This document shows, piece by piece, positions 1 through 64,000 of a stretch of 64,000 bases of DNA. The stretch comes from Opitutales bacterium (GTDB lineage: Bacteria > Verrucomicrobiota > Verrucomicrobiia > Opitutales > PNEW01), in the NCBI GenBank assembly GCA_965197745.1, contig CBDANS010000006.1, forward strand, positions 352,001 to 416,000. Direction: 5' to 3'. Both the position numbers and the translations under genes were made by a program. The notes under the pieces are model-generated. The model worked only from the letters and a program-made list of their open reading frames with translations. It was not told where the DNA came from and ran no database searches. Every line of letters begins with the position of its first letter. Position 1 is the stretch's first letter.

Positions 1-27
1 GAAAAACAGGAGCAAAGCAATGCTCAT
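1..27 (-). CDS. 5' fragment of a membrane protein downstream of nfeD (possibly a short NfeD or FloA-operon gene); runs off the window edge
   Basis: ATG at 27-25 gives MSIALLLFF..., 17 nt after the nfeD stop; only 9 codons are visible. Confidence 0.3.
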
Positions 28-44
28 TAATGTGATTATAATAC

Positions 45-1694
45 TCATACGCTTGTTTTTTTAACAATGAGAGCAAAGCTCTGATGGCCCGTTACCTCAA
101 CAGCTTCACCTCGATCCAAGATTCCATAACCTAGTGTAGCCTCATAACGTCTGCCCTCAATCTCAATTTCTCCAGCGGGATGTAAGTCAGAAACCGCTAC
201 ACCCTGTGCGCCGATCTCAGGCAACTCGACTCCTTTATCATAGCTGCTGCCACCGCCAGCCGTCAACGGGTCGGGCGCGGCTACCCCTCCGGAGAGCGTT
301 AGTTTATCCCAAACCCAGGACTTGGGAAGAAACCGCCACAAGAGCAGGACTCCGAGAATAGCTATGGTGACCGAAAGCGCCAGTTCGTAAACAGGGGGCC
401 ATAAAATATCAGGATTTAATTCAAATGCGTCTCCGGGCCAGATATCTGCCAAAGACCAGATGAGAGAGCCAAAAACCAAAGCCAGGCCGGTCACCGCGGG
501 AAAAATGGTACCCGGTAAGACAAACAACTCCACGGCGATGAGAACCAGGCCCAATAAAAAAAGAATTACGGCTTCTTGTCCCGCGAGTCCCACTACATAA
601 TTACTGATGAAAACAACCAGGAGCATGCCGATACCTATCCCTCCCACGATGCCAAAATTGGGTGTCTTAAATTCGATAATCAGGCACAGAATGCCAAGCC
701 CCATGAGAACGGGCTTTATCATGTCTAGATACTGAGCAAGTGATTCGGACCAGGTGATTTCAAATGCTTTAATTTCATAATTACTCTCGCCATACTTATC
801 GTTAAGCAGCTCCTCCAAAGACGCCGCGATCCCTGCGCCCAGCAGGGCACGCGGGGGATCACCGTATTCATCCATCGCTTCACTTGCTGTTAAAGTAAGA
901 AGTTCTCCCTCCCCTTTGATAACTTTCCCATCTATTTCGAGGACAAAATTTTCGTCCATCATGGCGCGAATCACCTCAGCCCGGAAAGGGTACTTTTCCG
1001 TATAGGTACGTATCTTCGCCCTTAAATGACTCATTATTTTTAATTTTGCGGTCTCGGGAATTTCCTGCCCTCCAGGCATAATCGGCGCGGCAGCCCCTAT
1101 CTGGCCTTTGGGAGCAAAGTAAATTTCATGCGTGGAAGCGGCGATAAAGGCGCCTGCCGATGTGGCATCAACATTTACATAAGTAATCGTATCACCTTCA
1201 AAACGATCGAGCGTATCCATCATTTCCAAGGTCACATCCACACGCCCTCCCGGCGTGTTCATGTCAAGGACTACACTATCGACTTCATTGTCAATGGCCT
1301 CCTTGATACCACGACGGAGAATATACTCAATCGGTTTGGAGATAACACCCTCGACGGTTACGACATATACTTTATGATATTTTTTTTCGGGCGCGGGCGA
1401 AGACTCCTCAGCATCCTCTGCTTCACCCTGTTGGCTCCCGGCATCAGCTATCTCGGTAATCGCTTCTTTTATTTCGTTTTGCACAATCTCTGATTGCTCC
1501 TCTGTATCAGCGGCAGCTTCTTTATCATCAGGAGAAGGAGCCTTCTCCACTTCCTCACGGTCAGGGCTATGATCCTCTCCTTCTTCGCCATTTAATGGAC
1601 TTTTTATCACGAAAAAAGCCTGAGCGATAATAGCAGCTATGAAAACATAGCCATAACTGAATAGAACATTCTTTCGCATAGTATGTAATGCCAT
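45..1694 (-). CDS. nfeD: NfeD-family (long form) membrane-bound ClpP-class protease
   Basis: DMNTPGG and SAGAFIA...IGAAAP motifs, TM bundle with IEFKTPNFG / ELFVLPG, C-terminal OB domain (G-A-SDLHPAGEIEIEG); start at ATG 1694 or 1679 is more likely than 1787. Confidence 0.85.
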   Translation of the reverse strand: MALHTMRKNVLFSYGYVFIAAIIAQAFFVIKSPLNGEEGEDHSPDREEVEKAPSPDDKEAAADTEEQSEIVQNEIKEAITEIADAGSQQGEAEDAEESSPAPEKKYHKVYVVTVEGVISKPIEYILRRGIKEAIDNEVDSVVLDMNTPGGRVDVTLEMMDTLDRFEGDTITYVNVDATSAGAFIAASTHEIYFAPKGQIGAAAPIMPGGQEIPETAKLKIMSHLRAKIRTYTEKYPFRAEVIRAMMDENFVLEIDGKVIKGEGELLTLTASEAMDEYGDPPRALLGAGIAASLEELLNDKYGESNYEIKAFEITWSESLAQYLDMIKPVLMGLGILCLIIEFKTPNFGIVGGIGIGMLLVVFISNYVVGLAGQEAVILFLLGLVLIAVELFVLPGTIFPAVTGLALVFGSLIWSLADIWPGDAFELNPDILWPPVYELALSVTIAILGVLLLWRFLPKSWVWDKLTLSGGVAAPDPLTAGGGSSYDKGVELPEIGAQGVAVSDLHPAGEIEIEGRRYEATLGYGILDRGEAVEVTGHQSFALIVKKTSV

Positions 1695-1855
1695 TTTCTT
1701 AATTATAATAATGAAGCTTTTAAATGCCAAATGCAAGCATGAGAATGATCTCCTGCTTACTCGAAAGTGATCAATACAGACTGTCAATACAGGTTCTGGT
1801 TTCCTCTAAAATGTTAATTTTAAATAACAGAGCGGTTACCCCGGATAGCTAAAAC

Positions 1856-3034
1856 TTACCAATCGCCAACTGCGCCGTCCGCATAGTATGAACGCTGCGG
1901 TAATTCCTGCTTAAAAGGATGATTGGCTACTTTATCTTCATCAATTTCAACTCCCAGTCCGGGCTTCGTGTTCGGCCTCACAATCCGGCCCTCTTTTTCA
2001 ACTTCGAATCCCCAGGTAACAATATCCTCGCGCCAGGGAACATCCTGATGAACGGCTTCACAGATAATATAACTTGGCGTCGCAAAGCCCAGTTCAAGTG
2101 AGGCTGCCGTGCTGACGGGTCCCTGGGGGTTATGAGGAGCCATGGCCACACGGTAAGCTTCGGCCAGGCTCGCGATGCGTCGCGCTTCACTGAGACCGCC
2201 ACAGTGTGTGATATCAGGTTGAATTATGCTACAACCACCGCATGCCAGCAAATCGCGAAAAGCGTGTATTCCAATCATCCGTTCACCCGTGGCGATCGGG
2301 GTGGATACAGCTCTCTGAATTGCCGCAATGTCTTCGTAGACTTCCGGCCAACAGGGTTCTTCAAAAAAATAAAGGCCATAAGGTTCCAGGGCCTTGGCAA
2401 AAAGCATGCCCATTCGCGGCGAAGGCCGCGCATGGCAGTCTACCATGATGTCTATATTCTCGCCCACAGCTTCGCGCATGGCCTGAACACAGGCTTCCGC
2501 ATAGCGAATTGGCTTGAGGCCTTCTATAGGCATCGTTTCCGGCACCGCCATCGATTTAAAAGCGGTAAATCCATCCTCTACGACTTGTTGAGCCATCTCC
2601 GCGAAACGGGGTGCGTCCTGCGGTTTTGTCTCATAAAAGTCCTCCATTTTACCGCCCCCCAGATGGCAATATAGGCGAACATAGTCGCGCACCGGTCCAC
2701 CCCACAACTGATGGCAGGGGGTCTCTTTAATTTTCCCCAGGATATCCCATAAAGCGAGATCGATCCCGCTGATCGCTGTGCCGCGAACAACACCATTTCC
2801 ATGCCAGAAATGCTGACGGTACATCACTTGCCAAAGATACTCGATCCTCCGGGGATCTTCTCCAATAAGCAGACTTGAAATATCTTCAACTGCGCCAACG
2901 ACGGCGCGCGTGTGCCATTCCAGTGTTGCTTCACCCCAACCAAATAGGCCGGGTTGATCGGTTATGACCTTTACGAAAATCCAGTTACGCATGCGCGCGT
3001 TGCATACGATAGTTTCAATTTTTGTTATTTTCAT
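1856..3034 (-). CDS. dgoD: Galactonate dehydratase-like enzyme (mandelate racemase/enolase superfamily)
   Basis: [60 protein letters not shown] end; substrate not certain. Confidence 0.8.
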
Positions 3035-3126
3035 CGTAACAGAATCGCTTAACAATAAATCTCAAATACCGGAAGCTTTATTTTAAAAGGGGGCTTAAAA
3101 AAGTAGCATATGGACAAGCCGTAAAT

Positions 3127-3259
3127 CTTCGTCTTCGTCCCTGTGGATATTTTCGAAATAATGACCAAGTAAAATTTTATAAATAAATCATTCTTTTACA
3201 GGAAAATGGTGGGGATAAGGTAGAGGAGGACGCAGACGAAGAGGCGGACGAAGACGAAG
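3127..3259. repeat. Perfect 14-bp inverted repeat pair enclosing an AT-rich spacer (MITE-like)
   Basis: CTTCGTCTTCGTCC at 3127-3140 and GGACGAAGACGAAG at 3246-3259. Confidence 0.6.
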
Positions 3260-3341
3260 CTTTATTTTATGGGTTCTGATATTTAAATTGTTTTAGTCCT
3301 ATCTAAATACTAACCTCTTCCGTTCAAAATTAACCTAATGA

Positions 3342-3371
3342 TTGACAATTCAATAAGATCGATGGTTAATT
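3342..3371 (+). promoter_or_regulatory. Probable sigma70 promoter of tRNA-Asn
   Basis: TTGACA 3342-3347, 17-nt spacer, GTTAAT 3365-3370, ~20 nt upstream of the tRNA. Confidence 0.5.
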
Positions 3372-3391
3372 CCGATCTTTTTTGAAACCAA

Positions 3392-3466
3392 TGCCCGGTA
3401 GCTCAGTGGTAGAGCAGGTGGCTGTTAACCACTTTGTCGCAGGTTCGAATCCTGCCCGGGCAGCCA
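3392..3466 (+). tRNA. tRNA-Asn (GTT)
   Basis: Acceptor stem TGCCCGG/CCGGGCA, D-arm GCTCAGTGGTAGAGC, anticodon arm GGTGG-CTGTTAA-CCACT, T-arm GCAGG-TTCGAAT-CCTGC, encoded CCA. Confidence 0.97.
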
Positions 3467-3530
3467 TTCGACGTGCTGACTAGGTCAGCTTGCTCATGAC
3501 AGGCCAATGTGCAAAGGTGAATAGATAGGT

Positions 3531-3697
3531 GGGCAGGATGAGAACCTGGGTTCGTTCCGAGGAGCTACTGCGACGACACAAGCGAAGCGTCCATCCTGCC
3601 CGGGCAGCCATTTGTTAAGGATGATGATTGGCAGGATGAGAACCTGGGTTCGTTCCGAGGAGCTACCGCGACGACACAAGCGAAGCGTCCATCCTGC
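3531..3697 (+). repeat. Two ~68-bp tandem tRNA-derived repeat units (period 98)
   Basis: 3532-3600 and 3630-3697 differ by one internal base; unit 1 runs into a 20-nt copy of the tRNA 3' end (3593-3612 = 3449-3468). Confidence 0.9.
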
Positions 3698-3722
3698 GGG
3701 TGATGTAACCGCATGTAAATTC

Positions 3723-3757
3723 AATCGACAATCGGCAGTCCGCAATCGACAATCGAA
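3723..3757 (+). repeat. Degenerate heptamer tandem repeat (AATCGAC x5)
   Basis: aatcgac aatcggc agtccgc aatcgac aatcgaa. Confidence 0.6.
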
Positions 3758-3759
3758 CC

Positions 3760-4662
3760 ATGTCCCTTAACTTGACGCTGCTTGGCACCGGCACACCAAC
3801 ACCGTTGATTCATCGCGCTGGATCATCCTATTTAGTCACCCTGGAGGATGAGATGCTGCTCTTTGATTGTGGTCCGGGCTGTGTGCGACGATTGATTAAG
3901 AAAGGCATTGCTCCTACCCGTATAACCAGTCTTCTTCTGACCCATTTGCATTATGACCACTGTGTGGATTACGGCTATCTCGTTTTAAATCGCTGGGATC
4001 AAGGGGCAGGTCAGATTCCTGAATTAGACGTCATCGGTCCGGAAAATACACAACAGATAACAAACGCGCTTTTTAACAAGGGTGGGGCTTTTGATCCCGA
4101 CCTGACTGCTCGAACGCAACATCCAACCAGTCACTTTATCTATGAACAGCGTGGCGGTAAATTACCACGCGTACGCCCCTCCCCCGTCGTGACCGAGGTA
4201 GCATCAGGGACTTTAATTAAACGCGATAAGTGGAGTCTTGAAGTGGCGGAAGTCATTCACGTCCAACCTTACCTGGCCTGTTTAGCTTATCGATTAAATA
4301 CATCCTCCCACGCGATCGTCTTTGGGGGAGATACAGCACCCATTGCCAGCCTGACTAAACTGGCTGAAAGAGCCGATGTGCTGCTGCACATGTGTCATTT
4401 CTTTAATGGGGTGAACACCGATGCCCGACTGACGGACTTCTGTTCCGGCCATCTCGATGCGGCTCGCACCGCCCGCGATGCACAAGTCAAAACCTTGATC
4501 CTGGTCCATCTTACAGAACAATTGGAACAACCCGGTATTCGCGAGCGTGTATTAACCGAAGCTGGCCAGATATTCGAGGGTAATATCATTTTCGGTGAAG
4601 ACCTGCTCGAGGTGCCACTCGACCTCATTGAACCCTCCCCTTCCATAGAGAATAGCGGTTAA
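3760..4662 (+). CDS. MBL-fold metallo-hydrolase, RNase Z/ElaC-AtsA subfamily
   Basis: LLGTGTP, FDCGPG, THLHYDH, GDT, ADVLLH, LILVH, GEDL motifs. Confidence 0.85.
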   Translation: MSLNLTLLGTGTPTPLIHRAGSSYLVTLEDEMLLFDCGPGCVRRLIKKGIAPTRITSLLLTHLHYDHCVDYGYLVLNRWDQGAGQIPELDVIGPENTQQITNALFNKGGAFDPDLTARTQHPTSHFIYEQRGGKLPRVRPSPVVTEVASGTLIKRDKWSLEVAEVIHVQPYLACLAYRLNTSSHAIVFGGDTAPIASLTKLAERADVLLHMCHFFNGVNTDARLTDFCSGHLDAARTARDAQVKTLILVHLTEQLEQPGIRERVLTEAGQIFEGNIIFGEDLLEVPLDLIEPSPSIENSG

Positions 4663-4685
4663 CAGCCGATTGTATTATCCCCCTT

Positions 4686-4848
4686 GTCATTGCGAAGGAG
4701 GTGTAGCTGACTGCGGCTACCGAGTCCCACAACTGCGGGACGACAATCTTCCATTCCAGAGGAATGCCGGTTACGTCTTCACAGTCCCCTGGAATGGGAG
4801 ATGTTGCTGCGCTCGGTAGCCACCGCTGTCAAACAGCCTCGCGATGTC
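4686..4848. repeat. Nested palindromic intergenic element (RPE/REP-like)
   Basis: GTCATTGCGA...TCGCGATGTC outer arms, GGCTACCGAG/CTCGGTAGCC (10 bp) and CCATTCCAG/CTGGAATGG (9 bp) inner arms. Confidence 0.7.
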
Positions 4849-4932
4849 AAAGGAAATCAATTTCAATTAATTATAGACAACATGTCTCGCCGAAGTCTTG
4901 ACGAAGGAAGATCGAGAATTGATATTGAAAAG

Positions 4933-5904
4933 ATGAATGCATTTGTAAGTTCCAAAGAAAAGATCCGAGCCTGGATGGACACCCATTTCGACGAAGAGGG
5001 AATCAGCACCGATGACGCCGATGATTCACGCTATTATTATAAGACACCCTACCTTCTTACCAAGGTGGGATTGCGGTCTAAAGGCGCGCGGGTGGCAAAA
5101 CAGGTTAAAGAAAGGTTTATAGACTCGGAAGGAAATCTCACGGGACCCCCGGAATTTTCGCTCGAAAATCGCGTTTATGCCATGGGTTGGTTGGGGTTTG
5201 GCGCAATGATCGTAGAACGGTTTGATCTAGCAGGGATAATGGCTGACCGCCTGATTCAAATGCAAGATACGGAGTCCGGGGGGATTCTATTGCCTGATGA
5301 AGACGCAGGCGAAGCGGTAGCGGAAGTCTGTTTTTCAGCCGGCGCGGGCATGGCCTTGGCCGCCACGGGTAAAAACGAGAGAGCAAAACTCATGGCTGAC
5401 CGGTTTGTTACATTGCTGGACGCGCAACCTGAGAGTGGCTGCTATTACAACCGCTTTCGCGGCGATGGTTCGATCTTCGCAAGATCAGCGGAAGGGGGTT
5501 GGGAAAAGTCATATAATCTAAAACTGGCAGAACAGCGTCCCGCCAATTTTGCAACCGTTGTCTTGGCTCTCGTCTGGACCGGTCGCGCGTTAAGAGATAA
5601 ATCCTATTTTACCGCAGCCCAACGCTATGTTGATATAGTCTATAGCCATGAAATGGACCCGGCCCATTTCGGGCGTGCGACTAAATTCGGATGGGCCATG
5701 CTTACCTTGTATGAAGAGACGGGCAACCCTGCCCTCTTCGAACACGCCAAACACTTAGGCGATGTTTTATTAAGCCATCAATGCGATGATGGGTTCTGGT
5801 TTTCAAAGCCGGGGCACAATGAGGACGAACCGGCATGGATGCGCCTGGCCTATTCTGCTGACTGCGCGATGACCGTTTGCTCACTGGCGAACATGTTAAA
5901 ATGA
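4933..5904 (+). CDS. Hypothetical protein, probable (alpha/alpha) toroid fold (six-hairpin glycosidase/prenyltransferase-like)
   Basis: Repeated helix-Q-x-x-x-G-G/aromatic motifs (QDTESGG, QPESGCYY, QCDDGFW) and LYEETGNP; start ATG 4933 preferred because the upstream frame lies in the repeat. Confidence 0.6.
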   Translation: MNAFVSSKEKIRAWMDTHFDEEGISTDDADDSRYYYKTPYLLTKVGLRSKGARVAKQVKERFIDSEGNLTGPPEFSLENRVYAMGWLGFGAMIVERFDLAGIMADRLIQMQDTESGGILLPDEDAGEAVAEVCFSAGAGMALAATGKNERAKLMADRFVTLLDAQPESGCYYNRFRGDGSIFARSAEGGWEKSYNLKLAEQRPANFATVVLALVWTGRALRDKSYFTAAQRYVDIVYSHEMDPAHFGRATKFGWAMLTLYEETGNPALFEHAKHLGDVLLSHQCDDGFWFSKPGHNEDEPAWMRLAYSADCAMTVCSLANMLK

Positions 5905-5931
5905 GTCCCGGTAATAACACCCGAGATAACT

Positions 5932-7161
5932 TTATATTTCTTCAACGCGTTTTTGAGCATCTTTCACAATATTGGCAACAGGCCTATTGGTATTAATAGC
6001 CCCTTTCATTATGTCATCGATGATGGCCGCCAGCTGAATCCATTTTGGGTGTCGTGGTAAATCACGAGCATTATTTTGGAGTTTTTCCAATTTACGGTAA
6101 TAAGGTATAATCTGATTGAGCTGCTCATCCTGCCAGGTAGATAACCTGCTCCCGTTTCCTCCTTCCAGGGTTAGCAGTCTATCCATTTTTTTACTGACGC
6201 AGTGCCGGATAAAACGGTAGGCCAGATCTTTATTACGACACCCGCTGGCAATACCTAAGACCCAGTATACATTCAGCGTTATGCCACGCATTGAAGTGTC
6301 ATGCGGTAAATACGTCACCCCAACCTTTCCTTTTACTTTTGATTCGGGAAGCGATTCACACTGGGCGGCACAGCTAAACCAATTTATCATCATTGCTGCT
6401 TCACCTTTAGCGAAAACCCTACCCGATTCTACGGCGTCTAGCATCCGCGTATTCGAATTCATTACCGAGGAGTCATTAACAAAATCACGGTAAAATGATA
6501 ATGTCCCCTCCACAAGCGGCTGGTTTAAGTTAAACTCTCCATAACGATCATAAAGCACTCCGCCGCTGGACCAAAAATGAAGGAAAAAATCACAAATCGT
6601 GTTATACCCATCCTGGTTTGCGATAAATACAGCACCTGAAAATCCGTTTTCCGGACGATTAAAATACTGGGCCACCTCTTTAAATTCACCCTAGGTTTGA
6701 GGAACCTTGAGTGGATACCCGTATCTTTTTTCATAGGCTGCATCCTCTTCAGGATTATTTAAGAGATCTTTACGATAGATAAGGCATTTTTGACCATCAT
6801 GGTAAGGAAGGCCATAGACTTCGTCGCCATATGTTTGAAAATGCAATAAGGAGTTATCCCACCCATTGGGATAATTGTCCGGGGGCAAGTCGCGTAAGAA
6901 TAATTGCAAATCTATCAGATGTTGTCCGGTAACAGCTTCAGCGATCCAATCGGTCACGATGAAGGCAACGTCAAAATCACCCCGTTTAAGTCCCTCACTT
7001 TTAAAGAGAGCTCCATATAAATCAGGAATATCTAAAGCCTTTATATCCAGGGTCAGATCAAGGCCTTCCGATTCGCAAAAATTTTCCCACTGTTTTTTAA
7101 TGGCTCTTTCAAAGGCATCTAATCTTTTTACCGCGATTCGCAGGCATTTATGGTCGGTCAT
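5932..7161 (-). pseudogene. Sugar ABC substrate-binding protein (family 1) interrupted by an in-frame TAG at 6691-6693
   Basis: ORFs 6691-7161 and 5932-6675 share one frame: YGLPYHDG...IYRKDL...VPQT*GEFKEVAQYF...FAKGEAAMMINW. Confidence 0.8.
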
Positions 7162-7331
7162 TGAGAGTATGCTGAAGGGGTCAGCTGCTGGGGCCGAAAA
7201 TAAATCACGGCTTACCTGGCTTCTCTCCAGGCATAGTTATAGTGCTGTGGCTGAAGCCTCGGTGTATAAGGGTTGAAATCCTGTCTCGCCCTGAGAGTTA
7301 CGATGGCGGGTCAGTCGAAATCTGGAATTTT

Positions 7332-7751
7332 CTAGGACCAGCAGGAGAGGACACCACCCATAATTGTGGTGCTTAACACGCGGTATCCGGCATTTATAAA
7401 CAAAAGTTTCACCGGACGGTTTTCCCAGAGAATATCGGAATAAATATTGAAGGCATAAATGGCCAGACCCAACCCGAAACCGAGGAGCAAGCCGTTTGGC
7501 CAGTAGATGATATCCAGGCTTTCTATCGTCAGGGCAATTACGATAGCAGTACCCAGAGTTAGAATGAAGGTGAGGATCATCGCCTTAGTCGAACTGCCAA
7601 GATTATCTTTGTTGAGTCCGGTAGCACTCAACCACGCTTTCCCAAAGAGGGGGCCGTACCAAAGCCAACCAATTATGAAGGTGACGATTGTCACAACAAT
7701 AATAGCAAGCCAATTAACTTCGCCAATCAGATAAGAGAGTGGATTAATCAT
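7332..7751 (-). CDS. DUF1761-family membrane protein
   Basis: VNWLAI...IGWLWYGPLFGKAW...LFINAGY, four TM segments. Confidence 0.8.
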   Translation of the reverse strand: MINPLSYLIGEVNWLAIIVVTIVTFIIGWLWYGPLFGKAWLSATGLNKDNLGSSTKAMILTFILTLGTAIVIALTIESLDIIYWPNGLLLGFGLGLAIYAFNIYSDILWENRPVKLLFINAGYRVLSTTIMGGVLSCWS

Positions 7752-7961
7752 ATTGATCTCCTGGATTTTGATGAGTTTTCATTAAGGAATAAACAATTAG
7801 ACAGAGACAGCGCAAAGCGCTGCTCTCATGGTGATCGTTATTCGCCTACGGCGTCAATATAATTAACTGTGAATTGTCTATTTGCGATCCGTCGCTGTCC
7901 ATAGTTCCGTCACTGTTAATTGAAGGATGGACATCATCAAAATCGACAATCGGTAATTCCC

Positions 7962-9683
7962 CTATTCATCATCAATGATTCCGTAAACCAATGTATTGGG
8001 GAAAAAGGCGTACCAGCCAAACCAATAAGCGAGGTGGCCACTGATGCGAGGCACTTCTAATCCCTCTTCGTTGATTAAAGCCTCTTCGGTAATGCTCCAC
8101 TCCCGTCCTTCGGCGTCGATCACGGTATCAACACTCATACCCGGGCTAAAGGTCTGTACTCCTCGATCATAAGCGCGCACTTCCGCTCCTGCCGAATAGG
8201 TGAGAGGAAAAGGTGTTTCAACGAAATCAACCGTAGCAATACCGCGTTGAGCAATTAAAACTACAGGGGTCTCGCCGATGAGATCATTAACCACTTGCTC
8301 CTCGGTGAGGGATTCGATGGGATACGCCTTGGGGATCCCCTCAATTTCAAGAGCGTAAATCTGATCCTTGGTGTCTAAAAGATCTCTTCTTTGCGCAACT
8401 GGAAATAAGGTATCAGGCGAGCCAAAGTATGTACCGTAGGCTCTGCCATTGGCATAGGGTCGATTAAAACCCGTTTCGATGTCGAGAACCGTGGTTTGCG
8501 GGTGCTGTTCCTGCCAGGATGCCCAGTCGGTGAGAACGACGGGTAAAATTTTAAGTTGCAGATTAGTTCCCGCAAGAGGTCCCAGAACCGGTTTCCCCGT
8601 GAACTGGTTCCAGAGTGTTCGCGTTTGCCGGTCGTACATCAGCTTATTGCTGCGAAAGAGAAATCCGGAAGTACCAAAGTTATAGGTGATTCCCTCAGCA
8701 ACACGGCCATCGTAAGCGATACCGGCCCCACAGAGAGTGCAGTAAGCAAGGGAAACGGGCACGCCGCCAATCACTTCATTCGCCATTTCGTGCCAGTCCA
8801 TAATGCGTAAAGGATAGGCACGCGCGTCACCGTTAATAGAGATCCCGAAAACCAGATCAGTAAGTTCCAGATAAGTTGCCGCTTCCGTTGATAACCTATT
8901 CGGGTTGTCAAGAGGTGGGATACCGTCCACCAACACACCACCCCATAAAATCTCTTCGGTGCGTATGCGCGAGGGGAAATCATCCCTGAGAAAATCACCA
9001 AATTCAGAATCAATATTGGATAAGAGGCGCCCTTTCCAACCGGTAAATCCAGAAGGTGGCGCGAGCTTAGTTAAACCATACCATTCTACCCAAGCAGCCC
9101 AACTGCCGCCAAAATTTTCACCACTTAGCGCCTCCAAGGTATCAATTATAATGGAGCGGCCTACCGCGACTTGGATGAATACCTCCTGGGCACGCATCAG
9201 CTCGATAAATACTGCAATATAACGTGTATCATTACGACTAACGATATCATCAATTAAGGTTAGCGCCGCATCGCTGTTTTCGCTTACCAGGGTGTCCAGC
9301 GTCTGCGCGGTTGCTTCCTTCTCTGTTATACGTGCCTCACGCAGGTTTGTTACCCATACCGACGTCTCGTAAATAAATAGATAGGGATAGGATTCATCAC
9401 TGGTCCAAATCCAACCGAGTTGCGAGTCCCAGAACCACACACTATCCGAGCTCGTGCCATCACTGTAGAGCCAGCCCTGTGTTTCGTGATATATCCAAGG
9501 AAAGGATGTGTCGTAAAAAAATCCCAACCATGCCGATTCTTTCCAACCCGATCCCAAATCTACAGTGTCCGCTCCCCGCCAGTCTTCATAAACGGTAGAT
9601 TGAGCAGTGGCATTTGCGGCCAGCAATAACCCAATTACCAACAGCGTATACACCCGCCAAAATGAAACAGAGGAATGCATCAT
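7962..9683 (-). CDS. Secreted DUF3179-domain protein with an N-terminal Trp-rich module
   Basis: WGGV-DGIPPLDNP, ARAYPLRIMDWHEMAN, YCTLCG, FGTSGFLFRSNKLMYDRQT, YWFGWYAFFPNT; signal peptide ending ANATA. Confidence 0.85.
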   Translation of the reverse strand: MMHSSVSFWRVYTLLVIGLLLAANATAQSTVYEDWRGADTVDLGSGWKESAWLGFFYDTSFPWIYHETQGWLYSDGTSSDSVWFWDSQLGWIWTSDESYPYLFIYETSVWVTNLREARITEKEATAQTLDTLVSENSDAALTLIDDIVSRNDTRYIAVFIELMRAQEVFIQVAVGRSIIIDTLEALSGENFGGSWAAWVEWYGLTKLAPPSGFTGWKGRLLSNIDSEFGDFLRDDFPSRIRTEEILWGGVLVDGIPPLDNPNRLSTEAATYLELTDLVFGISINGDARAYPLRIMDWHEMANEVIGGVPVSLAYCTLCGAGIAYDGRVAEGITYNFGTSGFLFRSNKLMYDRQTRTLWNQFTGKPVLGPLAGTNLQLKILPVVLTDWASWQEQHPQTTVLDIETGFNRPYANGRAYGTYFGSPDTLFPVAQRRDLLDTKDQIYALEIEGIPKAYPIESLTEEQVVNDLIGETPVVLIAQRGIATVDFVETPFPLTYSAGAEVRAYDRGVQTFSPGMSVDTVIDAEGREWSITEEALINEEGLEVPRISGHLAYWFGWYAFFPNTLVYGIIDDE

Positions 9684-10028
9684 TAGCTTAAAATCGGTCA
9701 AATCTCTAATTCAAACCTAGTGGTTAAACACCTTACACCTCTACGACAATCCCACTCTAACAATCGTTCCAAGTCTGGAAGAGAGTGTCCATATTATAAA
9801 TAATTCGAGGTATTTCAATTAAAGGGAATAACCTTAGCTTTTTATGCCTATTGTCGATTTTTTGATTGTTCCCCGTGGTTACTTTATAATAAATCCGCTA
9901 TTATGGACCCTGCAACTGGCATCTCTATCTATAAATTCTAATCTTGTGTTTTTACATGCCCCTTGCTAATCCGGATCGCAGTTACGCATTGAGAAACGAC
10001 AACGGGTGGCTATTATTATAAATTAGAT

Positions 10029-11378
10029 ATGGGGAAATCGACTCAAGAGTCAGCAATTGTAACTAATCGCCATAATGATTTGTACAATACTGCGCAGCTT
10101 TATTTACCGGGAGGAGTGTCTGCGTCCGCCCGAGCGAACGAAGCTTTGGGGCACCCTCTATACATATCTCGCGGCGATGGAGCGAAAATATATGATATAA
10201 ACGGCCGTGAGTATATCGACATGTGCATGTCCCATGGGGCTTCCTTACTTGGGCACAATCATCCTAAGATAAAAGCGGCGATCTCACGTGCATTAGATCT
10301 GGGAATCATTTGTTCATACGAAACCGAGCACCATTCCGCTTTAGCAAAAAGCATCACCGAGATGGTACCCTGTGCCGAGATGGTGCGCTTTGCGGGTTCA
10401 GGCACTGAAACCATTATACATGCATTGCGACTGGCGCGTTCCGCTACGGGCCGCGAGAAGATCATTAAATTCGAAGGGCACTTCCACGGCTATTCGGATG
10501 ATCTCAATTACAGTGTCGCACCCCCCCTCGATAAAGCCGGCCCTGAGGAAAACCCTCTTCCCTATCCACAGTCAACGGGGATGGCGAAGCACCTCACAGA
10601 CAATTTGATTGTCGTTCCCTTCAACGATTTTGCAGCACTGGAAAATGCATTTTCTGAACACGGGCAAGAGGTGGCAGCACTGATCATGGAACCCATCAAC
10701 TATGACGCAGGTTGTATTGTTCCAAAGCCAGGATTTATTCAATCCTGTCGCGATCTTTGTGATCAGCACGCTGTCCTGCTCTTTTTCGACGAAGTCCTCA
10801 CAGCTTTCCGTATGTCAAACGGGGGCGCACAAAAGTATCTTAATATAACACCTGACCTGTGTGTCCTGGGTAAAGCTTTCGGTGGCGGGATGCCAATCAG
10901 CGCTATTGCCGGTAAGCGAGAAGTTATGATGCATTTTCGTCCGGTGGGAGAAAGCGAACACAGTGGCACATACCTGTCACATTTGACCACGGTTCTTGCC
11001 GCGCAGGCAGCCTTGGATATATATGCTGAACCCGACTTTTATGATAACTTAAATAGAATCGGAGATAAATTTTACACCGGGTTCCAGGAGATAATTGATC
11101 GCAGTAGTCTGCCGGCACAATTACAATATGCGGGTCCCCGTTTTGGTATATATTTTGGGGTCACACATGAAGTGATAAACTACCGTGAAGCAGCCAACCA
11201 AAACCATGAGATGCTTTTAAAATTTATCGCGGGCTGTATCAATCGAGGGGTATACTTTCATGTCTCTCCCCACCACGGATTTTCATCTGCGCACACCGAA
11301 GAAGATATCGATCGCTCATTGGAAGGAATTGAGGGTGCTATGTCCGAGGTAAAAGACGCATTCCCCAACGGAAAATAA
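10029..11378 (+). CDS. Class-III PLP aminotransferase, glutamate-1-semialdehyde aminomutase-like paralog
   Basis: PGGVSASAR, SGTE, KFEGHFHG, FDEVLTAFR, LGKAFGGGMP; has EHSGTYLSH instead of the HemL YQAGTLSGNP. Confidence 0.85.
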   Translation: MGKSTQESAIVTNRHNDLYNTAQLYLPGGVSASARANEALGHPLYISRGDGAKIYDINGREYIDMCMSHGASLLGHNHPKIKAAISRALDLGIICSYETEHHSALAKSITEMVPCAEMVRFAGSGTETIIHALRLARSATGREKIIKFEGHFHGYSDDLNYSVAPPLDKAGPEENPLPYPQSTGMAKHLTDNLIVVPFNDFAALENAFSEHGQEVAALIMEPINYDAGCIVPKPGFIQSCRDLCDQHAVLLFFDEVLTAFRMSNGGAQKYLNITPDLCVLGKAFGGGMPISAIAGKREVMMHFRPVGESEHSGTYLSHLTTVLAAQAALDIYAEPDFYDNLNRIGDKFYTGFQEIIDRSSLPAQLQYAGPRFGIYFGVTHEVINYREAANQNHEMLLKFIAGCINRGVYFHVSPHHGFSSAHTEEDIDRSLEGIEGAMSEVKDAFPNGK

Positions 11379-11397
11379 ACATATAAAAGTAAATAAT

Positions 11398-12363
11398 ATG
11401 GAAAAGGTAAATGTTCTCTTTGCGGTAAGTGGACTGGAATCATACGTTGAGCGAATACAAGCGCTCTCACCCGGGTTGTCTATTCAAGCAGTTCAGAATT
11501 TGGATGAATTGAATAATAACCTAACCGAGGTTGAAGTGCTGGTCACAGAATTTCCCGATTTCGATTTAGAAAAGGGGCCCCAATTAAAGTGGGTGCATTG
11601 GTGGGGCACCGGAATCGAGTGCTTCAGTGATCAACCTATTATGCACAGCGATGTTGTTCTCACGAATGCGAGTGGTGTATCTTCTAAGCCCATTGCCGAG
11701 TATGTGCTTAGTCAGATGGTAAGTTTATCCCGCGATTACCCACGGATGATGCTCGACCATAAAGAACATTTTTGGAACAAAGATCACTTTCTGGAATACC
11801 GGCGTCCCGAATTGAGAGACAAAACGCTGGGAGTTATCGGTTACGGCAGTATCGGGCGTGAAATTGCGCGACTCGCCCAGTGCTTTGGCATGTCAGTAAT
11901 GGCCACGCGACGCTCATCGACCAGCCGGGAGATTGAAAAAGAAGTCGAAGTATTACCAAAAAATGACCTCGACCACTTGCTCGCAGCAAGTGATTTCATC
12001 GCCTTGAGCGTTCCCCTCACATCCGAAACAGAAGGTCTTATCGGCGAGGAGGAATTCAGGAAGATGAAACCAACTGCCTATATAATTAATATCACGCGGG
12101 GAAAAGTAATCAATGATAAGGCACTGGGGAAAGCATTGCGGGAAAACTGGATTGCAGGTGCGGCATTAGACGCTTTTGCCGAAGAACCTCTGCCCTCGAG
12201 CAGTGAACTCTGGGATTTACCGAATACTTTGATCACGCCTCATATCTCTGGAGATACCGACAGGCATAACGACCGTAACGCGGATGTATTTTGCGAAAAC
12301 CTGCGGCGTTATCTTAATGGAGAAGATCGCATAAACATTGTGGACATTGCCAGGGGCTATTAG
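11398..12363 (+). CDS. D-2-hydroxyacid dehydrogenase (NAD-binding)
   Basis: GVIGYGSIG, PLTSET, INITRGKV, AALDAF-EEPL, ITPHISG. Confidence 0.9.
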   Translation: MEKVNVLFAVSGLESYVERIQALSPGLSIQAVQNLDELNNNLTEVEVLVTEFPDFDLEKGPQLKWVHWWGTGIECFSDQPIMHSDVVLTNASGVSSKPIAEYVLSQMVSLSRDYPRMMLDHKEHFWNKDHFLEYRRPELRDKTLGVIGYGSIGREIARLAQCFGMSVMATRRSSTSREIEKEVEVLPKNDLDHLLAASDFIALSVPLTSETEGLIGEEEFRKMKPTAYIINITRGKVINDKALGKALRENWIAGAALDAFAEEPLPSSSELWDLPNTLITPHISGDTDRHNDRNADVFCENLRRYLNGEDRINIVDIARGY

Positions 12364-12403
12364 GGATTGAGTCAGTATTTAAAATATCAAAGAATAAGAA
12401 AAG

Positions 12404-13585
12404 ATGCAGCTCATTGATTATACGCGCGCATCCGTATTGATGCAGAAAGCAGGTCTGGAATTAATCCTCGCAAATTCAATAAGCAATGTAAGCTACCTGC
12501 TCGACTACTATTGTCACTGTATCAATAATTCAAGCTGGTTGCTTGATGATGGGAGCATGTTTTACCAGTCCTTTGTCGGACTGCCTGTGGATGAAAAGCA
12601 AACACCGTTTTTCACCCCCTGGGTAGGCGAAGGGGGGTTTTTTTCTGAAAATGAACCCTGGGTTAAAGATCGTTACTTCTATGGCCGTAAAATGCCGATT
12701 CCAGGTGTGGGCATAAACAATGAAAGACAAGCTGGTGATCCAGTCGAAGCAGCAGTATCAGCGATAAAAGACCGAAACCTGGCTTCATCATGTATTGGTG
12801 TGGAGATGGCTTCCCTACCTGTAGCATCCTATAAAAGATTGTGCGACGAATTACCCAAAGCCCGCTTTGCTGATGCCGGACCGCTCCTCTCGCAACTGCG
12901 ATCAGTTAAGGCTCCTGAAGAAGTCAGGCGAATGAAAATCGCTGGCAATACTACGGAGCATGCGATAAAAACAGCATACGACTCTGTGAAGGAAGGGACG
13001 ACAGAACTGGAATTTGAACATAATTTAAAAGTCTCCCTTGCTGAGGAAGGGGCCAAGTTTGTCTGGGCTCACGTCGCCTTTGGACCCAAGGGAGCTTCAG
13101 ATATAGTGCCGCGTGATGTGGCTGCCCGGCCAGGGGAAGCATTGCGTGTCGATACGGGTGGCAGCTATGGCGGCTATATCTGTGACATGTCTCGTGTGGG
13201 AGTGTTAGGCGATCCTGATCCCGAGCTTGTGAGAGCCATGGAGGCAACCTTTGAAACTTATAAAGCCGTACGGGGAGCCGTCAAAGCGGGGGCACGGGCG
13301 GGTGATCTTCATGAATTGGGATCACGGGTTATGAAAAGTAACAGTTATGAGCTATTTTCCTTTATGGTCGGTCATGGCATTGGTCGGGATGCGCACGAAT
13401 GGCCTTTTTTAGTTAAGGGAAGCGATATAATCCTGGAGGCCGGTATGACAATCTGTGTGGAAATCCCTCTTCGCATCCAGGGTCTTGGTTCAATCAACAT
13501 CGAGGACATGGTGCATGTAACAGAAAATGGTTGTGAATCAATCACCACTTCCAGTCCTGAACTCTACCTTATCAATCAAAATTGA
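12404..13585 (+). CDS. M24 (Xaa-Pro peptidase/creatinase-like) hydrolase
   Basis: RSVKAPEE, D-x10-D (VDTGG...CDMSR), GHGIG-DAHE, E, IEDMVHVT: complete metal ligand set. Confidence 0.88.
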   Translation: MQLIDYTRASVLMQKAGLELILANSISNVSYLLDYYCHCINNSSWLLDDGSMFYQSFVGLPVDEKQTPFFTPWVGEGGFFSENEPWVKDRYFYGRKMPIPGVGINNERQAGDPVEAAVSAIKDRNLASSCIGVEMASLPVASYKRLCDELPKARFADAGPLLSQLRSVKAPEEVRRMKIAGNTTEHAIKTAYDSVKEGTTELEFEHNLKVSLAEEGAKFVWAHVAFGPKGASDIVPRDVAARPGEALRVDTGGSYGGYICDMSRVGVLGDPDPELVRAMEATFETYKAVRGAVKAGARAGDLHELGSRVMKSNSYELFSFMVGHGIGRDAHEWPFLVKGSDIILEAGMTICVEIPLRIQGLGSINIEDMVHVTENGCESITTSSPELYLINQN

Positions 13586-13648
13586 TTCCATGGTGGGGTA
13601 TCGAACTTCACCCTTGGGACGAATTGTCGATTCCTTGCAAAGAATATT

Positions 13649-14022
13649 AACCACGGATTACGCGGATTCGGCGGATAAATACGAGAATGACTACGGATTA
13701 CGCGGATAGATACTGATGTTGATTTATGGAGTGTAAGATTAACGAATAGTACCGAGGGCCAGGAGCGAAGCCCGACATCACCCATTCAACACCTAAAAGA
13801 ACATGGACAGAAAAGAAATCTGTAATGTAGAAAATAGCCTTCGCTTCACTCGCATTTGCGAGTGCTAGAACGATCCGTTCAGGTATTTACACAACAATTT
13901 TGTGTAAATACCTGAGTTGGCGTTCAGAAGCGCTACCGCGCGCAGCGAAGACGATTTTCCACATTACAGATTCCCTTTTTACCTTTTGAAATTTATCCGT
14001 GTAATCCGTGATATCCGCGGTA
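13649..14022. repeat. Large nested inverted-repeat intergenic element
   Basis: Perfect 16-bp stem 13879-13894/13900-13915; 26/29 arms 13817-13845/13944-13972; CGGAT-type 9-mer arrays in opposite orientation at 13649-13680 and 13991-14022. Confidence 0.85.
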
Positions 14023-14200
14023 TTATACTTTGGAGATTTCGCTGTGTTCTCGTATTGCCTTTTGCTTTGCCTGATATAGTCACGTAGCTGCGGGACGGTC
14101 AGCCCGCGCTCAAGCTATGGCCGTTCAAGACTGAAATTATCATAGTTTCTATCCAATTGGCTATTGCAAACCAGCTTCTGGAATTCGACAATTGAAAGCC

Positions 14201-15070
14201 ATGAATGATTCCAGCTGGAAACCCCTGGAAGGGAATATAGATGAAATGCTGAAGGAGAATAACAATCCCATAGGAGCGTTAGCGGCTGGGGAGATACCCG
14301 CGATTATTTTGCGCAATGCTTATCCCTCAGAAATGTGTTCACAACTTGTCGCGCGTTTCTATGAGCGGGATCTGGTCCCCGGCCTGCCAAAGCCCGGCGA
14401 ACTCATCACCGGGAAGCGTGACTTTGAACGCATAGATATCGGCACCAGTCTCTCCAATATCGGTGATGATCAAAATCATTTTTTCGCTGATGCTGAAAAG
14501 ACTACCCAACTCTATGAAACGCTCTTTGCAGGGATGCAAAATCCCATTCACCAACTATACGAAACCATCACCCGTTTATCACCGGGGAAACAGGCAGTGA
14601 CCGCCTACGAGCCTGATGGACGTCATTATGGGGCTGCAATTTTTCGTTGTCATATGCCCGACTGGGGCTATCCACCGCATATCGACTCGGTAAGTATTCG
14701 TGATGGGCGAACGAATTACGCTGTTCACCGGTTTCATACCCAATTGGGGGGTATATTACTGGTGCAAGCACCGGAAAAAAAACCAACCGGTTTTGATTCC
14801 ATCATACACCGCAGTGAATGGAATAAAAATCTGGAACTGGAACATTATAGCGCAGGGGGTATAGGCGTTCTAACAAAATCTTTTTATGAATACGCTGAAA
14901 AAAATCGGATCGAAAGTTACGGCGTGTCGCTAGCTGAAGGAGACATTTATTTTTTTAACTCCCACCGACTTCATGAGGCGCCGCGTTTTACGGGCAATCG
15001 TCCACGGATTGTCTTGGCTACCTTTTTCGGTTACACAGACGATGATCCCGAAATATTTGTCTGGTCATAA
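14201..15070 (+). CDS. Fe(II)/2-oxoglutarate-dependent oxygenase-like protein
   Basis: PPHID (HxD), GDIYFFNSHRLHE (distal His), RPRIVLATF (2OG-binding Arg). Confidence 0.7.
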   Translation: MNDSSWKPLEGNIDEMLKENNNPIGALAAGEIPAIILRNAYPSEMCSQLVARFYERDLVPGLPKPGELITGKRDFERIDIGTSLSNIGDDQNHFFADAEKTTQLYETLFAGMQNPIHQLYETITRLSPGKQAVTAYEPDGRHYGAAIFRCHMPDWGYPPHIDSVSIRDGRTNYAVHRFHTQLGGILLVQAPEKKPTGFDSIIHRSEWNKNLELEHYSAGGIGVLTKSFYEYAEKNRIESYGVSLAEGDIYFFNSHRLHEAPRFTGNRPRIVLATFFGYTDDDPEIFVWS

Positions 15071-15134
15071 GGATATTAGTAAAGGGCCAAACAAGGTATT
15101 CACCATGCGTCATAATGATTAATCAAAGAAAAAG

Positions 15135-16328
15135 ATGATACTTTTCGACGAAGAAAAAGCATCATTAATGATGCAATCACAGGGTGTGGACATTATACTG
15201 GCCCACAGCCTGATCAATGGCGGCTTTCTCGCTGACCATTGGAAGCACGAAATCGTTTCAAGCTTTGGATCCTACATGACCGACGATGATGGGGTCCCCT
15301 ACCAGTTAATCGTCGGTCTGCCCGGTGACCGAAAGATAGAACCATTTATTACCTGCAGAACCGGGGGTGAAGAAGGCGACATGTTTTATACCGAGGTATG
15401 GATTGAAGATAAACGCTTTTGGGGACCCGGCACGGCGAACCGGGAATCAAATTCTCCCTTTGGACCCTATAACCAAATTTATAGTGATCCCATGGAAGCT
15501 GCCGTAGATGCCTTGCGTGACCGCAACCTTGATCGCGGGACGATCGGTATTGAAATGCGTTTCCTCGGTATAGATCCCTACCATCGTTTAAAAAGCCTTT
15601 TACCAGAAGCGACTTTTGTCGACGCAAACCCATTGCTGAATGACTTGCGTATGGTTAAAACCGAGGAAGAAGTCCGACGCATGCGCATCGCCGCCAGGGC
15701 AACAGAAAAAGCAATCGAAGCTGCATTTAAAACAATTGAGGAAGGGACAACCGGCCTGGACATGGAACGTATCGTCGGTGCCACGCACTATGAAGAAGGG
15801 GTGCGGCATGAGTGGCTGCATACTAATGTAGGCCCCAGTGGCGCGCAGGTCATCTGTCCTAATAACACATCGGTAAATCGCGGTGAAATCTTAAGGTTGG
15901 ATGTGGGCGCCAGCTACAGACATTATCAGAGTGATATATCGCGGGTCAGTGTATTAGGTGAACCCTCACCTGAGCTTCTTAAAACGCACCGTGGGATGCG
16001 CAAGGCATTGGACGCAGTGGTAGAAGCCGCGCGGCCGGGCGTTACTGCTGGTCATCTTTTTACGGTCGGAAATACTGTCGTTGAAGATGAAGGGCTTGAA
16101 AACTTTTTAACTATCGTCGGGCATGGTGTGGGGCGCGACATTCATGAAATGCCTTTCCTCAAAGAGGGTAATCCGATAATAATGGAATCAGGCATGACCT
16201 TAGCGATCGAATTGGCAACGATGATAAAACACCTGGGTTGTATCGCTCTCGAAGACGATATCGTTATTACAAAGGATGGCTGCGAAGCGTTGAGCACGAC
16301 AGGACGCGAACTTTATATAGTCGAATAA
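15135..16328 (+). CDS. M24 (Xaa-Pro peptidase-like) hydrolase, second paralog
   Basis: RMVKTEEE, LDVGA...SDISR, GHGVGRDIHE, LEDDIVIT. Confidence 0.88.
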   Translation: MILFDEEKASLMMQSQGVDIILAHSLINGGFLADHWKHEIVSSFGSYMTDDDGVPYQLIVGLPGDRKIEPFITCRTGGEEGDMFYTEVWIEDKRFWGPGTANRESNSPFGPYNQIYSDPMEAAVDALRDRNLDRGTIGIEMRFLGIDPYHRLKSLLPEATFVDANPLLNDLRMVKTEEEVRRMRIAARATEKAIEAAFKTIEEGTTGLDMERIVGATHYEEGVRHEWLHTNVGPSGAQVICPNNTSVNRGEILRLDVGASYRHYQSDISRVSVLGEPSPELLKTHRGMRKALDAVVEAARPGVTAGHLFTVGNTVVEDEGLENFLTIVGHGVGRDIHEMPFLKEGNPIIMESGMTLAIELATMIKHLGCIALEDDIVITKDGCEALSTTGRELYIVE

Positions 16329-16386
16329 ATTCTTTAAAAACCAAATAAAAGTTAGCGCGACAGTACCCAGCTTTACGGTAATTAAG

Positions 16387-18327
16387 TTGGATCATAAAAA
16401 GCTTATCTTTTTATCATCCATAATTCTCAGCATAATCCTATCTGGCTGTTTAGCGCCTGATCCCAATCTGGAACCCTTGTCCAAAGCAGAGGAAGGTGAG
16501 CAAACTTCTAACCGCGAAGTAAAAACAACCGCGCCCACCAGCATCGATCCGATGATCCTTGCCAATCGCGCGTTTCGTGAGGCACCGATGCTCACCGCGA
16601 AAGTTAAAGCCGGCGGATTACCTCCGGTCAGTGAACGACTGCCTGATAACCCACTTGTCATCGTCCCGCTCGAAGAAATTGGCACTTACGGCGGCACCAT
16701 TCGCCGCGCGCTCACCGGTGATGTTATCCAGACGCAAGGACCGGTCAAAGCCTTCAATGAAAATCTGATGGGCTATGAGCGCCCCTACCCTCCAAAAAGT
16801 ATTCAACTTAACCTGGCAGAAAGCTTTGAACTCTCCGACGACGGAAAAACTGCAATCGCGAGAATACGAAAAGGGGTCAAGTGGTCGGATGGTGTCCCCT
16901 TCACCGTCGACGACATTCTCTTCTGGTATTATGACATGGAATTTAACGATAACGCGCGACGGCCTACACGTCCCATTCCACCCGCTCACTGGCGAGTCGA
17001 TGGCAAGCCTATTAAATTTGAAAAGATCGATGATCTTACCCTTAAGATATCCTCCCAAAAACCGTTAGGGAGGGTTCGCCAAGCCCTCAGCCACGAAGAG
17101 ATTGCTTACCCCAAACACATTCTCGCCAAACATCACCCCAAATATAACCCGGAAGCCAACTACAAAGACTTTCGTGATCTCACGACCGACTCGCAACTAA
17201 TCATGGAACCGGACTTGCCCCGACTCTCGGCCTGGGTTCCCGTGGAATGGATTCGTGGACAGCGGATTGTTTATGAACGCAATCCTTATTACTGGAAAGT
17301 TGATAGCGCGGGAAACCAGCTGCCCTATGCAGACCGGTACACTTTTGATGTCATTCAGGATCCCAAAGTCATCCTTCTGAAATTCATCAATAGTGAATTT
17401 GACTTGTTTGGAAGGTATTTTCAAATGGACATGTATCCCACACTTAAATCGGAAGAGATAAAAGGGAGATTTAAACTTCGCGTATCCGGTCCTATAGGCG
17501 CCCAGGCTTACTACCTCAACTGGGATGCGCACAATCCCATGCTTCGTGAGGCATTCAGGAATAAGAATGTGCGAATGGGGCTTTCTCACGCTATCAACAG
17601 GGAAGAAATTAAAGAAATTATTTATTTTGGTCTCCTTCTACCTTCCGGTTATTCATTCGGACCCCTTGATCCTTATTTTTCCGAGGAAGTCTATAAAAAA
17701 TATTCTGAATATAATCCAAAATTGGCACGCGAACTACTGGACAAGGAGGGTTATCGTGATACTGACGGTGATGGATTTCGCGAGCTGAAAGATGGATCCC
17801 GTTTTGAGCTAAATATCGATGTGACTTCTTCGCAAAAGATTGCCGTCGATGTCTGCGAGCTGGTTACGGAACATTGGAAAGCAATCGGAATTAAGGCTAA
17901 CTTAAATCCTGCTCTTAGGGACATCATTATACCCCGCCGTTTGAACGGCGAATTTGACATTCACACCTGGGTTCAAGAGGGACACACCGACATTCTCGGT
18001 CGCATGTTTGACTATGGAATAACGGGCTCAATTTTCCCCTTCTGGCACCGAAATGCCCAACAAGAAGGACCGGAATGGTTACACGAGGTTACGCGTTATA
18101 TCAATTTAGCTATCACCACCGTCGATGCAGCCAAGCTTAGCGAGTATATGAACCACATTCGCGACCTGCATACGGATAACATTCCCGTTATCGTTGTCGG
18201 CTCGGCTTATTTTGTGTGGGGTGCTAACTCCCGCCTGGGTAATGTGCCTTGGACAAGCACCAATGCTTATGTTTACCGGGGCTGGGGTCGCTCACTTTAT
18301 AACGAGCAGATTTACATCAATCAATAA
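16387..18327 (+). CDS. ABC transporter substrate-binding lipoprotein, family 5
   Basis: Lipobox LSGC, LPPVSERLP, KGVKWSDGVPFTVDD, ERNPYYWKVD-GNQLPY. Confidence 0.9.
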   Translation: MDHKKLIFLSSIILSIILSGCLAPDPNLEPLSKAEEGEQTSNREVKTTAPTSIDPMILANRAFREAPMLTAKVKAGGLPPVSERLPDNPLVIVPLEEIGTYGGTIRRALTGDVIQTQGPVKAFNENLMGYERPYPPKSIQLNLAESFELSDDGKTAIARIRKGVKWSDGVPFTVDDILFWYYDMEFNDNARRPTRPIPPAHWRVDGKPIKFEKIDDLTLKISSQKPLGRVRQALSHEEIAYPKHILAKHHPKYNPEANYKDFRDLTTDSQLIMEPDLPRLSAWVPVEWIRGQRIVYERNPYYWKVDSAGNQLPYADRYTFDVIQDPKVILLKFINSEFDLFGRYFQMDMYPTLKSEEIKGRFKLRVSGPIGAQAYYLNWDAHNPMLREAFRNKNVRMGLSHAINREEIKEIIYFGLLLPSGYSFGPLDPYFSEEVYKKYSEYNPKLARELLDKEGYRDTDGDGFRELKDGSRFELNIDVTSSQKIAVDVCELVTEHWKAIGIKANLNPALRDIIIPRRLNGEFDIHTWVQEGHTDILGRMFDYGITGSIFPFWHRNAQQEGPEWLHEVTRYINLAITTVDAAKLSEYMNHIRDLHTDNIPVIVVGSAYFVWGANSRLGNVPWTSTNAYVYRGWGRSLYNEQIYINQ

Positions 18328-18345
18328 ACACTATTTCGGACGAGA

Positions 18346-20292
18346 ATGGATACTATGTATCGACGAATTTTACCCGCGATCCTATCTTTGATTCTCGGCC
18401 TTATCCTGTTTAGTTGTTTAGCACCTGACCCCGATCTTGAACCCCTTACCGAAACCGATAATAAAGAAATTATCACGCAACGTGAAATAAAAACCCGGGC
18501 TCCATTAAAAATTGACCCCGCAATACTCACCGCCCGCAGCTTTAATGAGGCACCGATATTGGCCGTGAAAGTTAAAGCCGGTGAACTGCCACCGGTCAGT
18601 GAACGACTACCGGATAACCCGCTGGTCGCTGTTCCATTAGAAGAAATTGGTCAATACGGGGGCACTATTCGCCGGGCTCTCACCAGTGACATCGCTCAAA
18701 CACAAGGCCCAGTCAAGGCCTTCAATGATAACCTTATGGGTTATGAACGCCCCTACCCTCCAAAAAGTATTCAGCTCAATCTCGCTGATTACTTCGCATT
18801 ATCCGACGATGGAAAAACAGCCATTGTAAATATTCGAAAAGGGGTCAAGTGGTCGGACGGCGTTCCCTTCACTGTCGACGATATTCTCTTCTGGTATTAC
18901 GACATGGCCTTTAACGACAGCGCGCGCAGCACGCCACCGATACCACCACCCTATTGGCAAGTGGATGGTAAACCGATTAAATTAGAAAAAATCGATGATC
19001 GCACCCTGAAGATTTCCTCTCCCAAACCCCTGGGGCGTGTCCGCAGGGCGCTCAGTCACGAAGACATTGCCTACCCCAAACACATCCTCGCCAGGCACCA
19101 CCCCAAATACAATCCCGATGCCAATTACAAGGACTTTCGCGATCTCACGACCAGCGCCCAGCTGGTCATGCGTCCGGGTCTGCCCCGACTCTCCGCATGG
19201 GTCCCCGTGGAATGGGTGCCTGGTCAACGCATCGTCTACGAGCGAAACCCCTACTACTGGAAGATTGACAGTGAAGGAAACCAGCTACCCTACGCTGACA
19301 GGTACACCTTTGAAATCATTCAGGACCCAAAAGTTCTGCTCCTGAATTTTATCAATAGTGAACTCGATCTTTTCGGAAGGTATTTTCAGATGGATATGTA
19401 TCCCACGCTTAGATCGGAAGAACAAAAAGGGCGTTTTAAGCTTCGTATCTCGGGACCCATTTCCGGCCCCGCTTTCTATCTGAATTGGGACGCGCACAAT
19501 CCCGCGCTGCGGGAAGCATTTCAGAACATAAATGTGCGCATCGCTCTATCCCATGCTATCAACCGGGAAGAAATCAAGGAGATCATATATTTTGGATTAT
19601 TCAACCCGTCCGGTTATTCGTTTGGCCCGCCCAATCCTTATTACTCAAAGGAAGCCCACATGAAATATTCCGAATACGATCCTGAAAAATCGCGCGCCTT
19701 ACTGGAAACGTCAGGGTATCGTGATACCGATGGTGACGGGTTTCGTGAATTCAAAGATGGAACCCGATTTGAGATGAACATCAACGTAACTTCAACCCAA
19801 AAAATTGGTGTCGATGTTTGCGAACTTGTTTCTGAACATTGGGGAAAAATTGGCATTAAGGCTAACCTAAATCCGATGCTCAGAGAACTGATCTCGGCTC
19901 GCTGGTTAAGCGGCGAATTTGATATCCATCACTGGGGACAATCTGGGCATACCGATCCTCTCGGCCAAATGTTTATGTGGGCAATTTCGAGCCCAATGAC
20001 CCCCTATTGGCATCGTAATGCGCATAAAGAAGGCCCTGATTGGTTACACGAAGCAACCCGTAATGTCGAACGAGTACTCACCACTGTCGATCCGGTAAAA
20101 GTCCGCGAGTATATGATCCGCCTTCGCGACCTGCATACCGATAATATTCCGGTTATCGTTACTGGCTCGACTTACTTTGTGTGGGGCGCGCACACACGCC
20201 TCGGCAATGTCCCCTGGACAAGCACACACGCCTATGTCTATCGGGGCTGGGGTCGCTCTCTCTACAACGAACAGATTTATATTAAACAATAA
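18346..20292 (+). CDS. ABC transporter substrate-binding lipoprotein, family 5 (tandem paralog)
   Basis: Lipobox LFSC; colinear with and highly similar to 16387-18327. Confidence 0.9.
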   Translation: MDTMYRRILPAILSLILGLILFSCLAPDPDLEPLTETDNKEIITQREIKTRAPLKIDPAILTARSFNEAPILAVKVKAGELPPVSERLPDNPLVAVPLEEIGQYGGTIRRALTSDIAQTQGPVKAFNDNLMGYERPYPPKSIQLNLADYFALSDDGKTAIVNIRKGVKWSDGVPFTVDDILFWYYDMAFNDSARSTPPIPPPYWQVDGKPIKLEKIDDRTLKISSPKPLGRVRRALSHEDIAYPKHILARHHPKYNPDANYKDFRDLTTSAQLVMRPGLPRLSAWVPVEWVPGQRIVYERNPYYWKIDSEGNQLPYADRYTFEIIQDPKVLLLNFINSELDLFGRYFQMDMYPTLRSEEQKGRFKLRISGPISGPAFYLNWDAHNPALREAFQNINVRIALSHAINREEIKEIIYFGLFNPSGYSFGPPNPYYSKEAHMKYSEYDPEKSRALLETSGYRDTDGDGFREFKDGTRFEMNINVTSTQKIGVDVCELVSEHWGKIGIKANLNPMLRELISARWLSGEFDIHHWGQSGHTDPLGQMFMWAISSPMTPYWHRNAHKEGPDWLHEATRNVERVLTTVDPVKVREYMIRLRDLHTDNIPVIVTGSTYFVWGAHTRLGNVPWTSTHAYVYRGWGRSLYNEQIYIKQ

Positions 20293-20417
20293 ATTCCCCC
20301 TTTTGACCCAAATAAAAAATTCGATCTGCTATTTATTGTCTTATCTATTCTTATGGGTACAAGTTTTATAGATAGGGGATGCCTCAACTTACTTTCGAAA
20401 TCGAATAAGCACTTACG

Positions 20418-21416
20418 ATGATAAATTATATTCTGCGGCGCATCCTGAATATGATCCCGACTCTGATTCTTATCTCGATTTTCAGTTTTGTCGTTATTCA
20501 GGCTCCACCTGGAGATATGCTCACCTCAAAGCTGGCTCAATGGGCCGAGCAAGGTGAAATGGGATCGGGAGGTGCAGTAGAACAGATGGAAGCCCTGCGC
20601 GAACGCTATGGGTTGAATGATCCGATATTCGTTCAATATTTAAGATGGATAGGTAATATCATATTTCACTTGGATTTCGGGGAGTCATTCACTTATGAAT
20701 TGGATGTTATAATACTGCTGAAGGATCGGCTGGGACTTACCCTGATCCTTACCCTCACGACGCTTTTCTTCACCTGGCTGATCGCCATCCCGATAGGAAT
20801 TTTTTCCGCAACCCGGCCCTACACTTTCGGCGATTACAGTTTTACTTTTCTCGGTTTCATCGGTCTCGCAACGCCAAGTTTTCTCTTCGCGCTCGTCATC
20901 ATGTTTATACAAATCGTCGTCTTCGACACCGAGTCTGTAGGCGGTCTGCTTTCACCGGATTTTATTGGAGCTCCCTGGTCGATCGCTAAGATCGGCGACC
21001 TGCTTGCTCACATTTGGGTCCCCATCATTGTCATTGGAGCTGCTGGAACCGCAACCGTTATCCGCATCATGAGAGGGAATTTAATGGACACGCTTAATCA
21101 GCAACACATTCAAACCGGGCGGGCCAAGGGATTAAAAGAGCGCGTGGTAATTTATAAATACGCGGTGCGCATAGCTATCAACCCGCTGATCAGTAGAGTG
21201 GGAATTGAAATGCCCAATCTTTTATCGGGTACCGTGGTCACCGGTATTGTCCTGGGGCTGCCCACCGCGGGTCCCTTATTCCTCACCGCATTAATCTCTC
21301 AGGATATGCACCTCGCCGGGGCCTTCCTTCTTCTCTCGGCCACTTTTCTTCTCATCGGCAACCTTATGGCAGATATTGTCCTGGCCTGGCTTGACCCAAG
21401 GATTCGCTATGATTGA
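20418..21416 (+). CDS. Peptide/nickel ABC transporter permease (OppB/DppB-like)
   Basis: YILRRI, DFGESF, EAA loop TGRAKGLKE, DPRIRY end. Confidence 0.92.
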   Translation: MINYILRRILNMIPTLILISIFSFVVIQAPPGDMLTSKLAQWAEQGEMGSGGAVEQMEALRERYGLNDPIFVQYLRWIGNIIFHLDFGESFTYELDVIILLKDRLGLTLILTLTTLFFTWLIAIPIGIFSATRPYTFGDYSFTFLGFIGLATPSFLFALVIMFIQIVVFDTESVGGLLSPDFIGAPWSIAKIGDLLAHIWVPIIVIGAAGTATVIRIMRGNLMDTLNQQHIQTGRAKGLKERVVIYKYAVRIAINPLISRVGIEMPNLLSGTVVTGIVLGLPTAGPLFLTALISQDMHLAGAFLLLSATFLLIGNLMADIVLAWLDPRIRYD

Positions 21417-22566
21417 AGGTTCAGACAAAAATCACACACAGCCGTTACCCTCTCCTGTTTCTGAAGTAGTGGATAAAACGGGATCTACGGTCACCTATTC
21501 TCATCGCAAACTGATTTGGAGACGGTTCAAAAAGCATAAAATCGGAATTGCCGGTGGGTATGTCGTCCTCTTTCTCAGCCTCTGCTTTCTCTTCGCCGAA
21601 TTCTTGAGTCCCCATAATATCAGCAGACGCTATTTTAATTACACCTATTTACCGCCACAGAGCATTCATTTCTTTTCTTCGGATGGTTTTCAGATCCGCC
21701 CCTTTGTCTATGGGATCAAAAGTAGTTTAGAGAGCCAGACGGGCATTAAAAAATACACCGAAGATGCCACAAAAAAATATCCCCTTCATTTTTTAGTGCG
21801 TGGGGACACCTATTCTTTTTATGGATTGTTTAAATCCGATCTTCACCTGTTTGGAACCGGTAAGGGAAATCCACTCTTCCTCATGGGTACAGACCGATTC
21901 GGTCGAGACCTCTTTTCACGGCTACTGGTCGGGGGAAGGGTATCATTTACGGTGGGCCTGCTCGCAGTTTTTATCAGCATCGCACTTGGATCCAGTTTAG
22001 GTGTGATCTCTGGATATTATGGAGGAAGGATTGACAATATTATTCAGCGTATCATTGAACTCATATACGCCTTTCCACAGATTCCCATTCTTATGGCGCT
22101 TAGCGCTATATTGCCACCGGAATGGCCCTCCTATCTAACCTTCATGGGAATTGTTACTGTCCTTTCCTTCATTGGCTGGGGCAGTTTAGCCCGGGAAATA
22201 CGTGGCAAATCACTCTCCATCCGTGATTCCGATTTTGTGCTCGCCGCGCGTGTGTCAGGGGCTAAAGACCGACGCATTATTTTTAATCACCTTCTACCTT
22301 CGATGTTCAGTCACATAATTGTTATCTCCACCCTGGCCATTCCCGGTTTCATTCTCGCGGAGAGCACGCTGAGTTTTCTTGGCCTGGGTATTAAAGCCCC
22401 GATGACCAGCTGGGGCCTGCTTCTCTCAGAGGCAATGAATCTTCATTCCCTCAGTCTTTATCCGTGGCTCCTTGCCCCGGGAGCATGCATCATTATCGCT
22501 GTGCTTGCTTTCAACTTTCTCGGCGATGGGCTCCGCGACGCAACTGCTCCGTTCAGCGATAGTTAA
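21409..22566 (+). CDS. Peptide/nickel ABC transporter permease (OppC/DppC-like)
   Basis: GTDRFGRDLFSRL, FVLAARVSGA, ESTLSFLGLG, FNFLGDGLRDA. Confidence 0.92.
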   Translation: MIEGSDKNHTQPLPSPVSEVVDKTGSTVTYSHRKLIWRRFKKHKIGIAGGYVVLFLSLCFLFAEFLSPHNISRRYFNYTYLPPQSIHFFSSDGFQIRPFVYGIKSSLESQTGIKKYTEDATKKYPLHFLVRGDTYSFYGLFKSDLHLFGTGKGNPLFLMGTDRFGRDLFSRLLVGGRVSFTVGLLAVFISIALGSSLGVISGYYGGRIDNIIQRIIELIYAFPQIPILMALSAILPPEWPSYLTFMGIVTVLSFIGWGSLAREIRGKSLSIRDSDFVLAARVSGAKDRRIIFNHLLPSMFSHIIVISTLAIPGFILAESTLSFLGLGIKAPMTSWGLLLSEAMNLHSLSLYPWLLAPGACIIIAVLAFNFLGDGLRDATAPFSDS

Positions 22567-22600
22567 GATTATTTATAAGTGATTACCCGATAATTTATCA

Positions 22601-23617
22601 ATGGCGCATACAGATAACAGTTCATCACCGCTACTTAAGATTCAAAACCTGAAGACTTATTTCTACACCGATGACGGTATTGTTAAAGCCGTAGACGGTG
22701 TCTCGCTCACGATTGGAAGCCGGCAGACACTCGGTTTAGTCGGGGAAAGTGGTTGTGGAAAAAGCATAACCGCGTTTTCCATCATACAGCTTGTATCAAG
22801 CCCTCCCGGTAAAATTGAGGACGGGGAAATTCTTCTTTATGAGAACGGCAATCAATCGACACCGATTGACCTTATCCAACTCGATCCCAAAGGAGAGGCC
22901 ATAAGGGATATTCGTGGAAATGACATCGCGATGATCTTTCAGGAGCCAATGACCTCGCTTAGCCCTGTCCACACCGTAGGCAATCAAATAGGTGAAGCCA
23001 TTATTCTACATCAGAAAGTGGACAAAAATGAAGCTCGAGAGAGGACGATTGAAGTTCTTCGGAAAGTGCGCCTCCCCGACCCGGAAAATCTCGTGGATTC
23101 TTATCCCCACGAATTAAGTGGAGGAATGCGGCAACGCGCCATGATTGCGATGGCCCTTTCCTGTAATCCCAGGCTCCTCATTGCGGACGAACCTACGACT
23201 GCACTCGACGTCACGGTCCAAGCCCAAATTTTAGATTTAATGCAGCAGTTGAAAGAGGAAAGCGAGATGTCGATCATGCTCATTACTCATGATCTTGGCG
23301 TCGTCGCGAGAATGGCGGATTATGTCGCGGTGATGTACCTTGGGAAAATTGTCGAATACGGTGATGTCAGGACCATTCTGAAAAACCCAAAACATCCTTA
23401 CACCCGGGGATTATTAAAATCGATACCACAAATTGGACAAAAGGAGCGGCTGGTTCCAATCGAAGGGACCGTTCCCGATCCTTATGAATCTATTGTCGGT
23501 TGTTCATTTGCAGCCCGTTGCCCCTACGCGATGGAGAAATGTCGTCAAGTCCCCCCTTTAGAGGAGATTAAACCGGGTCATTCAGTAAGCTGTTGGTTAG
23601 AAAATAAGGATGAATAA
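22601..23617 (+). CDS. Peptide ABC transporter ATPase (OppD/DppD-like)
   Basis: [26 protein letters not shown]-terminal Cys cluster. Confidence 0.93.
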
Positions 23618-24647
23618 AATGGCCAAGAGTGAATCCTCAAAAATTGAGGATCTTTTACTTGAAGTAACTGATCTTAAAACTTATTTCCCTGTCAAAAAGG
23701 GTATTTGGCGACGAATTGTCGGTCAGGTAAAAGCGGTAGATGGCGTCAGCTTGACTCTGGGAAAAGGAGAAACTCTCGGACTGGTGGGAGAAAGCGGGTG
23801 CGGTAAAACAACACTGGGACGCTCTCTCATCCGGCTGATAGAACCAACAGAGGGAAAAATAATTTTTCATCATGATGAAGCCATAGTCGACCTGCGAAAA
23901 CTTGACAAGGAGGCGATGCGAAATTTCCGGCGCCATCTTCAATATATATTTCAGGACCCCTTTTCATCGCTTAACCCGCGCATGACGGTATTCGATATCG
24001 TAGCTGAACCCCTGATTATAAACAGGGTAGCTTCGGGGTCGGAGCTTGATGACAGAGTGGAACAGCTTTTATTGCATGTTGGATTGAATGCTGAACATCA
24101 ACGGCGTTATCCCCATGCGTTCAGCGGTGGTCAGCGACAGCGCATTGGCATTGCTCGAGCCCTCGCTCTCACTCCAAGCCTCATCATCGCAGACGAACCC
24201 GTCTCCGCGCTGGATGTCTCGATCCAGGCACAGGTTATTAACTTAATGGACGATCTACAGGATGAGTTTAATCTTACCTACCTTTTCGTCGCCCATGATC
24301 TGAGCGTTGTCGAACACATCAGTGACCGCATCGCCGTTATGTATCTGGGTGAAATAGTTGAAATTGCCCCTGCCGATCGCCTTTATCAAAGGCCTCTGCA
24401 CCCTTATACCTCGACCCTCTTATCAGCAGTGCCTTCGGTCGATCCCGATCAACAACCTGCCCGTCAGTCCGTCGAAGGCGACGTCCCCAATCCCGCTAAC
24501 GCCCCCAGTGGTTGTAAATTTCACCCCCGCTGTCCTTATGCCCAGGATATCTGCCGTATTGAGAATCCCTCATTGCTTGAGATCGAATCTGATCATAAGG
24601 CAAGCTGCCACTTTGCCGGCGAGCTCAATTTTGAAGAAGAAGGCTAA
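23610..24647 (+). CDS. Peptide ABC transporter ATPase (OppF/DppF-like)
   Basis: [32 protein letters not shown]. Confidence 0.93.
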
Positions 24648-24671
24648 GCTGCGACGAAATATTACTTCACC

Positions 24672-27182
24672 CTATTTTCTATTGAGAGAATAAATAGTAA
24701 GTCGATCCAGGGATTTACTTTTCACCGGAATTATAAAACTGGCAATATACCCCAGGCAAAAACATAGCATGAATCCAATGGCCGAATAGAGGAAAATATT
24801 TACCTCGGTGTATGTCTTGATTAAGAAAAGAATAATTGCACTACCAATCGCGCCTACGAGCGCACCGGGACCATTAGACCGCCGCGTAAATATGCCCAAA
24901 GCAAAAAGACCTCCGAGACCACTTCCGATGAGACCAAGCATGGAAACGAAGAAAAGGGTCACTGATTTTATGTCCATGGTGGCAAACATTATCGCGACAA
25001 TAGTGGCAAAAGCTCCAACCGCTAAGGTAACTAAACGAGCCAGATTCAAGGATCTGTTTTCCGATTTTGATGGGATTAATCGCTGGTAAAAATCCGTTAC
25101 TACCGCGGTGGCAATCGAGTTCATACCACTATCTAGAGTGGACATTGAGACGGCAAAGATTGCTGCAATTACAAGTCCCGCTAAACCAATAGGAATTTTC
25201 TGGGTAATGAACAGCGGATAAATGGCATCATTTTGCATACCCAGGTCGAGAGCGGCAGGGTTACTTTTATAGTAAACATAAAGAGCGGAACCCACGGCGT
25301 ATAAGATAAAGGTTATGGGAAAGACAAGAATGGCATTCATCCATAAACTTTTAGCCGCGGTTTCTTCATCAGTAGTCGTAAGGTAACGTTGGACTATTGC
25401 CTGGTCGGAGGAATAAGCGACAAGCGCTCCGAACGTTGAACCGATTAACATTACCCAGGTATTTCTCATGTCTGAAATGTCACCATCAAGATAAAGCATG
25501 CGAAATTTATCGTCAGCGATACTGGTTTTGATGAAACCGCTGATCCCGCCTTCAATATAAAAGGGGATGATGATCAGGGTAATGACCGCACCAAGAATGA
25601 GAACTACAGCTTGTATAACATCGGTCCATATCACGGCTTCAATACCTCCCAAAACGGTGTAAAAGGTGCTCAACACTCCCATCGAGAGAATGCATACATA
25701 TATATTTAAACCGGTTATGGTGGAAAGTGCGATAGACGGTAAATACAGCACCATGCTGGTTCGCACTAATTGATACAGGATAAACTGCGCGCTACCGTAT
25801 AAACGCACGAAATAATTAAACCGGTATTCGAGGTACTCATAAGCGGTGGTCAAATTCAATCGGCGAAAAAACGGCAGATAGAAAAAAATAATAAATATAG
25901 GGATGAGGGCAAAACAGAGCTTTTGCGGGTACATAAACCAGTCCACGGAATAAACAAGCGCAGGTTGAGAAAAAAAAGTATCCCCACTGAATATCGTGGC
26001 CACAATGCTGAATCCAGCGGCCCACCAGGGGATACGATGTCCGGCCAGAAAGTAGTCTTCCGTTTTCTTCTCTCGTCTGACAAAATAGAAGCCCATGTAA
26101 ACGAGCGCTATCATGTAGAGACCTAAAAAAGCGTAATTTACAAAACCGAAGTCGGCGTTAGCCCCGGCCTCGTGGATCATAACCTGAATCGCACCCGTAC
26201 TTTTTCCAGGACTTATTTCTCCGTTAGGGATGACCACGCCGCCATTCCATGAAACCGCGTTTGTCATAAGTACACCTTGCGGCATTTCCCCTTCTTTTAT
26301 CCACGTGTCAGTAATGGTATGGTAAACTAACAGGTCTTTAGAGAAGGCTGAATCCAATTGATTTTCGAATGATCCGCCGAAGATGATGAGGTGGGATTGG
26401 CCAAATGCAATGTGGGGTGCAGCAGATACAGGTTGTGGCGCATCTTTTATCGGAACCCATTGTTTTTTAAAGGGATAATAGCGGTAGCCGTCCCTCACCG
26501 CAATCATCTCAATTTCGCCATTGTCTTTGAACTTCAGTTCATCGCCTCCGATGAGATAAAAATAATGATCTCGACTGATGTTTTGCCTTACCGCGACCGC
26601 ATTTTTTCGGGCTGAACCGGGCCACGGTTCCAGTTTTTTCCATCCGGCCTCAAGATCTTTTAAGTCCAAGACCCAAAAATTCTTCAACAACGCTAAAGGA
26701 TTCGTCACATCCTGACCTCCAACAAGGTAGAGGGTATCGCCAATAATGTCAGCAGCAGTATAGGCCACAGGCCCGGGCAAAGATGGTAACGGTTCCTGTT
26801 CAATTTTTTGTGTCGATGAATTCCATCTAAGACGAAGAACATCAGTATAACTTCTCTCTGCATCGCGTCCTCCAATGACAATCAAGCTGTCACCGGTACT
26901 AACCGATGCACCGTAAGCAAGGGGTCGGGGCAACTTGAAACCGGTTAACCAAGCTTCATTTTCATTACTCGTCTTCGGCAGCACATAGATAGCATCATGC
27001 CAGCTGTGCCCGTTCCCCTCTCCCAGGGAACTTTCAGAAAAATCCACTCCACCTGCGACGATTAATGTGCCATTACTCACACCGGCATAGGTTCCAGATA
27101 GACCAGCTGGAGCAGGTAACTCGGTTAGTCTTTCCCAGCGAATGACCTCTTGCTGTGGGGTACTACTTAAACTACACCCCAC
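24672..27182 (-). CDS. Kelch/NanM-like beta-propeller fused to a sodium:solute symporter (SiaT-like); the true N-terminus probably extends upstream
   Basis: Kelch repeats (LIVAGG, LIVIGG, LYLVGG, YLIGG, IIFGG) then SSS motifs DYFLAG-IPWWA, TAYEYLEYRF, GGIEAVIWTD, QAIVQRY, MSTLDSG. Confidence 0.88.
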   Translation of the reverse strand: MGCSLSSTPQQEVIRWERLTELPAPAGLSGTYAGVSNGTLIVAGGVDFSESSLGEGNGHSWHDAIYVLPKTSNENEAWLTGFKLPRPLAYGASVSTGDSLIVIGGRDAERSYTDVLRLRWNSSTQKIEQEPLPSLPGPVAYTAADIIGDTLYLVGGQDVTNPLALLKNFWVLDLKDLEAGWKKLEPWPGSARKNAVAVRQNISRDHYFYLIGGDELKFKDNGEIEMIAVRDGYRYYPFKKQWVPIKDAPQPVSAAPHIAFGQSHLIIFGGSFENQLDSAFSKDLLVYHTITDTWIKEGEMPQGVLMTNAVSWNGGVVIPNGEISPGKSTGAIQVMIHEAGANADFGFVNYAFLGLYMIALVYMGFYFVRREKKTEDYFLAGHRIPWWAAGFSIVATIFSGDTFFSQPALVYSVDWFMYPQKLCFALIPIFIIFFYLPFFRRLNLTTAYEYLEYRFNYFVRLYGSAQFILYQLVRTSMVLYLPSIALSTITGLNIYVCILSMGVLSTFYTVLGGIEAVIWTDVIQAVVLILGAVITLIIIPFYIEGGISGFIKTSIADDKFRMLYLDGDISDMRNTWVMLIGSTFGALVAYSSDQAIVQRYLTTTDEETAAKSLWMNAILVFPITFILYAVGSALYVYYKSNPAALDLGMQNDAIYPLFITQKIPIGLAGLVIAAIFAVSMSTLDSGMNSIATAVVTDFYQRLIPSKSENRSLNLARLVTLAVGAFATIVAIMFATMDIKSVTLFFVSMLGLIGSGLGGLFALGIFTRRSNGPGALVGAIGSAIILFLIKTYTEVNIFLYSAIGFMLCFCLGYIASFIIPVKSKSLDRLTIYSLNRK

Positions 27183-27390
27183 TAATCCGCTTAAAGATAA
27201 AACAATAAAAATATACTTCAGCAGATTAATATTTAATACCCGTTAAGTTTGCGCGGATTGTTCGACATTAATTTCTCCATTAGATTAAATCATAACGGTT
27301 AAAATGCTACCCTTTTTTAGTTGCTGACAACTGCCAGGGGTGAGCGTGTATAGATTGGATCAATTGGGAACTCAATGCAATCCATTGAAC

Positions 27391-28254
27391 CTACTCCGTG
27401 CTTTCAAGTGCCGGACTCTCTTGAGTATCGCTATTGTCGGTACCTCTATCAACCGCGTCTTCGTCCCCCTCATAAAACGCTTCGTCATCGAAGAACAGAT
27501 CATCTTCAAGCATAAATTCAATGGGTGGATTGCCATCGTGAATTTCAAATAACCTGTTATCACGGTAGGCTTCACGAACATAGATATAACGGTCGATGGC
27601 GGATTCATCGATGGTCTTAATGGTATCGATATGCCTTGCTCTGGTATTTAAAGATCCCGTCAAGCCAAGGGCAATTCTTACATCATTCTCATTGATGAAT
27701 ATGAGCGGATTTGTAATTGAACTGACAAACCGACTGGGTAAATCCCTAAGCGTAGTCGGTCCTGTCAATGGTATAACAAGATAAGGACCTTCCCCGAATC
27801 CCCATACAGCAAGGGTCTGGCCAAAATCTTCATGGTGCTTTTCCAAACCCATTGAGGTTCCTACGTCAATAATGCCTCCAATTCCTAAAGTTGAATTTAC
27901 GATAAAACGGAGGGAATCCGATACCCCAATATTCAGTTTACCCTGTAATAAATCGTTAACAATGACATTGGGTTCTCCCAGATTACTAAAAAAGTTCGAA
28001 ACCCCAGATTGTACCGGCTGGGGAATGACTTTAACATAAGTTTCCGCAACGGGTTTTAGAATAGCCGTGTCTAATGTATGATTCAAATTATGTATCGGCC
28101 GGTTGATCTTCTCAAGCGGATCACGGTTCTCTTTCACCTGTGCCGTGGTAGCGCAACCCGTGATATAAAAAACCAAAAAGAATAAGAATAATGAAAGAAG
28201 AGTGGAACGATAGAGTTGCCGACCGCCTTCTATGCAACGATTATAACCATACAT
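27391..28254 (-). CDS. mlaA: MlaA/VacJ-family lipoprotein
   Basis: Lipobox ITGC, DPLEKINR, NFFSNL, RFIVNSTLGIGG, EDFGQTLAVWG-GPYLVIP-GPTTLRD. Confidence 0.9.
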   Translation of the reverse strand: MYGYNRCIEGGRQLYRSTLLSLFLFFLVFYITGCATTAQVKENRDPLEKINRPIHNLNHTLDTAILKPVAETYVKVIPQPVQSGVSNFFSNLGEPNVIVNDLLQGKLNIGVSDSLRFIVNSTLGIGGIIDVGTSMGLEKHHEDFGQTLAVWGFGEGPYLVIPLTGPTTLRDLPSRFVSSITNPLIFINENDVRIALGLTGSLNTRARHIDTIKTIDESAIDRYIYVREAYRDNRLFEIHDGNPPIEFMLEDDLFFDDEAFYEGDEDAVDRGTDNSDTQESPALESTE

Positions 28255-28312
28255 GGCGTATAAAAATAGAGGGTAAATAAATTAAGTAATGCCAATAACT
28301 GTTAATGATTGT

Positions 28313-29002
28313 TTATGTCCCTTCTTCTTCCTGCTTTTGCCGGACTTCTTCGACTTTTTCCGTCAATTTAACCAGTAACGATTCGAAACCCTCTTTTTCA
28401 ATAATACTCGTAAACTCCGCCCTTTTCAGCGCAAGGTCGCTAACTCCTTTAACCAGGATATTGACGATTTGCCAATTGTTCTCAAATTGGCGTAATACGT
28501 AGTTAAAACGTGTAGAATCTACTCCATTCCCCCAGTAGAGATCAGAGATCAAAATAACGTTCCCTCGTTGCAGATTTTCTTCTGATACGAATTCGAAATA
28601 TTCGCCCTTATATTTCTTAAACATGGATGCGTAGCGGGAAACTACCACACTGCTGAATTTATCGACAAATAATTTTTTTTCTTCCTCGCTCAAATCTCTC
28701 CAGTATCGACCAACCGTCAAACGTGCGATGTAGGTAATCTGGTGCGTGTTCTTGATGACTGGCTCAAGCCGGTCATAGCGTCCCGCGTAGAGGATCTCGG
28801 GCCCTTCTTTCATAATATCGATCAATGTCGACTGCAATTCATCGACGACAGCGCTGGGATCTTCATTCGACTGCGCATGAAGAGAAGTATGGAATAATAT
28901 ACTCGTGAAGAGACAGATCAGCGGTAAAAAAACAGGCCAGAGAGTCGAAAGATTATGGTCATGATTTGACCTGTCATTTAAATATTCTAAAGATTTGCGC
29001 AC
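28313..29002 (-). CDS. hpnM: Hopanoid-associated MlaC/Ttg2D-family protein HpnM
   Basis: YAGRYDRLEPVI, ARLTVGRYW, WQIVNILVKGVSDLALKRAEF; located in the hpn cluster. Confidence 0.75.
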   Translation of the reverse strand: MRKSLEYLNDRSNHDHNLSTLWPVFLPLICLFTSILFHTSLHAQSNEDPSAVVDELQSTLIDIMKEGPEILYAGRYDRLEPVIKNTHQITYIARLTVGRYWRDLSEEEKKLFVDKFSSVVVSRYASMFKKYKGEYFEFVSEENLQRGNVILISDLYWGNGVDSTRFNYVLRQFENNWQIVNILVKGVSDLALKRAEFTSIIEKEGFESLLVKLTEKVEEVRQKQEEEGT

Positions 29003-29138
29003 CTTCTAGCTTTTTTTATTTTTAAAAACATTTATATCTATAGGAGTAATAATTAAAGCAAATATTCGATCATATAATTACACATGACAATTTTGTAATG
29101 AATATTTTATATTTAATTCATAAATGGAATATTTCATT

Positions 29139-30261
29139 TCATTTAATAACGATGGATTTATAGACTCTGCTTTTCCATTGAGATCGTACCCCCTTCCAAT
29201 AGCGTAAAGCTGAGTGCCAAGTATAAGAGCCCAATTAAGGGCAATGAAAATGCCCAGATCTTTGATCTATGATAAAAATTAAGGGTTGGTAAATAAGTTA
29301 AAAGCATGCCCAGCAAAGCACCGACAGCGAGATACCGAGCAAGCCCTGAAGAAGTAACGAGGATAACGATGGGGACGAAATAGACTAAAACCATGAATGC
29401 GGAAGTCAGGAGTAATAAAACGACCGAATAGCGCAATTGGGTAAAAGCAGTACGTGCTACCATATCCCAAATATCCTGTAAGTTCCGGTATGGTCGAACA
29501 CTACGAACCGATTGAGTTAATCCAATCCATGTTCTATAACCTGATGATTTAACTCGAGAAGCAAGGGAGCAATCGTCGATCAATTCACCTTTAATCGATT
29601 CAAAACCATTAACATTTTCTAATATGGCTGTTTTCATAAGAATACACCCACCGGCAGCGGCAGCCACCCTGGAAGTCGGTGAATTGGCCAACCTGAAGGG
29701 ATACAGTAGTTTGAAGAAATAGACAAAGGCGGGCATTAATAGTTTCTCCCAATAGCTTAACATCGAAGGTGTTACCATCAAGGACATGAAATGTATGTCC
29801 TTATTAATCAAGGTCTCCCGCATTTTATTAACAACTCCCGGGCCCAGTTCAATGTCGGCATCCAGCAATACCGTATAATCCGTATTTATCTCTTTACGCC
29901 CTTGTTCCAAGGCCCAGAGTTTACCCACCCATCCTTCAGGTAGTGGCTGACCGCTTATGATTAGCATGCCTTCTCCGACTTCATTTCGAGCGATGTCAGC
30001 TGTCCCATCCGTTGATTCATCATCAACGAGTATAATATTTATCCCGCTCCCCTGATTGATGACAGATTGAAGCGTGCGTTTAATTACAGCTGTTTCATTG
30101 CGGGCGGGGATAAGTACAGTAACGTCCCCCAGTTCCGGATCAATTTCTGATTCCTGTGCATAAAATATCTCGCCTGTTTTCCATGGTTGCCAGGGTAATA
30201 ATAAAATAACGAACCAAATAAGCAGGGCACTTCCCGCGAGAATAAATGTAAAAGTCTCCAT
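29139..30261 (-). CDS. hpnB: Hopene-associated GT2 glycosyltransferase HpnB, frameshifted near the 3' end (annotated stop at 29158)
   Basis: IPARNE, VDDEST, GWVGKLWAL, DADI, LMPAFVYFFKLLYPF, AAAAGGC, IDDC, WDMVARTAFTQL; the expected tail SALRYWKG...WKSRVY lies in another frame. Confidence 0.8.
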
Positions 30262-30474
30262 CTTGAAAAATAGAATTGATCATTGAACGATCCCTTATGG
30301 TTAGACAAGGATTTGTAGATAAAATCCTAAACTACCTGAGATGAGAATGAGATACTATGCTTATTTATGCAAGGTCCCGTTAGCATTGCTATGCAGTGTC
30401 ACCCTCACCAAATTTTCCCTGGGAAGACTTTTGTCCCCTTTACTCAATGGCAATTGTAATTTGGCCTGGAACGA

Positions 30475-31539
30475 CTAATTAGACTCCACCCCATATTGGA
30501 TGGGAAGTTCCGGAGCCATCGGACCCTCTGTCCTGGGACCCTGAATAAATTTTCTTAATGCTTTAATTGGATGGGCAAAGGTGTCGTTAACAGCAGTGGG
30601 CTCATAACCACAATGGGCCATACAATTAGCACAGCTGGGGTTTTTTCCGGTACCGTATTTATCCCAATTGGTATCTTCCATTAACGACTTAAAATCAGGT
30701 GCGTAACCCTCATCTACCAATAAGTAACAGGGGCGTTGCCACCCAAAAACATTGCGCGTTGGATTTCCCCATGGAGTACAATGATAGGTTTCATTACCTG
30801 CGAGAAATTCAAGAAACAGTGTGGAATGATTAAGTCTCCATTTCCTACCCACACCATTTTTAAATATATCTCTAAAAAGTTGCTTACTCGCATTGCGCTG
30901 CATGAAAACTTCCTGTTGCGGTGCGTGATCATAACTGAATCCGGGTGACATCGTCACGCCTTCGATACCCAGGGTCATTACATAATCGAGGAACTCAGCT
31001 ACTTCAACTCCCGTTTCCCCCTGAAATAGGGTACAGTTAATATTGACACGAAAACCTTTACCAACCGCCAGTTTTATCGCGTCTACCGCCTGGTCAAAGA
31101 CACCCGTCTTGCAAACGGAGGTGTCATGCCGTGCTCGGTTACCATCTAGATGGATAGAAAAAGTCAAATAAGGCGAGGGGGTGTAATCATCTATGCGCTT
31201 TTTAAGCAGCACCGCATTGGTACATAAATAAACAAATTTCTTCTTTTTAATAAAACCACTTACAATATCGGGTAATTCTTTATGTACGAGGGGTTCTCCT
31301 CCGGCAATTGAGATGATGGGGGCTCCGCATTCGTCGATCGCTTCCATACATTCTTTAACCGACATGCGACGGTTGAGAATTTCGTCGGGATAATCTATCT
31401 TACCGCACCCGGCACATGCAAGATTGCAACGGAAGAGCGGTTCGAGCATTAGAACCAGCGGATACCGTTTCTCACGACGGAGTTTCTTACTTATAATATA
31501 ACGTGCTACGCTATATTGTTGACGCAGTGGTACACCCAT
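30475..31539 (-). CDS. hpnH: Adenosyl-hopene transferase, radical SAM
   Basis: YPLVLMLEPLFRCNLACAGCGKI, CTPWG, GWQRPCYLL, CANCMAHCGYE. Confidence 0.95.
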   Translation of the reverse strand: MGVPLRQQYSVARYIISKKLRREKRYPLVLMLEPLFRCNLACAGCGKIDYPDEILNRRMSVKECMEAIDECGAPIISIAGGEPLVHKELPDIVSGFIKKKKFVYLCTNAVLLKKRIDDYTPSPYLTFSIHLDGNRARHDTSVCKTGVFDQAVDAIKLAVGKGFRVNINCTLFQGETGVEVAEFLDYVMTLGIEGVTMSPGFSYDHAPQQEVFMQRNASKQLFRDIFKNGVGRKWRLNHSTLFLEFLAGNETYHCTPWGNPTRNVFGWQRPCYLLVDEGYAPDFKSLMEDTNWDKYGTGKNPSCANCMAHCGYEPTAVNDTFAHPIKALRKFIQGPRTEGPMAPELPIQYGVESN

Positions 31540-31565
31540 TTTTTTTACCTTATTTTGCCATGAAC

Positions 31566-32525
31566 TTAGCTGTCATTTTTTACTAAGCCATTTTTTCTAA
31601 GAGACATAGGCAAGGGGAAAGTGACTCCCTCGGGTTCGCTTTCCATGTCAATTATATTAGAAACACCAAATTGCTGTAGTTTATCGAGAACTTCCTGAAC
31701 AAGCACTTCCGGCGCCGAGGCACCCGCGGTCAAACCCACACGAGGGCTTTTATTAAACCATGATTTATCCAGATCCTCAGCATCTTGTACTAGATAGGCT
31801 TCGAGCCCATTTTTCTCACCGACTTCTCGCAAACGAGTGGAATTGGAACTGTTTCTCGCGCCGACGACTATAAGTAAATCGATATCGTCCATCATTTGTT
31901 TTACTGCCGTCTGCCGATTCTGAGTTGCGTAACAGATATCATCTTTACGCGGACCGCCGATAGCGGGAAATCGCTTTCTCAAAGCATCAATTATCTGTTT
32001 CGTATCATCTATTGAAAGCGTAGTCTGTGTTTCATAAGCTAATTCTGAAGGATTTTTAACTTGGAGTTTTGCCACATCATCAACAGATTCTACAAGGTAT
32101 ATGTTTCCTCCCCATTTCTTGTCATAATGCCCCATCGTTCCATTTACTTCAACATGTCTCTCATGTCCGATGAGAATCACTTCCCGCGCGCTCTTAGCGT
32201 GTCGCTCGACCTGCCGATGAACCTTTGTCACCAATGGGCAAGTGGCATCAATTATATTGAAATTACGCTCACGCGCTTGTTTTGATTTTTCGGTCGCGAC
32301 TCCATGCGCGCTGAATATCAGGTTTGAACCGTGGGGAACATCGTTCAAATCCTCGGTAAATATCGCCCCTCGTGATTTCAGATCTTCAACTACCCTTTGA
32401 TTATGAACAATCTCATGCAAGACGTATACCGGAGGCCCATAAATTTCGAGAGCTCTTTCAACGATTTCAATCGCTCGGTAGACACCTGCGCAGAATCCGC
32501 GCGGCTGTGCTAATACAACATCCAT
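31566..32525 (-). CDS. ispH: 4-hydroxy-3-methylbut-2-enyl diphosphate reductase
   Basis: PRGFCAGV, HEIVHN, FSAHG, DATCPLVTKVH, DICYATQNRQ, NSSNS, TAGASAPE. Confidence 0.96.
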   Translation of the reverse strand: MDVVLAQPRGFCAGVYRAIEIVERALEIYGPPVYVLHEIVHNQRVVEDLKSRGAIFTEDLNDVPHGSNLIFSAHGVATEKSKQARERNFNIIDATCPLVTKVHRQVERHAKSAREVILIGHERHVEVNGTMGHYDKKWGGNIYLVESVDDVAKLQVKNPSELAYETQTTLSIDDTKQIIDALRKRFPAIGGPRKDDICYATQNRQTAVKQMMDDIDLLIVVGARNSSNSTRLREVGEKNGLEAYLVQDAEDLDKSWFNKSPRVGLTAGASAPEVLVQEVLDKLQQFGVSNIIDMESEPEGVTFPLPMSLRKNGLVKNDS

Positions 32526-32766
32526 ATTCGATTAGTATAATACTTTAAAAAAATTCAATATTCAATGTAAGTGACTAATACCTTCACGGTCAATGTTGGA
32601 ATTTCATAAATATATTGAAAGATAATGACTTGACATAAATTATCAGCGAAATGTTATTGAAACACTATTCGAGGTATATAGCAGCTCTGTGCAGAGCGAT
32701 TCAATATAAGTTTTATGCTTTTGGCGTCTTTGTCCTACCCAAAAATTTAACAAGGATAATCCAAAA

Positions 32767-33861
32767 ATGACAGAATCGGCATTAAAATCCGGTCTTCGCT
32801 ATGATGAGGATTCTGCCTCTAAACCTGACTTCTCAAAGTTAAGTGATTTCGAACTTCAGGACTATCTGCTGAAAGGGGTATCACGCACCTTTGCCTTAAC
32901 GATTCCACAATTACCGCATGAATTGCGTTATGCAGTTTCAAACGCTTACCTCTTGTGCCGCATTGTCGACACCATAGAAGACGAACCCGCATTATCGGGT
33001 GATCAAAAAAAACAGTTATGCGAACAGTTTGAAAACGTAATTAGAGGTAAGACGAACCCCGAAGAATTTACTGACGACTTATCAGGATTGCTTTCAAAAG
33101 CTACCATTCCAGAAGAACACGAATTAATTGAATTGACGCCACGTGTCATAAATATCACACGAAGTTTTGATACCGAAATTAGAGAAGCATTGCAACAATG
33201 CGTAAACATCATGACGAGGGGAATGGTGCGATTTCAAATCGATAATCGATCCTTCGGATTGCAGAATTTAAATGAGCTTGATCAATATTGTTACTATGTC
33301 GCAGGCGTTGTCGGTGAAATGTTGACCAGGCTATTTTGTCATTATTCTTCTAATATTGAGAAAAACAGGAATCAGCTTTTAGAATTGGCTGTTTCCTTTG
33401 GGCAAGGACTGCAAATGACAAACATACTTAAAGACATGTGGGAAGACAACAGTCGGTCGGCTTGTTGGCTGCCTCGAGATATCTTCGTCAGTGGAGACTC
33501 CACCCTCCAGAACTTGGAAGCCATACATAAAGATGAAAAATTTTCTGAAGGTTTGAATTACTTAATTGAAATCACCCATGGACATTTAAGTAACGCCCTT
33601 AATTACGTGCTGCTCATTCCGGAAAATGAAAAAGGTATTAGAAAATTTTGTCTTTGGAACATCGGTATGGCTATATTAACCTTGCGAAAAATAAAAAATA
33701 CCCGAAATTTCACTCGCGGTAGGGATGTTAAAATTTCTCGTCTCAGTGTAAAAATGACCATCCTGGCGACGCACTTCACAGTAGGTAATAATCAACTGCT
33801 GAAATTTCTTTTTAGACTTGCGGGGATGCGTCTGCCTATTGCGCTTTCTAAAAATCAATAA
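32767..33861 (+). CDS. Squalene/phytoene synthase-family enzyme (likely single-enzyme squalene synthase)
   Basis: VSRTFAL, YLLCRIVDTIED, YCYYVAGVVG, GLQMTNILKD, VKISR: eukaryote-like/methanotroph SQS-type motifs. Confidence 0.85.
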   Translation: MTESALKSGLRYDEDSASKPDFSKLSDFELQDYLLKGVSRTFALTIPQLPHELRYAVSNAYLLCRIVDTIEDEPALSGDQKKQLCEQFENVIRGKTNPEEFTDDLSGLLSKATIPEEHELIELTPRVINITRSFDTEIREALQQCVNIMTRGMVRFQIDNRSFGLQNLNELDQYCYYVAGVVGEMLTRLFCHYSSNIEKNRNQLLELAVSFGQGLQMTNILKDMWEDNSRSACWLPRDIFVSGDSTLQNLEAIHKDEKFSEGLNYLIEITHGHLSNALNYVLLIPENEKGIRKFCLWNIGMAILTLRKIKNTRNFTRGRDVKISRLSVKMTILATHFTVGNNQLLKFLFRLAGMRLPIALSKNQ

Positions 33862-33938
33862 TAGCCATAATTTATCTTTGCGAAATTATCGCTGCTCAGG
33901 CTTTTTAAAAAAGTTCGAGTGCGATACTCGCCTCTGCG

Positions 33939-35891
33939 ATGAGTGATCCTGTCGAAAACCCTATTGAAGCAGGAATTAACGCCACAAATACTGAATCTCG
34001 GATTGCGTTAATTTCAAAGGCTGTCAGTCACGGGCAAAAAGCACTGATCGATCTGCAAAATCCCGACGGGCACTGGTGTTTTGAATTGGAAGCCGACTGC
34101 ACTATCCCTGCTGAATACATTATAATGATGCATTATATGGACGAAGTGAATGATTCGTTGCAGACTAAAATTGGGGTTTATCTTCGCGATCACCAGATGG
34201 AGGATGGCGGTTGGCCGCTCTATCATGGCGGTACGGGTAATATCAGCTGTTCGGTTAAAGTATACTACGCTTTAAAACTTATAGGCGATAAACCTGACGA
34301 AGATCACATGAGAAGAGCACGCGCTGCTATTTTATCCTGGGGAGGAGCGGCTCGCAGCAATGTTTTTACACGGATCACCCTCGCCTTATTTGAACAGATA
34401 CCGTGGCGCGGTGTTCCCTTCATGCCGGTAGAATGTATGCTTTTCCCGCGCTGGTTTCCTTTCCATATCATGAAGATCTCGTATTGGTCCAGGACGGTTA
34501 TGGTCCCCCTTCTTATTCTCTACCATTATAAACCAAAGGCGAAAAATCCCAACAAAGTTTCAATAACTGAACTCTTTGTCACTCCACCGGATAGAGAAAA
34601 GCATTATTTTCCCCTCCGCTCTTTCTTTAATTTCCTCTTTTACTTTCTCGACAGGTTTGGGATCTTATTCAATCCCCTGATTCCAAAAACTATTCACCAC
34701 CGGGCATTGAAGAAAGCTGAGCACTGGATGATCGAACGCTTGAATGGGTTTGGCGGGTTAGGGGCAATTTTTCCCGCTATGGTAAACGCCTACGAAGCGT
34801 TGGTCTGCCTTGGCTATGCGAAGGACCATCCCTATTGCGTAACTGCGCGCGATGCCATAGATAGACTGCTCGTTGTGGGAAACGACAGGGCCTATTGTCA
34901 GCCATGTATTTCACCGGTTTGGGACACCTCCCTGGCAAGCTTAGCCTTACAGGAATGTGACAGTGCAGAAATTAAAGCCGCCGAGACTCAGGCACTGGAC
35001 TGGCTCAATGAAAGACAGCTCCTGGAAGAGCCAGGGGATTGGCAGGAATACAGACCTTCCTTACCTGGAGGAGGTTGGGCTTTTCAATTACAAAATCCGC
35101 ATTATCCGGATCTTGACGACACTGCGGTAGTTGCTTTTGCGATGTTAAAAAATGAAGCAGGACGGTTCCAGGAACCGGCTAAACGGGCGATTGAATGGAT
35201 TGCGGGTATGCAATCAAAAAACGGAGGCTATGCCTCATTTGATGCTGATAATGACTATTATTATCTAAATGAAATTCCCTTTGCCGATCACGGCGCGCTA
35301 TTAGGTCCGCCGACAAGTGATGTCAGTGCCCGATGCCTAATGTTATTATCGCAATCCCCGTCTTATAAAGATCTATACGAGAAGGCAATACAGTTGTGTC
35401 TCGACTATTTGTATCGGGAACAGGAAGACGATGGCTCCTGGTTTGGGAGATGGGGGACAAATTATATTTATGGCACCTGGTCTGTCCTTATCGCCCTGGA
35501 GCAAGCGAAGATCAGCGCTGAACACTCAAGCATTCAAAAAGCGATAACATGGCTGAATAGCAAACAACGTTCTGATGGAGGATGGGGTGAAAGTAATAAT
35601 TCTTATGCGGATACCAGCACCCGCGGGCAAGCAGCCAGCAGCACATCATTTCAAACAGCCTGGGCACTCTTAGGATTAATGGCCGCGGGTGAAGGTAAAT
35701 CAGAGGCCGTGGAGCGAGGAATTGACTATCTGCTAAAGAAGCAAACCGCAATAGGACTCTGGGATGATGTGGAATTCACAGCGCCCGGGTTTCCCAGGGT
35801 TTTTTATTTAAAGTACCACGGTTATGATAAGTACTTTCCGCTCTGGGCCCTCGCGCGGTATAATAACATTCTTTCAGAACGAAACCTGTGA
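33939..35891 (+). CDS. shc: Squalene-hopene cyclase
   Basis: QW repeats, catalytic YPDLDDTA, SPVWDT, WFGRWGTNYIYGT, GFPRVFYLKYHGY. Confidence 0.96.
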   Translation: MSDPVENPIEAGINATNTESRIALISKAVSHGQKALIDLQNPDGHWCFELEADCTIPAEYIIMMHYMDEVNDSLQTKIGVYLRDHQMEDGGWPLYHGGTGNISCSVKVYYALKLIGDKPDEDHMRRARAAILSWGGAARSNVFTRITLALFEQIPWRGVPFMPVECMLFPRWFPFHIMKISYWSRTVMVPLLILYHYKPKAKNPNKVSITELFVTPPDREKHYFPLRSFFNFLFYFLDRFGILFNPLIPKTIHHRALKKAEHWMIERLNGFGGLGAIFPAMVNAYEALVCLGYAKDHPYCVTARDAIDRLLVVGNDRAYCQPCISPVWDTSLASLALQECDSAEIKAAETQALDWLNERQLLEEPGDWQEYRPSLPGGGWAFQLQNPHYPDLDDTAVVAFAMLKNEAGRFQEPAKRAIEWIAGMQSKNGGYASFDADNDYYYLNEIPFADHGALLGPPTSDVSARCLMLLSQSPSYKDLYEKAIQLCLDYLYREQEDDGSWFGRWGTNYIYGTWSVLIALEQAKISAEHSSIQKAITWLNSKQRSDGGWGESNNSYADTSTRGQAASSTSFQTAWALLGLMAAGEGKSEAVERGIDYLLKKQTAIGLWDDVEFTAPGFPRVFYLKYHGYDKYFPLWALARYNNILSERNL

Positions 35892-36607
35892 AACTGGGAA
35901 TAATCGCAGCTCTGCACGAGGAGATAAAAAGTCTGACCCCTCAGATTATAGAGACCGGAAATTCAGCATGGTTAAAAGATAAAATTTGCATCTTTCATTC
36001 TGGAGTCGGTCGGAATTGCGCTGGCCACGCTGCAAACAGATTAGTTGAACAGGGTGCCTCCGCCTTGCTGAGCTGGGGATGTGCTGCTGGTCTCGACAGG
36101 AAGCTTAAACCGGGAAACCTCCTGCTCCCCGAACGTATCATAAGTAAAGACGGCCGTATTTTTCAGGCCGATGGGGACTGGCATAAAAGGTTTATCAATA
36201 ATTTAGCAGGTAAAGTCAGTATCTACAAGGACGCCCTTGTTGAAAGTGATCAGATAATAACCGATCCGGCGCAAAAAAAAAATCTTTGCACCCAATCACA
36301 AGCAATAGCTGCGGATATGGAAAGTGCGGCAATTGCCGAGGTCGCAGAGAAAAATAAATTGTCTTTTCTCGTAATCAGAGCGATCGCCGATACAAGCAAA
36401 TGTGGAATCCCTAATTGCGTTACGCAATCGCAGGATGGGAGGGGTGAGATAAAAAAATTACTTCTCTTAAAGAATGCGTTTATGCACCCTGCTGATTGGA
36501 TCCCCCTGATCGTGCTTGCACAACAATTTCTGGCAGCGCATAAGACTTTAAAGCAGGTTATATCAAATTCACCGAGTGACTTTTATTGTGAAGAACCCCT
36601 ACGATGA
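35888..36607 (+). CDS. hpnG: Hopanoid-associated nucleosidase/phosphorylase HpnG
   Basis: SGVG, LSWGCAAGL, AADMESAA, IRAIAD; overlaps the shc stop. Confidence 0.8.
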   Translation: MKLGIIAALHEEIKSLTPQIIETGNSAWLKDKICIFHSGVGRNCAGHAANRLVEQGASALLSWGCAAGLDRKLKPGNLLLPERIISKDGRIFQADGDWHKRFINNLAGKVSIYKDALVESDQIITDPAQKKNLCTQSQAIAADMESAAIAEVAEKNKLSFLVIRAIADTSKCGIPNCVTQSQDGRGEIKKLLLLKNAFMHPADWIPLIVLAQQFLAAHKTLKQVISNSPSDFYCEEPLR

Positions 36608-36620
36608 ATGAACGGTTCAG

Positions 36621-37604
36621 ATGACGACTCTTATCACAGGCGCTACTGGTTTTTTAGGTTCTGCTGTCCTCAGGCAATTGATTTCTCACGGCCATCAGGT
36701 TCGCGCATTGGTCCGGGAAAAAAGTGACCGAAGAAATCTTGAAGGCCTGGATGTTGAAATCGTGGTGGGTGATCTCATTAATCGCTCCTCTCTTAGAAGT
36801 GCCTTGAAAAATTGTGATTCATTATTCCATGTGGCAGCAGATTATCGATTGTGGGTTCCGAATCCCCCTGAAATTTACCGCAACAATGTTGACGGCACAC
36901 TTAATCTTATGACCGTCGCTGCCGAACTTGGTGTTAATCGAATAGTCTATACCAGTAGTGTGGCAACATTAGGTTTAAATAAGGATGGAAGCCCTGCCGA
37001 TGAAACGACCCCGGTCTCTTTGGGAGATATGATTGGACATTACAAGCGCTCAAAATTTATGGCTGAACAAGAAGTAGACAGGCTGGTCAAAGAGGAGGGA
37101 TTACCTGTTGTTACGGTTAACCCGTCTACCCCCATCGGTCCCAGGGATATTAAACCAACTCCAACGGGACGAATGATTCTTGACGCGGTGAAAGGCAAGA
37201 TTCCTGTTTACGTCGACACTGGTTTAAATGTAGTCCATGTCGATGATGTCGCGCTTGGGCATCTGCTCGCATTTGCCGAAGGAAAGATTGGTGAACGGTA
37301 CCTCTTAGGTGGTGAGAATATGAGTTTACAAAATATTCTATTAGAAATTTCGAAAATCACGGGACATGCACCACCTCGATTCCAGATTCCCCACAATTTT
37401 ATTTTGCCTCTGGCATATGGAGTTGAATGGATAGCGCGGTTAACACACATCAAGGATCCTCTAGTGACTGTCGATGGCGTGCGATTAGCAAAAAAAAAGA
37501 TGTATTTTTCTACGACAAAAGCTCACCAGGAGTTAGGGTATAATCCAAGGCCAGCGAAAGAAGCAATAGAAGATGCTGTCACCTGGTTTTTAGACCAAGG
37601 ATAA
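36621..37604 (+). CDS. hpnA: Hopanoid-associated NAD-dependent sugar epimerase HpnA
   Basis: TGATGFLG, HVAADYRLW, YTSSVA, YKRSK, NPSTPIGPRDIKPTPTG. Confidence 0.92.
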   Translation: MTTLITGATGFLGSAVLRQLISHGHQVRALVREKSDRRNLEGLDVEIVVGDLINRSSLRSALKNCDSLFHVAADYRLWVPNPPEIYRNNVDGTLNLMTVAAELGVNRIVYTSSVATLGLNKDGSPADETTPVSLGDMIGHYKRSKFMAEQEVDRLVKEEGLPVVTVNPSTPIGPRDIKPTPTGRMILDAVKGKIPVYVDTGLNVVHVDDVALGHLLAFAEGKIGERYLLGGENMSLQNILLEISKITGHAPPRFQIPHNFILPLAYGVEWIARLTHIKDPLVTVDGVRLAKKKMYFSTTKAHQELGYNPRPAKEAIEDAVTWFLDQG

Positions 37605-37681
37605 ATATATGAATATCCTTATTAAAATCAGCAACAGCTTCATTATCTTGACAATAGGTGGGTTCGGAAAATATATACGCT

Positions 37682-38848
37682 ATGAGCAAAATTAAAATTG
37701 CCCTTGTCGGTGTAGGTAATTGCGCCAGCTCACTAGTCCAGGGAATTCACTTTTATCAGGATGATAACCTGGAACGTGCTATCGGGTTAATGCATAGTGA
37801 GATTGGTGACTATAAACCGAATGATATCGAGGTCGTTGCCGCATTTGATATCGATAAAAGAAAGGTAGGCAAAGATGTAAATACCGCTATTTTTGCCGAA
37901 CCGAATTGCACGAAGGTCTTTTGTGGAGATTTACCTCTTTCAGGAATTATGGTGCAAATGGGAAAACTGCTCGATGGGTTTGCCCCCCATATGCAGGAAT
38001 TCAAGGATACACAGACGTTTGTCATATCCGATGAACCCGAACCACCCGATAAAGAAATTGTAGAAATAATCAGAGAATCCGGTGCTGAAATTCTTGTCAA
38101 TTATCTGCCCGTCGGTTCAGAGGAAGCGACACGATTTTATGCCCAATGCGCGTTAGAAGCAGAAGTGGCTTTTATCAATAATATACCGGTCTTTATCGCC
38201 AGCGATCCCGAGTGGGCTAAGAAATTTGCGGATAAAAAACTACCCATTATTGGTGATGATATTAAAGCTCAACTGGGGGCAACAATCACGCATCGGGCGT
38301 TGACTGATTTGTTTAAAAAACGCGGCGTTAAATTGGAGAAAACTTATCAGCTTAATACGGGAGGGAATACGGATTTTCTTAATATGCTCAGTCGCAGCCG
38401 TCTCGCCTCTAAAAAGATTTCAAAAACTGAAGCAGTTCAGTCAGTGACCGCCTGTCGTATGGATGAAGACAGCATCCACATTGGGCCGAGTGATTATGTG
38501 CCATGGCAAAATGACAATAAAATTTGTTTTATCCGCATGGAAGGTCTGCTTTTCGGAAATGTGCCAATGAATCTTGAGCTCCGCCTTTCCGTGGAAGATT
38601 CTCCGAATTCAGCGGGTGTCGCTATCGATGCCATCCGCTGCGCAAAACTAGCCTTGAACCGCGGGCGAGGGGGTATTCTTTACGCACCTTCAGCTTATTT
38701 CTGTAAGCACCCACCACAACAGTTTACCGACGACGAAGCATTTCACATGATGGAAAAATTCATCGTCGAGATGGAAGAAGGTGATCCGGACCATGAAATG
38801 TCTGATCATAGCAGCCGGGAAAGGCAGCCGTCTACAATTACGTGGTAA
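37682..38848 (+). CDS. ino1: myo-Inositol-1(3)-phosphate synthase
   Basis: VGVGNCASSLVQG, NYLPVGSEEA, GDDIKAQLGAT, QLNTGGNTDFLNM, SKKISKT, EDSPNSAG. Confidence 0.93.
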   Translation: MSKIKIALVGVGNCASSLVQGIHFYQDDNLERAIGLMHSEIGDYKPNDIEVVAAFDIDKRKVGKDVNTAIFAEPNCTKVFCGDLPLSGIMVQMGKLLDGFAPHMQEFKDTQTFVISDEPEPPDKEIVEIIRESGAEILVNYLPVGSEEATRFYAQCALEAEVAFINNIPVFIASDPEWAKKFADKKLPIIGDDIKAQLGATITHRALTDLFKKRGVKLEKTYQLNTGGNTDFLNMLSRSRLASKKISKTEAVQSVTACRMDEDSIHIGPSDYVPWQNDNKICFIRMEGLLFGNVPMNLELRLSVEDSPNSAGVAIDAIRCAKLALNRGRGGILYAPSAYFCKHPPQQFTDDEAFHMMEKFIVEMEEGDPDHEMSDHSSRERQPSTITW

Positions 38849-39527
38849 CAGCAAACCGCTTATACCCGTATTTGGGGTTCCTTTAATCGAACGCGTTATC
38901 CGTTCAGCATTGGATGCGGGAGTCGATGAGTTTTTTGTTGTTACCGGCTATCAGAAGGAATATGTCACTTCATTTCTTCACGATTTAGCAAGCCGGCTAA
39001 GCATTTCCATTACTCCTATCTACAATAAGGATTGGGAAAAAGAAAACGGTCTTTCGGTATTGAAAGCAAAAGACTCCATTAACGAGCCCTTTCTCCTGCT
39101 CATGGCTGATCATATATTTGACCCGCTTACCATTCGAGAATTGTTGGAAGTACCGCTTCCGAATGGAGAAATTAATCTGGCCGTTGATAGAGATATCGAC
39201 AATCCCACCGTAAATATGGATGACGTGACCCGCGTAAAAATTGAAAAAGGGAAAATAACGGCCATTGGAAAGGGCCTTTCTGATTATAACGGGTTTGATA
39301 CCGGGATATTCTTGTGCACGCCCGCAATCTTTGAAGCCTTGCAGAAGAGCACTGAAGGGGATAACGATACCACGCTCAGTGGTGGTGTTTGTAAATTAGC
39401 ATCACAGGGTCGTGTGAACGCAGCAGAATTTCATGGTCAATTCTGGATCGATGTCGACGATCCCGAAGCAATCAGGCAGGCAGAGAATATCCTTCTCAAT
39501 TATCTACCGGAAAACTACCAGGAGTGA
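38793..39527 (+). CDS. NTP-transferase, IPCT (CTP:inositol-1-phosphate cytidylyltransferase)/LicC-like
   Basis: IIAAGKGSRL-SKPL, WEKENGLSVL, LLMADH, DDVTRV, DTGIF, WIDVDDPE; overlaps ino1. Confidence 0.75.
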   Translation: MKCLIIAAGKGSRLQLRGNSKPLIPVFGVPLIERVIRSALDAGVDEFFVVTGYQKEYVTSFLHDLASRLSISITPIYNKDWEKENGLSVLKAKDSINEPFLLLMADHIFDPLTIRELLEVPLPNGEINLAVDRDIDNPTVNMDDVTRVKIEKGKITAIGKGLSDYNGFDTGIFLCTPAIFEALQKSTEGDNDTTLSGGVCKLASQGRVNAAEFHGQFWIDVDDPEAIRQAENILLNYLPENYQE

Positions 39528-39736
39528 AGGGCTTCGTTGATTTGTTAAAATGCTAAGTACCCTTTGGGAGCCTATAATATAGGTGAATAAGCAGCCCAAT
39601 TAATATTAAATATGTTGCAATGTAATGAATTGGCCCTTTAGCCTTATCACCTACTGTAAATTGCTTTTATCTTGAGATTTACATATTAGAGAGGGATATC
39701 TGGATTTCGTTTCATTAATTTATATTGGTAATTAAT

Positions 39737-41653
39737 ATGTCGCTTTTAGATCGAATAAAGGATCCGGCTGATGTAAAAGCCCTAACCTTTGACGAACTCT
39801 CTTCTCTTGCCGAAGATATCAGAGCTAAAATTATTGAGGTCACATCGAATAACGGTGGCCATATTGGGCCTAACCTCGGTGTCGTTGAACTCACCTTAGC
39901 ATTGCACCGGGTTTTTGATTCACCCCGTGATAAATTTACCTTTGATGTATCACACCAGGGGTATGTTCATAAATTGCTCACCGGTCGCCAGGGAGAACTG
40001 TTTAAAAATTTGCGGAAAACGGGTGGCGTCAGTGGATTTCTCTCTCGCAGTGAAAGCCCTCACGATAGTTATGGAGCCGGGCATGCCGGGACAGGTTTGT
40101 CCTCGGCCCTGGGAATGGCTGCAGCGAGAGACCTCCGTGGGAGTGATGAGAACGTTGTCGCTATTATTGGAGATGCCGGACTCACATGCGGTATCACAAT
40201 GGAAGCTCTTAATAACATTACCGTCCACACAAAGCGATTGGTAGTTGTGCTTAATGATAACAAGTGGTCTATATCTAAGAATGTAGGCGCCATATCTAAA
40301 TACCTCAATGAGCTGATCACTAATCCGTTTTATAATCAGCTCGACCAGGATGTAAAAGCGTTTCTACGTAAAATACCCGGCGGTGATTCTCTCATTAAGA
40401 TTGGTCGGAAAGCGAAAAAGGACGCCAAGGATTTTATCGTGCCCTCTTCTCTCTTTGAAAAGTATGGGTTACGCTACCTGGGCCCCATTGATGGCAACGA
40501 TCTCGAAAGCCTCATTTATTATCTCGAGTTCTGCAGAAGTTACGAGAAACCCATAGTCTTACACATTCTCACAACGAAGGGCAAGGGCTACGAACCGGCA
40601 ATCGCGGACCCTGAAACATTTCACGGTCCCGGTCCTTTTGAAATAACCACCGGAAAAAGTAAACCGAGCAAAGCGGGAACGCCACCGAAATATCAGGATG
40701 TTTTTGGACAAGCCATGGTTCGCTTTGCCACCAGCGATCCAAAGGTCGTTGGAATCACAGCGGCCATGTCTACGGGTACAAGTTTAAAACTCCTTAACAA
40801 TGAATTACCCGACCAGTTCTTTGATGTGGGAATGGCAGAAGAACACGCCGTATTATTTGCCGCTGGATTGTCTACCCAGGAATTTAAACCTGTTTGCGCA
40901 ATCTATTCGACTATGCTCCAACGTGCTTACGATCCAATAGTCCACGATGTTGGAGTGCAAAATCTTCCGGTCACATTCTGCATGGATAGAGGCGGTCTTT
41001 CACCACAGGATGGACCGACCCATCACGGACTGTTTGATATCGCTTACTTGCGATGTGTTCCAAATTCAATCGTGATGCAACCCAAGGATGAGGACGAATT
41101 GGTCGACATGCTTTGGACCTGCCTGCAAACTGAGCAGCCTACTTTTATGCGTTATCCACGCGGCACGGGAGAAGGAGTCCCTATCAAAAAGGACGCTTCG
41201 CTTCTGAAAATTGGTAAAGCTGAGATTATCAAAAAAGGCAGCGACATCAATATCTGGGCTCTTGGACCCTGGGTAAGTGAAGCGATGAAGCTTTCAGAAA
41301 AACTGGGCGTAGAGGAGGGAATGTCCGTTGGCGTGGTAAACGCGCGATTTGCCAAACCTCTCGATACAAGTCTTCTTCTCGAACAGGCACATGCCAGCCT
41401 GGCTATTATTACAATGGAAGATCATGTTCTGAATGGCGGCTTTGGCAGTGCGGTTCTCGAAGTTCTAAATGAAAACAACTGTCACACTCCAGTGGAAAGA
41501 ATCGGCTGGCCTGATCGATTTATTGATCATGGATCTTCGGTAGATGATTTACGGATCCTTAATGGTTTAGACCTCGAGACACTCTATGACCGTATCTTGA
41601 AGCGTTATAATACATTGAACGCACGAACGGCTAAAGCAGATCTCTTCCGTTAA
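39737..41653 (+). CDS. dxs: 1-deoxy-D-xylulose-5-phosphate synthase
   Basis: GGHIGPNLGVVELT, DVSHQGYVHK, GD...NDN TPP motif, AEEHAV, DGPTHHG. Confidence 0.96.
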   Translation: MSLLDRIKDPADVKALTFDELSSLAEDIRAKIIEVTSNNGGHIGPNLGVVELTLALHRVFDSPRDKFTFDVSHQGYVHKLLTGRQGELFKNLRKTGGVSGFLSRSESPHDSYGAGHAGTGLSSALGMAAARDLRGSDENVVAIIGDAGLTCGITMEALNNITVHTKRLVVVLNDNKWSISKNVGAISKYLNELITNPFYNQLDQDVKAFLRKIPGGDSLIKIGRKAKKDAKDFIVPSSLFEKYGLRYLGPIDGNDLESLIYYLEFCRSYEKPIVLHILTTKGKGYEPAIADPETFHGPGPFEITTGKSKPSKAGTPPKYQDVFGQAMVRFATSDPKVVGITAAMSTGTSLKLLNNELPDQFFDVGMAEEHAVLFAAGLSTQEFKPVCAIYSTMLQRAYDPIVHDVGVQNLPVTFCMDRGGLSPQDGPTHHGLFDIAYLRCVPNSIVMQPKDEDELVDMLWTCLQTEQPTFMRYPRGTGEGVPIKKDASLLKIGKAEIIKKGSDINIWALGPWVSEAMKLSEKLGVEEGMSVGVVNARFAKPLDTSLLLEQAHASLAIITMEDHVLNGGFGSAVLEVLNENNCHTPVERIGWPDRFIDHGSSVDDLRILNGLDLETLYDRILKRYNTLNARTAKADLFR

Positions 41654-41778
41654 ACTAGCTGAATGTCAGCAGAGGCACAGCCGCTCGGCTTCTTAATTCC
41701 TTTTGCCAATACCGCATCCTGGCATCACCCATATCACCCTCCCATGCGAAGCCAACGGGTTGCATTAAATAGCCATTA

Positions 41779-42234
41779 CTATTGGGCGGTTATGGTGATA
41801 ATTTTAGGATCAGAATCGAGAATGAATTTGGCGTCCTCAAAGTCCGGTGGACTAAACAGTGGTTTGGCATCATTAGAGAATCCGTAGCGTTCTCTGAAAA
41901 TTATAAACAACAGCCCTTTATTAAATTTGTCGTCATTGTTTTCGTCATGAAAAAGGGCAATCGCGTATTCATCCCGAGGGAGTTCAGTAAATTGTGCTAT
42001 TGCTTTTTTCTCGCTGGGTTTAATGACCCTACTTCGAAATTCTTTGCCCCTCATGCAAAAAGTATCACTGGAATTATAGAGCGCTATTCTCACTGAACCA
42101 TTATTATTTTTTAATCTGAGGACATTAATTTTATTTGTCCCGTTTTTCATCTCTGGTCTCTTTGCCTCTTCACTTGAAAGCATGCAGTTCACACTTACTA
42201 AACTTAAAACTATTTGGATGAGGATTTTTCGCAT
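41779..42234 (-). CDS. DUF2141-family protein
   Basis: GSVRIALYNS, YAIALFHDEN, ERYGFSNDA, PPDFEDAKF. Confidence 0.8.
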   Translation of the reverse strand: MRKILIQIVLSLVSVNCMLSSEEAKRPEMKNGTNKINVLRLKNNNGSVRIALYNSSDTFCMRGKEFRSRVIKPSEKKAIAQFTELPRDEYAIALFHDENNDDKFNKGLLFIIFRERYGFSNDAKPLFSPPDFEDAKFILDSDPKIITITAQ

Positions 42235-42379
42235 AGGGGAAGCAAGCAATTGCACTGGGAAATCAAAGAGGGACGATTTAAATGTCAATCTAATGTGAAA
42301 ATAAGCTATCGACGTTTGACATTATTTATTCTTGCTCAAACCATTCTTCTCGATGGAAATTACATTTTGATGAGGTAAA

Positions 42380-43132
42380 ATGTGGACACGAGAACAGCTG
42401 AAAGAATACTCTGAAACCGGGTTTTTATTGATACCCGGAATGTTAAAGTTCGATGAGACGGCGGAGCTAAATGATGCGGTTACCCTCTTAATGGATGGAA
42501 AAGATGAGGAAGACCACATGCACCGTGAAAGGGAAAAAACCGGAGTGGTCCGTCAGGTCTACCTCGCACATCGCTATAACGATGCTTATAGAAATTTAAT
42601 TAAACATCCTGAAATCCTCGCGCCCGTAAAACAGATTATACAGGATGATGTCTATATCTGGCATAGTAAGCTCAATGCGAAGGAAGCATTTGAGGGTGCC
42701 GTCTGGTTATGGCATCAGGACTACGGCTACTGGATGTGGGATGGAGTCGATCCGAAACTGATTTCGGTTATGATATTTCTCGATGAAGCGACCGTCAACA
42801 ACGGCTGTCTTATGGTCATCTCAGGTTCTCATCATTGGGGCCGACAGGAACATTATGCCGATACGATTACTACCAGTTATAAACAGTGGTGTATCGACCG
42901 GGAGACGCTCATGCAAAAGGTAAAAGAAGAAAACATTCGTCAAATCACAGGAGTCCCTGGTGACGTCCTCTTCTTTGATTGTAATATTGCGCACGGGTCA
43001 GGGCACAATATGTCTCCTCTCCCCCGTAAATCATTTATCATTGCCTACAATAGTATTGAAAATAAACCGAGACCTGTTGACAACCCGCGTCCTGATTGGG
43101 TTGTGTCACGCCAGTTCGATATTGTAAAATAA
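42380..43132 (+). CDS. PhyH-family dioxygenase (ectoine/proline hydroxylase-like)
   Basis: SKLNAK, WLWHQDYGYW, NGCLMVISGSH, HGSGHNMSP-PR. Confidence 0.85.
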   Translation: MWTREQLKEYSETGFLLIPGMLKFDETAELNDAVTLLMDGKDEEDHMHREREKTGVVRQVYLAHRYNDAYRNLIKHPEILAPVKQIIQDDVYIWHSKLNAKEAFEGAVWLWHQDYGYWMWDGVDPKLISVMIFLDEATVNNGCLMVISGSHHWGRQEHYADTITTSYKQWCIDRETLMQKVKEENIRQITGVPGDVLFFDCNIAHGSGHNMSPLPRKSFIIAYNSIENKPRPVDNPRPDWVVSRQFDIVK

Positions 43133-43194
43133 TGGGTCCGTTGGCATTTTGCAAAATACTGAACATTATATTAACTCTATAAATCGAAACTCTC

Positions 43195-44061
43195 ATGGAT
43201 AAGAAAGTCCTTACTCCTGAAGAGATGGCTTTTATTGAAAATTTTGGCTATCTCACTTTTCCCGGATTATTTAAAGATGATATCGATAAGATTATTGCCG
43301 AATTCGAAATGGTGTGGACTAATCACGGTGGAGGGCATGATGGCAAACCCCATGAAGGGACGGAGCGCTCATGCATTCTCCCCTTTATTGATCAGCGTGA
43401 ATATCTTTCCTCACTATTGGATGATCCACGAATAGACGGTATTATGACCAGCCTGCTCGGTGAAGACTACAACTATGACGGGAGCGATGGAAATTATTAT
43501 GTGGGCAATACTGCCTGGCACTCTGATGGTGGGTTCTTCGAGTGCAAAAGAGTAGCTAAGTGGTATAAATTAGCATTCTACCTCGACCCACTGACACGCG
43601 ATACAGGCGCATTGCGGGTAATTCCGGGAAGCCATAAACTTAATGACAGTTACGCGGAGACCTTGGAGCAGGAAGTGAAAAATTCAGTACGAACGGACGA
43701 GCAAATACTATTTGGAGTGAAGGGGAAAGAGATACCCGCCGCTGCCCTGGAGACAAATCCAGGTGATATCGCAATATTCAATCACTGCACCAAGCATGGC
43801 AGTTGGGGAGGTGGAAAAAGAAGGCGCATGTTTACGATCAATTATTCAAGCAGGTATAAACCTGAACATTTACATCATCTTCGGGAGGAAATCAGTAAAC
43901 ACGCCCGTTTCTGGAAAGATTCAGTCTATGGTGAGGTGATGCTGAAAACAGCAGGTCCTGAGAGGATGCGACATCTTGAGCAAGTTCTCGCCAATCAGGA
44001 CCATCTCCCTGAAGCGGTTCGCAAAGCCAAGGAGACAATGACTGAACCTTCGCGTGGGTGA
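43195..44061 (+). CDS. PhyH-family dioxygenase
   Basis: WHSD, GALRVIPGSH, PGD...HGS...RR. Confidence 0.85.
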   Translation: MDKKVLTPEEMAFIENFGYLTFPGLFKDDIDKIIAEFEMVWTNHGGGHDGKPHEGTERSCILPFIDQREYLSSLLDDPRIDGIMTSLLGEDYNYDGSDGNYYVGNTAWHSDGGFFECKRVAKWYKLAFYLDPLTRDTGALRVIPGSHKLNDSYAETLEQEVKNSVRTDEQILFGVKGKEIPAAALETNPGDIAIFNHCTKHGSWGGGKRRRMFTINYSSRYKPEHLHHLREEISKHARFWKDSVYGEVMLKTAGPERMRHLEQVLANQDHLPEAVRKAKETMTEPSRG

Positions 44062-44113
44062 AACTACGGGTGATTCTTCAGGAACAAATCTATTTCGTAA
44101 TAGAAGATAGATT

Positions 44114-44956
44114 TTAATCCAAGCTGGAGAGATCTACGAGGCAAATGTGCCAACCGCCCAAACTGGCGACAAAAAGCTCATGATCATTGCGTAAGGCAAT
44201 GTTAGTCGGGTGGTTGAGCTTAGAATAAAGCTTATCCTCAACCAGGAGTTCTGCCTCTTTCTTATCATTAACAAGAAATATACGGTTAGGATCGAAACAG
44301 GTGATAAAGAGTTGTCCCTTAGTATTAATAGCGAGTCCATCGGGGACATGACCTTCAGTCATGCTGACATGAAGTCGCTTTGGCCCCGCGCTGCCGTCTT
44401 CATTAATAGGCACAGCCGTCACTCCTGGTAAATAGCTTTCAACCACATAGAGCGTATCACTGTCCAAGGACAACGCTATTCCATTAGCGACAATGCAATC
44501 TTCCTTCATCCATAGCTGACTTGCACCGGTAGCAAGATCAATTCGCCATACCCCCGGACCATTTTCCTGGCTGTTGGAAACATAAAGCGCGTTTCGCTCT
44601 TCATCTACCACCACGTAATTGGGAACGGTCATTTTCTCATCACCGTCACTGCCAACAAGACGATCTAACTCTTTCCCCATCTCATCAAATACGGTAACGC
44701 ACTCATGGCCCGTGTCGCAGACATAGATGCGCCGTTGAGAATCCATGGCCAAACCGAGATGGTAACCATCGGTTTTTGCCAACAGCTCAATCTCAGAGCC
44801 ATCCTTACTGATACGGTACAATTCACCATGCTCACCTCCGCACCATATATTACCATCCGGATCCACCATAATTCCTTCCGGATGGTTAAGACGGATTTTG
44901 GTGTAGCGGGCAAAATGAAAAATGCTGACCGAATCCAATTCGAGTAGTGGTTTCAT
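44114..44956 (-). CDS. SMP-30/gluconolactonase/LRE-family beta-propeller protein
   Basis: HPEG, PN, ANGIALS, PDGLA, PTNIA motifs. Confidence 0.85.
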   Translation of the reverse strand: MKPLLELDSVSIFHFARYTKIRLNHPEGIMVDPDGNIWCGGEHGELYRISKDGSEIELLAKTDGYHLGLAMDSQRRIYVCDTGHECVTVFDEMGKELDRLVGSDGDEKMTVPNYVVVDEERNALYVSNSQENGPGVWRIDLATGASQLWMKEDCIVANGIALSLDSDTLYVVESYLPGVTAVPINEDGSAGPKRLHVSMTEGHVPDGLAINTKGQLFITCFDPNRIFLVNDKKEAELLVEDKLYSKLNHPTNIALRNDHELFVASLGGWHICLVDLSSLD

Positions 44957-44979
44957 TAGCTATTAAATTAACGTGAAGA

Positions 44980-45756
44980 TTATTCTGTAAACCCTGGATT
45001 GATCGTAAGCCCTCCGTCAACCATAAGTTCCGCGCCGGTGACAAAACTTGAATCATCGGAGGCGAGAAAAAGAGCGACCCCGGCAACTTCATCGGGCTCC
45101 CCTATCCTCTCCATAGGATGCATGCTTTTCCAGGATTCCATGAGATTTTCTCCGCCGGGCTCCGCAATTAGCCTGGCATTCATCGGTGTGTTAATGGTCC
45201 CAGGGGAAATGCTATTTACCCGAATATTTTCTGGGGCAAATTCTTTCGCCAGCTGCCGGGTCATAGAAATGATGGCTCCTTTTGCCGCAGTGTAAGCACT
45301 AAAAGTATCAAGTCCTACATGTGCTGCTGCCGATGCAATATTAATAATCGACCCCCCATTTCCTTTTCGCATGTGCGGAATGACAAATTTACAACCGCGA
45401 TATACACTGGAGAGGTTTATATTAATTACCCTGTTCCAATCTTCCTCAGACATCTCCGTGATCGTAACGCCTAGAGCAATGGCTGCATTATTGCACATAA
45501 TGTCAATTTTACTGAAATGCTCTATTGTCTCATCGACCGCTTCGGAAACATTTTCAGAAATTCCAACATCGCAAGTAATGGGTCGCACTTCACCACCGCG
45601 TGACTGTATGGATTTTGCTTCTTCTGCACATTTTTCTTCCTGAATATCGATCATCGCGATCTTCGCTCCTTCTCGGGCAAAGCGCTGGGCGATGGCTAAA
45701 CCAATGCCGTCAGCGGCACCGGTGACAACCGCAACCTTATCCTTTAATTTCCCCAT
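44980..45756 (-). CDS. SDR-family oxidoreductase
   Basis: TGAADGIG, NNAA, YTAAK, IRVNSISPG, VDGG. Confidence 0.92.
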   Translation of the reverse strand: MGKLKDKVAVVTGAADGIGLAIAQRFAREGAKIAMIDIQEEKCAEEAKSIQSRGGEVRPITCDVGISENVSEAVDETIEHFSKIDIMCNNAAIALGVTITEMSEEDWNRVININLSSVYRGCKFVIPHMRKGNGGSIINIASAAAHVGLDTFSAYTAAKGAIISMTRQLAKEFAPENIRVNSISPGTINTPMNARLIAEPGGENLMESWKSMHPMERIGEPDEVAGVALFLASDDSSFVTGAELMVDGGLTINPGFTE

Positions 45757-45917
45757 ACCTGATCCTGAAAATGAAGTAAATCGGGTGTCAAGGATTATGC
45801 GGATAGGCAATTGAACTGATCATTATAAATTTAATTATAAATATCCCCATCGACGAATTGCTTTGTCCTGAAAGGTCACACCGGGCTAATATACAAGCCG
45901 AACGATAACCGATCTTT

Positions 45918-46358
45918 ATGGAACAGGTAATTGTCATTAGGCACCCCAAAGAGCGTAAGAGTAAATGTAGTCTTGCTCCTCTGCACAATCACCGGGGAAT
46001 TACTTTTCATAACGCGCACAAGAATTTTCGTTTTGATGCCACAGGATATATTCTCCTCACCCTAAACGCGCCCCCATTATCAGCCCTGGATGCTGGGCAT
46101 CCATTCATCATCCTGGACAGCACATGGCATTTGATTCCGCAGCTCGAAACCTGCATAGAAGGAGAACCGATACGCCGCTCCCTCCCCCCTAAAATTAAAA
46201 CAGCCTATCCGCGTATCAGTAAAATTTATGAAGATCCAGAAGGAGGTCTGGCCTCTATTGAAGCGCTCTATGTTGCCATGAAAATTGTTGGAAAAGACAA
46301 TCTATCGCTGCTCGATGGGTATCATTGGAAAGAGCAGTTTCTCAGGGGACTGACTTAA
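45918..46358 (+). CDS. Tsr3/DTW-like putative aminocarboxypropyltransferase
   Basis: HPKERKSKCS, ILDSTW, RSLP, LASIEALY, YHWKEQFL. Confidence 0.65.
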   Translation: MEQVIVIRHPKERKSKCSLAPLHNHRGITFHNAHKNFRFDATGYILLTLNAPPLSALDAGHPFIILDSTWHLIPQLETCIEGEPIRRSLPPKIKTAYPRISKIYEDPEGGLASIEALYVAMKIVGKDNLSLLDGYHWKEQFLRGLT

Positions 46359-46389
46359 CCCTGTAATACCGATTAATCTATTTGCCCCC

Positions 46390-46884
46390 ATGAAACTCTA
46401 TCTATTAAGACACGCGGAAGCCCAATCAACATATCCCGATGAAGAGCGTGTTTTGACCGAGAGAGGGAGAAAAACAGTAATGGATTTGGCGAAATTTTTA
46501 AAAGAACCGGATGTTGTCACTATCGATGAAATCCGCCACAGCAAACTTGTCCGCACCGGTGAAACAGCCGAGTTATTAAGCACTGAGATGAATCTCAATG
46601 TGCCCGTGAATAAAGTAAATGGACTTGCTCCGACGGAAGATGTGCCCTCACTAGTCGATCATCTTCAAAATGAAGAAATAAATTTAATGCTCGTAGGGCA
46701 TTTACCGCAACTGGCAATCCTTGCTTCCCAACTGGTAAGAGGGGATGGAGGACCTGTTGTCTTTAATTTGAATACTTGCGGGCTGATCGCATTGGAACGC
46801 TATGAGAGCCACTCAAGTATAGAGAGCGACAATCCGCTGTGGATTGTGCAATGGATGCTCGACGCTCAATTATACTCCCGGTAA
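46390..46884 (+). CDS. sixA: Phosphohistidine phosphatase SixA
   Basis: LYLLRHAEA, D-ERVLT-RG, HS-LVR-ETA, MLVGHLP. Confidence 0.88.
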   Translation: MKLYLLRHAEAQSTYPDEERVLTERGRKTVMDLAKFLKEPDVVTIDEIRHSKLVRTGETAELLSTEMNLNVPVNKVNGLAPTEDVPSLVDHLQNEEINLMLVGHLPQLAILASQLVRGDGGPVVFNLNTCGLIALERYESHSSIESDNPLWIVQWMLDAQLYSR

Positions 46885-46927
46885 AAAGGAACTACAGTGT
46901 AACTATCACTTCAATTCGCACGTTTAA

Positions 46928-47737
46928 TTAAACGGACGCCGGTAAAAGATCGGTATTCAAACCTCGATTCATTATATCATTACCGCGCACGAGGTAATAT
47001 ATTCGAGGGAAATCACTGTTATCACGGTAATCCTGATAGGTCTTTTCTACCATTTCATCTTCCGCGCCCATATAACGCAGGACCAGAACACGGCGCCATC
47101 GGTTTGAATTATTGGGCACTGAGTTATGGGGAGTCATCGTATCGTGGACACACATTTGCCCGGCACTTACTTTGTATTGCACCTTCACTTCATCAATTTT
47201 TTCCGGCAATACCGCGGGATCTATTTCCTCCGAAAAGAATTTTTCGCCTCCATAAAGTCTTTTCAGGGTGCCTTTATTATGCCACCCCGGGATGATGGAC
47301 ATCGCTCCATTATCTTCATCGATATCATCAAAGGCGATCCATACACCGCCAGAAAGATTCTTTGATACATTCCAGTAGGGAGCGTCCTGATGCCAGGGAA
47401 TAGCCTCCCCCGTATGGGGTTGTTTGCAAAATAAATGAGAGGACCAGAAGACAACGTTGGGACCGACTTGCTTTTCGAGGAGGTCTAACAATTTTGGCTC
47501 TGTAGCCAGATCAATCATCCATTGCGCTCCCAGTTGATGCGCGGATACAATCATATGTGTCGGGAGTTCATCACAGACCAGCGCGGTCATCGGATCGATG
47601 TGTTCTCGGCTATATGCAAGCGCTTCATCAGTCAAAAATTTATCGCAGATGTGATACCCTTCTTCAATATAATGCGCATGTTCTACATCTCCATAATGGA
47701 AATCCTCGTGAATCATGGTAGAAGGTTTATTGGCCAT
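46928..47737 (-). CDS. PhyH-family dioxygenase
   Basis: FCKQP, PWHQDAPYW, NGAMSIIPGWH, PHNS-PN-S-RWRR. Confidence 0.87.
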   Translation of the reverse strand: MANKPSTMIHEDFHYGDVEHAHYIEEGYHICDKFLTDEALAYSREHIDPMTALVCDELPTHMIVSAHQLGAQWMIDLATEPKLLDLLEKQVGPNVVFWSSHLFCKQPHTGEAIPWHQDAPYWNVSKNLSGGVWIAFDDIDEDNGAMSIIPGWHNKGTLKRLYGGEKFFSEEIDPAVLPEKIDEVKVQYKVSAGQMCVHDTMTPHNSVPNNSNRWRRVLVLRYMGAEDEMVEKTYQDYRDNSDFPRIYYLVRGNDIMNRGLNTDLLPASV

Positions 47738-47903
47738 CTCTATATCCTTATTTAATATACTGATTTTTAATTATGAATGAATGGAATAATAGTGCTTTTA
47801 AAGATATAAAATGTCAATCACCTGTCGCATCTGTCCTGATGAATTTGATTACTTTTTCCTTCGTAAATAGATAATGCGCTCAGTCGTCATCATTATTCAA
47901 ATA

Positions 47904-47928
47904 CGGCCATGACGAAGCGTAGCCCTCC
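47904..47928. repeat. REP-like palindrome
   Basis: CGGCCATGACGAAGCGTAGCCCTCC, inverse near-copy of 50219-50243. Confidence 0.6.
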
Positions 47929-47964
47929 AGAAGTCCGATTGAATTTGGTGACTGATAATATTTA

Positions 47965-49896
47965 TTATTGAGAATTCTCAACAACAATTATGAATACCTC
48001 ATCACCGCTTTCATTGACAAACTCAGCATTGATGTTACGCGCAGGTTGCAATGTATTATCTGATTTTATATTACGCTGCGAGATTAATGAATCGAACCCC
48101 CCTTTTATAATTTCCCGTGGCGCTACGATAATAGATTTACCATTGGTTTGAGCAAGATCACCACCGGTAATCCTCAAGCCAGGGTAAGCAGCGTTAACGG
48201 TAAAAGACCGGTCGCTAAAGAGGATGTATGGTGTCGCTTCTTCTCTAGCGTCGATTTCGCCAATAAGAACGCGTACCGCTACTTCAACTCCAGGCGCGAA
48301 AAATCCGACCCTGCCGATGTCGTTTGAAAATCGTGCATTGGCACTGTGGATACCGCCAACGATTTTAGAATTTAATACTTCGATTAATGAAATATCCGCA
48401 ACGGCATCATAATTTTCACCAGGCATGAATATTGTCTGATCTTCGGCATTAATGGGCCCCACCGTAAAGATGCTAAGATAGGTCGATGCATCAACGTTCG
48501 AAAGGACCACATGGGGGTGACCTTTAACGTAGGCAATGTCCTGGTTGTACTTTAGAGGCAATGCCGGACCTTGAAAGGTATCGGGATTCAGATTGATTGT
48601 AACGGTACCTGAACCCGAAAATTCAACCTGAACAATATCATCGTTGATATCAATAAATGATGCCCGCGTAATCTGACCATTATCTGCCCGCAGCGTCACC
48701 TTTTCCCCGGTGATTAAAACCTGGTCAATTATATATCCGTTAGGGTGGAGGATATTGGCACCCACAATTTCACCGGAACCGGTAATCACTACTTCATCTG
48801 GAATGTTGTGTTGATCAGACTCAGTGATTGGGGTGAAACCGAAATCATCAATTGTGTTATAATTAAAAAAGAGAACCAGTGAATTTTGTGGGTTATTAAT
48901 ATATACAATTTTACCGATCCCATCGGGCGCTCCTAAATCTATGGCATTAATATCATAAAATGGGATGGGATCTTTGCTTGCCTCAATAGAAATGTCATTC
49001 GGGATTTTAGTCGATATACCAATGAGGTTATCATTAGTATCAAAGACCCTGATCTCGCCATCATCTTTATCATAGACGGATGCGTAAAATTGAACCTGTG
49101 CGGCGGGGGTTTCAAAAGTTATTGTCCCGGAAGTGCCGTTATAGACACCCCACGCCGCCTCGGAGAGCAGAGTATCCCCAAATGGAAAGGTATGATTAAA
49201 TGTCCTTGATAAGCCAATAGTTCGCGCCAGACCTCCGGTAAAGGTAACTGAAATGGGTGATTCACCCAAAGTGAAATTTTCTGGATCTGTAAACTGCGGA
49301 TCTGTAAACAGATTTTCAAAATCTTCATACAGAGTGTTGTTGGGCGGCCCATCCACATAGGAAAAACCCAGATCATCGAGGGCAATTTGACCTGATACAT
49401 CCTTAATCGTTATAGTTTTAATACCGTTGGTAAAATTTAGATCATGGCCATCGTCTAAATCACCGCTATAGGCGATATAACTGTGTAAGACAGGATTAAC
49501 CTGGGGACTGATGCTCGTAGGCAAGTTTACTGCGACTCCATTTTTATGCAGGATAAAGGCATTCTTATCTCTAAGTTCAATCCTTCCCTCTCCACTGGTC
49601 TCGGCGGCGTAGAACTGAAGTAAATTTACTCCTCTCTCAAATATGACTTTGCCCTCTTCACCCGCTTCAAGGATCAATGCATTCGAACCTGAATGCGAGA
49701 GGTCAGGATCATTCGTTGACTGCAAAGTAAAACCAATAAAACGCACCGTGTTGGGCGATTGGCCGATGACAAAGTCATCTTCTCCCGTAATGTTCTCAAA
49801 ATCAATGAACACGTCGAGGTCTTCAGGCACACTCCACAACACAACCGCTAAATTGAAAGATAATAATATCGCGACAATATATTTTAAATTTATCAT
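47965..49896 (-). CDS. Secreted hypothetical protein: two internal beta-rich modules plus a conserved C-terminal domain
   Basis: Signal peptide; repeated DFE...QFYA...DD(L/F)GF modules; C-terminal domain HPNG...DQVL shared with 50430-52676. Confidence 0.8.
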   Translation of the reverse strand: MINLKYIVAILLSFNLAVVLWSVPEDLDVFIDFENITGEDDFVIGQSPNTVRFIGFTLQSTNDPDLSHSGSNALILEAGEEGKVIFERGVNLLQFYAAETSGEGRIELRDKNAFILHKNGVAVNLPTSISPQVNPVLHSYIAYSGDLDDGHDLNFTNGIKTITIKDVSGQIALDDLGFSYVDGPPNNTLYEDFENLFTDPQFTDPENFTLGESPISVTFTGGLARTIGLSRTFNHTFPFGDTLLSEAAWGVYNGTSGTITFETPAAQVQFYASVYDKDDGEIRVFDTNDNLIGISTKIPNDISIEASKDPIPFYDINAIDLGAPDGIGKIVYINNPQNSLVLFFNYNTIDDFGFTPITESDQHNIPDEVVITGSGEIVGANILHPNGYIIDQVLITGEKVTLRADNGQITRASFIDINDDIVQVEFSGSGTVTINLNPDTFQGPALPLKYNQDIAYVKGHPHVVLSNVDASTYLSIFTVGPINAEDQTIFMPGENYDAVADISLIEVLNSKIVGGIHSANARFSNDIGRVGFFAPGVEVAVRVLIGEIDAREEATPYILFSDRSFTVNAAYPGLRITGGDLAQTNGKSIIVAPREIIKGGFDSLISQRNIKSDNTLQPARNINAEFVNESGDEVFIIVVENSQ

Positions 49897-50097
49897 TGGG
49901 CTGGAATTAAGGTTAATGTATAAGTCCCAATAAACCTGTCAATTGTTCCAACCTGAATGATTTAATAAAGTTATAATTGTTAAGCTGTGAACCGTTTTCA
50001 GTGTACAGTTTTCAGCCTACAAACCCAATCATCCGAAACCGCAGATTTCTTACTCAATCGTGATCTCACAGACAGCTGCCTGATTTAGTAAAAGACC

Positions 50098-50410
50098 GGT
50101 GGAGCGGGCTGTCCCAGTCCACTTTATAGTTCTTAATTAACTATAATATAAACACGGACGCGACGACGCGCGTCCCTCCATCATTCTTATGTTCTCATAA
50201 TAATGATTATATTTCCCCGGAAGGCCACGCGTCGTCATGGCCGAAAATAATTAATTTGGACGACGGAGAACTAGACGAAGATTATTGCATGCCTGGAGGA
50301 CCACGCGGTGCCTGTCAGTCATAGCCCAGCGGCCGACAGTCACCCACGCGTTCCACCTAACACTTAAAACCCATGGCACGCCATAGTCCCGCACCCGCGG
50401 GACGACGGCG
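50098..50410. repeat. Cluster of REP-like GC-rich palindromes
   Basis: CGGACGCGACGACGCGCGTCCCTCC (50155-50179) and GGAAGGCCACGCGTCGTCATGGCCG (50219-50243) in inverted orientation, plus further degenerate copies. Confidence 0.65.
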
Positions 50411-50429
50411 GCTAAAACTGATCGATATA

Positions 50430-52676
50430 TCACTCTATCATGATCTCTTCAATATCCACGGTAATTTCATCACCGTCTTCGTTAGCGAAAGTGGCATTGA
50501 TGCTCTGGGTGGGCTGAGGGGTGTTATCGGATTTAAAGTTGTTCTGAGTAATCAAGGTCTCAAATCCGGGTGTCGTTGATCCACTCTCCGCGACAACGAC
50601 GGAAGCATCATTAGTCTGCGCCAGGGCTCCTCCCGTGATCCGCAACCCGGGGTTACCCGCAGGAACCGTGAAGGACCCTGTCTCAAACAACAAGTGCGGT
50701 TCGGCGTCTCCACTGGCATCGATGTCACCGATCGTTAATCGTACCGCAATCGGCACCCCGCGCGCGTCCACGCCAACTTTACCCATGCTTCCACTGAACA
50801 CGGTGTTCGATAACTGCATCCCTCCCATACCCGTGGAGTTGATCACTTCTACCAGGGTCACGTCCGCTGCGGCGTCATACACTTGTCCCTCCGGGAATAG
50901 AGCCTGGTTCACCGCGTTGATTTTTCCCACGGTGAAGATGCTGAAAAAGGTATTCGCGTCCGCTCCTTCGATGACCACACTCGGCTTGCCCGTCACATAC
51001 TCTACCTGTTGGTTGTAACGCGGGGGCAGCGCGGGGGGCAGGAAGGTCGAGGGATCCAAGTTGACGGTAAAAGTACCATTTCCCGAAAACTCTACCTGCA
51101 CGATGTCCTCGTTTTCGTCCATGAAAGAAACCCGCGTGATCTGATTCGGTCTTGCCTGCAGCTTGATACTTTCTCCGGTAAGTAACACCTGGTCGAATAT
51201 ATTTCCGTTAGGATGCTGGATGTTTTCGCCGACGATATCACCTGAGCCGTCGAGGACGAGAGGGATGGAAGGCGCAGCTACGGTGATGACCGCGGTATCG
51301 CTGTCAGCGCTGCCGCCGGCGTTTGTTACCTGTGCCCAGTAGTTCGTGCTCGCAGTAAGCGCCCCGGTAGTTAAAGTGCTACCGGTGGCCCCGGCGAAGG
51401 GATTGGCGGTGTCACCACTGTTGCCGGTATACCACTGGTAAGTAAGATCATCACCGCTGGCGACGACCGATAAAACAACCGCGGATCCGGACTGCACTTC
51501 CTGGCTCGCGGGCTGAGTAGTGATGGTGGGACTTGAAACCGGGGGTGGCCCTCCAGTTCCGGGGGCACCGATGGGCGTAAAGCCAAAATCATCTATACTG
51601 CTATCACCAAAGTCGGCACCGGGAGCAAACAAAGGGGTATTAAGGTAGGTTATTTTTCCAATTCCTCCAGGCGCTCCCAATGCTTCAGCATTAAAATCGA
51701 GAAAATCATAATCTAAGCCGGCTTCGAATCTAATATTCAGCGGTAAATCGGTAACCGTAGTGAGAAGGTTATCTTCAGTGTCAAATACACTGATTACCCC
51801 GTCTCCTTCAACAAAGACCGCAGCGTAAAACTGCACCTTGGCCACCGGTGTTTCAAAGGTAATCGTTCCCAGGCTATCATCCTGAATATTCCAGATTCCC
51901 GGAGAGAGTCTGCCGAATTCATCGGTGGCTGGGATGGGAAAGGTGTGATTTAATGGTGAGTTAACGTCATCGGTGCCGAAAGCGACTTGTGCAATGCCCC
52001 CCGTGAAATTCGCGGTGAAGGGTGATTGACCAAGAATAAAATTTACCCGGCTCGCAGGATTCGAGAACAAAATGTGATTATCCAGATCCTCAAAATCTTC
52101 ATAGATGGTATTATTAGGAGGGCCATCAACGTAAGTAAACCCGAGATCATCGAGGGAAAATTGTCCCGTTACATTGATCACTTTAAGTTCAGTTATACCG
52201 TTTGTAAAGTTGAGGTCGGATGTATCCTGGATATCGCCACCAAAGGCGACAAAACTTCTCAATGGGGGGTTTGCTCCTGGACTGATATTTGTCGTCAAGC
52301 CATTAATAATACCTTGTTGAGATAGGGTTTGAAAGTTTTCGTCTCTCAGTTCGATTCTCCCGGCACCATTTGTTTCGGCCGCATAGAACTGAAGCTCATT
52401 GACTCCCCGTTCGAATAAAATTTTCCCTTCCTGCGCACCGGGAACAAGCATGAGGGCTTTGGATCCAGAATGGTAGAGACTCGGATTACCGACACTTTGC
52501 AAATTAAAATTAATAATCCGTATAGTAAAAGGGGGTACTCCAATCGTGAAATCTGTGCCTTCCCCCGAGACATTTTCAAAATCAAAAAAAGTATCAAGGT
52601 TCTCAGGGACGGCAGGTAGAAGAACAGGTAAGACGAGTCCCCATAGCAGTATCGCGTTAAATTTTATTATCCTCAT
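50430..52676 (-). CDS. Secreted paralog of 47965-49896 with an inserted Ig-like domain
   Basis: Same modules as the paralog plus PTITTQPASQ...LSVVASG..LTYQWY...NYWAQVTN...S-TAVITV. Confidence 0.82.
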   Translation of the reverse strand: MRIIKFNAILLWGLVLPVLLPAVPENLDTFFDFENVSGEGTDFTIGVPPFTIRIINFNLQSVGNPSLYHSGSKALMLVPGAQEGKILFERGVNELQFYAAETNGAGRIELRDENFQTLSQQGIINGLTTNISPGANPPLRSFVAFGGDIQDTSDLNFTNGITELKVINVTGQFSLDDLGFTYVDGPPNNTIYEDFEDLDNHILFSNPASRVNFILGQSPFTANFTGGIAQVAFGTDDVNSPLNHTFPIPATDEFGRLSPGIWNIQDDSLGTITFETPVAKVQFYAAVFVEGDGVISVFDTEDNLLTTVTDLPLNIRFEAGLDYDFLDFNAEALGAPGGIGKITYLNTPLFAPGADFGDSSIDDFGFTPIGAPGTGGPPPVSSPTITTQPASQEVQSGSAVVLSVVASGDDLTYQWYTGNSGDTANPFAGATGSTLTTGALTASTNYWAQVTNAGGSADSDTAVITVAAPSIPLVLDGSGDIVGENIQHPNGNIFDQVLLTGESIKLQARPNQITRVSFMDENEDIVQVEFSGNGTFTVNLDPSTFLPPALPPRYNQQVEYVTGKPSVVIEGADANTFFSIFTVGKINAVNQALFPEGQVYDAAADVTLVEVINSTGMGGMQLSNTVFSGSMGKVGVDARGVPIAVRLTIGDIDASGDAEPHLLFETGSFTVPAGNPGLRITGGALAQTNDASVVVAESGSTTPGFETLITQNNFKSDNTPQPTQSINATFANEDGDEITVDIEEIMIE

Positions 52677-53048
52677 TTGTAGCTCCTGATTATGTTAATT
52701 AGAGTATAAGTCTTTTTACAAAAATTAACAGGGGCATTACAATTTTAAAACTTATATAAATTAAAATAAGCACGTGGCTATGATGCCATAAATTATATGC
52801 GTTATGACATGATGCTTTCACTTCAATGGAGTATACTAATAAAAAATCTTTATGAGACCCCGGTATTCGAGCGTTCATTGATGGGGACATGAAAAAAATT
52901 ATCCCGAAAACTTTCATCTATTACGGTAGAAGGGAGAAACGCTTGATGGCCTGAATTCCGTTGAGAATTGGATTATTAAAACTCAATTCAGCAATGATTA
53001 AAAAGCATTGCTCCGATGCTGTTCATCGCTTAAATTATATAACCGATA

Positions 53049-54914
53049 GTGGAAAAAAAACAAAGTACACCCCCTTTCAATCGACGTTTAAATATATGGA
53101 GAACAGTCCGAAGGGGAATTACCGCTCTTGCCGAGAACAACCAGCTTGACCTCTTTCCCATTGGTCGAACCTTAAGAACCTATGACCGGGGAAAACTGAA
53201 GAGTGATTTAAAAGCTGGAATTAACGTAGCCCTGCTCGCTTTTCCCCAGGGCATGGCTTACGCATTAATTGCCGGGATTCCCATTCAATATGGTATTTAC
53301 GGGTCGGCGGTGGCTGCGATCTTAGGGCCGATTTTCTCCGGATCTCGATTTATTACTTTGGGACCAACTAACGCAACCTCGGTATTATTCTTCAGTTCGT
53401 TTCTCGCGATTGGAGGAACAACATTGGCAAAATTAAATATGATGCCCCTTCTCCTCTTCATGGTCGGGGTCATCATGATTGTCGGAGCCTATCTTCGTGT
53501 CGCCAATCTCATTCAGTATGTTTCACGCAGTGTGGTTGCCGGTTATATTACCGGTGCCGCTCTTCTTATTATTGCCAATCAAATAAAAAGTGTGCTCGGT
53601 TTTGAGATGCTGGGGACGTCTACTTTTTACCATGTATGTCGTCAGACGATATTGTACCTGCAATTTACGCACTGGCCTTCGGTTATCCTAAGTATAATTA
53701 CGGCCGTGATTTATCTCCTCTTGTTGAAAAAACTTAAAACGCTGCCCAATATAGCGATCACTTTACTGTTCATGGCATTCGTTGCGATGGGTATCAATCA
53801 TCTACTCCTATCGCCACTATTTGCCGATATGAAATTGGCTCCCCTTGCCATGCTCAGCCCAATCAAGGTTCAACATTGGGATATCACCCTCCCCCACTTT
53901 AATTTCCTGGAGATAAGTGAATTGGCGAGTGTGGCCCTGGCCATTTCCTTTCTCGCTATTCTGGAGGGATCATCAATCGGTAAATCACTGGCTGCTCGTT
54001 CAGGCGATCGCCTCGATACCAATCAGGAAATGTTAAGTATGGGAGTCGCCAATTTATGCTGTGGCTTCCTTTCCGGGATGCCTGCTTCCGGTTCGTTAAC
54101 CCGATCCACCCTCAACATTACGAGTGGTGCCGCAACTGCCTGTTCGAGTATATTTACCGGTATCTTCTGTATAATTGGCGTCTTCACTTTTGGTCATTAC
54201 ATCGACCACATACCTAAAGCATCCCTTGCCGTAATCGTAATCAGTATCGGAATATCGCTTATTAACCGGCATACCATACGTGTGGTTATGAAAGCTACTC
54301 GTTCAGACGCTATTGTTTTTGTTACTACCTTTATTGGTACATTGCTTTTTCGTTTAGATACCGCGATTTATTTCGGTGCAGGAATATCTATTCTCCTTTT
54401 TTTACGTAAAGCGGCGATGCCGGAACTGGTGGAATACACCTTCACAAATGAAGGACAATTAACCCAACTCGAAGAACAGAAAAGAACCCATCCTGAGATA
54501 TCAATCGTCCATGTTGAAGGGGAACTGTTTTTTGGAGCGGTCGAACTTTTTCGTGATCAGATGCGCAGAATAGTTGAAGATCCAAATCTTAAAATTGTCG
54601 TTTTGAAAATGCGCAATGCGCACCATTTAGATGCTACCAGCGTTTTAGCTCTGGAGGAACTGATAAAATATATGAGAGATTTAGACCGCTTCCTGCTCGT
54701 GAGCGAGGCACGCAAAGATGTCATTCGTGTCCTGAAAAATTCCGGGTTGATGGAAATCATTGGACGTGAAAACATCTTTCCCGACGTCACGCAAAATCCG
54801 ACCCTTTCCACCGCTCGAGCGCTTAAGAGAGCCCAGGAAATACTGGGTGATGAAAAAGCTGATGTCAGCATCTACATCGATCAGGCTAAGACAGAGACAA
54901 AAGAACCCTCTTGA
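53049..54914 (+). CDS. SulP/SLC26 inorganic anion transporter with STAS domain
   Basis: DLKAGINVALLAFPQGMAYA, GPT, NQE, GSLTRS, LFFGA, LDATS. Confidence 0.92.
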   Translation: MEKKQSTPPFNRRLNIWRTVRRGITALAENNQLDLFPIGRTLRTYDRGKLKSDLKAGINVALLAFPQGMAYALIAGIPIQYGIYGSAVAAILGPIFSGSRFITLGPTNATSVLFFSSFLAIGGTTLAKLNMMPLLLFMVGVIMIVGAYLRVANLIQYVSRSVVAGYITGAALLIIANQIKSVLGFEMLGTSTFYHVCRQTILYLQFTHWPSVILSIITAVIYLLLLKKLKTLPNIAITLLFMAFVAMGINHLLLSPLFADMKLAPLAMLSPIKVQHWDITLPHFNFLEISELASVALAISFLAILEGSSIGKSLAARSGDRLDTNQEMLSMGVANLCCGFLSGMPASGSLTRSTLNITSGAATACSSIFTGIFCIIGVFTFGHYIDHIPKASLAVIVISIGISLINRHTIRVVMKATRSDAIVFVTTFIGTLLFRLDTAIYFGAGISILLFLRKAAMPELVEYTFTNEGQLTQLEEQKRTHPEISIVHVEGELFFGAVELFRDQMRRIVEDPNLKIVVLKMRNAHHLDATSVLALEELIKYMRDLDRFLLVSEARKDVIRVLKNSGLMEIIGRENIFPDVTQNPTLSTARALKRAQEILGDEKADVSIYIDQAKTETKEPS

Positions 54915-54964
54915 CCGTCAATTTTCATGCGGAACTATTATAGGGTGAATATACTCTAATCGAT

Positions 54965-55642
54965 ATGCGTTTAAAACCCGGTTACAGGTTTCCCGACCCG
55001 AGGAGTGGTCCGGCCAGTCTTCCTCTTGCCCAGGGTGGTGACTTGACCGTAGATCGTTTACTGACGGCATACGAAATGGGAATATTTCCATGGTATAGTG
55101 AAGGTGAACCTGTTTACTGGTGGAGTCCCGATCCCCGGTTTATATTAATGCTTTCTGATTTCCATTATCCCCGCAGCCTTCGAAGAGACTTTAAAAAACC
55201 AGTCTGGAAAATAACTTTTGATACCGCCTTTGAAGAAGTAATTCACGCTTGCGCAACAAGTCCCCGCCCCGGTCAAAATGGAACATGGATAACACGGGAA
55301 ATGATAGAAGCTTATATCCAACTTCATCTCGCTGGTTTCGCGCACAGTGTAGAATGCTGGCGCGAAGGGAATATGGCGGGAGGCCTTTACGGGGTGTCAC
55401 TGGGAAATGTTTTTTTCGGGGAATCAATGTTTCACCGCGTAGCTAATGCCTCCAAGGTGGCCTTGGCCCACCTCGTTGACCAATTGCATAAATGGGGGTT
55501 TTGTTTTATAGATTGTCAGATGCCCACTGATCACCTTGAAGCATTCGGGGCAAAAGCGATTTCACGCAACAATTTCCTCGATCTACTGAAAGTAACTTTG
55601 AAACAATCTACCCTTCAAGGTTCCTGGAAGGACAGATCATAA
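54965..55642 (+). CDS. aat: Leucyl/phenylalanyl-tRNA--protein transferase
   Basis: GGDL, AY-GIFPW, WWSPDPR, TWIT, AHSVECW, GGLYG, FFGESMF, ASKVAL, IDCQ. Confidence 0.95.
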   Translation: MRLKPGYRFPDPRSGPASLPLAQGGDLTVDRLLTAYEMGIFPWYSEGEPVYWWSPDPRFILMLSDFHYPRSLRRDFKKPVWKITFDTAFEEVIHACATSPRPGQNGTWITREMIEAYIQLHLAGFAHSVECWREGNMAGGLYGVSLGNVFFGESMFHRVANASKVALAHLVDQLHKWGFCFIDCQMPTDHLEAFGAKAISRNNFLDLLKVTLKQSTLQGSWKDRS

Positions 55643-55730
55643 ATGAATTATAAATTGTTCGGTAATTAATAGATTAGGGCTTGACAAAATGGATAAGATT
55701 CACAAGCTTAGGATAAAAGGAGAAAATAAA

Positions 55731-56600
55731 ATGAACCTAATATCCGTATTAAAAAAATATCCTACTCAACAAGCTTGCATCGACCATTTAGAGGTTGTCA
55801 GGTGGAAAGGAAAACCGTGTTGTCCGCACTGTGAAAGCGATCATGTAGCGCGTAAGAAGGAAAAAAAGAGAGTTGGCCGATGGAACTGCCACGATTGCCA
55901 GAACAGCTTTAACGTGCTTTCAGGGACAGTATTTCAGGGAACTCACGTCCCGCTTCAAAAATGGTTCCTTGCAATTGCGTTGATGGTAAATGCAAAGAAA
56001 AGCTTATCGAGTTGCCAGTTGGCTCGCGATCTGGAACTAAATCAAATGTCTTGCTGGTATATGCAACAGCGTATTCGTGCGGCTATAGCAAGCAAGGAGC
56101 GTCGTTTCCTGAATGGTGTAGTTGAAATGGACGAAACTTATATCGGTGGGAAGCCACGACGCAGTAAGGACGATGATGACCTTCCAAAGCGTGGTAGGGG
56201 AACCAAGAAAACTCCTGTTATAGGCGCGGTAGAGCGTGGTGGTAAAGTTATAGCCAAAGTTGTCGATGATCTGAGCAGATTTGGTGTACTACGTTTTATT
56301 AACAGCGCAACCGATGCTGATGAGACTATCTTAGTTACCGATGAATTTCCCGCATACAAGATTCTCGATAATCTCTTGGCTAGGGTCACTATCAATCACA
56401 GTGAGAGCTATGTAGACGGTGATGTTCACACCAACTCAATAGAAGGGTTTTGGTCTCACTTGAAACGTGCTTGGTTTGGTCAGCACCACCATTATAAAAA
56501 GCTTTACATGCCTTTATACATCGCTGAGGCATGCTGGAAGTATAATCAACGGGAACGCAATGACGGATTCAGTGCATTCCTTAATATGGCGATGAATTGA
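55731..56600 (+). CDS. IS1595-family transposase
   Basis: Zn ribbon CPHC...CHDC, VEMDETYIGG, TDE, HTNSIEGFWS; AAGGAG RBS before ATG 55731. Confidence 0.95.
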   Translation: MNLISVLKKYPTQQACIDHLEVVRWKGKPCCPHCESDHVARKKEKKRVGRWNCHDCQNSFNVLSGTVFQGTHVPLQKWFLAIALMVNAKKSLSSCQLARDLELNQMSCWYMQQRIRAAIASKERRFLNGVVEMDETYIGGKPRRSKDDDDLPKRGRGTKKTPVIGAVERGGKVIAKVVDDLSRFGVLRFINSATDADETILVTDEFPAYKILDNLLARVTINHSESYVDGDVHTNSIEGFWSHLKRAWFGQHHHYKKLYMPLYIAEACWKYNQRERNDGFSAFLNMAMN

Positions 56601-56614
56601 AAGGAATTAATACA

Positions 56615-56934
56615 ATGACAGAAGAAGAGAAAGATCGTGAGATTGGTAAAATGTATCGCGAACATGGAGAACAAAAAAATCACTTGAAATGCCTTAGATC
56701 AAAGGCAAGATCAATGAAGCAAACTATATAGATGGGGTTAGCAATCTGCTTGACGAGCGTCCCTTTAATTACGCCGTGGGAAGAGGGAAATTATTGTATT
56801 TCGTGCCAGGAACAGGTGGGGCGCGTAAGGAAATTTCTTGGGCTTCCGAAGAAGAACTTTGCCAGCTAATAGAAGAGATTGATTCGACGAAGCAGAGAAT
56901 TGATGAGCTTAAAAATGAGTTGGGTCTAGATTGA
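56615..56934 (+). pseudogene. Frameshifted passenger ORF inside the IS (~106 aa if joined)
   Basis: RBS AAGGA + ATG 56615 to TAG 56729-56731; another frame stays open from ~56728 to TGA 56932-56934. Confidence 0.5.
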
Positions 56935-57032
56935 AGCGCGTATTAAACATCAAGCCCAAATCTATTAATTACCAATTGTTCAATAATACGCACAAAATTG
57001 ATTCGTCAATCTTTAACGGTCTGCAATTTGGA

Positions 57033-59315
57033 ATGAACTTATTTCTCAGAATTATCTTACCGTATGTTTCGATGGCTGTGTCTACTTTCATTATTTCAGG
57101 AATCGCTTTTTTTCCAGTCCCACTAATAGCGAGCAGTGAAGATGATGTTTCGCATGACAATGACCCGCACTTGAAGACAACACACAGCAATCGGCTTATT
57201 GGTGAAAATTCACCTTACCTCTTACAGCATGCGCATAACCCGGTGGATTGGTATCCCTGGGGTGATGAAGCTTTCGCTAAAGCGCGGCAGGAGGATAAAC
57301 CTATATTTCTTTCGATCGGTTATTCCACATGTCATTGGTGTCATGTAATGGAGCGCGAATCTTTCTCCAATCCCGAAATTGCGCAATTGATGAATAAAAA
57401 ATTCATCAGCATAAAAGTCGATCGAGAAGAACGTCCCGATGTCGACCAGGTTTACATGCGATTTGTCCAAGCAACAACCGGCCATGGCGGATGGCCCTTA
57501 AGTGTCTGGCTCACCCCTGATCTTAAACCCTTTGTCGGCGGCACCTATTTCCCCCCCAAACCACAACCCGGTCGTCCCGATTTTCCCACTGTATTAAACA
57601 TCATATCACAGAGGTGGGAAGAAGACCGTAATGCGGTTATGAAAGCAAGCAATGAGATTATAGCGCAATTAAACGCCCTAAGCGAAAAATCCTCACCTCC
57701 TGAGAATTTAGAATTCAATAAACTGAAAAACGCCTTTATCGCTTACCAGGGAATTTTTGATGCGCGTCATGGTGGTTTTGGCAACGCACCAAAGTTTCCG
57801 CGACCCGCATCACTGAATTTTCTCCTGCGCTATTCGAGGCAGAAAAATATTGGAGAAGATGAAGCGGAGCAGGTAAAGGATATGGTTTTCTTCACCCTGC
57901 GTGAATTGGCTAAAGGAGGAATCAATGACCATCTTGGCGGTGGCTTTCATCGCTATGCCGTGGATGCAAAATGGCGGGTGCCCCACTTTGAGAAAATGTT
58001 ATATAACCAGGCCCAATTAGCAGATACCTATCTTAATGCTTATCAGCTAACAGGCGATTCGTGGTACGGTGACATAGCTCAGCAGATTTTGCATTATACC
58101 CAGGAGCAGCTCACCGATACCCGGGGAGGCTTTTACTCGGCAGAAGATGCTGACAGCCTGCCTTCTCACGATGCTGAAGAAAAAGTGGAGGGCGCATTCT
58201 ATGTTTGGACGAAAGAAGAATTTATTGAAATACTTGGAAAGGAAAATGCGAAGCTATTAGCTTTTCATTACGGGATTGAAGAAAAGGGAAACGTCCCACC
58301 TGAAAGTGATATACGTGGCGAACTGTCAGGTAAAAATATTTTATACAAAAGCCATTCACTCTCCGAAACCGCGAAACATTTTGAGCTCAACAAATTAGAG
58401 ATAGAAAATAGAATAGAGGAAGGAAGGATAAGCTTACTTAGGGCCCGCGATGCCAGGGAGAGACCTCATCTCGACGATAAGATAATCACGGCCTGGAACG
58501 GATTAATGATCTCATCCTTATCCCATGCTTCTCTTATCCTTCAAATTCCGGATTATCTGGAAAGAACGGTCACCGCAGCTGAATTTATTCGCCATAATTT
58601 ATATCGCGAAAGCACGGGTCATCTCCTTCGCAGTTTTCGTAACGGGTCAGCGTCCGTAGAGGGTTTTCTTCAGGATTACGCTCTTCTCATTCAAGGCCTC
58701 CTCGATCTCTATGAAGCCTCTTTTGACATTCGCTGGCTGCAATGGGCCATTCGACTGCAGGAAAAGCAGAATGAACTGTTCTGGGACGATACAGCAGGCG
58801 GCTACTATACGGCTACGGGTGATGATGATAGTATTTTACTTCGTTTAAAAGATAACTTTGACGGAGCCATTCCATCCCCGAACTCCATTGCGGCATTGAA
58901 TCTACTGCGTCTATCCCAAATGATCGACAGCGCAAGCATACGACGCCGCGCGGAACAGACCCTCGAAGCATTCAGTACCACTTTTACCCAAAGCCCACAC
59001 GCCATGCCACAGATGCTGTCTGCCCTGAACTTCTATCTTGATAGCCCCAAACAAATTATTCTCAGTGGCCGCAGGCAATCGCCAACCACTAATTCCATGC
59101 TCGCAGAAATATACCGCCATTTTATACCGCATAAAGTAGTCCTTCTTGCAGACGGTGCGGAAGGGCAGGATTTTCTTAACCAGAAGCTCGAAATATTTAA
59201 CTCGATTAGCCTGGTAGAAGGCGAAACAACCGCATTCGTTTGTGAAAATTACATCTGTGATTTACCGACAACTGAACTTGCGACTTTGACTCGATTATTA
59301 AAGAGCTCACGTTAA
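57033..59315 (+). CDS. Thioredoxin-domain protein YyaL/SPATA20 (DUF255 plus alpha/alpha barrel)
   Basis: [69 protein letters not shown]; the track start at 56931 lies inside the IS. Confidence 0.92.
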
Positions 59316-59339
59316 TGCTTAACGGTAAAAGCAATCCTA

Positions 59340-60131
59340 TTACTTCTCACCAAAGCCAATTAAAGATTTACGAAGCGAGGGTATAGAATCTTTAATCATC
59401 GTCCCGAGCGATCGTATTCTTTCAAGCCCTGTCCGGTAACGTCGTGATTTAAGGAAGAAGCAACGGATATTTTTAAAACCCCCCGCTTTTAATAAAATCT
59501 TCAATTCATTTTTGGTGAACTCTCGATTGTGACGATCGGGATAGAAAGCGCGGTTTTTATATAAAATAGGTTCAGCATATAAATAATGATTTTCATAGTC
59601 ATAAGTGATATTTTTACCCCTGAGTATTCGAGACCTGTTCCTGAAGCTGACGACATTAGGGACATCTAATTCAACAATGCCCCCCGGGATTAATACCCGG
59701 TAAATTTCCTTGATCGCAGGAAGGTGCGAATGCGTAAAATGTTCAAGGACCTGGCAGCAAACTACTCCATTGAAATAATTATCAGGGAAGGGAATAGTAT
59801 CTACCTCCACATTACAGTGTTTAAAATTTATATCCTTTTTCAGAAATACATCTGCGAATTTATCTCTATTATCGATAATATCTATGGCAAAACACTCATG
59901 ACCGAGTTCATGCAATAACGATAAAAGTAAACCGGGTCCCGGGCCCACATCTAAAATTCTTTTCTGCCCTCTTAATTCAAATGCTATCCAACTAAAGCGA
60001 TCAATGCTGCCTCGAAAGTTGCTCTCTTGCTCAGCATTTTTCAGGTCATAAAGAACTCCGTTTTCCCTTAATTCTAATGCGTGTTGGCATATTCCCTGTC
60101 TATCTAAGTGCTGCGATTCCTGTAAATTCAT
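59340..60131 (-). CDS. Class I SAM-dependent methyltransferase
   Basis: ILDVGPGPG, IPFPDNYF, QVLEH, VLIPGG, VPN, HNREFT. Confidence 0.88.
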   Translation of the reverse strand: MNLQESQHLDRQGICQHALELRENGVLYDLKNAEQESNFRGSIDRFSWIAFELRGQKRILDVGPGPGLLLSLLHELGHECFAIDIIDNRDKFADVFLKKDINFKHCNVEVDTIPFPDNYFNGVVCCQVLEHFTHSHLPAIKEIYRVLIPGGIVELDVPNVVSFRNRSRILRGKNITYDYENHYLYAEPILYKNRAFYPDRHNREFTKNELKILLKAGGFKNIRCFFLKSRRYRTGLERIRSLGTMIKDSIPSLRKSLIGFGEK

Positions 60132-60193
60132 ATAGCACTTGGATAATATACGAATATCCGGGATAGGCTTAGCTTCTTCGTATCAATAGAATT

Positions 60194-60604
60194 TCAGGAC
60201 TTTTGCGGGCGGTATATCGCAGCCAGGATCATTCCTGCTATTACTATTTCGATGACACCTCCTATCAACCATGCGATGAAAAGGTTCGCAGGTATGGGTT
60301 GCATCGAAAAAAACATAAATAAGGGAGCGGTTAACAACAAACCTATTAATAATCCATAGCGAATCCCTTCACCTAATCCCTTGTTTTCATATCCGTGAAG
60401 AAAGATCAGACAAAAAAGTACGGACAATAAAATTTTTCCGAATATAGACCACAATAAATAGCTGAGAACTTCAGAATCCGGTCGCCACAATGATGCAGAA
60501 TCTTCAAAAAGATCATCAATGACATAATCGTGAAAAATCCAATCAAATAGAAAAATAAAAGCAAACACAGATACACATGATAAAATAAATTTTTCTTTGT
60601 TCAT
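60194..60604 (-). CDS. Four-TM hypothetical membrane protein
   Basis: Hydrophobic ORF with DWIFH...LWRP...GIRYGLLIG. Confidence 0.7.
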   Translation of the reverse strand: MNKEKFILSCVSVFAFIFLFDWIFHDYVIDDLFEDSASLWRPDSEVLSYLLWSIFGKILLSVLFCLIFLHGYENKGLGEGIRYGLLIGLLLTAPLFMFFSMQPIPANLFIAWLIGGVIEIVIAGMILAAIYRPQKS

Positions 60605-60727
60605 GATATTTTTTTTAATGCCCCCGTTATATAAAGCTTAAACCATTATAAAAATTTACCGATTACTTTTGATTTGTCACCAAAAAATCAATCGATTTCT
60701 ACATGCTTATTTCCTGGATTATATCCA

Positions 60728-62065
60728 TTATCGTAGAAAGGTTAATCGCTCTCCGTGCGGTTGGGGATTTAACTGTCGGTTTTGATAGGCGATATGGCCC
60801 GAAACAATTGTTGTATGAATTGAAGATTTAAATGTGAAACCAGTAAAGGGAGACCAACCGCATTTGCTGAAAGTATTTTCTTCAGAAACGGTGAAACCGT
60901 CATTTATGTTCAGCAATACCAGGTCGGCCCAATACCCTTCGCGAATAAAACCTCTATCCTCCAATTGGAACAGACGCGCTACCGCATGACTGGTTTTTTC
61001 CACGATCATCTCAAGGGTGAAAATGCCATTGTTGTAATGTTCGAGTAGTGAAAGGAGGGCGTGCTGCCCAAGAGGCATACCCGAAGGGGCCTCAAAATAA
61101 GAGCGTTTTTTTTCTTCAATGGTGTGGGGGGCATGATCAGTCGCAATGACATCTATCCTGTTATCAATCACCGCTTGCCTTACCGCGTCCCTGTCCTCCT
61201 TCGTCTTTATAGCCGGATTACATTTAATGAGCGACCCTTTTTCTTCATAAGCGGAGTCGTCAAAAAACAAATGGTGGACACAGGCTTCCGCCGTGATTTT
61301 TTTGTCTTCCAATGCTAGATTTGAGAAGAGAGCTATTTCATCAGCCGTGGTAATATGCAAAATATGCAGCTTCGTGCCGTGACTCTGTGCCAGATTGATG
61401 GCAAGGGAGGAGGAATTATAGCACGCTTCGACACTGCGGATAAGGGGGTGAGAACTAAAAGGAACTTCATCACCAAATTTCAGGCGATAGAGATTTTCAT
61501 TTATTTCAATGATGGAGTTGTCCTCACAGTGGGTGGCGACAATTATGGGGGCATTGGCGAAAATTTTATCCAGGACTTCGGGCTTATCAACGAGCAAGTC
61601 TCCGGTCGATGAACCCATAAAAACTTTTATCCCGCATACTTCCCGCGGGTTAATACTTTTAATAGCTTCAATATTCTCATTGGTCGCACCTAAATAGAAA
61701 GCATAGTTAGCAAAGGAGCGCGTGGAAGCGCGTTCCAGTTTATCCATAACCCCTTCACGATTGATGGCTGGTGGAACCGTATTTGGCATTTCCATGTAAG
61801 AAGTGATGCCACCCGCGACTACGGCCTGGGATTCTGAATAGATATCACCTTTTTGCGGGTGACCGGGTTCGCGAAAGTGGACTTGATCATCAATCATTCC
61901 CGGCAGGAGAAACCTGCCTTCAGCGTCAATGAGCAAATCAGCCGACTGTGAAGCGAGGTCTGTTCCCAGCTTCGCGATACGTCCATCTTTTATATAAACG
62001 TCCCCGCTCCCGATAGAACCTTCATTAACAATTCTCGCATTCAAAATCAAAATACTCTTCATCAC
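60728..62065 (-). CDS. pyrC: Dihydroorotase
   Basis: PGMIDDQVHFREPG, EMPNT, KVFMGSSTG, HCED, KCNPAIK, ATDHAPH. Confidence 0.9.
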   Translation of the reverse strand: MMKSILILNARIVNEGSIGSGDVYIKDGRIAKLGTDLASQSADLLIDAEGRFLLPGMIDDQVHFREPGHPQKGDIYSESQAVVAGGITSYMEMPNTVPPAINREGVMDKLERASTRSFANYAFYLGATNENIEAIKSINPREVCGIKVFMGSSTGDLLVDKPEVLDKIFANAPIIVATHCEDNSIIEINENLYRLKFGDEVPFSSHPLIRSVEACYNSSSLAINLAQSHGTKLHILHITTADEIALFSNLALEDKKITAEACVHHLFFDDSAYEEKGSLIKCNPAIKTKEDRDAVRQAVIDNRIDVIATDHAPHTIEEKKRSYFEAPSGMPLGQHALLSLLEHYNNGIFTLEMIVEKTSHAVARLFQLEDRGFIREGYWADLVLLNINDGFTVSEENTFSKCGWSPFTGFTFKSSIHTTIVSGHIAYQNRQLNPQPHGERLTFLR

Positions 62066-63009
62066 TTCTCCCCGATCAACCTTAGAAGATAATCCCGTGA
62101 CTGAATGACTTCATCGGAACTCAGGCGCGGACTTAATTCCACGACCAATACATGCTCGGGCCGAAAATATTTTTTCAACATTTCAAAATCGACCGTGCCA
62201 CTACCAAGTGTTTGATTATCCCAACCATTAGGGGTAACATCCTTCAGGTGATACCCCATGAGATGCTGATGGGTTTGTTCCATAAATTGAGCGTGATCAA
62301 TGACGCCGAGCTGTTCCTTAATTTTGGCGTGCCCGCAATCGTGCCATGCCCCGAGGGCGCCACTATCGACATAATCACTGACAAAACTGGGTATATCTTC
62401 ATCAAGCGGTGTCTCCAAAAATCCCTCTCGATTTTCCACCCCGATTCGAATACCTTTATCCTTGGCCAGTGGGATCACTTGAGCCAGGCACTGGCGAACG
62501 CGATCCATGACCGCGACCGTTTTATGCCGTGCTTTAGTCAGGTATCTTTCGACAAGACGTTGAAAGCGTTCATCACTATTAAGAATCGACGTCTCTCTAC
62601 CCGCCCGTAAACGGTTCAAAGTATTTTCCGGATCGGACCAAAAAAAAGAAACGCTGCCTAAATGAGTGATCATAAATTCGGCACCTACGCGAAAAGCCAA
62701 TTCAATAGTCCGTGAAGTTTGACGCACCCACAGTTCCCTCTCTTTTCGGTCGGGAGAAGAGGGTTGATATAAGTTGGGGGCCGCGTGATTGATGCCCGTG
62801 GGAAGTGGACAAAAATTATGAGTGGAGGTAATTTTAATTAATTTTTCGTCCACGGCGCGCAGGATACCTGGCACCAGGGAAATGCGCACCCCATGGCTCA
62901 ATTCGATATATTCAAATCCCAGGTCAACCATCTCCTGGACCATCTCATATCCGTCGATGTGCCGATGGGAACACCAACAAGTAGAGAGTGCTATTTTGGG
63001 TTTCAACAT
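62062..63009 (-). CDS. Sugar-phosphate isomerase/epimerase-family TIM-barrel protein
   Basis: GFEYIELSH, HNFCP, HLG, GVENRE, WHDCGHA, VELSP. Confidence 0.8.
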   Translation of the reverse strand: MLKPKIALSTCWCSHRHIDGYEMVQEMVDLGFEYIELSHGVRISLVPGILRAVDEKLIKITSTHNFCPLPTGINHAAPNLYQPSSPDRKERELWVRQTSRTIELAFRVGAEFMITHLGSVSFFWSDPENTLNRLRAGRETSILNSDERFQRLVERYLTKARHKTVAVMDRVRQCLAQVIPLAKDKGIRIGVENREGFLETPLDEDIPSFVSDYVDSGALGAWHDCGHAKIKEQLGVIDHAQFMEQTHQHLMGYHLKDVTPNGWDNQTLGSGTVDFEMLKKYFRPEHVLVVELSPRLSSDEVIQSRDYLLRLIGEK

Positions 63010-63049
63010 CCTCCCAAAACGACGGTGCTGTTAATTAAATTCATAACTC

Positions 63050-63586
63050 TTAAGAAAAGTTTTTCCACATCATAGATTCAACCGGTCGAGAAGATTTAGC
63101 CGTATATTTTGCAGACTCTTTACGATTATAGGGAATAGCCACTTCACCTTTTATCTCAAAATAGATCAGCTGCCCGATGGGCATGCCCCTATAAACTTTA
63201 ACGGGTTGATGAACGGAAATCTCCAGGGTCCAGTGATTACAGAAGCCCACATCACCTTTACCCGCGGTGGCATGAATATCGATCCCAAGCCGCCCCACGC
63301 TCGACTTTCCCTCCAGAAACGGAACTTGATTATGGGTTTCGGTATATTCGGTCGTTGACCCGAGATAAATCTGATTGGGTTCCAGGGTATATCCAACCGG
63401 GGGAATTTCGATATAACGCACTTTATTGTGTTTCCTGGCGTCGAGGACACAGTCCACATAAACGGCCAGCGTGTTGCTCAAATGAACGTCATAACTGTTA
63501 GTTCCAAGATTAATCTGATCAAAGGGATCAATAATAATCTCACCCTTCTCCAGTGCTTTGAGAATCTCTTTATCCGATAAAATCAT
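63050..63586 (-). CDS. dcd: dCTP deaminase
   Basis: MILSD, SYDVHL, EGKSSVGRLG, HATAG-GD-GF-WTLE, GMPIGQL. Confidence 0.95.
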   Translation of the reverse strand: MILSDKEILKALEKGEIIIDPFDQINLGTNSYDVHLSNTLAVYVDCVLDARKHNKVRYIEIPPVGYTLEPNQIYLGSTTEYTETHNQVPFLEGKSSVGRLGIDIHATAGKGDVGFCNHWTLEISVHQPVKVYRGMPIGQLIYFEIKGEVAIPYNRKESAKYTAKSSRPVESMMWKNFS

Positions 63587-63887
63587 AAATGTTAAAAAGT
63601 GCCGTCATCAAATTTTCCCCCGAATTAATCAGCTATTGGTTTAAATATATAAAGATGAACACCTTCAATATCGAACCGTTGAAAAAATATTTGTGAAATT
63701 CGACCTTAAGGTTTCCATGATTACTGATCAATTTATTAATTTTATACCGGGCTGGACTTTCAATTTTTGCCGATACTAGATGAATGATTATCAAGCCCTA
63801 TCTTCCAGCTAAATCGCATATATAAGATCTAATAAAATCTGCCTCTCCAGCAAACCGTTTTGAATTACTCGATGATGAAAGGGACAA

Positions 63888-63998
63888 CTATGGATTCCCC
63901 TTAACTTTCTTCCCTGCAATCCAAAGAAAAAGTATGGCCGAAGCGGGGAATAATATAAAAAAACTCCACCCGGGGATTCCCAGGGCTACTGTAACGTA
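63888..63998 (-). CDS. Possible 3' end of a membrane protein entering from the window edge
   Basis: Open frame YVTVALGIPGWSFFILFPASAILFLWIAGKKVKGNP*. Confidence 0.3.
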   Translation of the reverse strand, partial: YVTVALGIPGWSFFILFPASAILFLWIAGKKVKGNP

Positions 63999-64000
63999 GC

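Follow-up and report, generated by a model that had tools for sequence, protein, structure and literature searches.

The 64,000-nucleotide stretch of an Opitutales contig analyzed here (the window) contains, as judged from its genes, a true hopanoid operon into which a CDP-inositol branch is integrated. The genes for a myo-inositol-phosphate synthase (Ino1) and a CTP:inositol-1-phosphate cytidylyltransferase (IPCT) lie between hpnA and dxs, and the candidate consumer of their product is a CDP-alcohol phosphotransferase encoded outside the window. An association of CDP-inositol genes with hopanoid operons was not found described in the literature searched.

Gene content of the hopanoid locus

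ORF calls together with Pfam and NCBIfam profiles place all genes where an initial annotation had put them, with sqs-shc-hpnG-hpnA, ino1, IPCT, and dxs in this order on the plus strand and ispH-hpnH-hpnB-hpnM-mlaA on a divergent minus-strand arm. The plus strand encodes a squalene-synthase-like SQS_PSY enzyme (positions 32767 to 33861; PF00494, 182.7 bits; TIGR01559, 133 bits, below the cut-off of 287), the squalene-hopene cyclase Shc (33939 to 35891; TIGR01507, 827.9 bits, cut-off 431.1), a probable HpnG, the hopanoid-associated phosphorylase/nucleosidase (35888 to 36607; PF01048; TIGR03468, 155.3 bits, below the cut-off of 187.1), whose gene overlaps shc by 4 nt, and HpnA, a hopanoid-associated SDR or “sugar epimerase” (36621 to 37604; TIGR03466, 498.7 bits, cut-off 367.65). 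The gap from the hpnA stop codon to ino1 is exactly the 77 nt given previously, and no promoter- or terminator-like site was predicted in it on the plus strand, a prediction scan being weak evidence. Ino1 (37682 to 38848, start ATG at 37682) matches PF01658 with 121.9 bits and TIGR03450, across the full profile, with 449.5 bits (below the cut-off of 638). The stand-alone IPCT gene (38793 to 39527, start ATG at 38793) overlaps ino1 by 56 nt, an overlap that had also been annotated, and is followed after 209 nt by dxs of the MEP pathway (39737 to 41653, start ATG at 39737; TIGR00204, 719 bits). Further downstream, the minus strand encodes a secreted DUF2141 protein (41779 to 42288; PF09912, 96 bits), whose gene accompanies the transferase module in relatives.

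On the divergent minus-strand arm, IspH of the MEP pathway (31566 to 32525; NF002188, 477 bits) is followed by the radical SAM adenosyl-hopene transferase HpnH (30475 to 31539; TIGR03470, 546.7 bits, cut-off 225), an HpnB-like GT2 glycosyltransferase (29158 to 30261; TIGR03469, 369.6 bits, slightly below the cut-off of 379.25), the MlaC-like periplasmic lipid shuttle HpnM (28313 to 29002; TIGR03481, 198.7 bits, cut-off 160.1), and an MlaA-family outer-membrane lipoprotein (27391 to 28254; PF04333, 235 bits), which corresponds to the “HpnS” type of bioRxiv 2025.07.29.667474. No second copy of ispH (tblastn) or of dxs was found in the genome. HpnI, HpnJ, and HpnK are missing from the window, as stated before, and a search of the 92%-complete genome gave none above the cut-offs. 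The GC content of this marine Opitutales host is 44%.

The ino1-IPCT pair

The best solved relative of the IPCT is that of A. fulgidus (PDB 2xme, E = 4e-24), with 4mnd close behind (E = 9e-24); both matches are full length. The protein scores 144.5 bits against the IPCT half of NF041135 and carries the P-loop IIAAGKGSRL. As shown by homology, Ino1 converts glucose-6-phosphate to inositol phosphate, from which IPCT forms CDP-inositol with CTP, the function that the initial annotation had assigned to the two enzymes. Together the two genes form a module that is widespread and moves horizontally. In 62 of the 80 IPCT-anchored loci from other genomes, ino1 precedes IPCT; the Ino1 proteins of those loci are 66 to 90% identical to the one described here, and the two genes overlap (34/62) or are spaced by at most 50 nt (19/62). 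A fused DIPPS-like transferase without hopanoid genes occupies 61 of the 80 loci. This fused cassette is the dominant type in marine sediment, seep, and vent genomes.

A distant AF2299-like transferase

A genome search for a CDP-alcohol phosphotransferase, proposed in the initial annotation, identified an AF2299-like enzyme of 420 residues, a member of what is here called the long transferase family (G000:C6:325642-326901, G000 being the present genome) 64 kb upstream of ino1. Its best solved relatives are AF2299 (4o6m, E = 1e-18) and IPCT-DIPPS, and its AlphaFold model (pLDDT 87.7) matches AF2299 and 4mnd over the full length (E ~3e-10). PIP synthases are the next-best matches, with 53.6 bits against PIP synthase models whose cut-off is 170. 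The motif DGxDGxxAR...GxxxDxxxD is intact. By hhalign, the N-terminal domain resembles the IPCT profile (96.4%, E = 1e-9) except that the P-loop is absent; with this nucleotide-binding loop lost, the enzyme would need an IPCT in trans. Phylogenetically, the transferase belongs to a clade of five members (support 99) that is separate from the fused DIPPS-like enzymes, and three of the five divergently adjoin ino1-IPCT.

The enzyme has six membrane helices only. According to PMC4634129, this form accompanies soluble acceptors while lipid-acceptor enzymes have three to four additional helices, and AF2299 and AfDIPPS do not process lipids. Because the six-helix architecture is known only from enzymes with soluble acceptors, a solute product retains some probability: CDP-inositol and a soluble phospho-alcohol (inositol-1-phosphate or glycerol phosphate) would yield di-myo-inositol phosphate or a glycerophospho-inositol-type compatible solute, and the proximity to hopanoid genes would reflect a shared stress or pressure response. 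The closest characterized systems, IPCT/DIPPS and AF2299, fit this explanation, as they share the six helices and take soluble acceptors, and the IPCT domains of the fused cassette are 45 to 66% identical to the present IPCT. A fused IPCT/DIPPS of cold hadal Thaumarchaeota is transcribed and was interpreted as a pressure adaptation in PMC7265257. However, our transferase falls outside the fused clade, and neither a DUF4202/HD gene nor an additional IMPase gene is adjacent here. A solute pathway also leaves unexplained the association of the clade with lipid flippase/exporter genes and shc described below. We consider it unlikely.

Linkage of the long transferase to hopanoid genes

IPCT (E < 1e-60) and a DIPPS-/AF2299-like transferase are found together in six of 41 Opitutales genomes, and neither occurs in any of the rest. 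Of 121 Zetaproteobacteria, 15 have the long transferase; all of these contain IPCT, within ~3 kb in 10 cases. Shc is encoded in 14 of these 15, compared with 7 of the 106 without the long transferase and 3 of 13 with the fused type, and in all five Opitutales with the long type; 9 of 14 Shc-positive Opitutales lack the module. The genomes behind these numbers are related, and only a few evolutionary events may underlie them.

In metagenomes, hpn genes lie near the long transferase in 16 of 80 loci, and in 10 of the 25 loci of at least 10 kb, where the neighbors are bona fide hpnL, hpnN, hpnM, hpnH, or shc. At least one hpn gene scoring over its NCBIfam cut-off, or an shc match of nearly full length, supports 15 of the 16 loci; L192, the remaining one, relies on an HpnL over the cut-off and an end-truncated HpnN (688.7 bits, cut-off 751.85). 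MlaA homologues stand next to hpnN-hpnL-long transferase in 7 of the 80, while none of the 61 loci of the fused DIPPS-like type has hpn genes. Zetaproteobacteria have shc-hpnG-hpnN-hpnA-hpnL-rSAM-<transferase-ino1-IPCT on the same contig, and metagenomic contig L169 reads transferase-B12 rSAM-IPCT-hpnH-sqs-flippase-like-OMF-RND on a single strand. The inositol genes, including the long transferase, were joined to hpn genes independently in Zetaproteobacteria and on a soil-type contig, and such junctions also occur on contigs of 43 to 69% GC. The expectation that ino1-IPCT would be linked to hpn genes did not hold for the pair at large, 77 of the 80 IPCT-anchored loci being without adjacent hpn genes, but in several unrelated lineages the long-transferase family found in this genome is associated with hopanoid genes, both as their neighbor and by shared occurrence.

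The same neighborhoods might serve an inositol lipid other than a hopanoid, formed by Kennedy-type phospho-inositol transfer from CDP-inositol to diacylglycerol, ceramide, or an ether lipid, the resulting phosphatidylinositol or other inositol phospholipid being co-regulated, flipped, and exported with hopanoids. Heaver et al. (2022; PMC9246714) put forward this route, with MIPS, an NTP transferase, and a CDP-alcohol transferase, for Bacteroides vulgatus and Prevotella, where it is as yet unconfirmed, and noted an LPG-synthase-TM (HpnL-like) gene near both Bacteroides inositol-lipid clusters; B. thetaiotaomicron gives an HpnL family match below the cut-off. Lipid-related genes, encoding FabF, an LtaS-like enzyme, an MsbA-like ABC transporter, and TrhA, flank clade members L060 and L044, and no hpn genes were seen in the DNA examined around these two and L121. 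Against this possibility, near-exclusive occurrence in Shc-positive hosts would be unexpected for a glycerolipid, the L169 operon places IPCT between the transferase-rSAM pair and hpnH-sqs, and the transferase has no additional membrane helices for a bulky acceptor. We regard a non-hopanoid lipid as rather improbable.

History of the locus

All four genomes of the family share the ino1-IPCT arrangement. In G001, from the sister genus, hpnL (HpnL, 288 bits, cut-off 195.65) follows the transferase orthologue after 53 nt; the orthologue is 53% identical to our protein, and the flanking DNA is 85 to 90% identical. HpnL also adjoins the orthologue in G003, where a gene for a radical SAM protein and another long transferase, the latter directly preceded by DUF2141, lie between dxs and the DUF2141 gene. 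In G020, the transferase clusters with an HpnA-like SDR, HpnL, and a radical SAM gene, with DUF2141 between the latter two. The present system is reduced compared with its relatives and is scattered over three places on one contig, its transferase lying outside the hopanoid locus.

Such a pattern could also arise if a mobile ino1-IPCT pair had been inserted by chance between hpnA and dxs in the family ancestor and the in-locus transferase genes were later lost, the pair now supplying inositol only or being lost itself. The radical SAM and second transferase genes of G003 are missing in G000, G001, and G002, as is hpnL beside the remaining transferase in G000; nucleotide identity shows the locus to be mosaic, and the module was found in none of 250 other Verrucomicrobiota sampled. 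Yet both genes of the pair and the gene of the distant transferase are intact, the pair is spaced as elsewhere and conserved throughout the family, and inositol-hpn junctions arose independently in other lineages, making a remnant very unlikely.

Proposed pathway and comparison with known systems

We tentatively favor, with slightly less than even confidence, a hopanoid-linked lipid pathway with a CDP-inositol branch in which the acceptor would be a hopanoid-pathway membrane alcohol. Co-occurrence and architecture point to the distant transferase as the consumer of CDP-inositol. Because the long transferase is recurrently linked to hopanoid genes, we infer that it would move phospho-inositol to a hydroxyl of such an alcohol, most likely the terminal hydroxyl of bacteriohopanetetrol, to form a phosphodiester-linked inositol head group. 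Flipping of the product would be the task of the flippase-like HpnL, and export that of HpnN together with HpnM and MlaA. That HpnI, HpnJ, and HpnK were not found in the genome favors this hopanoid reading; the six helices, the position of the transferase, its 53% identity to the G001 orthologue, clade members without hpn genes, and Shc-positive Opitutales without the module count against it.

The di-myo-inositol-phosphate pathway of (hyper)thermophiles (A. fulgidus AF0263; PDB 2xme, 4mnd; NF041135) likewise has Ino1 followed by a CDP-inositol-making IPCT and shares the transferase superfamily and overall fold. Here, however, IPCT is a separate protein, the transferase, from another, hopanoid-linked clade, has an inactive IPCT-like domain and a gene 64 kb distant, the organism is a marine Opitutales of 44% GC, and NF041135 scores 144.5 and 66.6 bits, far below its cut-off of 580. 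AF2299 of A. fulgidus (PDB 4o6m, 4o6n, 4q7c) is the best sequence and fold match to the transferase, with which it shares an N-terminal cytidylyltransferase-like domain, six membrane helices, and the complete catalytic motif, but it is only 19 to 21% identical by structural alignment, was crystallized with CDP-glycerol, and has no hopanoid context. The putative Bacteroides vulgatus/Prevotella cluster resembles the present system in its gene types, its proposed CDP-inositol route, and its nearby flippase-like gene; as outlined in PMC9246714, it includes a HAD hydrolase, and phosphatidylinositol and inositol sphingolipids are made or proposed, in bacteria without hopanoids. The actinobacterial/Bacteroides PIP synthase route (CDP-diacylglycerol and inositol-1-phosphate) shares the Ino1 product and a six-helix CDP-alcohol phosphotransferase but needs no IPCT, whereas the present transferase is strictly accompanied by a dedicated IPCT. 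The HpnI-HpnK-HpnJ route to bacteriohopanetetrol glucosamine and cyclitol ether, also encoded in or near hpn clusters, places a polar head group on extended hopanoids by glycosyl transfer, deacetylation, and radical ring contraction, in contrast to the proposed phosphodiester from CDP-inositol; none of its three enzymes was found above the cut-offs in this genome. Comparison with other bacteria suggests that the inositol genes of this Opitutales bacterium supply a hitherto undescribed membrane lipid bearing inositol phosphate, which may be a modified hopanoid.

Gene content of the hopanoid locus

ORF calling and searches of two family libraries recovered every gene of the initial annotation where it had been placed: mlaA, hpnM, hpnB, hpnH, and ispH on the minus strand and a squalene-synthase-like gene (sqs), shc, hpnG, hpnA, ino1, an IPCT gene, and dxs on the plus strand of the Opitutales genome under study (G000; 4.45 Mb, 92% complete). 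Scored with NCBIfam models, Shc (827.9 bits; cut-off, 431.1) and HpnH (546.7 bits; cut-off, 225) are above their cut-offs, HpnA and HpnM exceed theirs, which are curated, and HpnB (369.6 bits; cut-off, 379.25) and HpnG (155.3 bits; cut-off, 187.1) fall slightly under. The hpnG and shc genes overlap by 4 nt. Reading of the DNA places the ino1 start at ATG 37682, exactly 77 nt past the hpnA stop, and the IPCT start at ATG 38793, within the final 56 nt of ino1 and with the stretch GAAGGTGA 9 nt 5' of it. No promoter-like or terminator-like site was predicted on the plus strand of the hpnA-ino1 gap, which is weak evidence. The dxs gene starts at ATG 39737, 209 nt past the IPCT gene, and its product is 85% identical to Dxs of the sister genus (G001) and 82% identical to that of another genome of the family (G003). 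Since the copies of dxs and ispH in the locus are the sole ones found in G000, we regard both as housekeeping MEP genes placed there.

Further hopanoid genes were found on the contig (C6) in which the window occupies positions 352001 to 416000. The search for hpnN recommended in the initial annotation yielded an HpnN-like gene at C6:509496-512132, whose product is 38% identical to bona fide HpnN across 909 residues; beside it, at C6:512231-513175, lies the only HpnL of the genome (288 bits; cut-off, 195.65). The HpnI/HpnK/HpnJ cyclitol-ether route, already noted as missing from the window, was likewise not found over the cut-offs in the 92%-complete genome, the best scores being 30.1 for HpnI and 21.2 for HpnJ, with no match for HpnK, against cut-offs of 310, 577.6, and 232.6, respectively.

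Nucleotide identity between window positions 27391 to 41653 and the sister genus (loci L022 and L207) forms a mosaic. The flanking DNA is 85 to 90% identical, hpnB-hpnH-ispH 95 to 98%, mlaA-hpnM 65 to 75%, sqs-shc-hpnG-hpnA 64 to 74%, ino1 87%, and IPCT and dxs 77%, a pattern that suggests recombination with different donors inside the locus. Two PhyH-family dioxygenases at window positions 42380 to 44061 are probably unrelated to the locus. This family is hugely expanded in G000, with dozens of tblastn matches and a tandem array of ~20 at G000:C6:1479000-1500000. In view of these dozens of paralogues, PhyH dioxygenases, both those adjoining the locus and those between IPCT and ino1 in another Opitutales genome (G020), were rejected as candidate pathway members. 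On the other flank, window positions 24672 to 27182 (minus strand) encode an 836-residue fusion of a Kelch/NanM-like beta-propeller and a sodium:solute symporter, of which the genome encodes more than 20 paralogues, full length or partial.

The ino1-IPCT pair

The IPCT protein (244 residues) keeps the nucleotidyltransferase glycine loop IIAAGKGSRL. Among solved structures, A. fulgidus IPCT (2xme; E = 4e-24) is the closest, matched full length over residues 1 to 232, followed by the IPCT half of IPCT-DIPPS (4mnd; E = 9e-24). The score of 144.5 bits with NF041135, for which the IPCT half alone was matched, does not reach the cut-off of 580; this is expected, because the model describes a bifunctional enzyme and the protein is a stand-alone IPCT, a form for which the NCBIfam library holds no model. 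As shown by homology, Ino1 and IPCT are predicted to give CDP-inositol.

Scanning one genome per species returned 330 IPCT relatives. The best 80 of these are 45 to 81% identical and come from many phyla, mostly from marine sediment, seep, and vent MAGs, with hosts that include Nitrospinota, Desulfobacterales, Gamma- and Zetaproteobacteria, Planctomycetota, and ANME-1. Among the same best 80 of 330, Ino1 is encoded directly upstream of IPCT in 62 loci; the two genes overlap in 34 of the 62 and are at most 50 nt apart in 19 more. Given this pairing and overlap, ino1-IPCT is a tight, horizontally moving unit for making CDP-inositol. In a Nitrospinaceae MAG (L060:8891-10792, plus strand), ino1 and IPCT appear as one ORF of ~630 residues beside a divergent long transferase; this ORF would be a natural Ino1-IPCT fusion. 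A further Opitutales genome, G028, has an Ino1 match of ~220 residues in two frames (L026:10340-11005) beside a fused IPCT/DIPPS gene and a DUF4202/HD gene, and the split may stem from gene disruption or misassembly.

In 61 of the best 80 of 330 loci, a DIPPS-like transferase is fused or joined to IPCT, and the fused transferases cluster in a single clade of the tree (62 rows including G028; support, 97). A report on hadal Thaumarchaeota reads such a fused cassette as serving di-myo-inositol-phosphate synthesis (PMC7265257). While in that bifunctional system IPCT is fused or adjacent to a DIPPS-clade transferase, the window has a stand-alone IPCT and no CDP-alcohol phosphotransferase.

A long transferase encoded outside the window

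A genome search for CDP-alcohol phosphotransferases, also advised in the initial annotation, located three in G000: a PgsA-like protein, a PssA-like protein, and a protein of 420 residues (C6:325642-326901) encoded 64 kb upstream of ino1. In the last, hereafter the long transferase, the membrane half gives matches under the cut-offs to archaetidylinositol-phosphate synthase, PIP synthase, and the DIPPS half of NF041135; the protein scores 52.2 bits with PF01066 (cut-off, 22). Its motif D-x2-D-G-x2-A-R...G-x3-D-x3-D is intact (stretch DGVDGELARLTFGETPFGAKLDITCD). The best solved relative is AF2299 (E = 1e-18), followed by IPCT-DIPPS, and the N-terminal cytidylyltransferase-like domain, six helices, and catalytic motif of AF2299 are all matched. 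With a profile of 53 long transferases as the hhalign query, the first 215 residues align with the whole IPCT profile (96.4%; E = 1.1e-9; residues 13 to 215), and LLLLTPTPPTH stands where IPCT has its glycine loop. An AlphaFold model (pLDDT, 87.7; pTM, 0.87) has helices at residues 241 to 419 and, in a fold search, matches AF2299 and IPCT-DIPPS (4mnd) full length. Given the intact motif, the replaced glycine loop, and the fold and profile matches, the protein is best described as an IPCT/DIPPS-type transferase with a non-catalytic cytidylyltransferase domain, and it would therefore depend on a separate IPCT.

Six hydrophobic segments span residues 244 to 414 of the 420, with no C-terminal extension. 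According to a structural account of this class (PMC4634129), AF2299 and DIPPS do not process lipids, the six-helix form goes with soluble acceptors, and lipid-acceptor enzymes carry extra helices. As the six-helix form is tied to soluble acceptors, structure is the main argument against a hopanoid acceptor, and the same architecture favors the rival explanation that the product is a solute instead of a lipid.

The sole DIPPS-like enzyme of G000 is not part of the fused clade (62 rows). It groups, in a clade of five members (support, 99), with its G001 orthologue, to which it is only 53% identical, and with the transferases of L044 (Opitutales), L060 (Nitrospinaceae), and L121 (a marine contig), which lie divergently beside ino1-IPCT. 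Two HpnA-like SDR genes adjoin the long transferase of G000 (L109:9501-11497, which is G000:C6:323500-325497), one of them scoring 142 bits with the HpnA model, and such genes also stand beside it in G001 and G020; the cyclitol or the acceptor might be modified by these SDRs. Another set of long transferases (L024:4037-6268 of G003, L126, L159, L164, and L181) forms a clade of its own and keeps DGVDGKLAR, while the second half of the motif has a conserved non-canonical GE[LVF]EH[IV][FL]D in place of GxxxDxxxD. This clade occurs together with a Tes/MoaA-like radical SAM gene and with a second long transferase, which is canonical.

Co-occurrence and linkage with hopanoid genes

IPCT and a DIPPS-/AF2299-like transferase are found in the same 6 of 41 Opitutales genomes and in no others, and all 15 Zetaproteobacteria with the long transferase (out of 121 genomes) have IPCT. 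This co-occurrence supports a partnership of the two proteins. Shc is present in 14 of those 15 Zetaproteobacteria, the exception being a 1.4-Mb assembly, versus 7 of the 106 without the long transferase; the Fisher P value of 2e-12 overstates the case, because the genomes are related. Only the fused type occurs in 13 Zetaproteobacteria, 3 of which have Shc. Among the sampled Opitutales, Shc accompanies the long type in 5 of 5 genomes versus 9 of 36 others, and G028, with the fused type, has no Shc. HpnH is encoded in the genomes of both L044 and L060, and the latter also encodes Shc. At E ≤ 1e-20, and with at most 7 candidates scored per genome, the long transferase was found in none of 250 other Verrucomicrobiota genomes that are at least 85% complete.

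Direct linkage is found in several settings. Two Mariprofundus-type loci have the order hpnG-hpnN-hpnA-hpnL-radical SAM-...-<long transferase-ino1-IPCT, with shc just upstream on the same contig. A metagenome scan with the long-transferase alignment gave 80 loci, many of them short; tblastn and NCBIfam searches placed hpn genes beside the transferase in 16 of the 80, and in 10 of the 25 loci of at least 10 kb. Fifteen of the 16 have at least one of HpnL, HpnN, HpnM, and HpnH over its curated cut-off or a nearly full-length shc match; the sixteenth, L192, has HpnL over the cut-off and an HpnN truncated where the contig ends (688.7 bits; cut-off, 751.85). The GC contents of the hpn-positive loci (43 to 69%) indicate that several lineages are involved. 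The order hpnN-mlaA-<hpnL-transferase recurs, and in metagenome locus L169 a run of same-strand genes with minimal spacing reads transferase-B12 radical SAM-IPCT-hpnH-sqs-...-flippase-like-outer-membrane factor-RND pump, ino1 being in divergent orientation. In G001, a bona fide HpnL gene follows the transferase orthologue after 53 nt and precedes two HpnA-like SDR genes. HpnL also follows the transferase in G003, and in G020 the long transferase clusters with genes for an HpnA-like SDR, HpnL, DUF2141, and a Tes/MoaA-like radical SAM protein. The earlier proposal, in which a hopanoid locus coupled to ino1 and an IPCT-like gene serves an inositol head group on a hopanoid or lipid, is thus partly supported: the long type ties the CDP-inositol genes to hopanoid genes, whereas for the fused type hopanoid genes were found within the locus DNA in 0 of its 61 loci.

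A secreted DUF2141 protein is encoded at window positions 41779 to 42288 (minus strand), L208:18413-18928, and L024:6272-6772. In three Opitutales lineages its gene recurs beside those for the transferase, HpnL, and radical SAM proteins; none was seen in the Zetaproteobacteria or the metagenome loci.

The order hpnA-ino1-IPCT-dxs is shared by G001 and by G002, of the same family, and a G003 contig that begins inside ino1 continues with IPCT and dxs in the same order; as these genomes are kin, this conservation says little alone, and the independent evidence is the linkage and co-occurrence given above. Compared with G003, G000 is without the radical SAM gene and the second long transferase between dxs and DUF2141, and compared with both G001 and G003 it is without hpnL beside its remaining transferase. 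G000 has no orthologue of the radical SAM partner found in G003, G020, and the Zetaproteobacteria; its best match (37% over 108 residues) is probably MoaA. Genes have indeed been lost from the locus, but ino1-IPCT still has a partner transferase in another part of the genome and is not orphaned. G000 carries a reduced version of the system, and a rival reading of its locus is that of a decaying remnant.

Discussion

None of the enzyme families involved is new; what is new is that CDP-inositol genes and an AF2299-like transferase with a dead domain are repeatedly coupled to hopanoid genes. Our literature search found no paper linking hopanoids to inositol or CDP-alcohol transferases. A survey of shc microsynteny from 2025-26 names hpnL, hpnM, the MlaA-like hpnS, and hpnT, and its main text makes no mention of inositol (bioRxiv 2025.07.29.667474). 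The functions of hpnA, hpnB, hpnL, and hpnM are called unknown in a 2025 alphaproteobacterial survey (PMC12583986).

There is a substantial chance that the locus points to a new hopanoid head group. In the mechanism we propose, the AF2299-like enzyme would move phospho-inositol from CDP-inositol onto an alcohol; judged by gene context, this acceptor may be a hopanoid-pathway membrane lipid, in the simplest case the bacteriohopanetetrol made by HpnH and HpnG, at its terminal hydroxyl, and the product would then be handled by HpnL, HpnN, HpnM, and MlaA. Our full proposal is more tentative, and we hold it to be somewhat less probable than its negation: hopanoid producers of several phyla might make a previously unseen class of composite hopanoids, phosphodiester-inositol bacteriohopanepolyols, Kennedy-style from CDP-inositol, via an AF2299-like transferase with a non-catalytic IPCT-like domain, with HpnL as the flippase of these lipids and the Opitutales locus as a minimal marine version.

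A PI-type glycerolipid made Kennedy-style is a rival product, and the same route has been proposed, though not proven, for Bacteroides vulgatus (PMC9246714). The Bacteroides alternative inositol lipid cluster (Heaver 2022), which we liken to the present genes by description only, consists of MIPS, an NTP transferase, a CDP-alcohol transferase, and a HAD hydrolase; no HAD gene was seen adjoining ino1-IPCT or the long transferase in G000. Even with a solute or a PI-type product, the strict association with hopanoid producers would need explaining.

Hopanoids rank among the major membrane lipids of bacteria and are key biomarkers in geology, and their polar derivatives serve to trace organisms and environments. 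If our proposal is true, the phosphate-linked inositol head group would define a new hopanoid class. Standard work-ups by acetylation or periodate cleavage would miss a phosphate-linked inositol hopanoid. Under the proposal, HpnL, and perhaps HpnA-like SDRs as well, would for the first time have a concrete context; the functions of HpnL and HpnA are still called unknown in the surveys of 2025-26 (PMC12583986; bioRxiv 2025.07.29.667474). Finally, the proposal would imply that membrane lipids are a second use of the archaeal-type CDP-inositol chemistry that serves heat-stress solutes.
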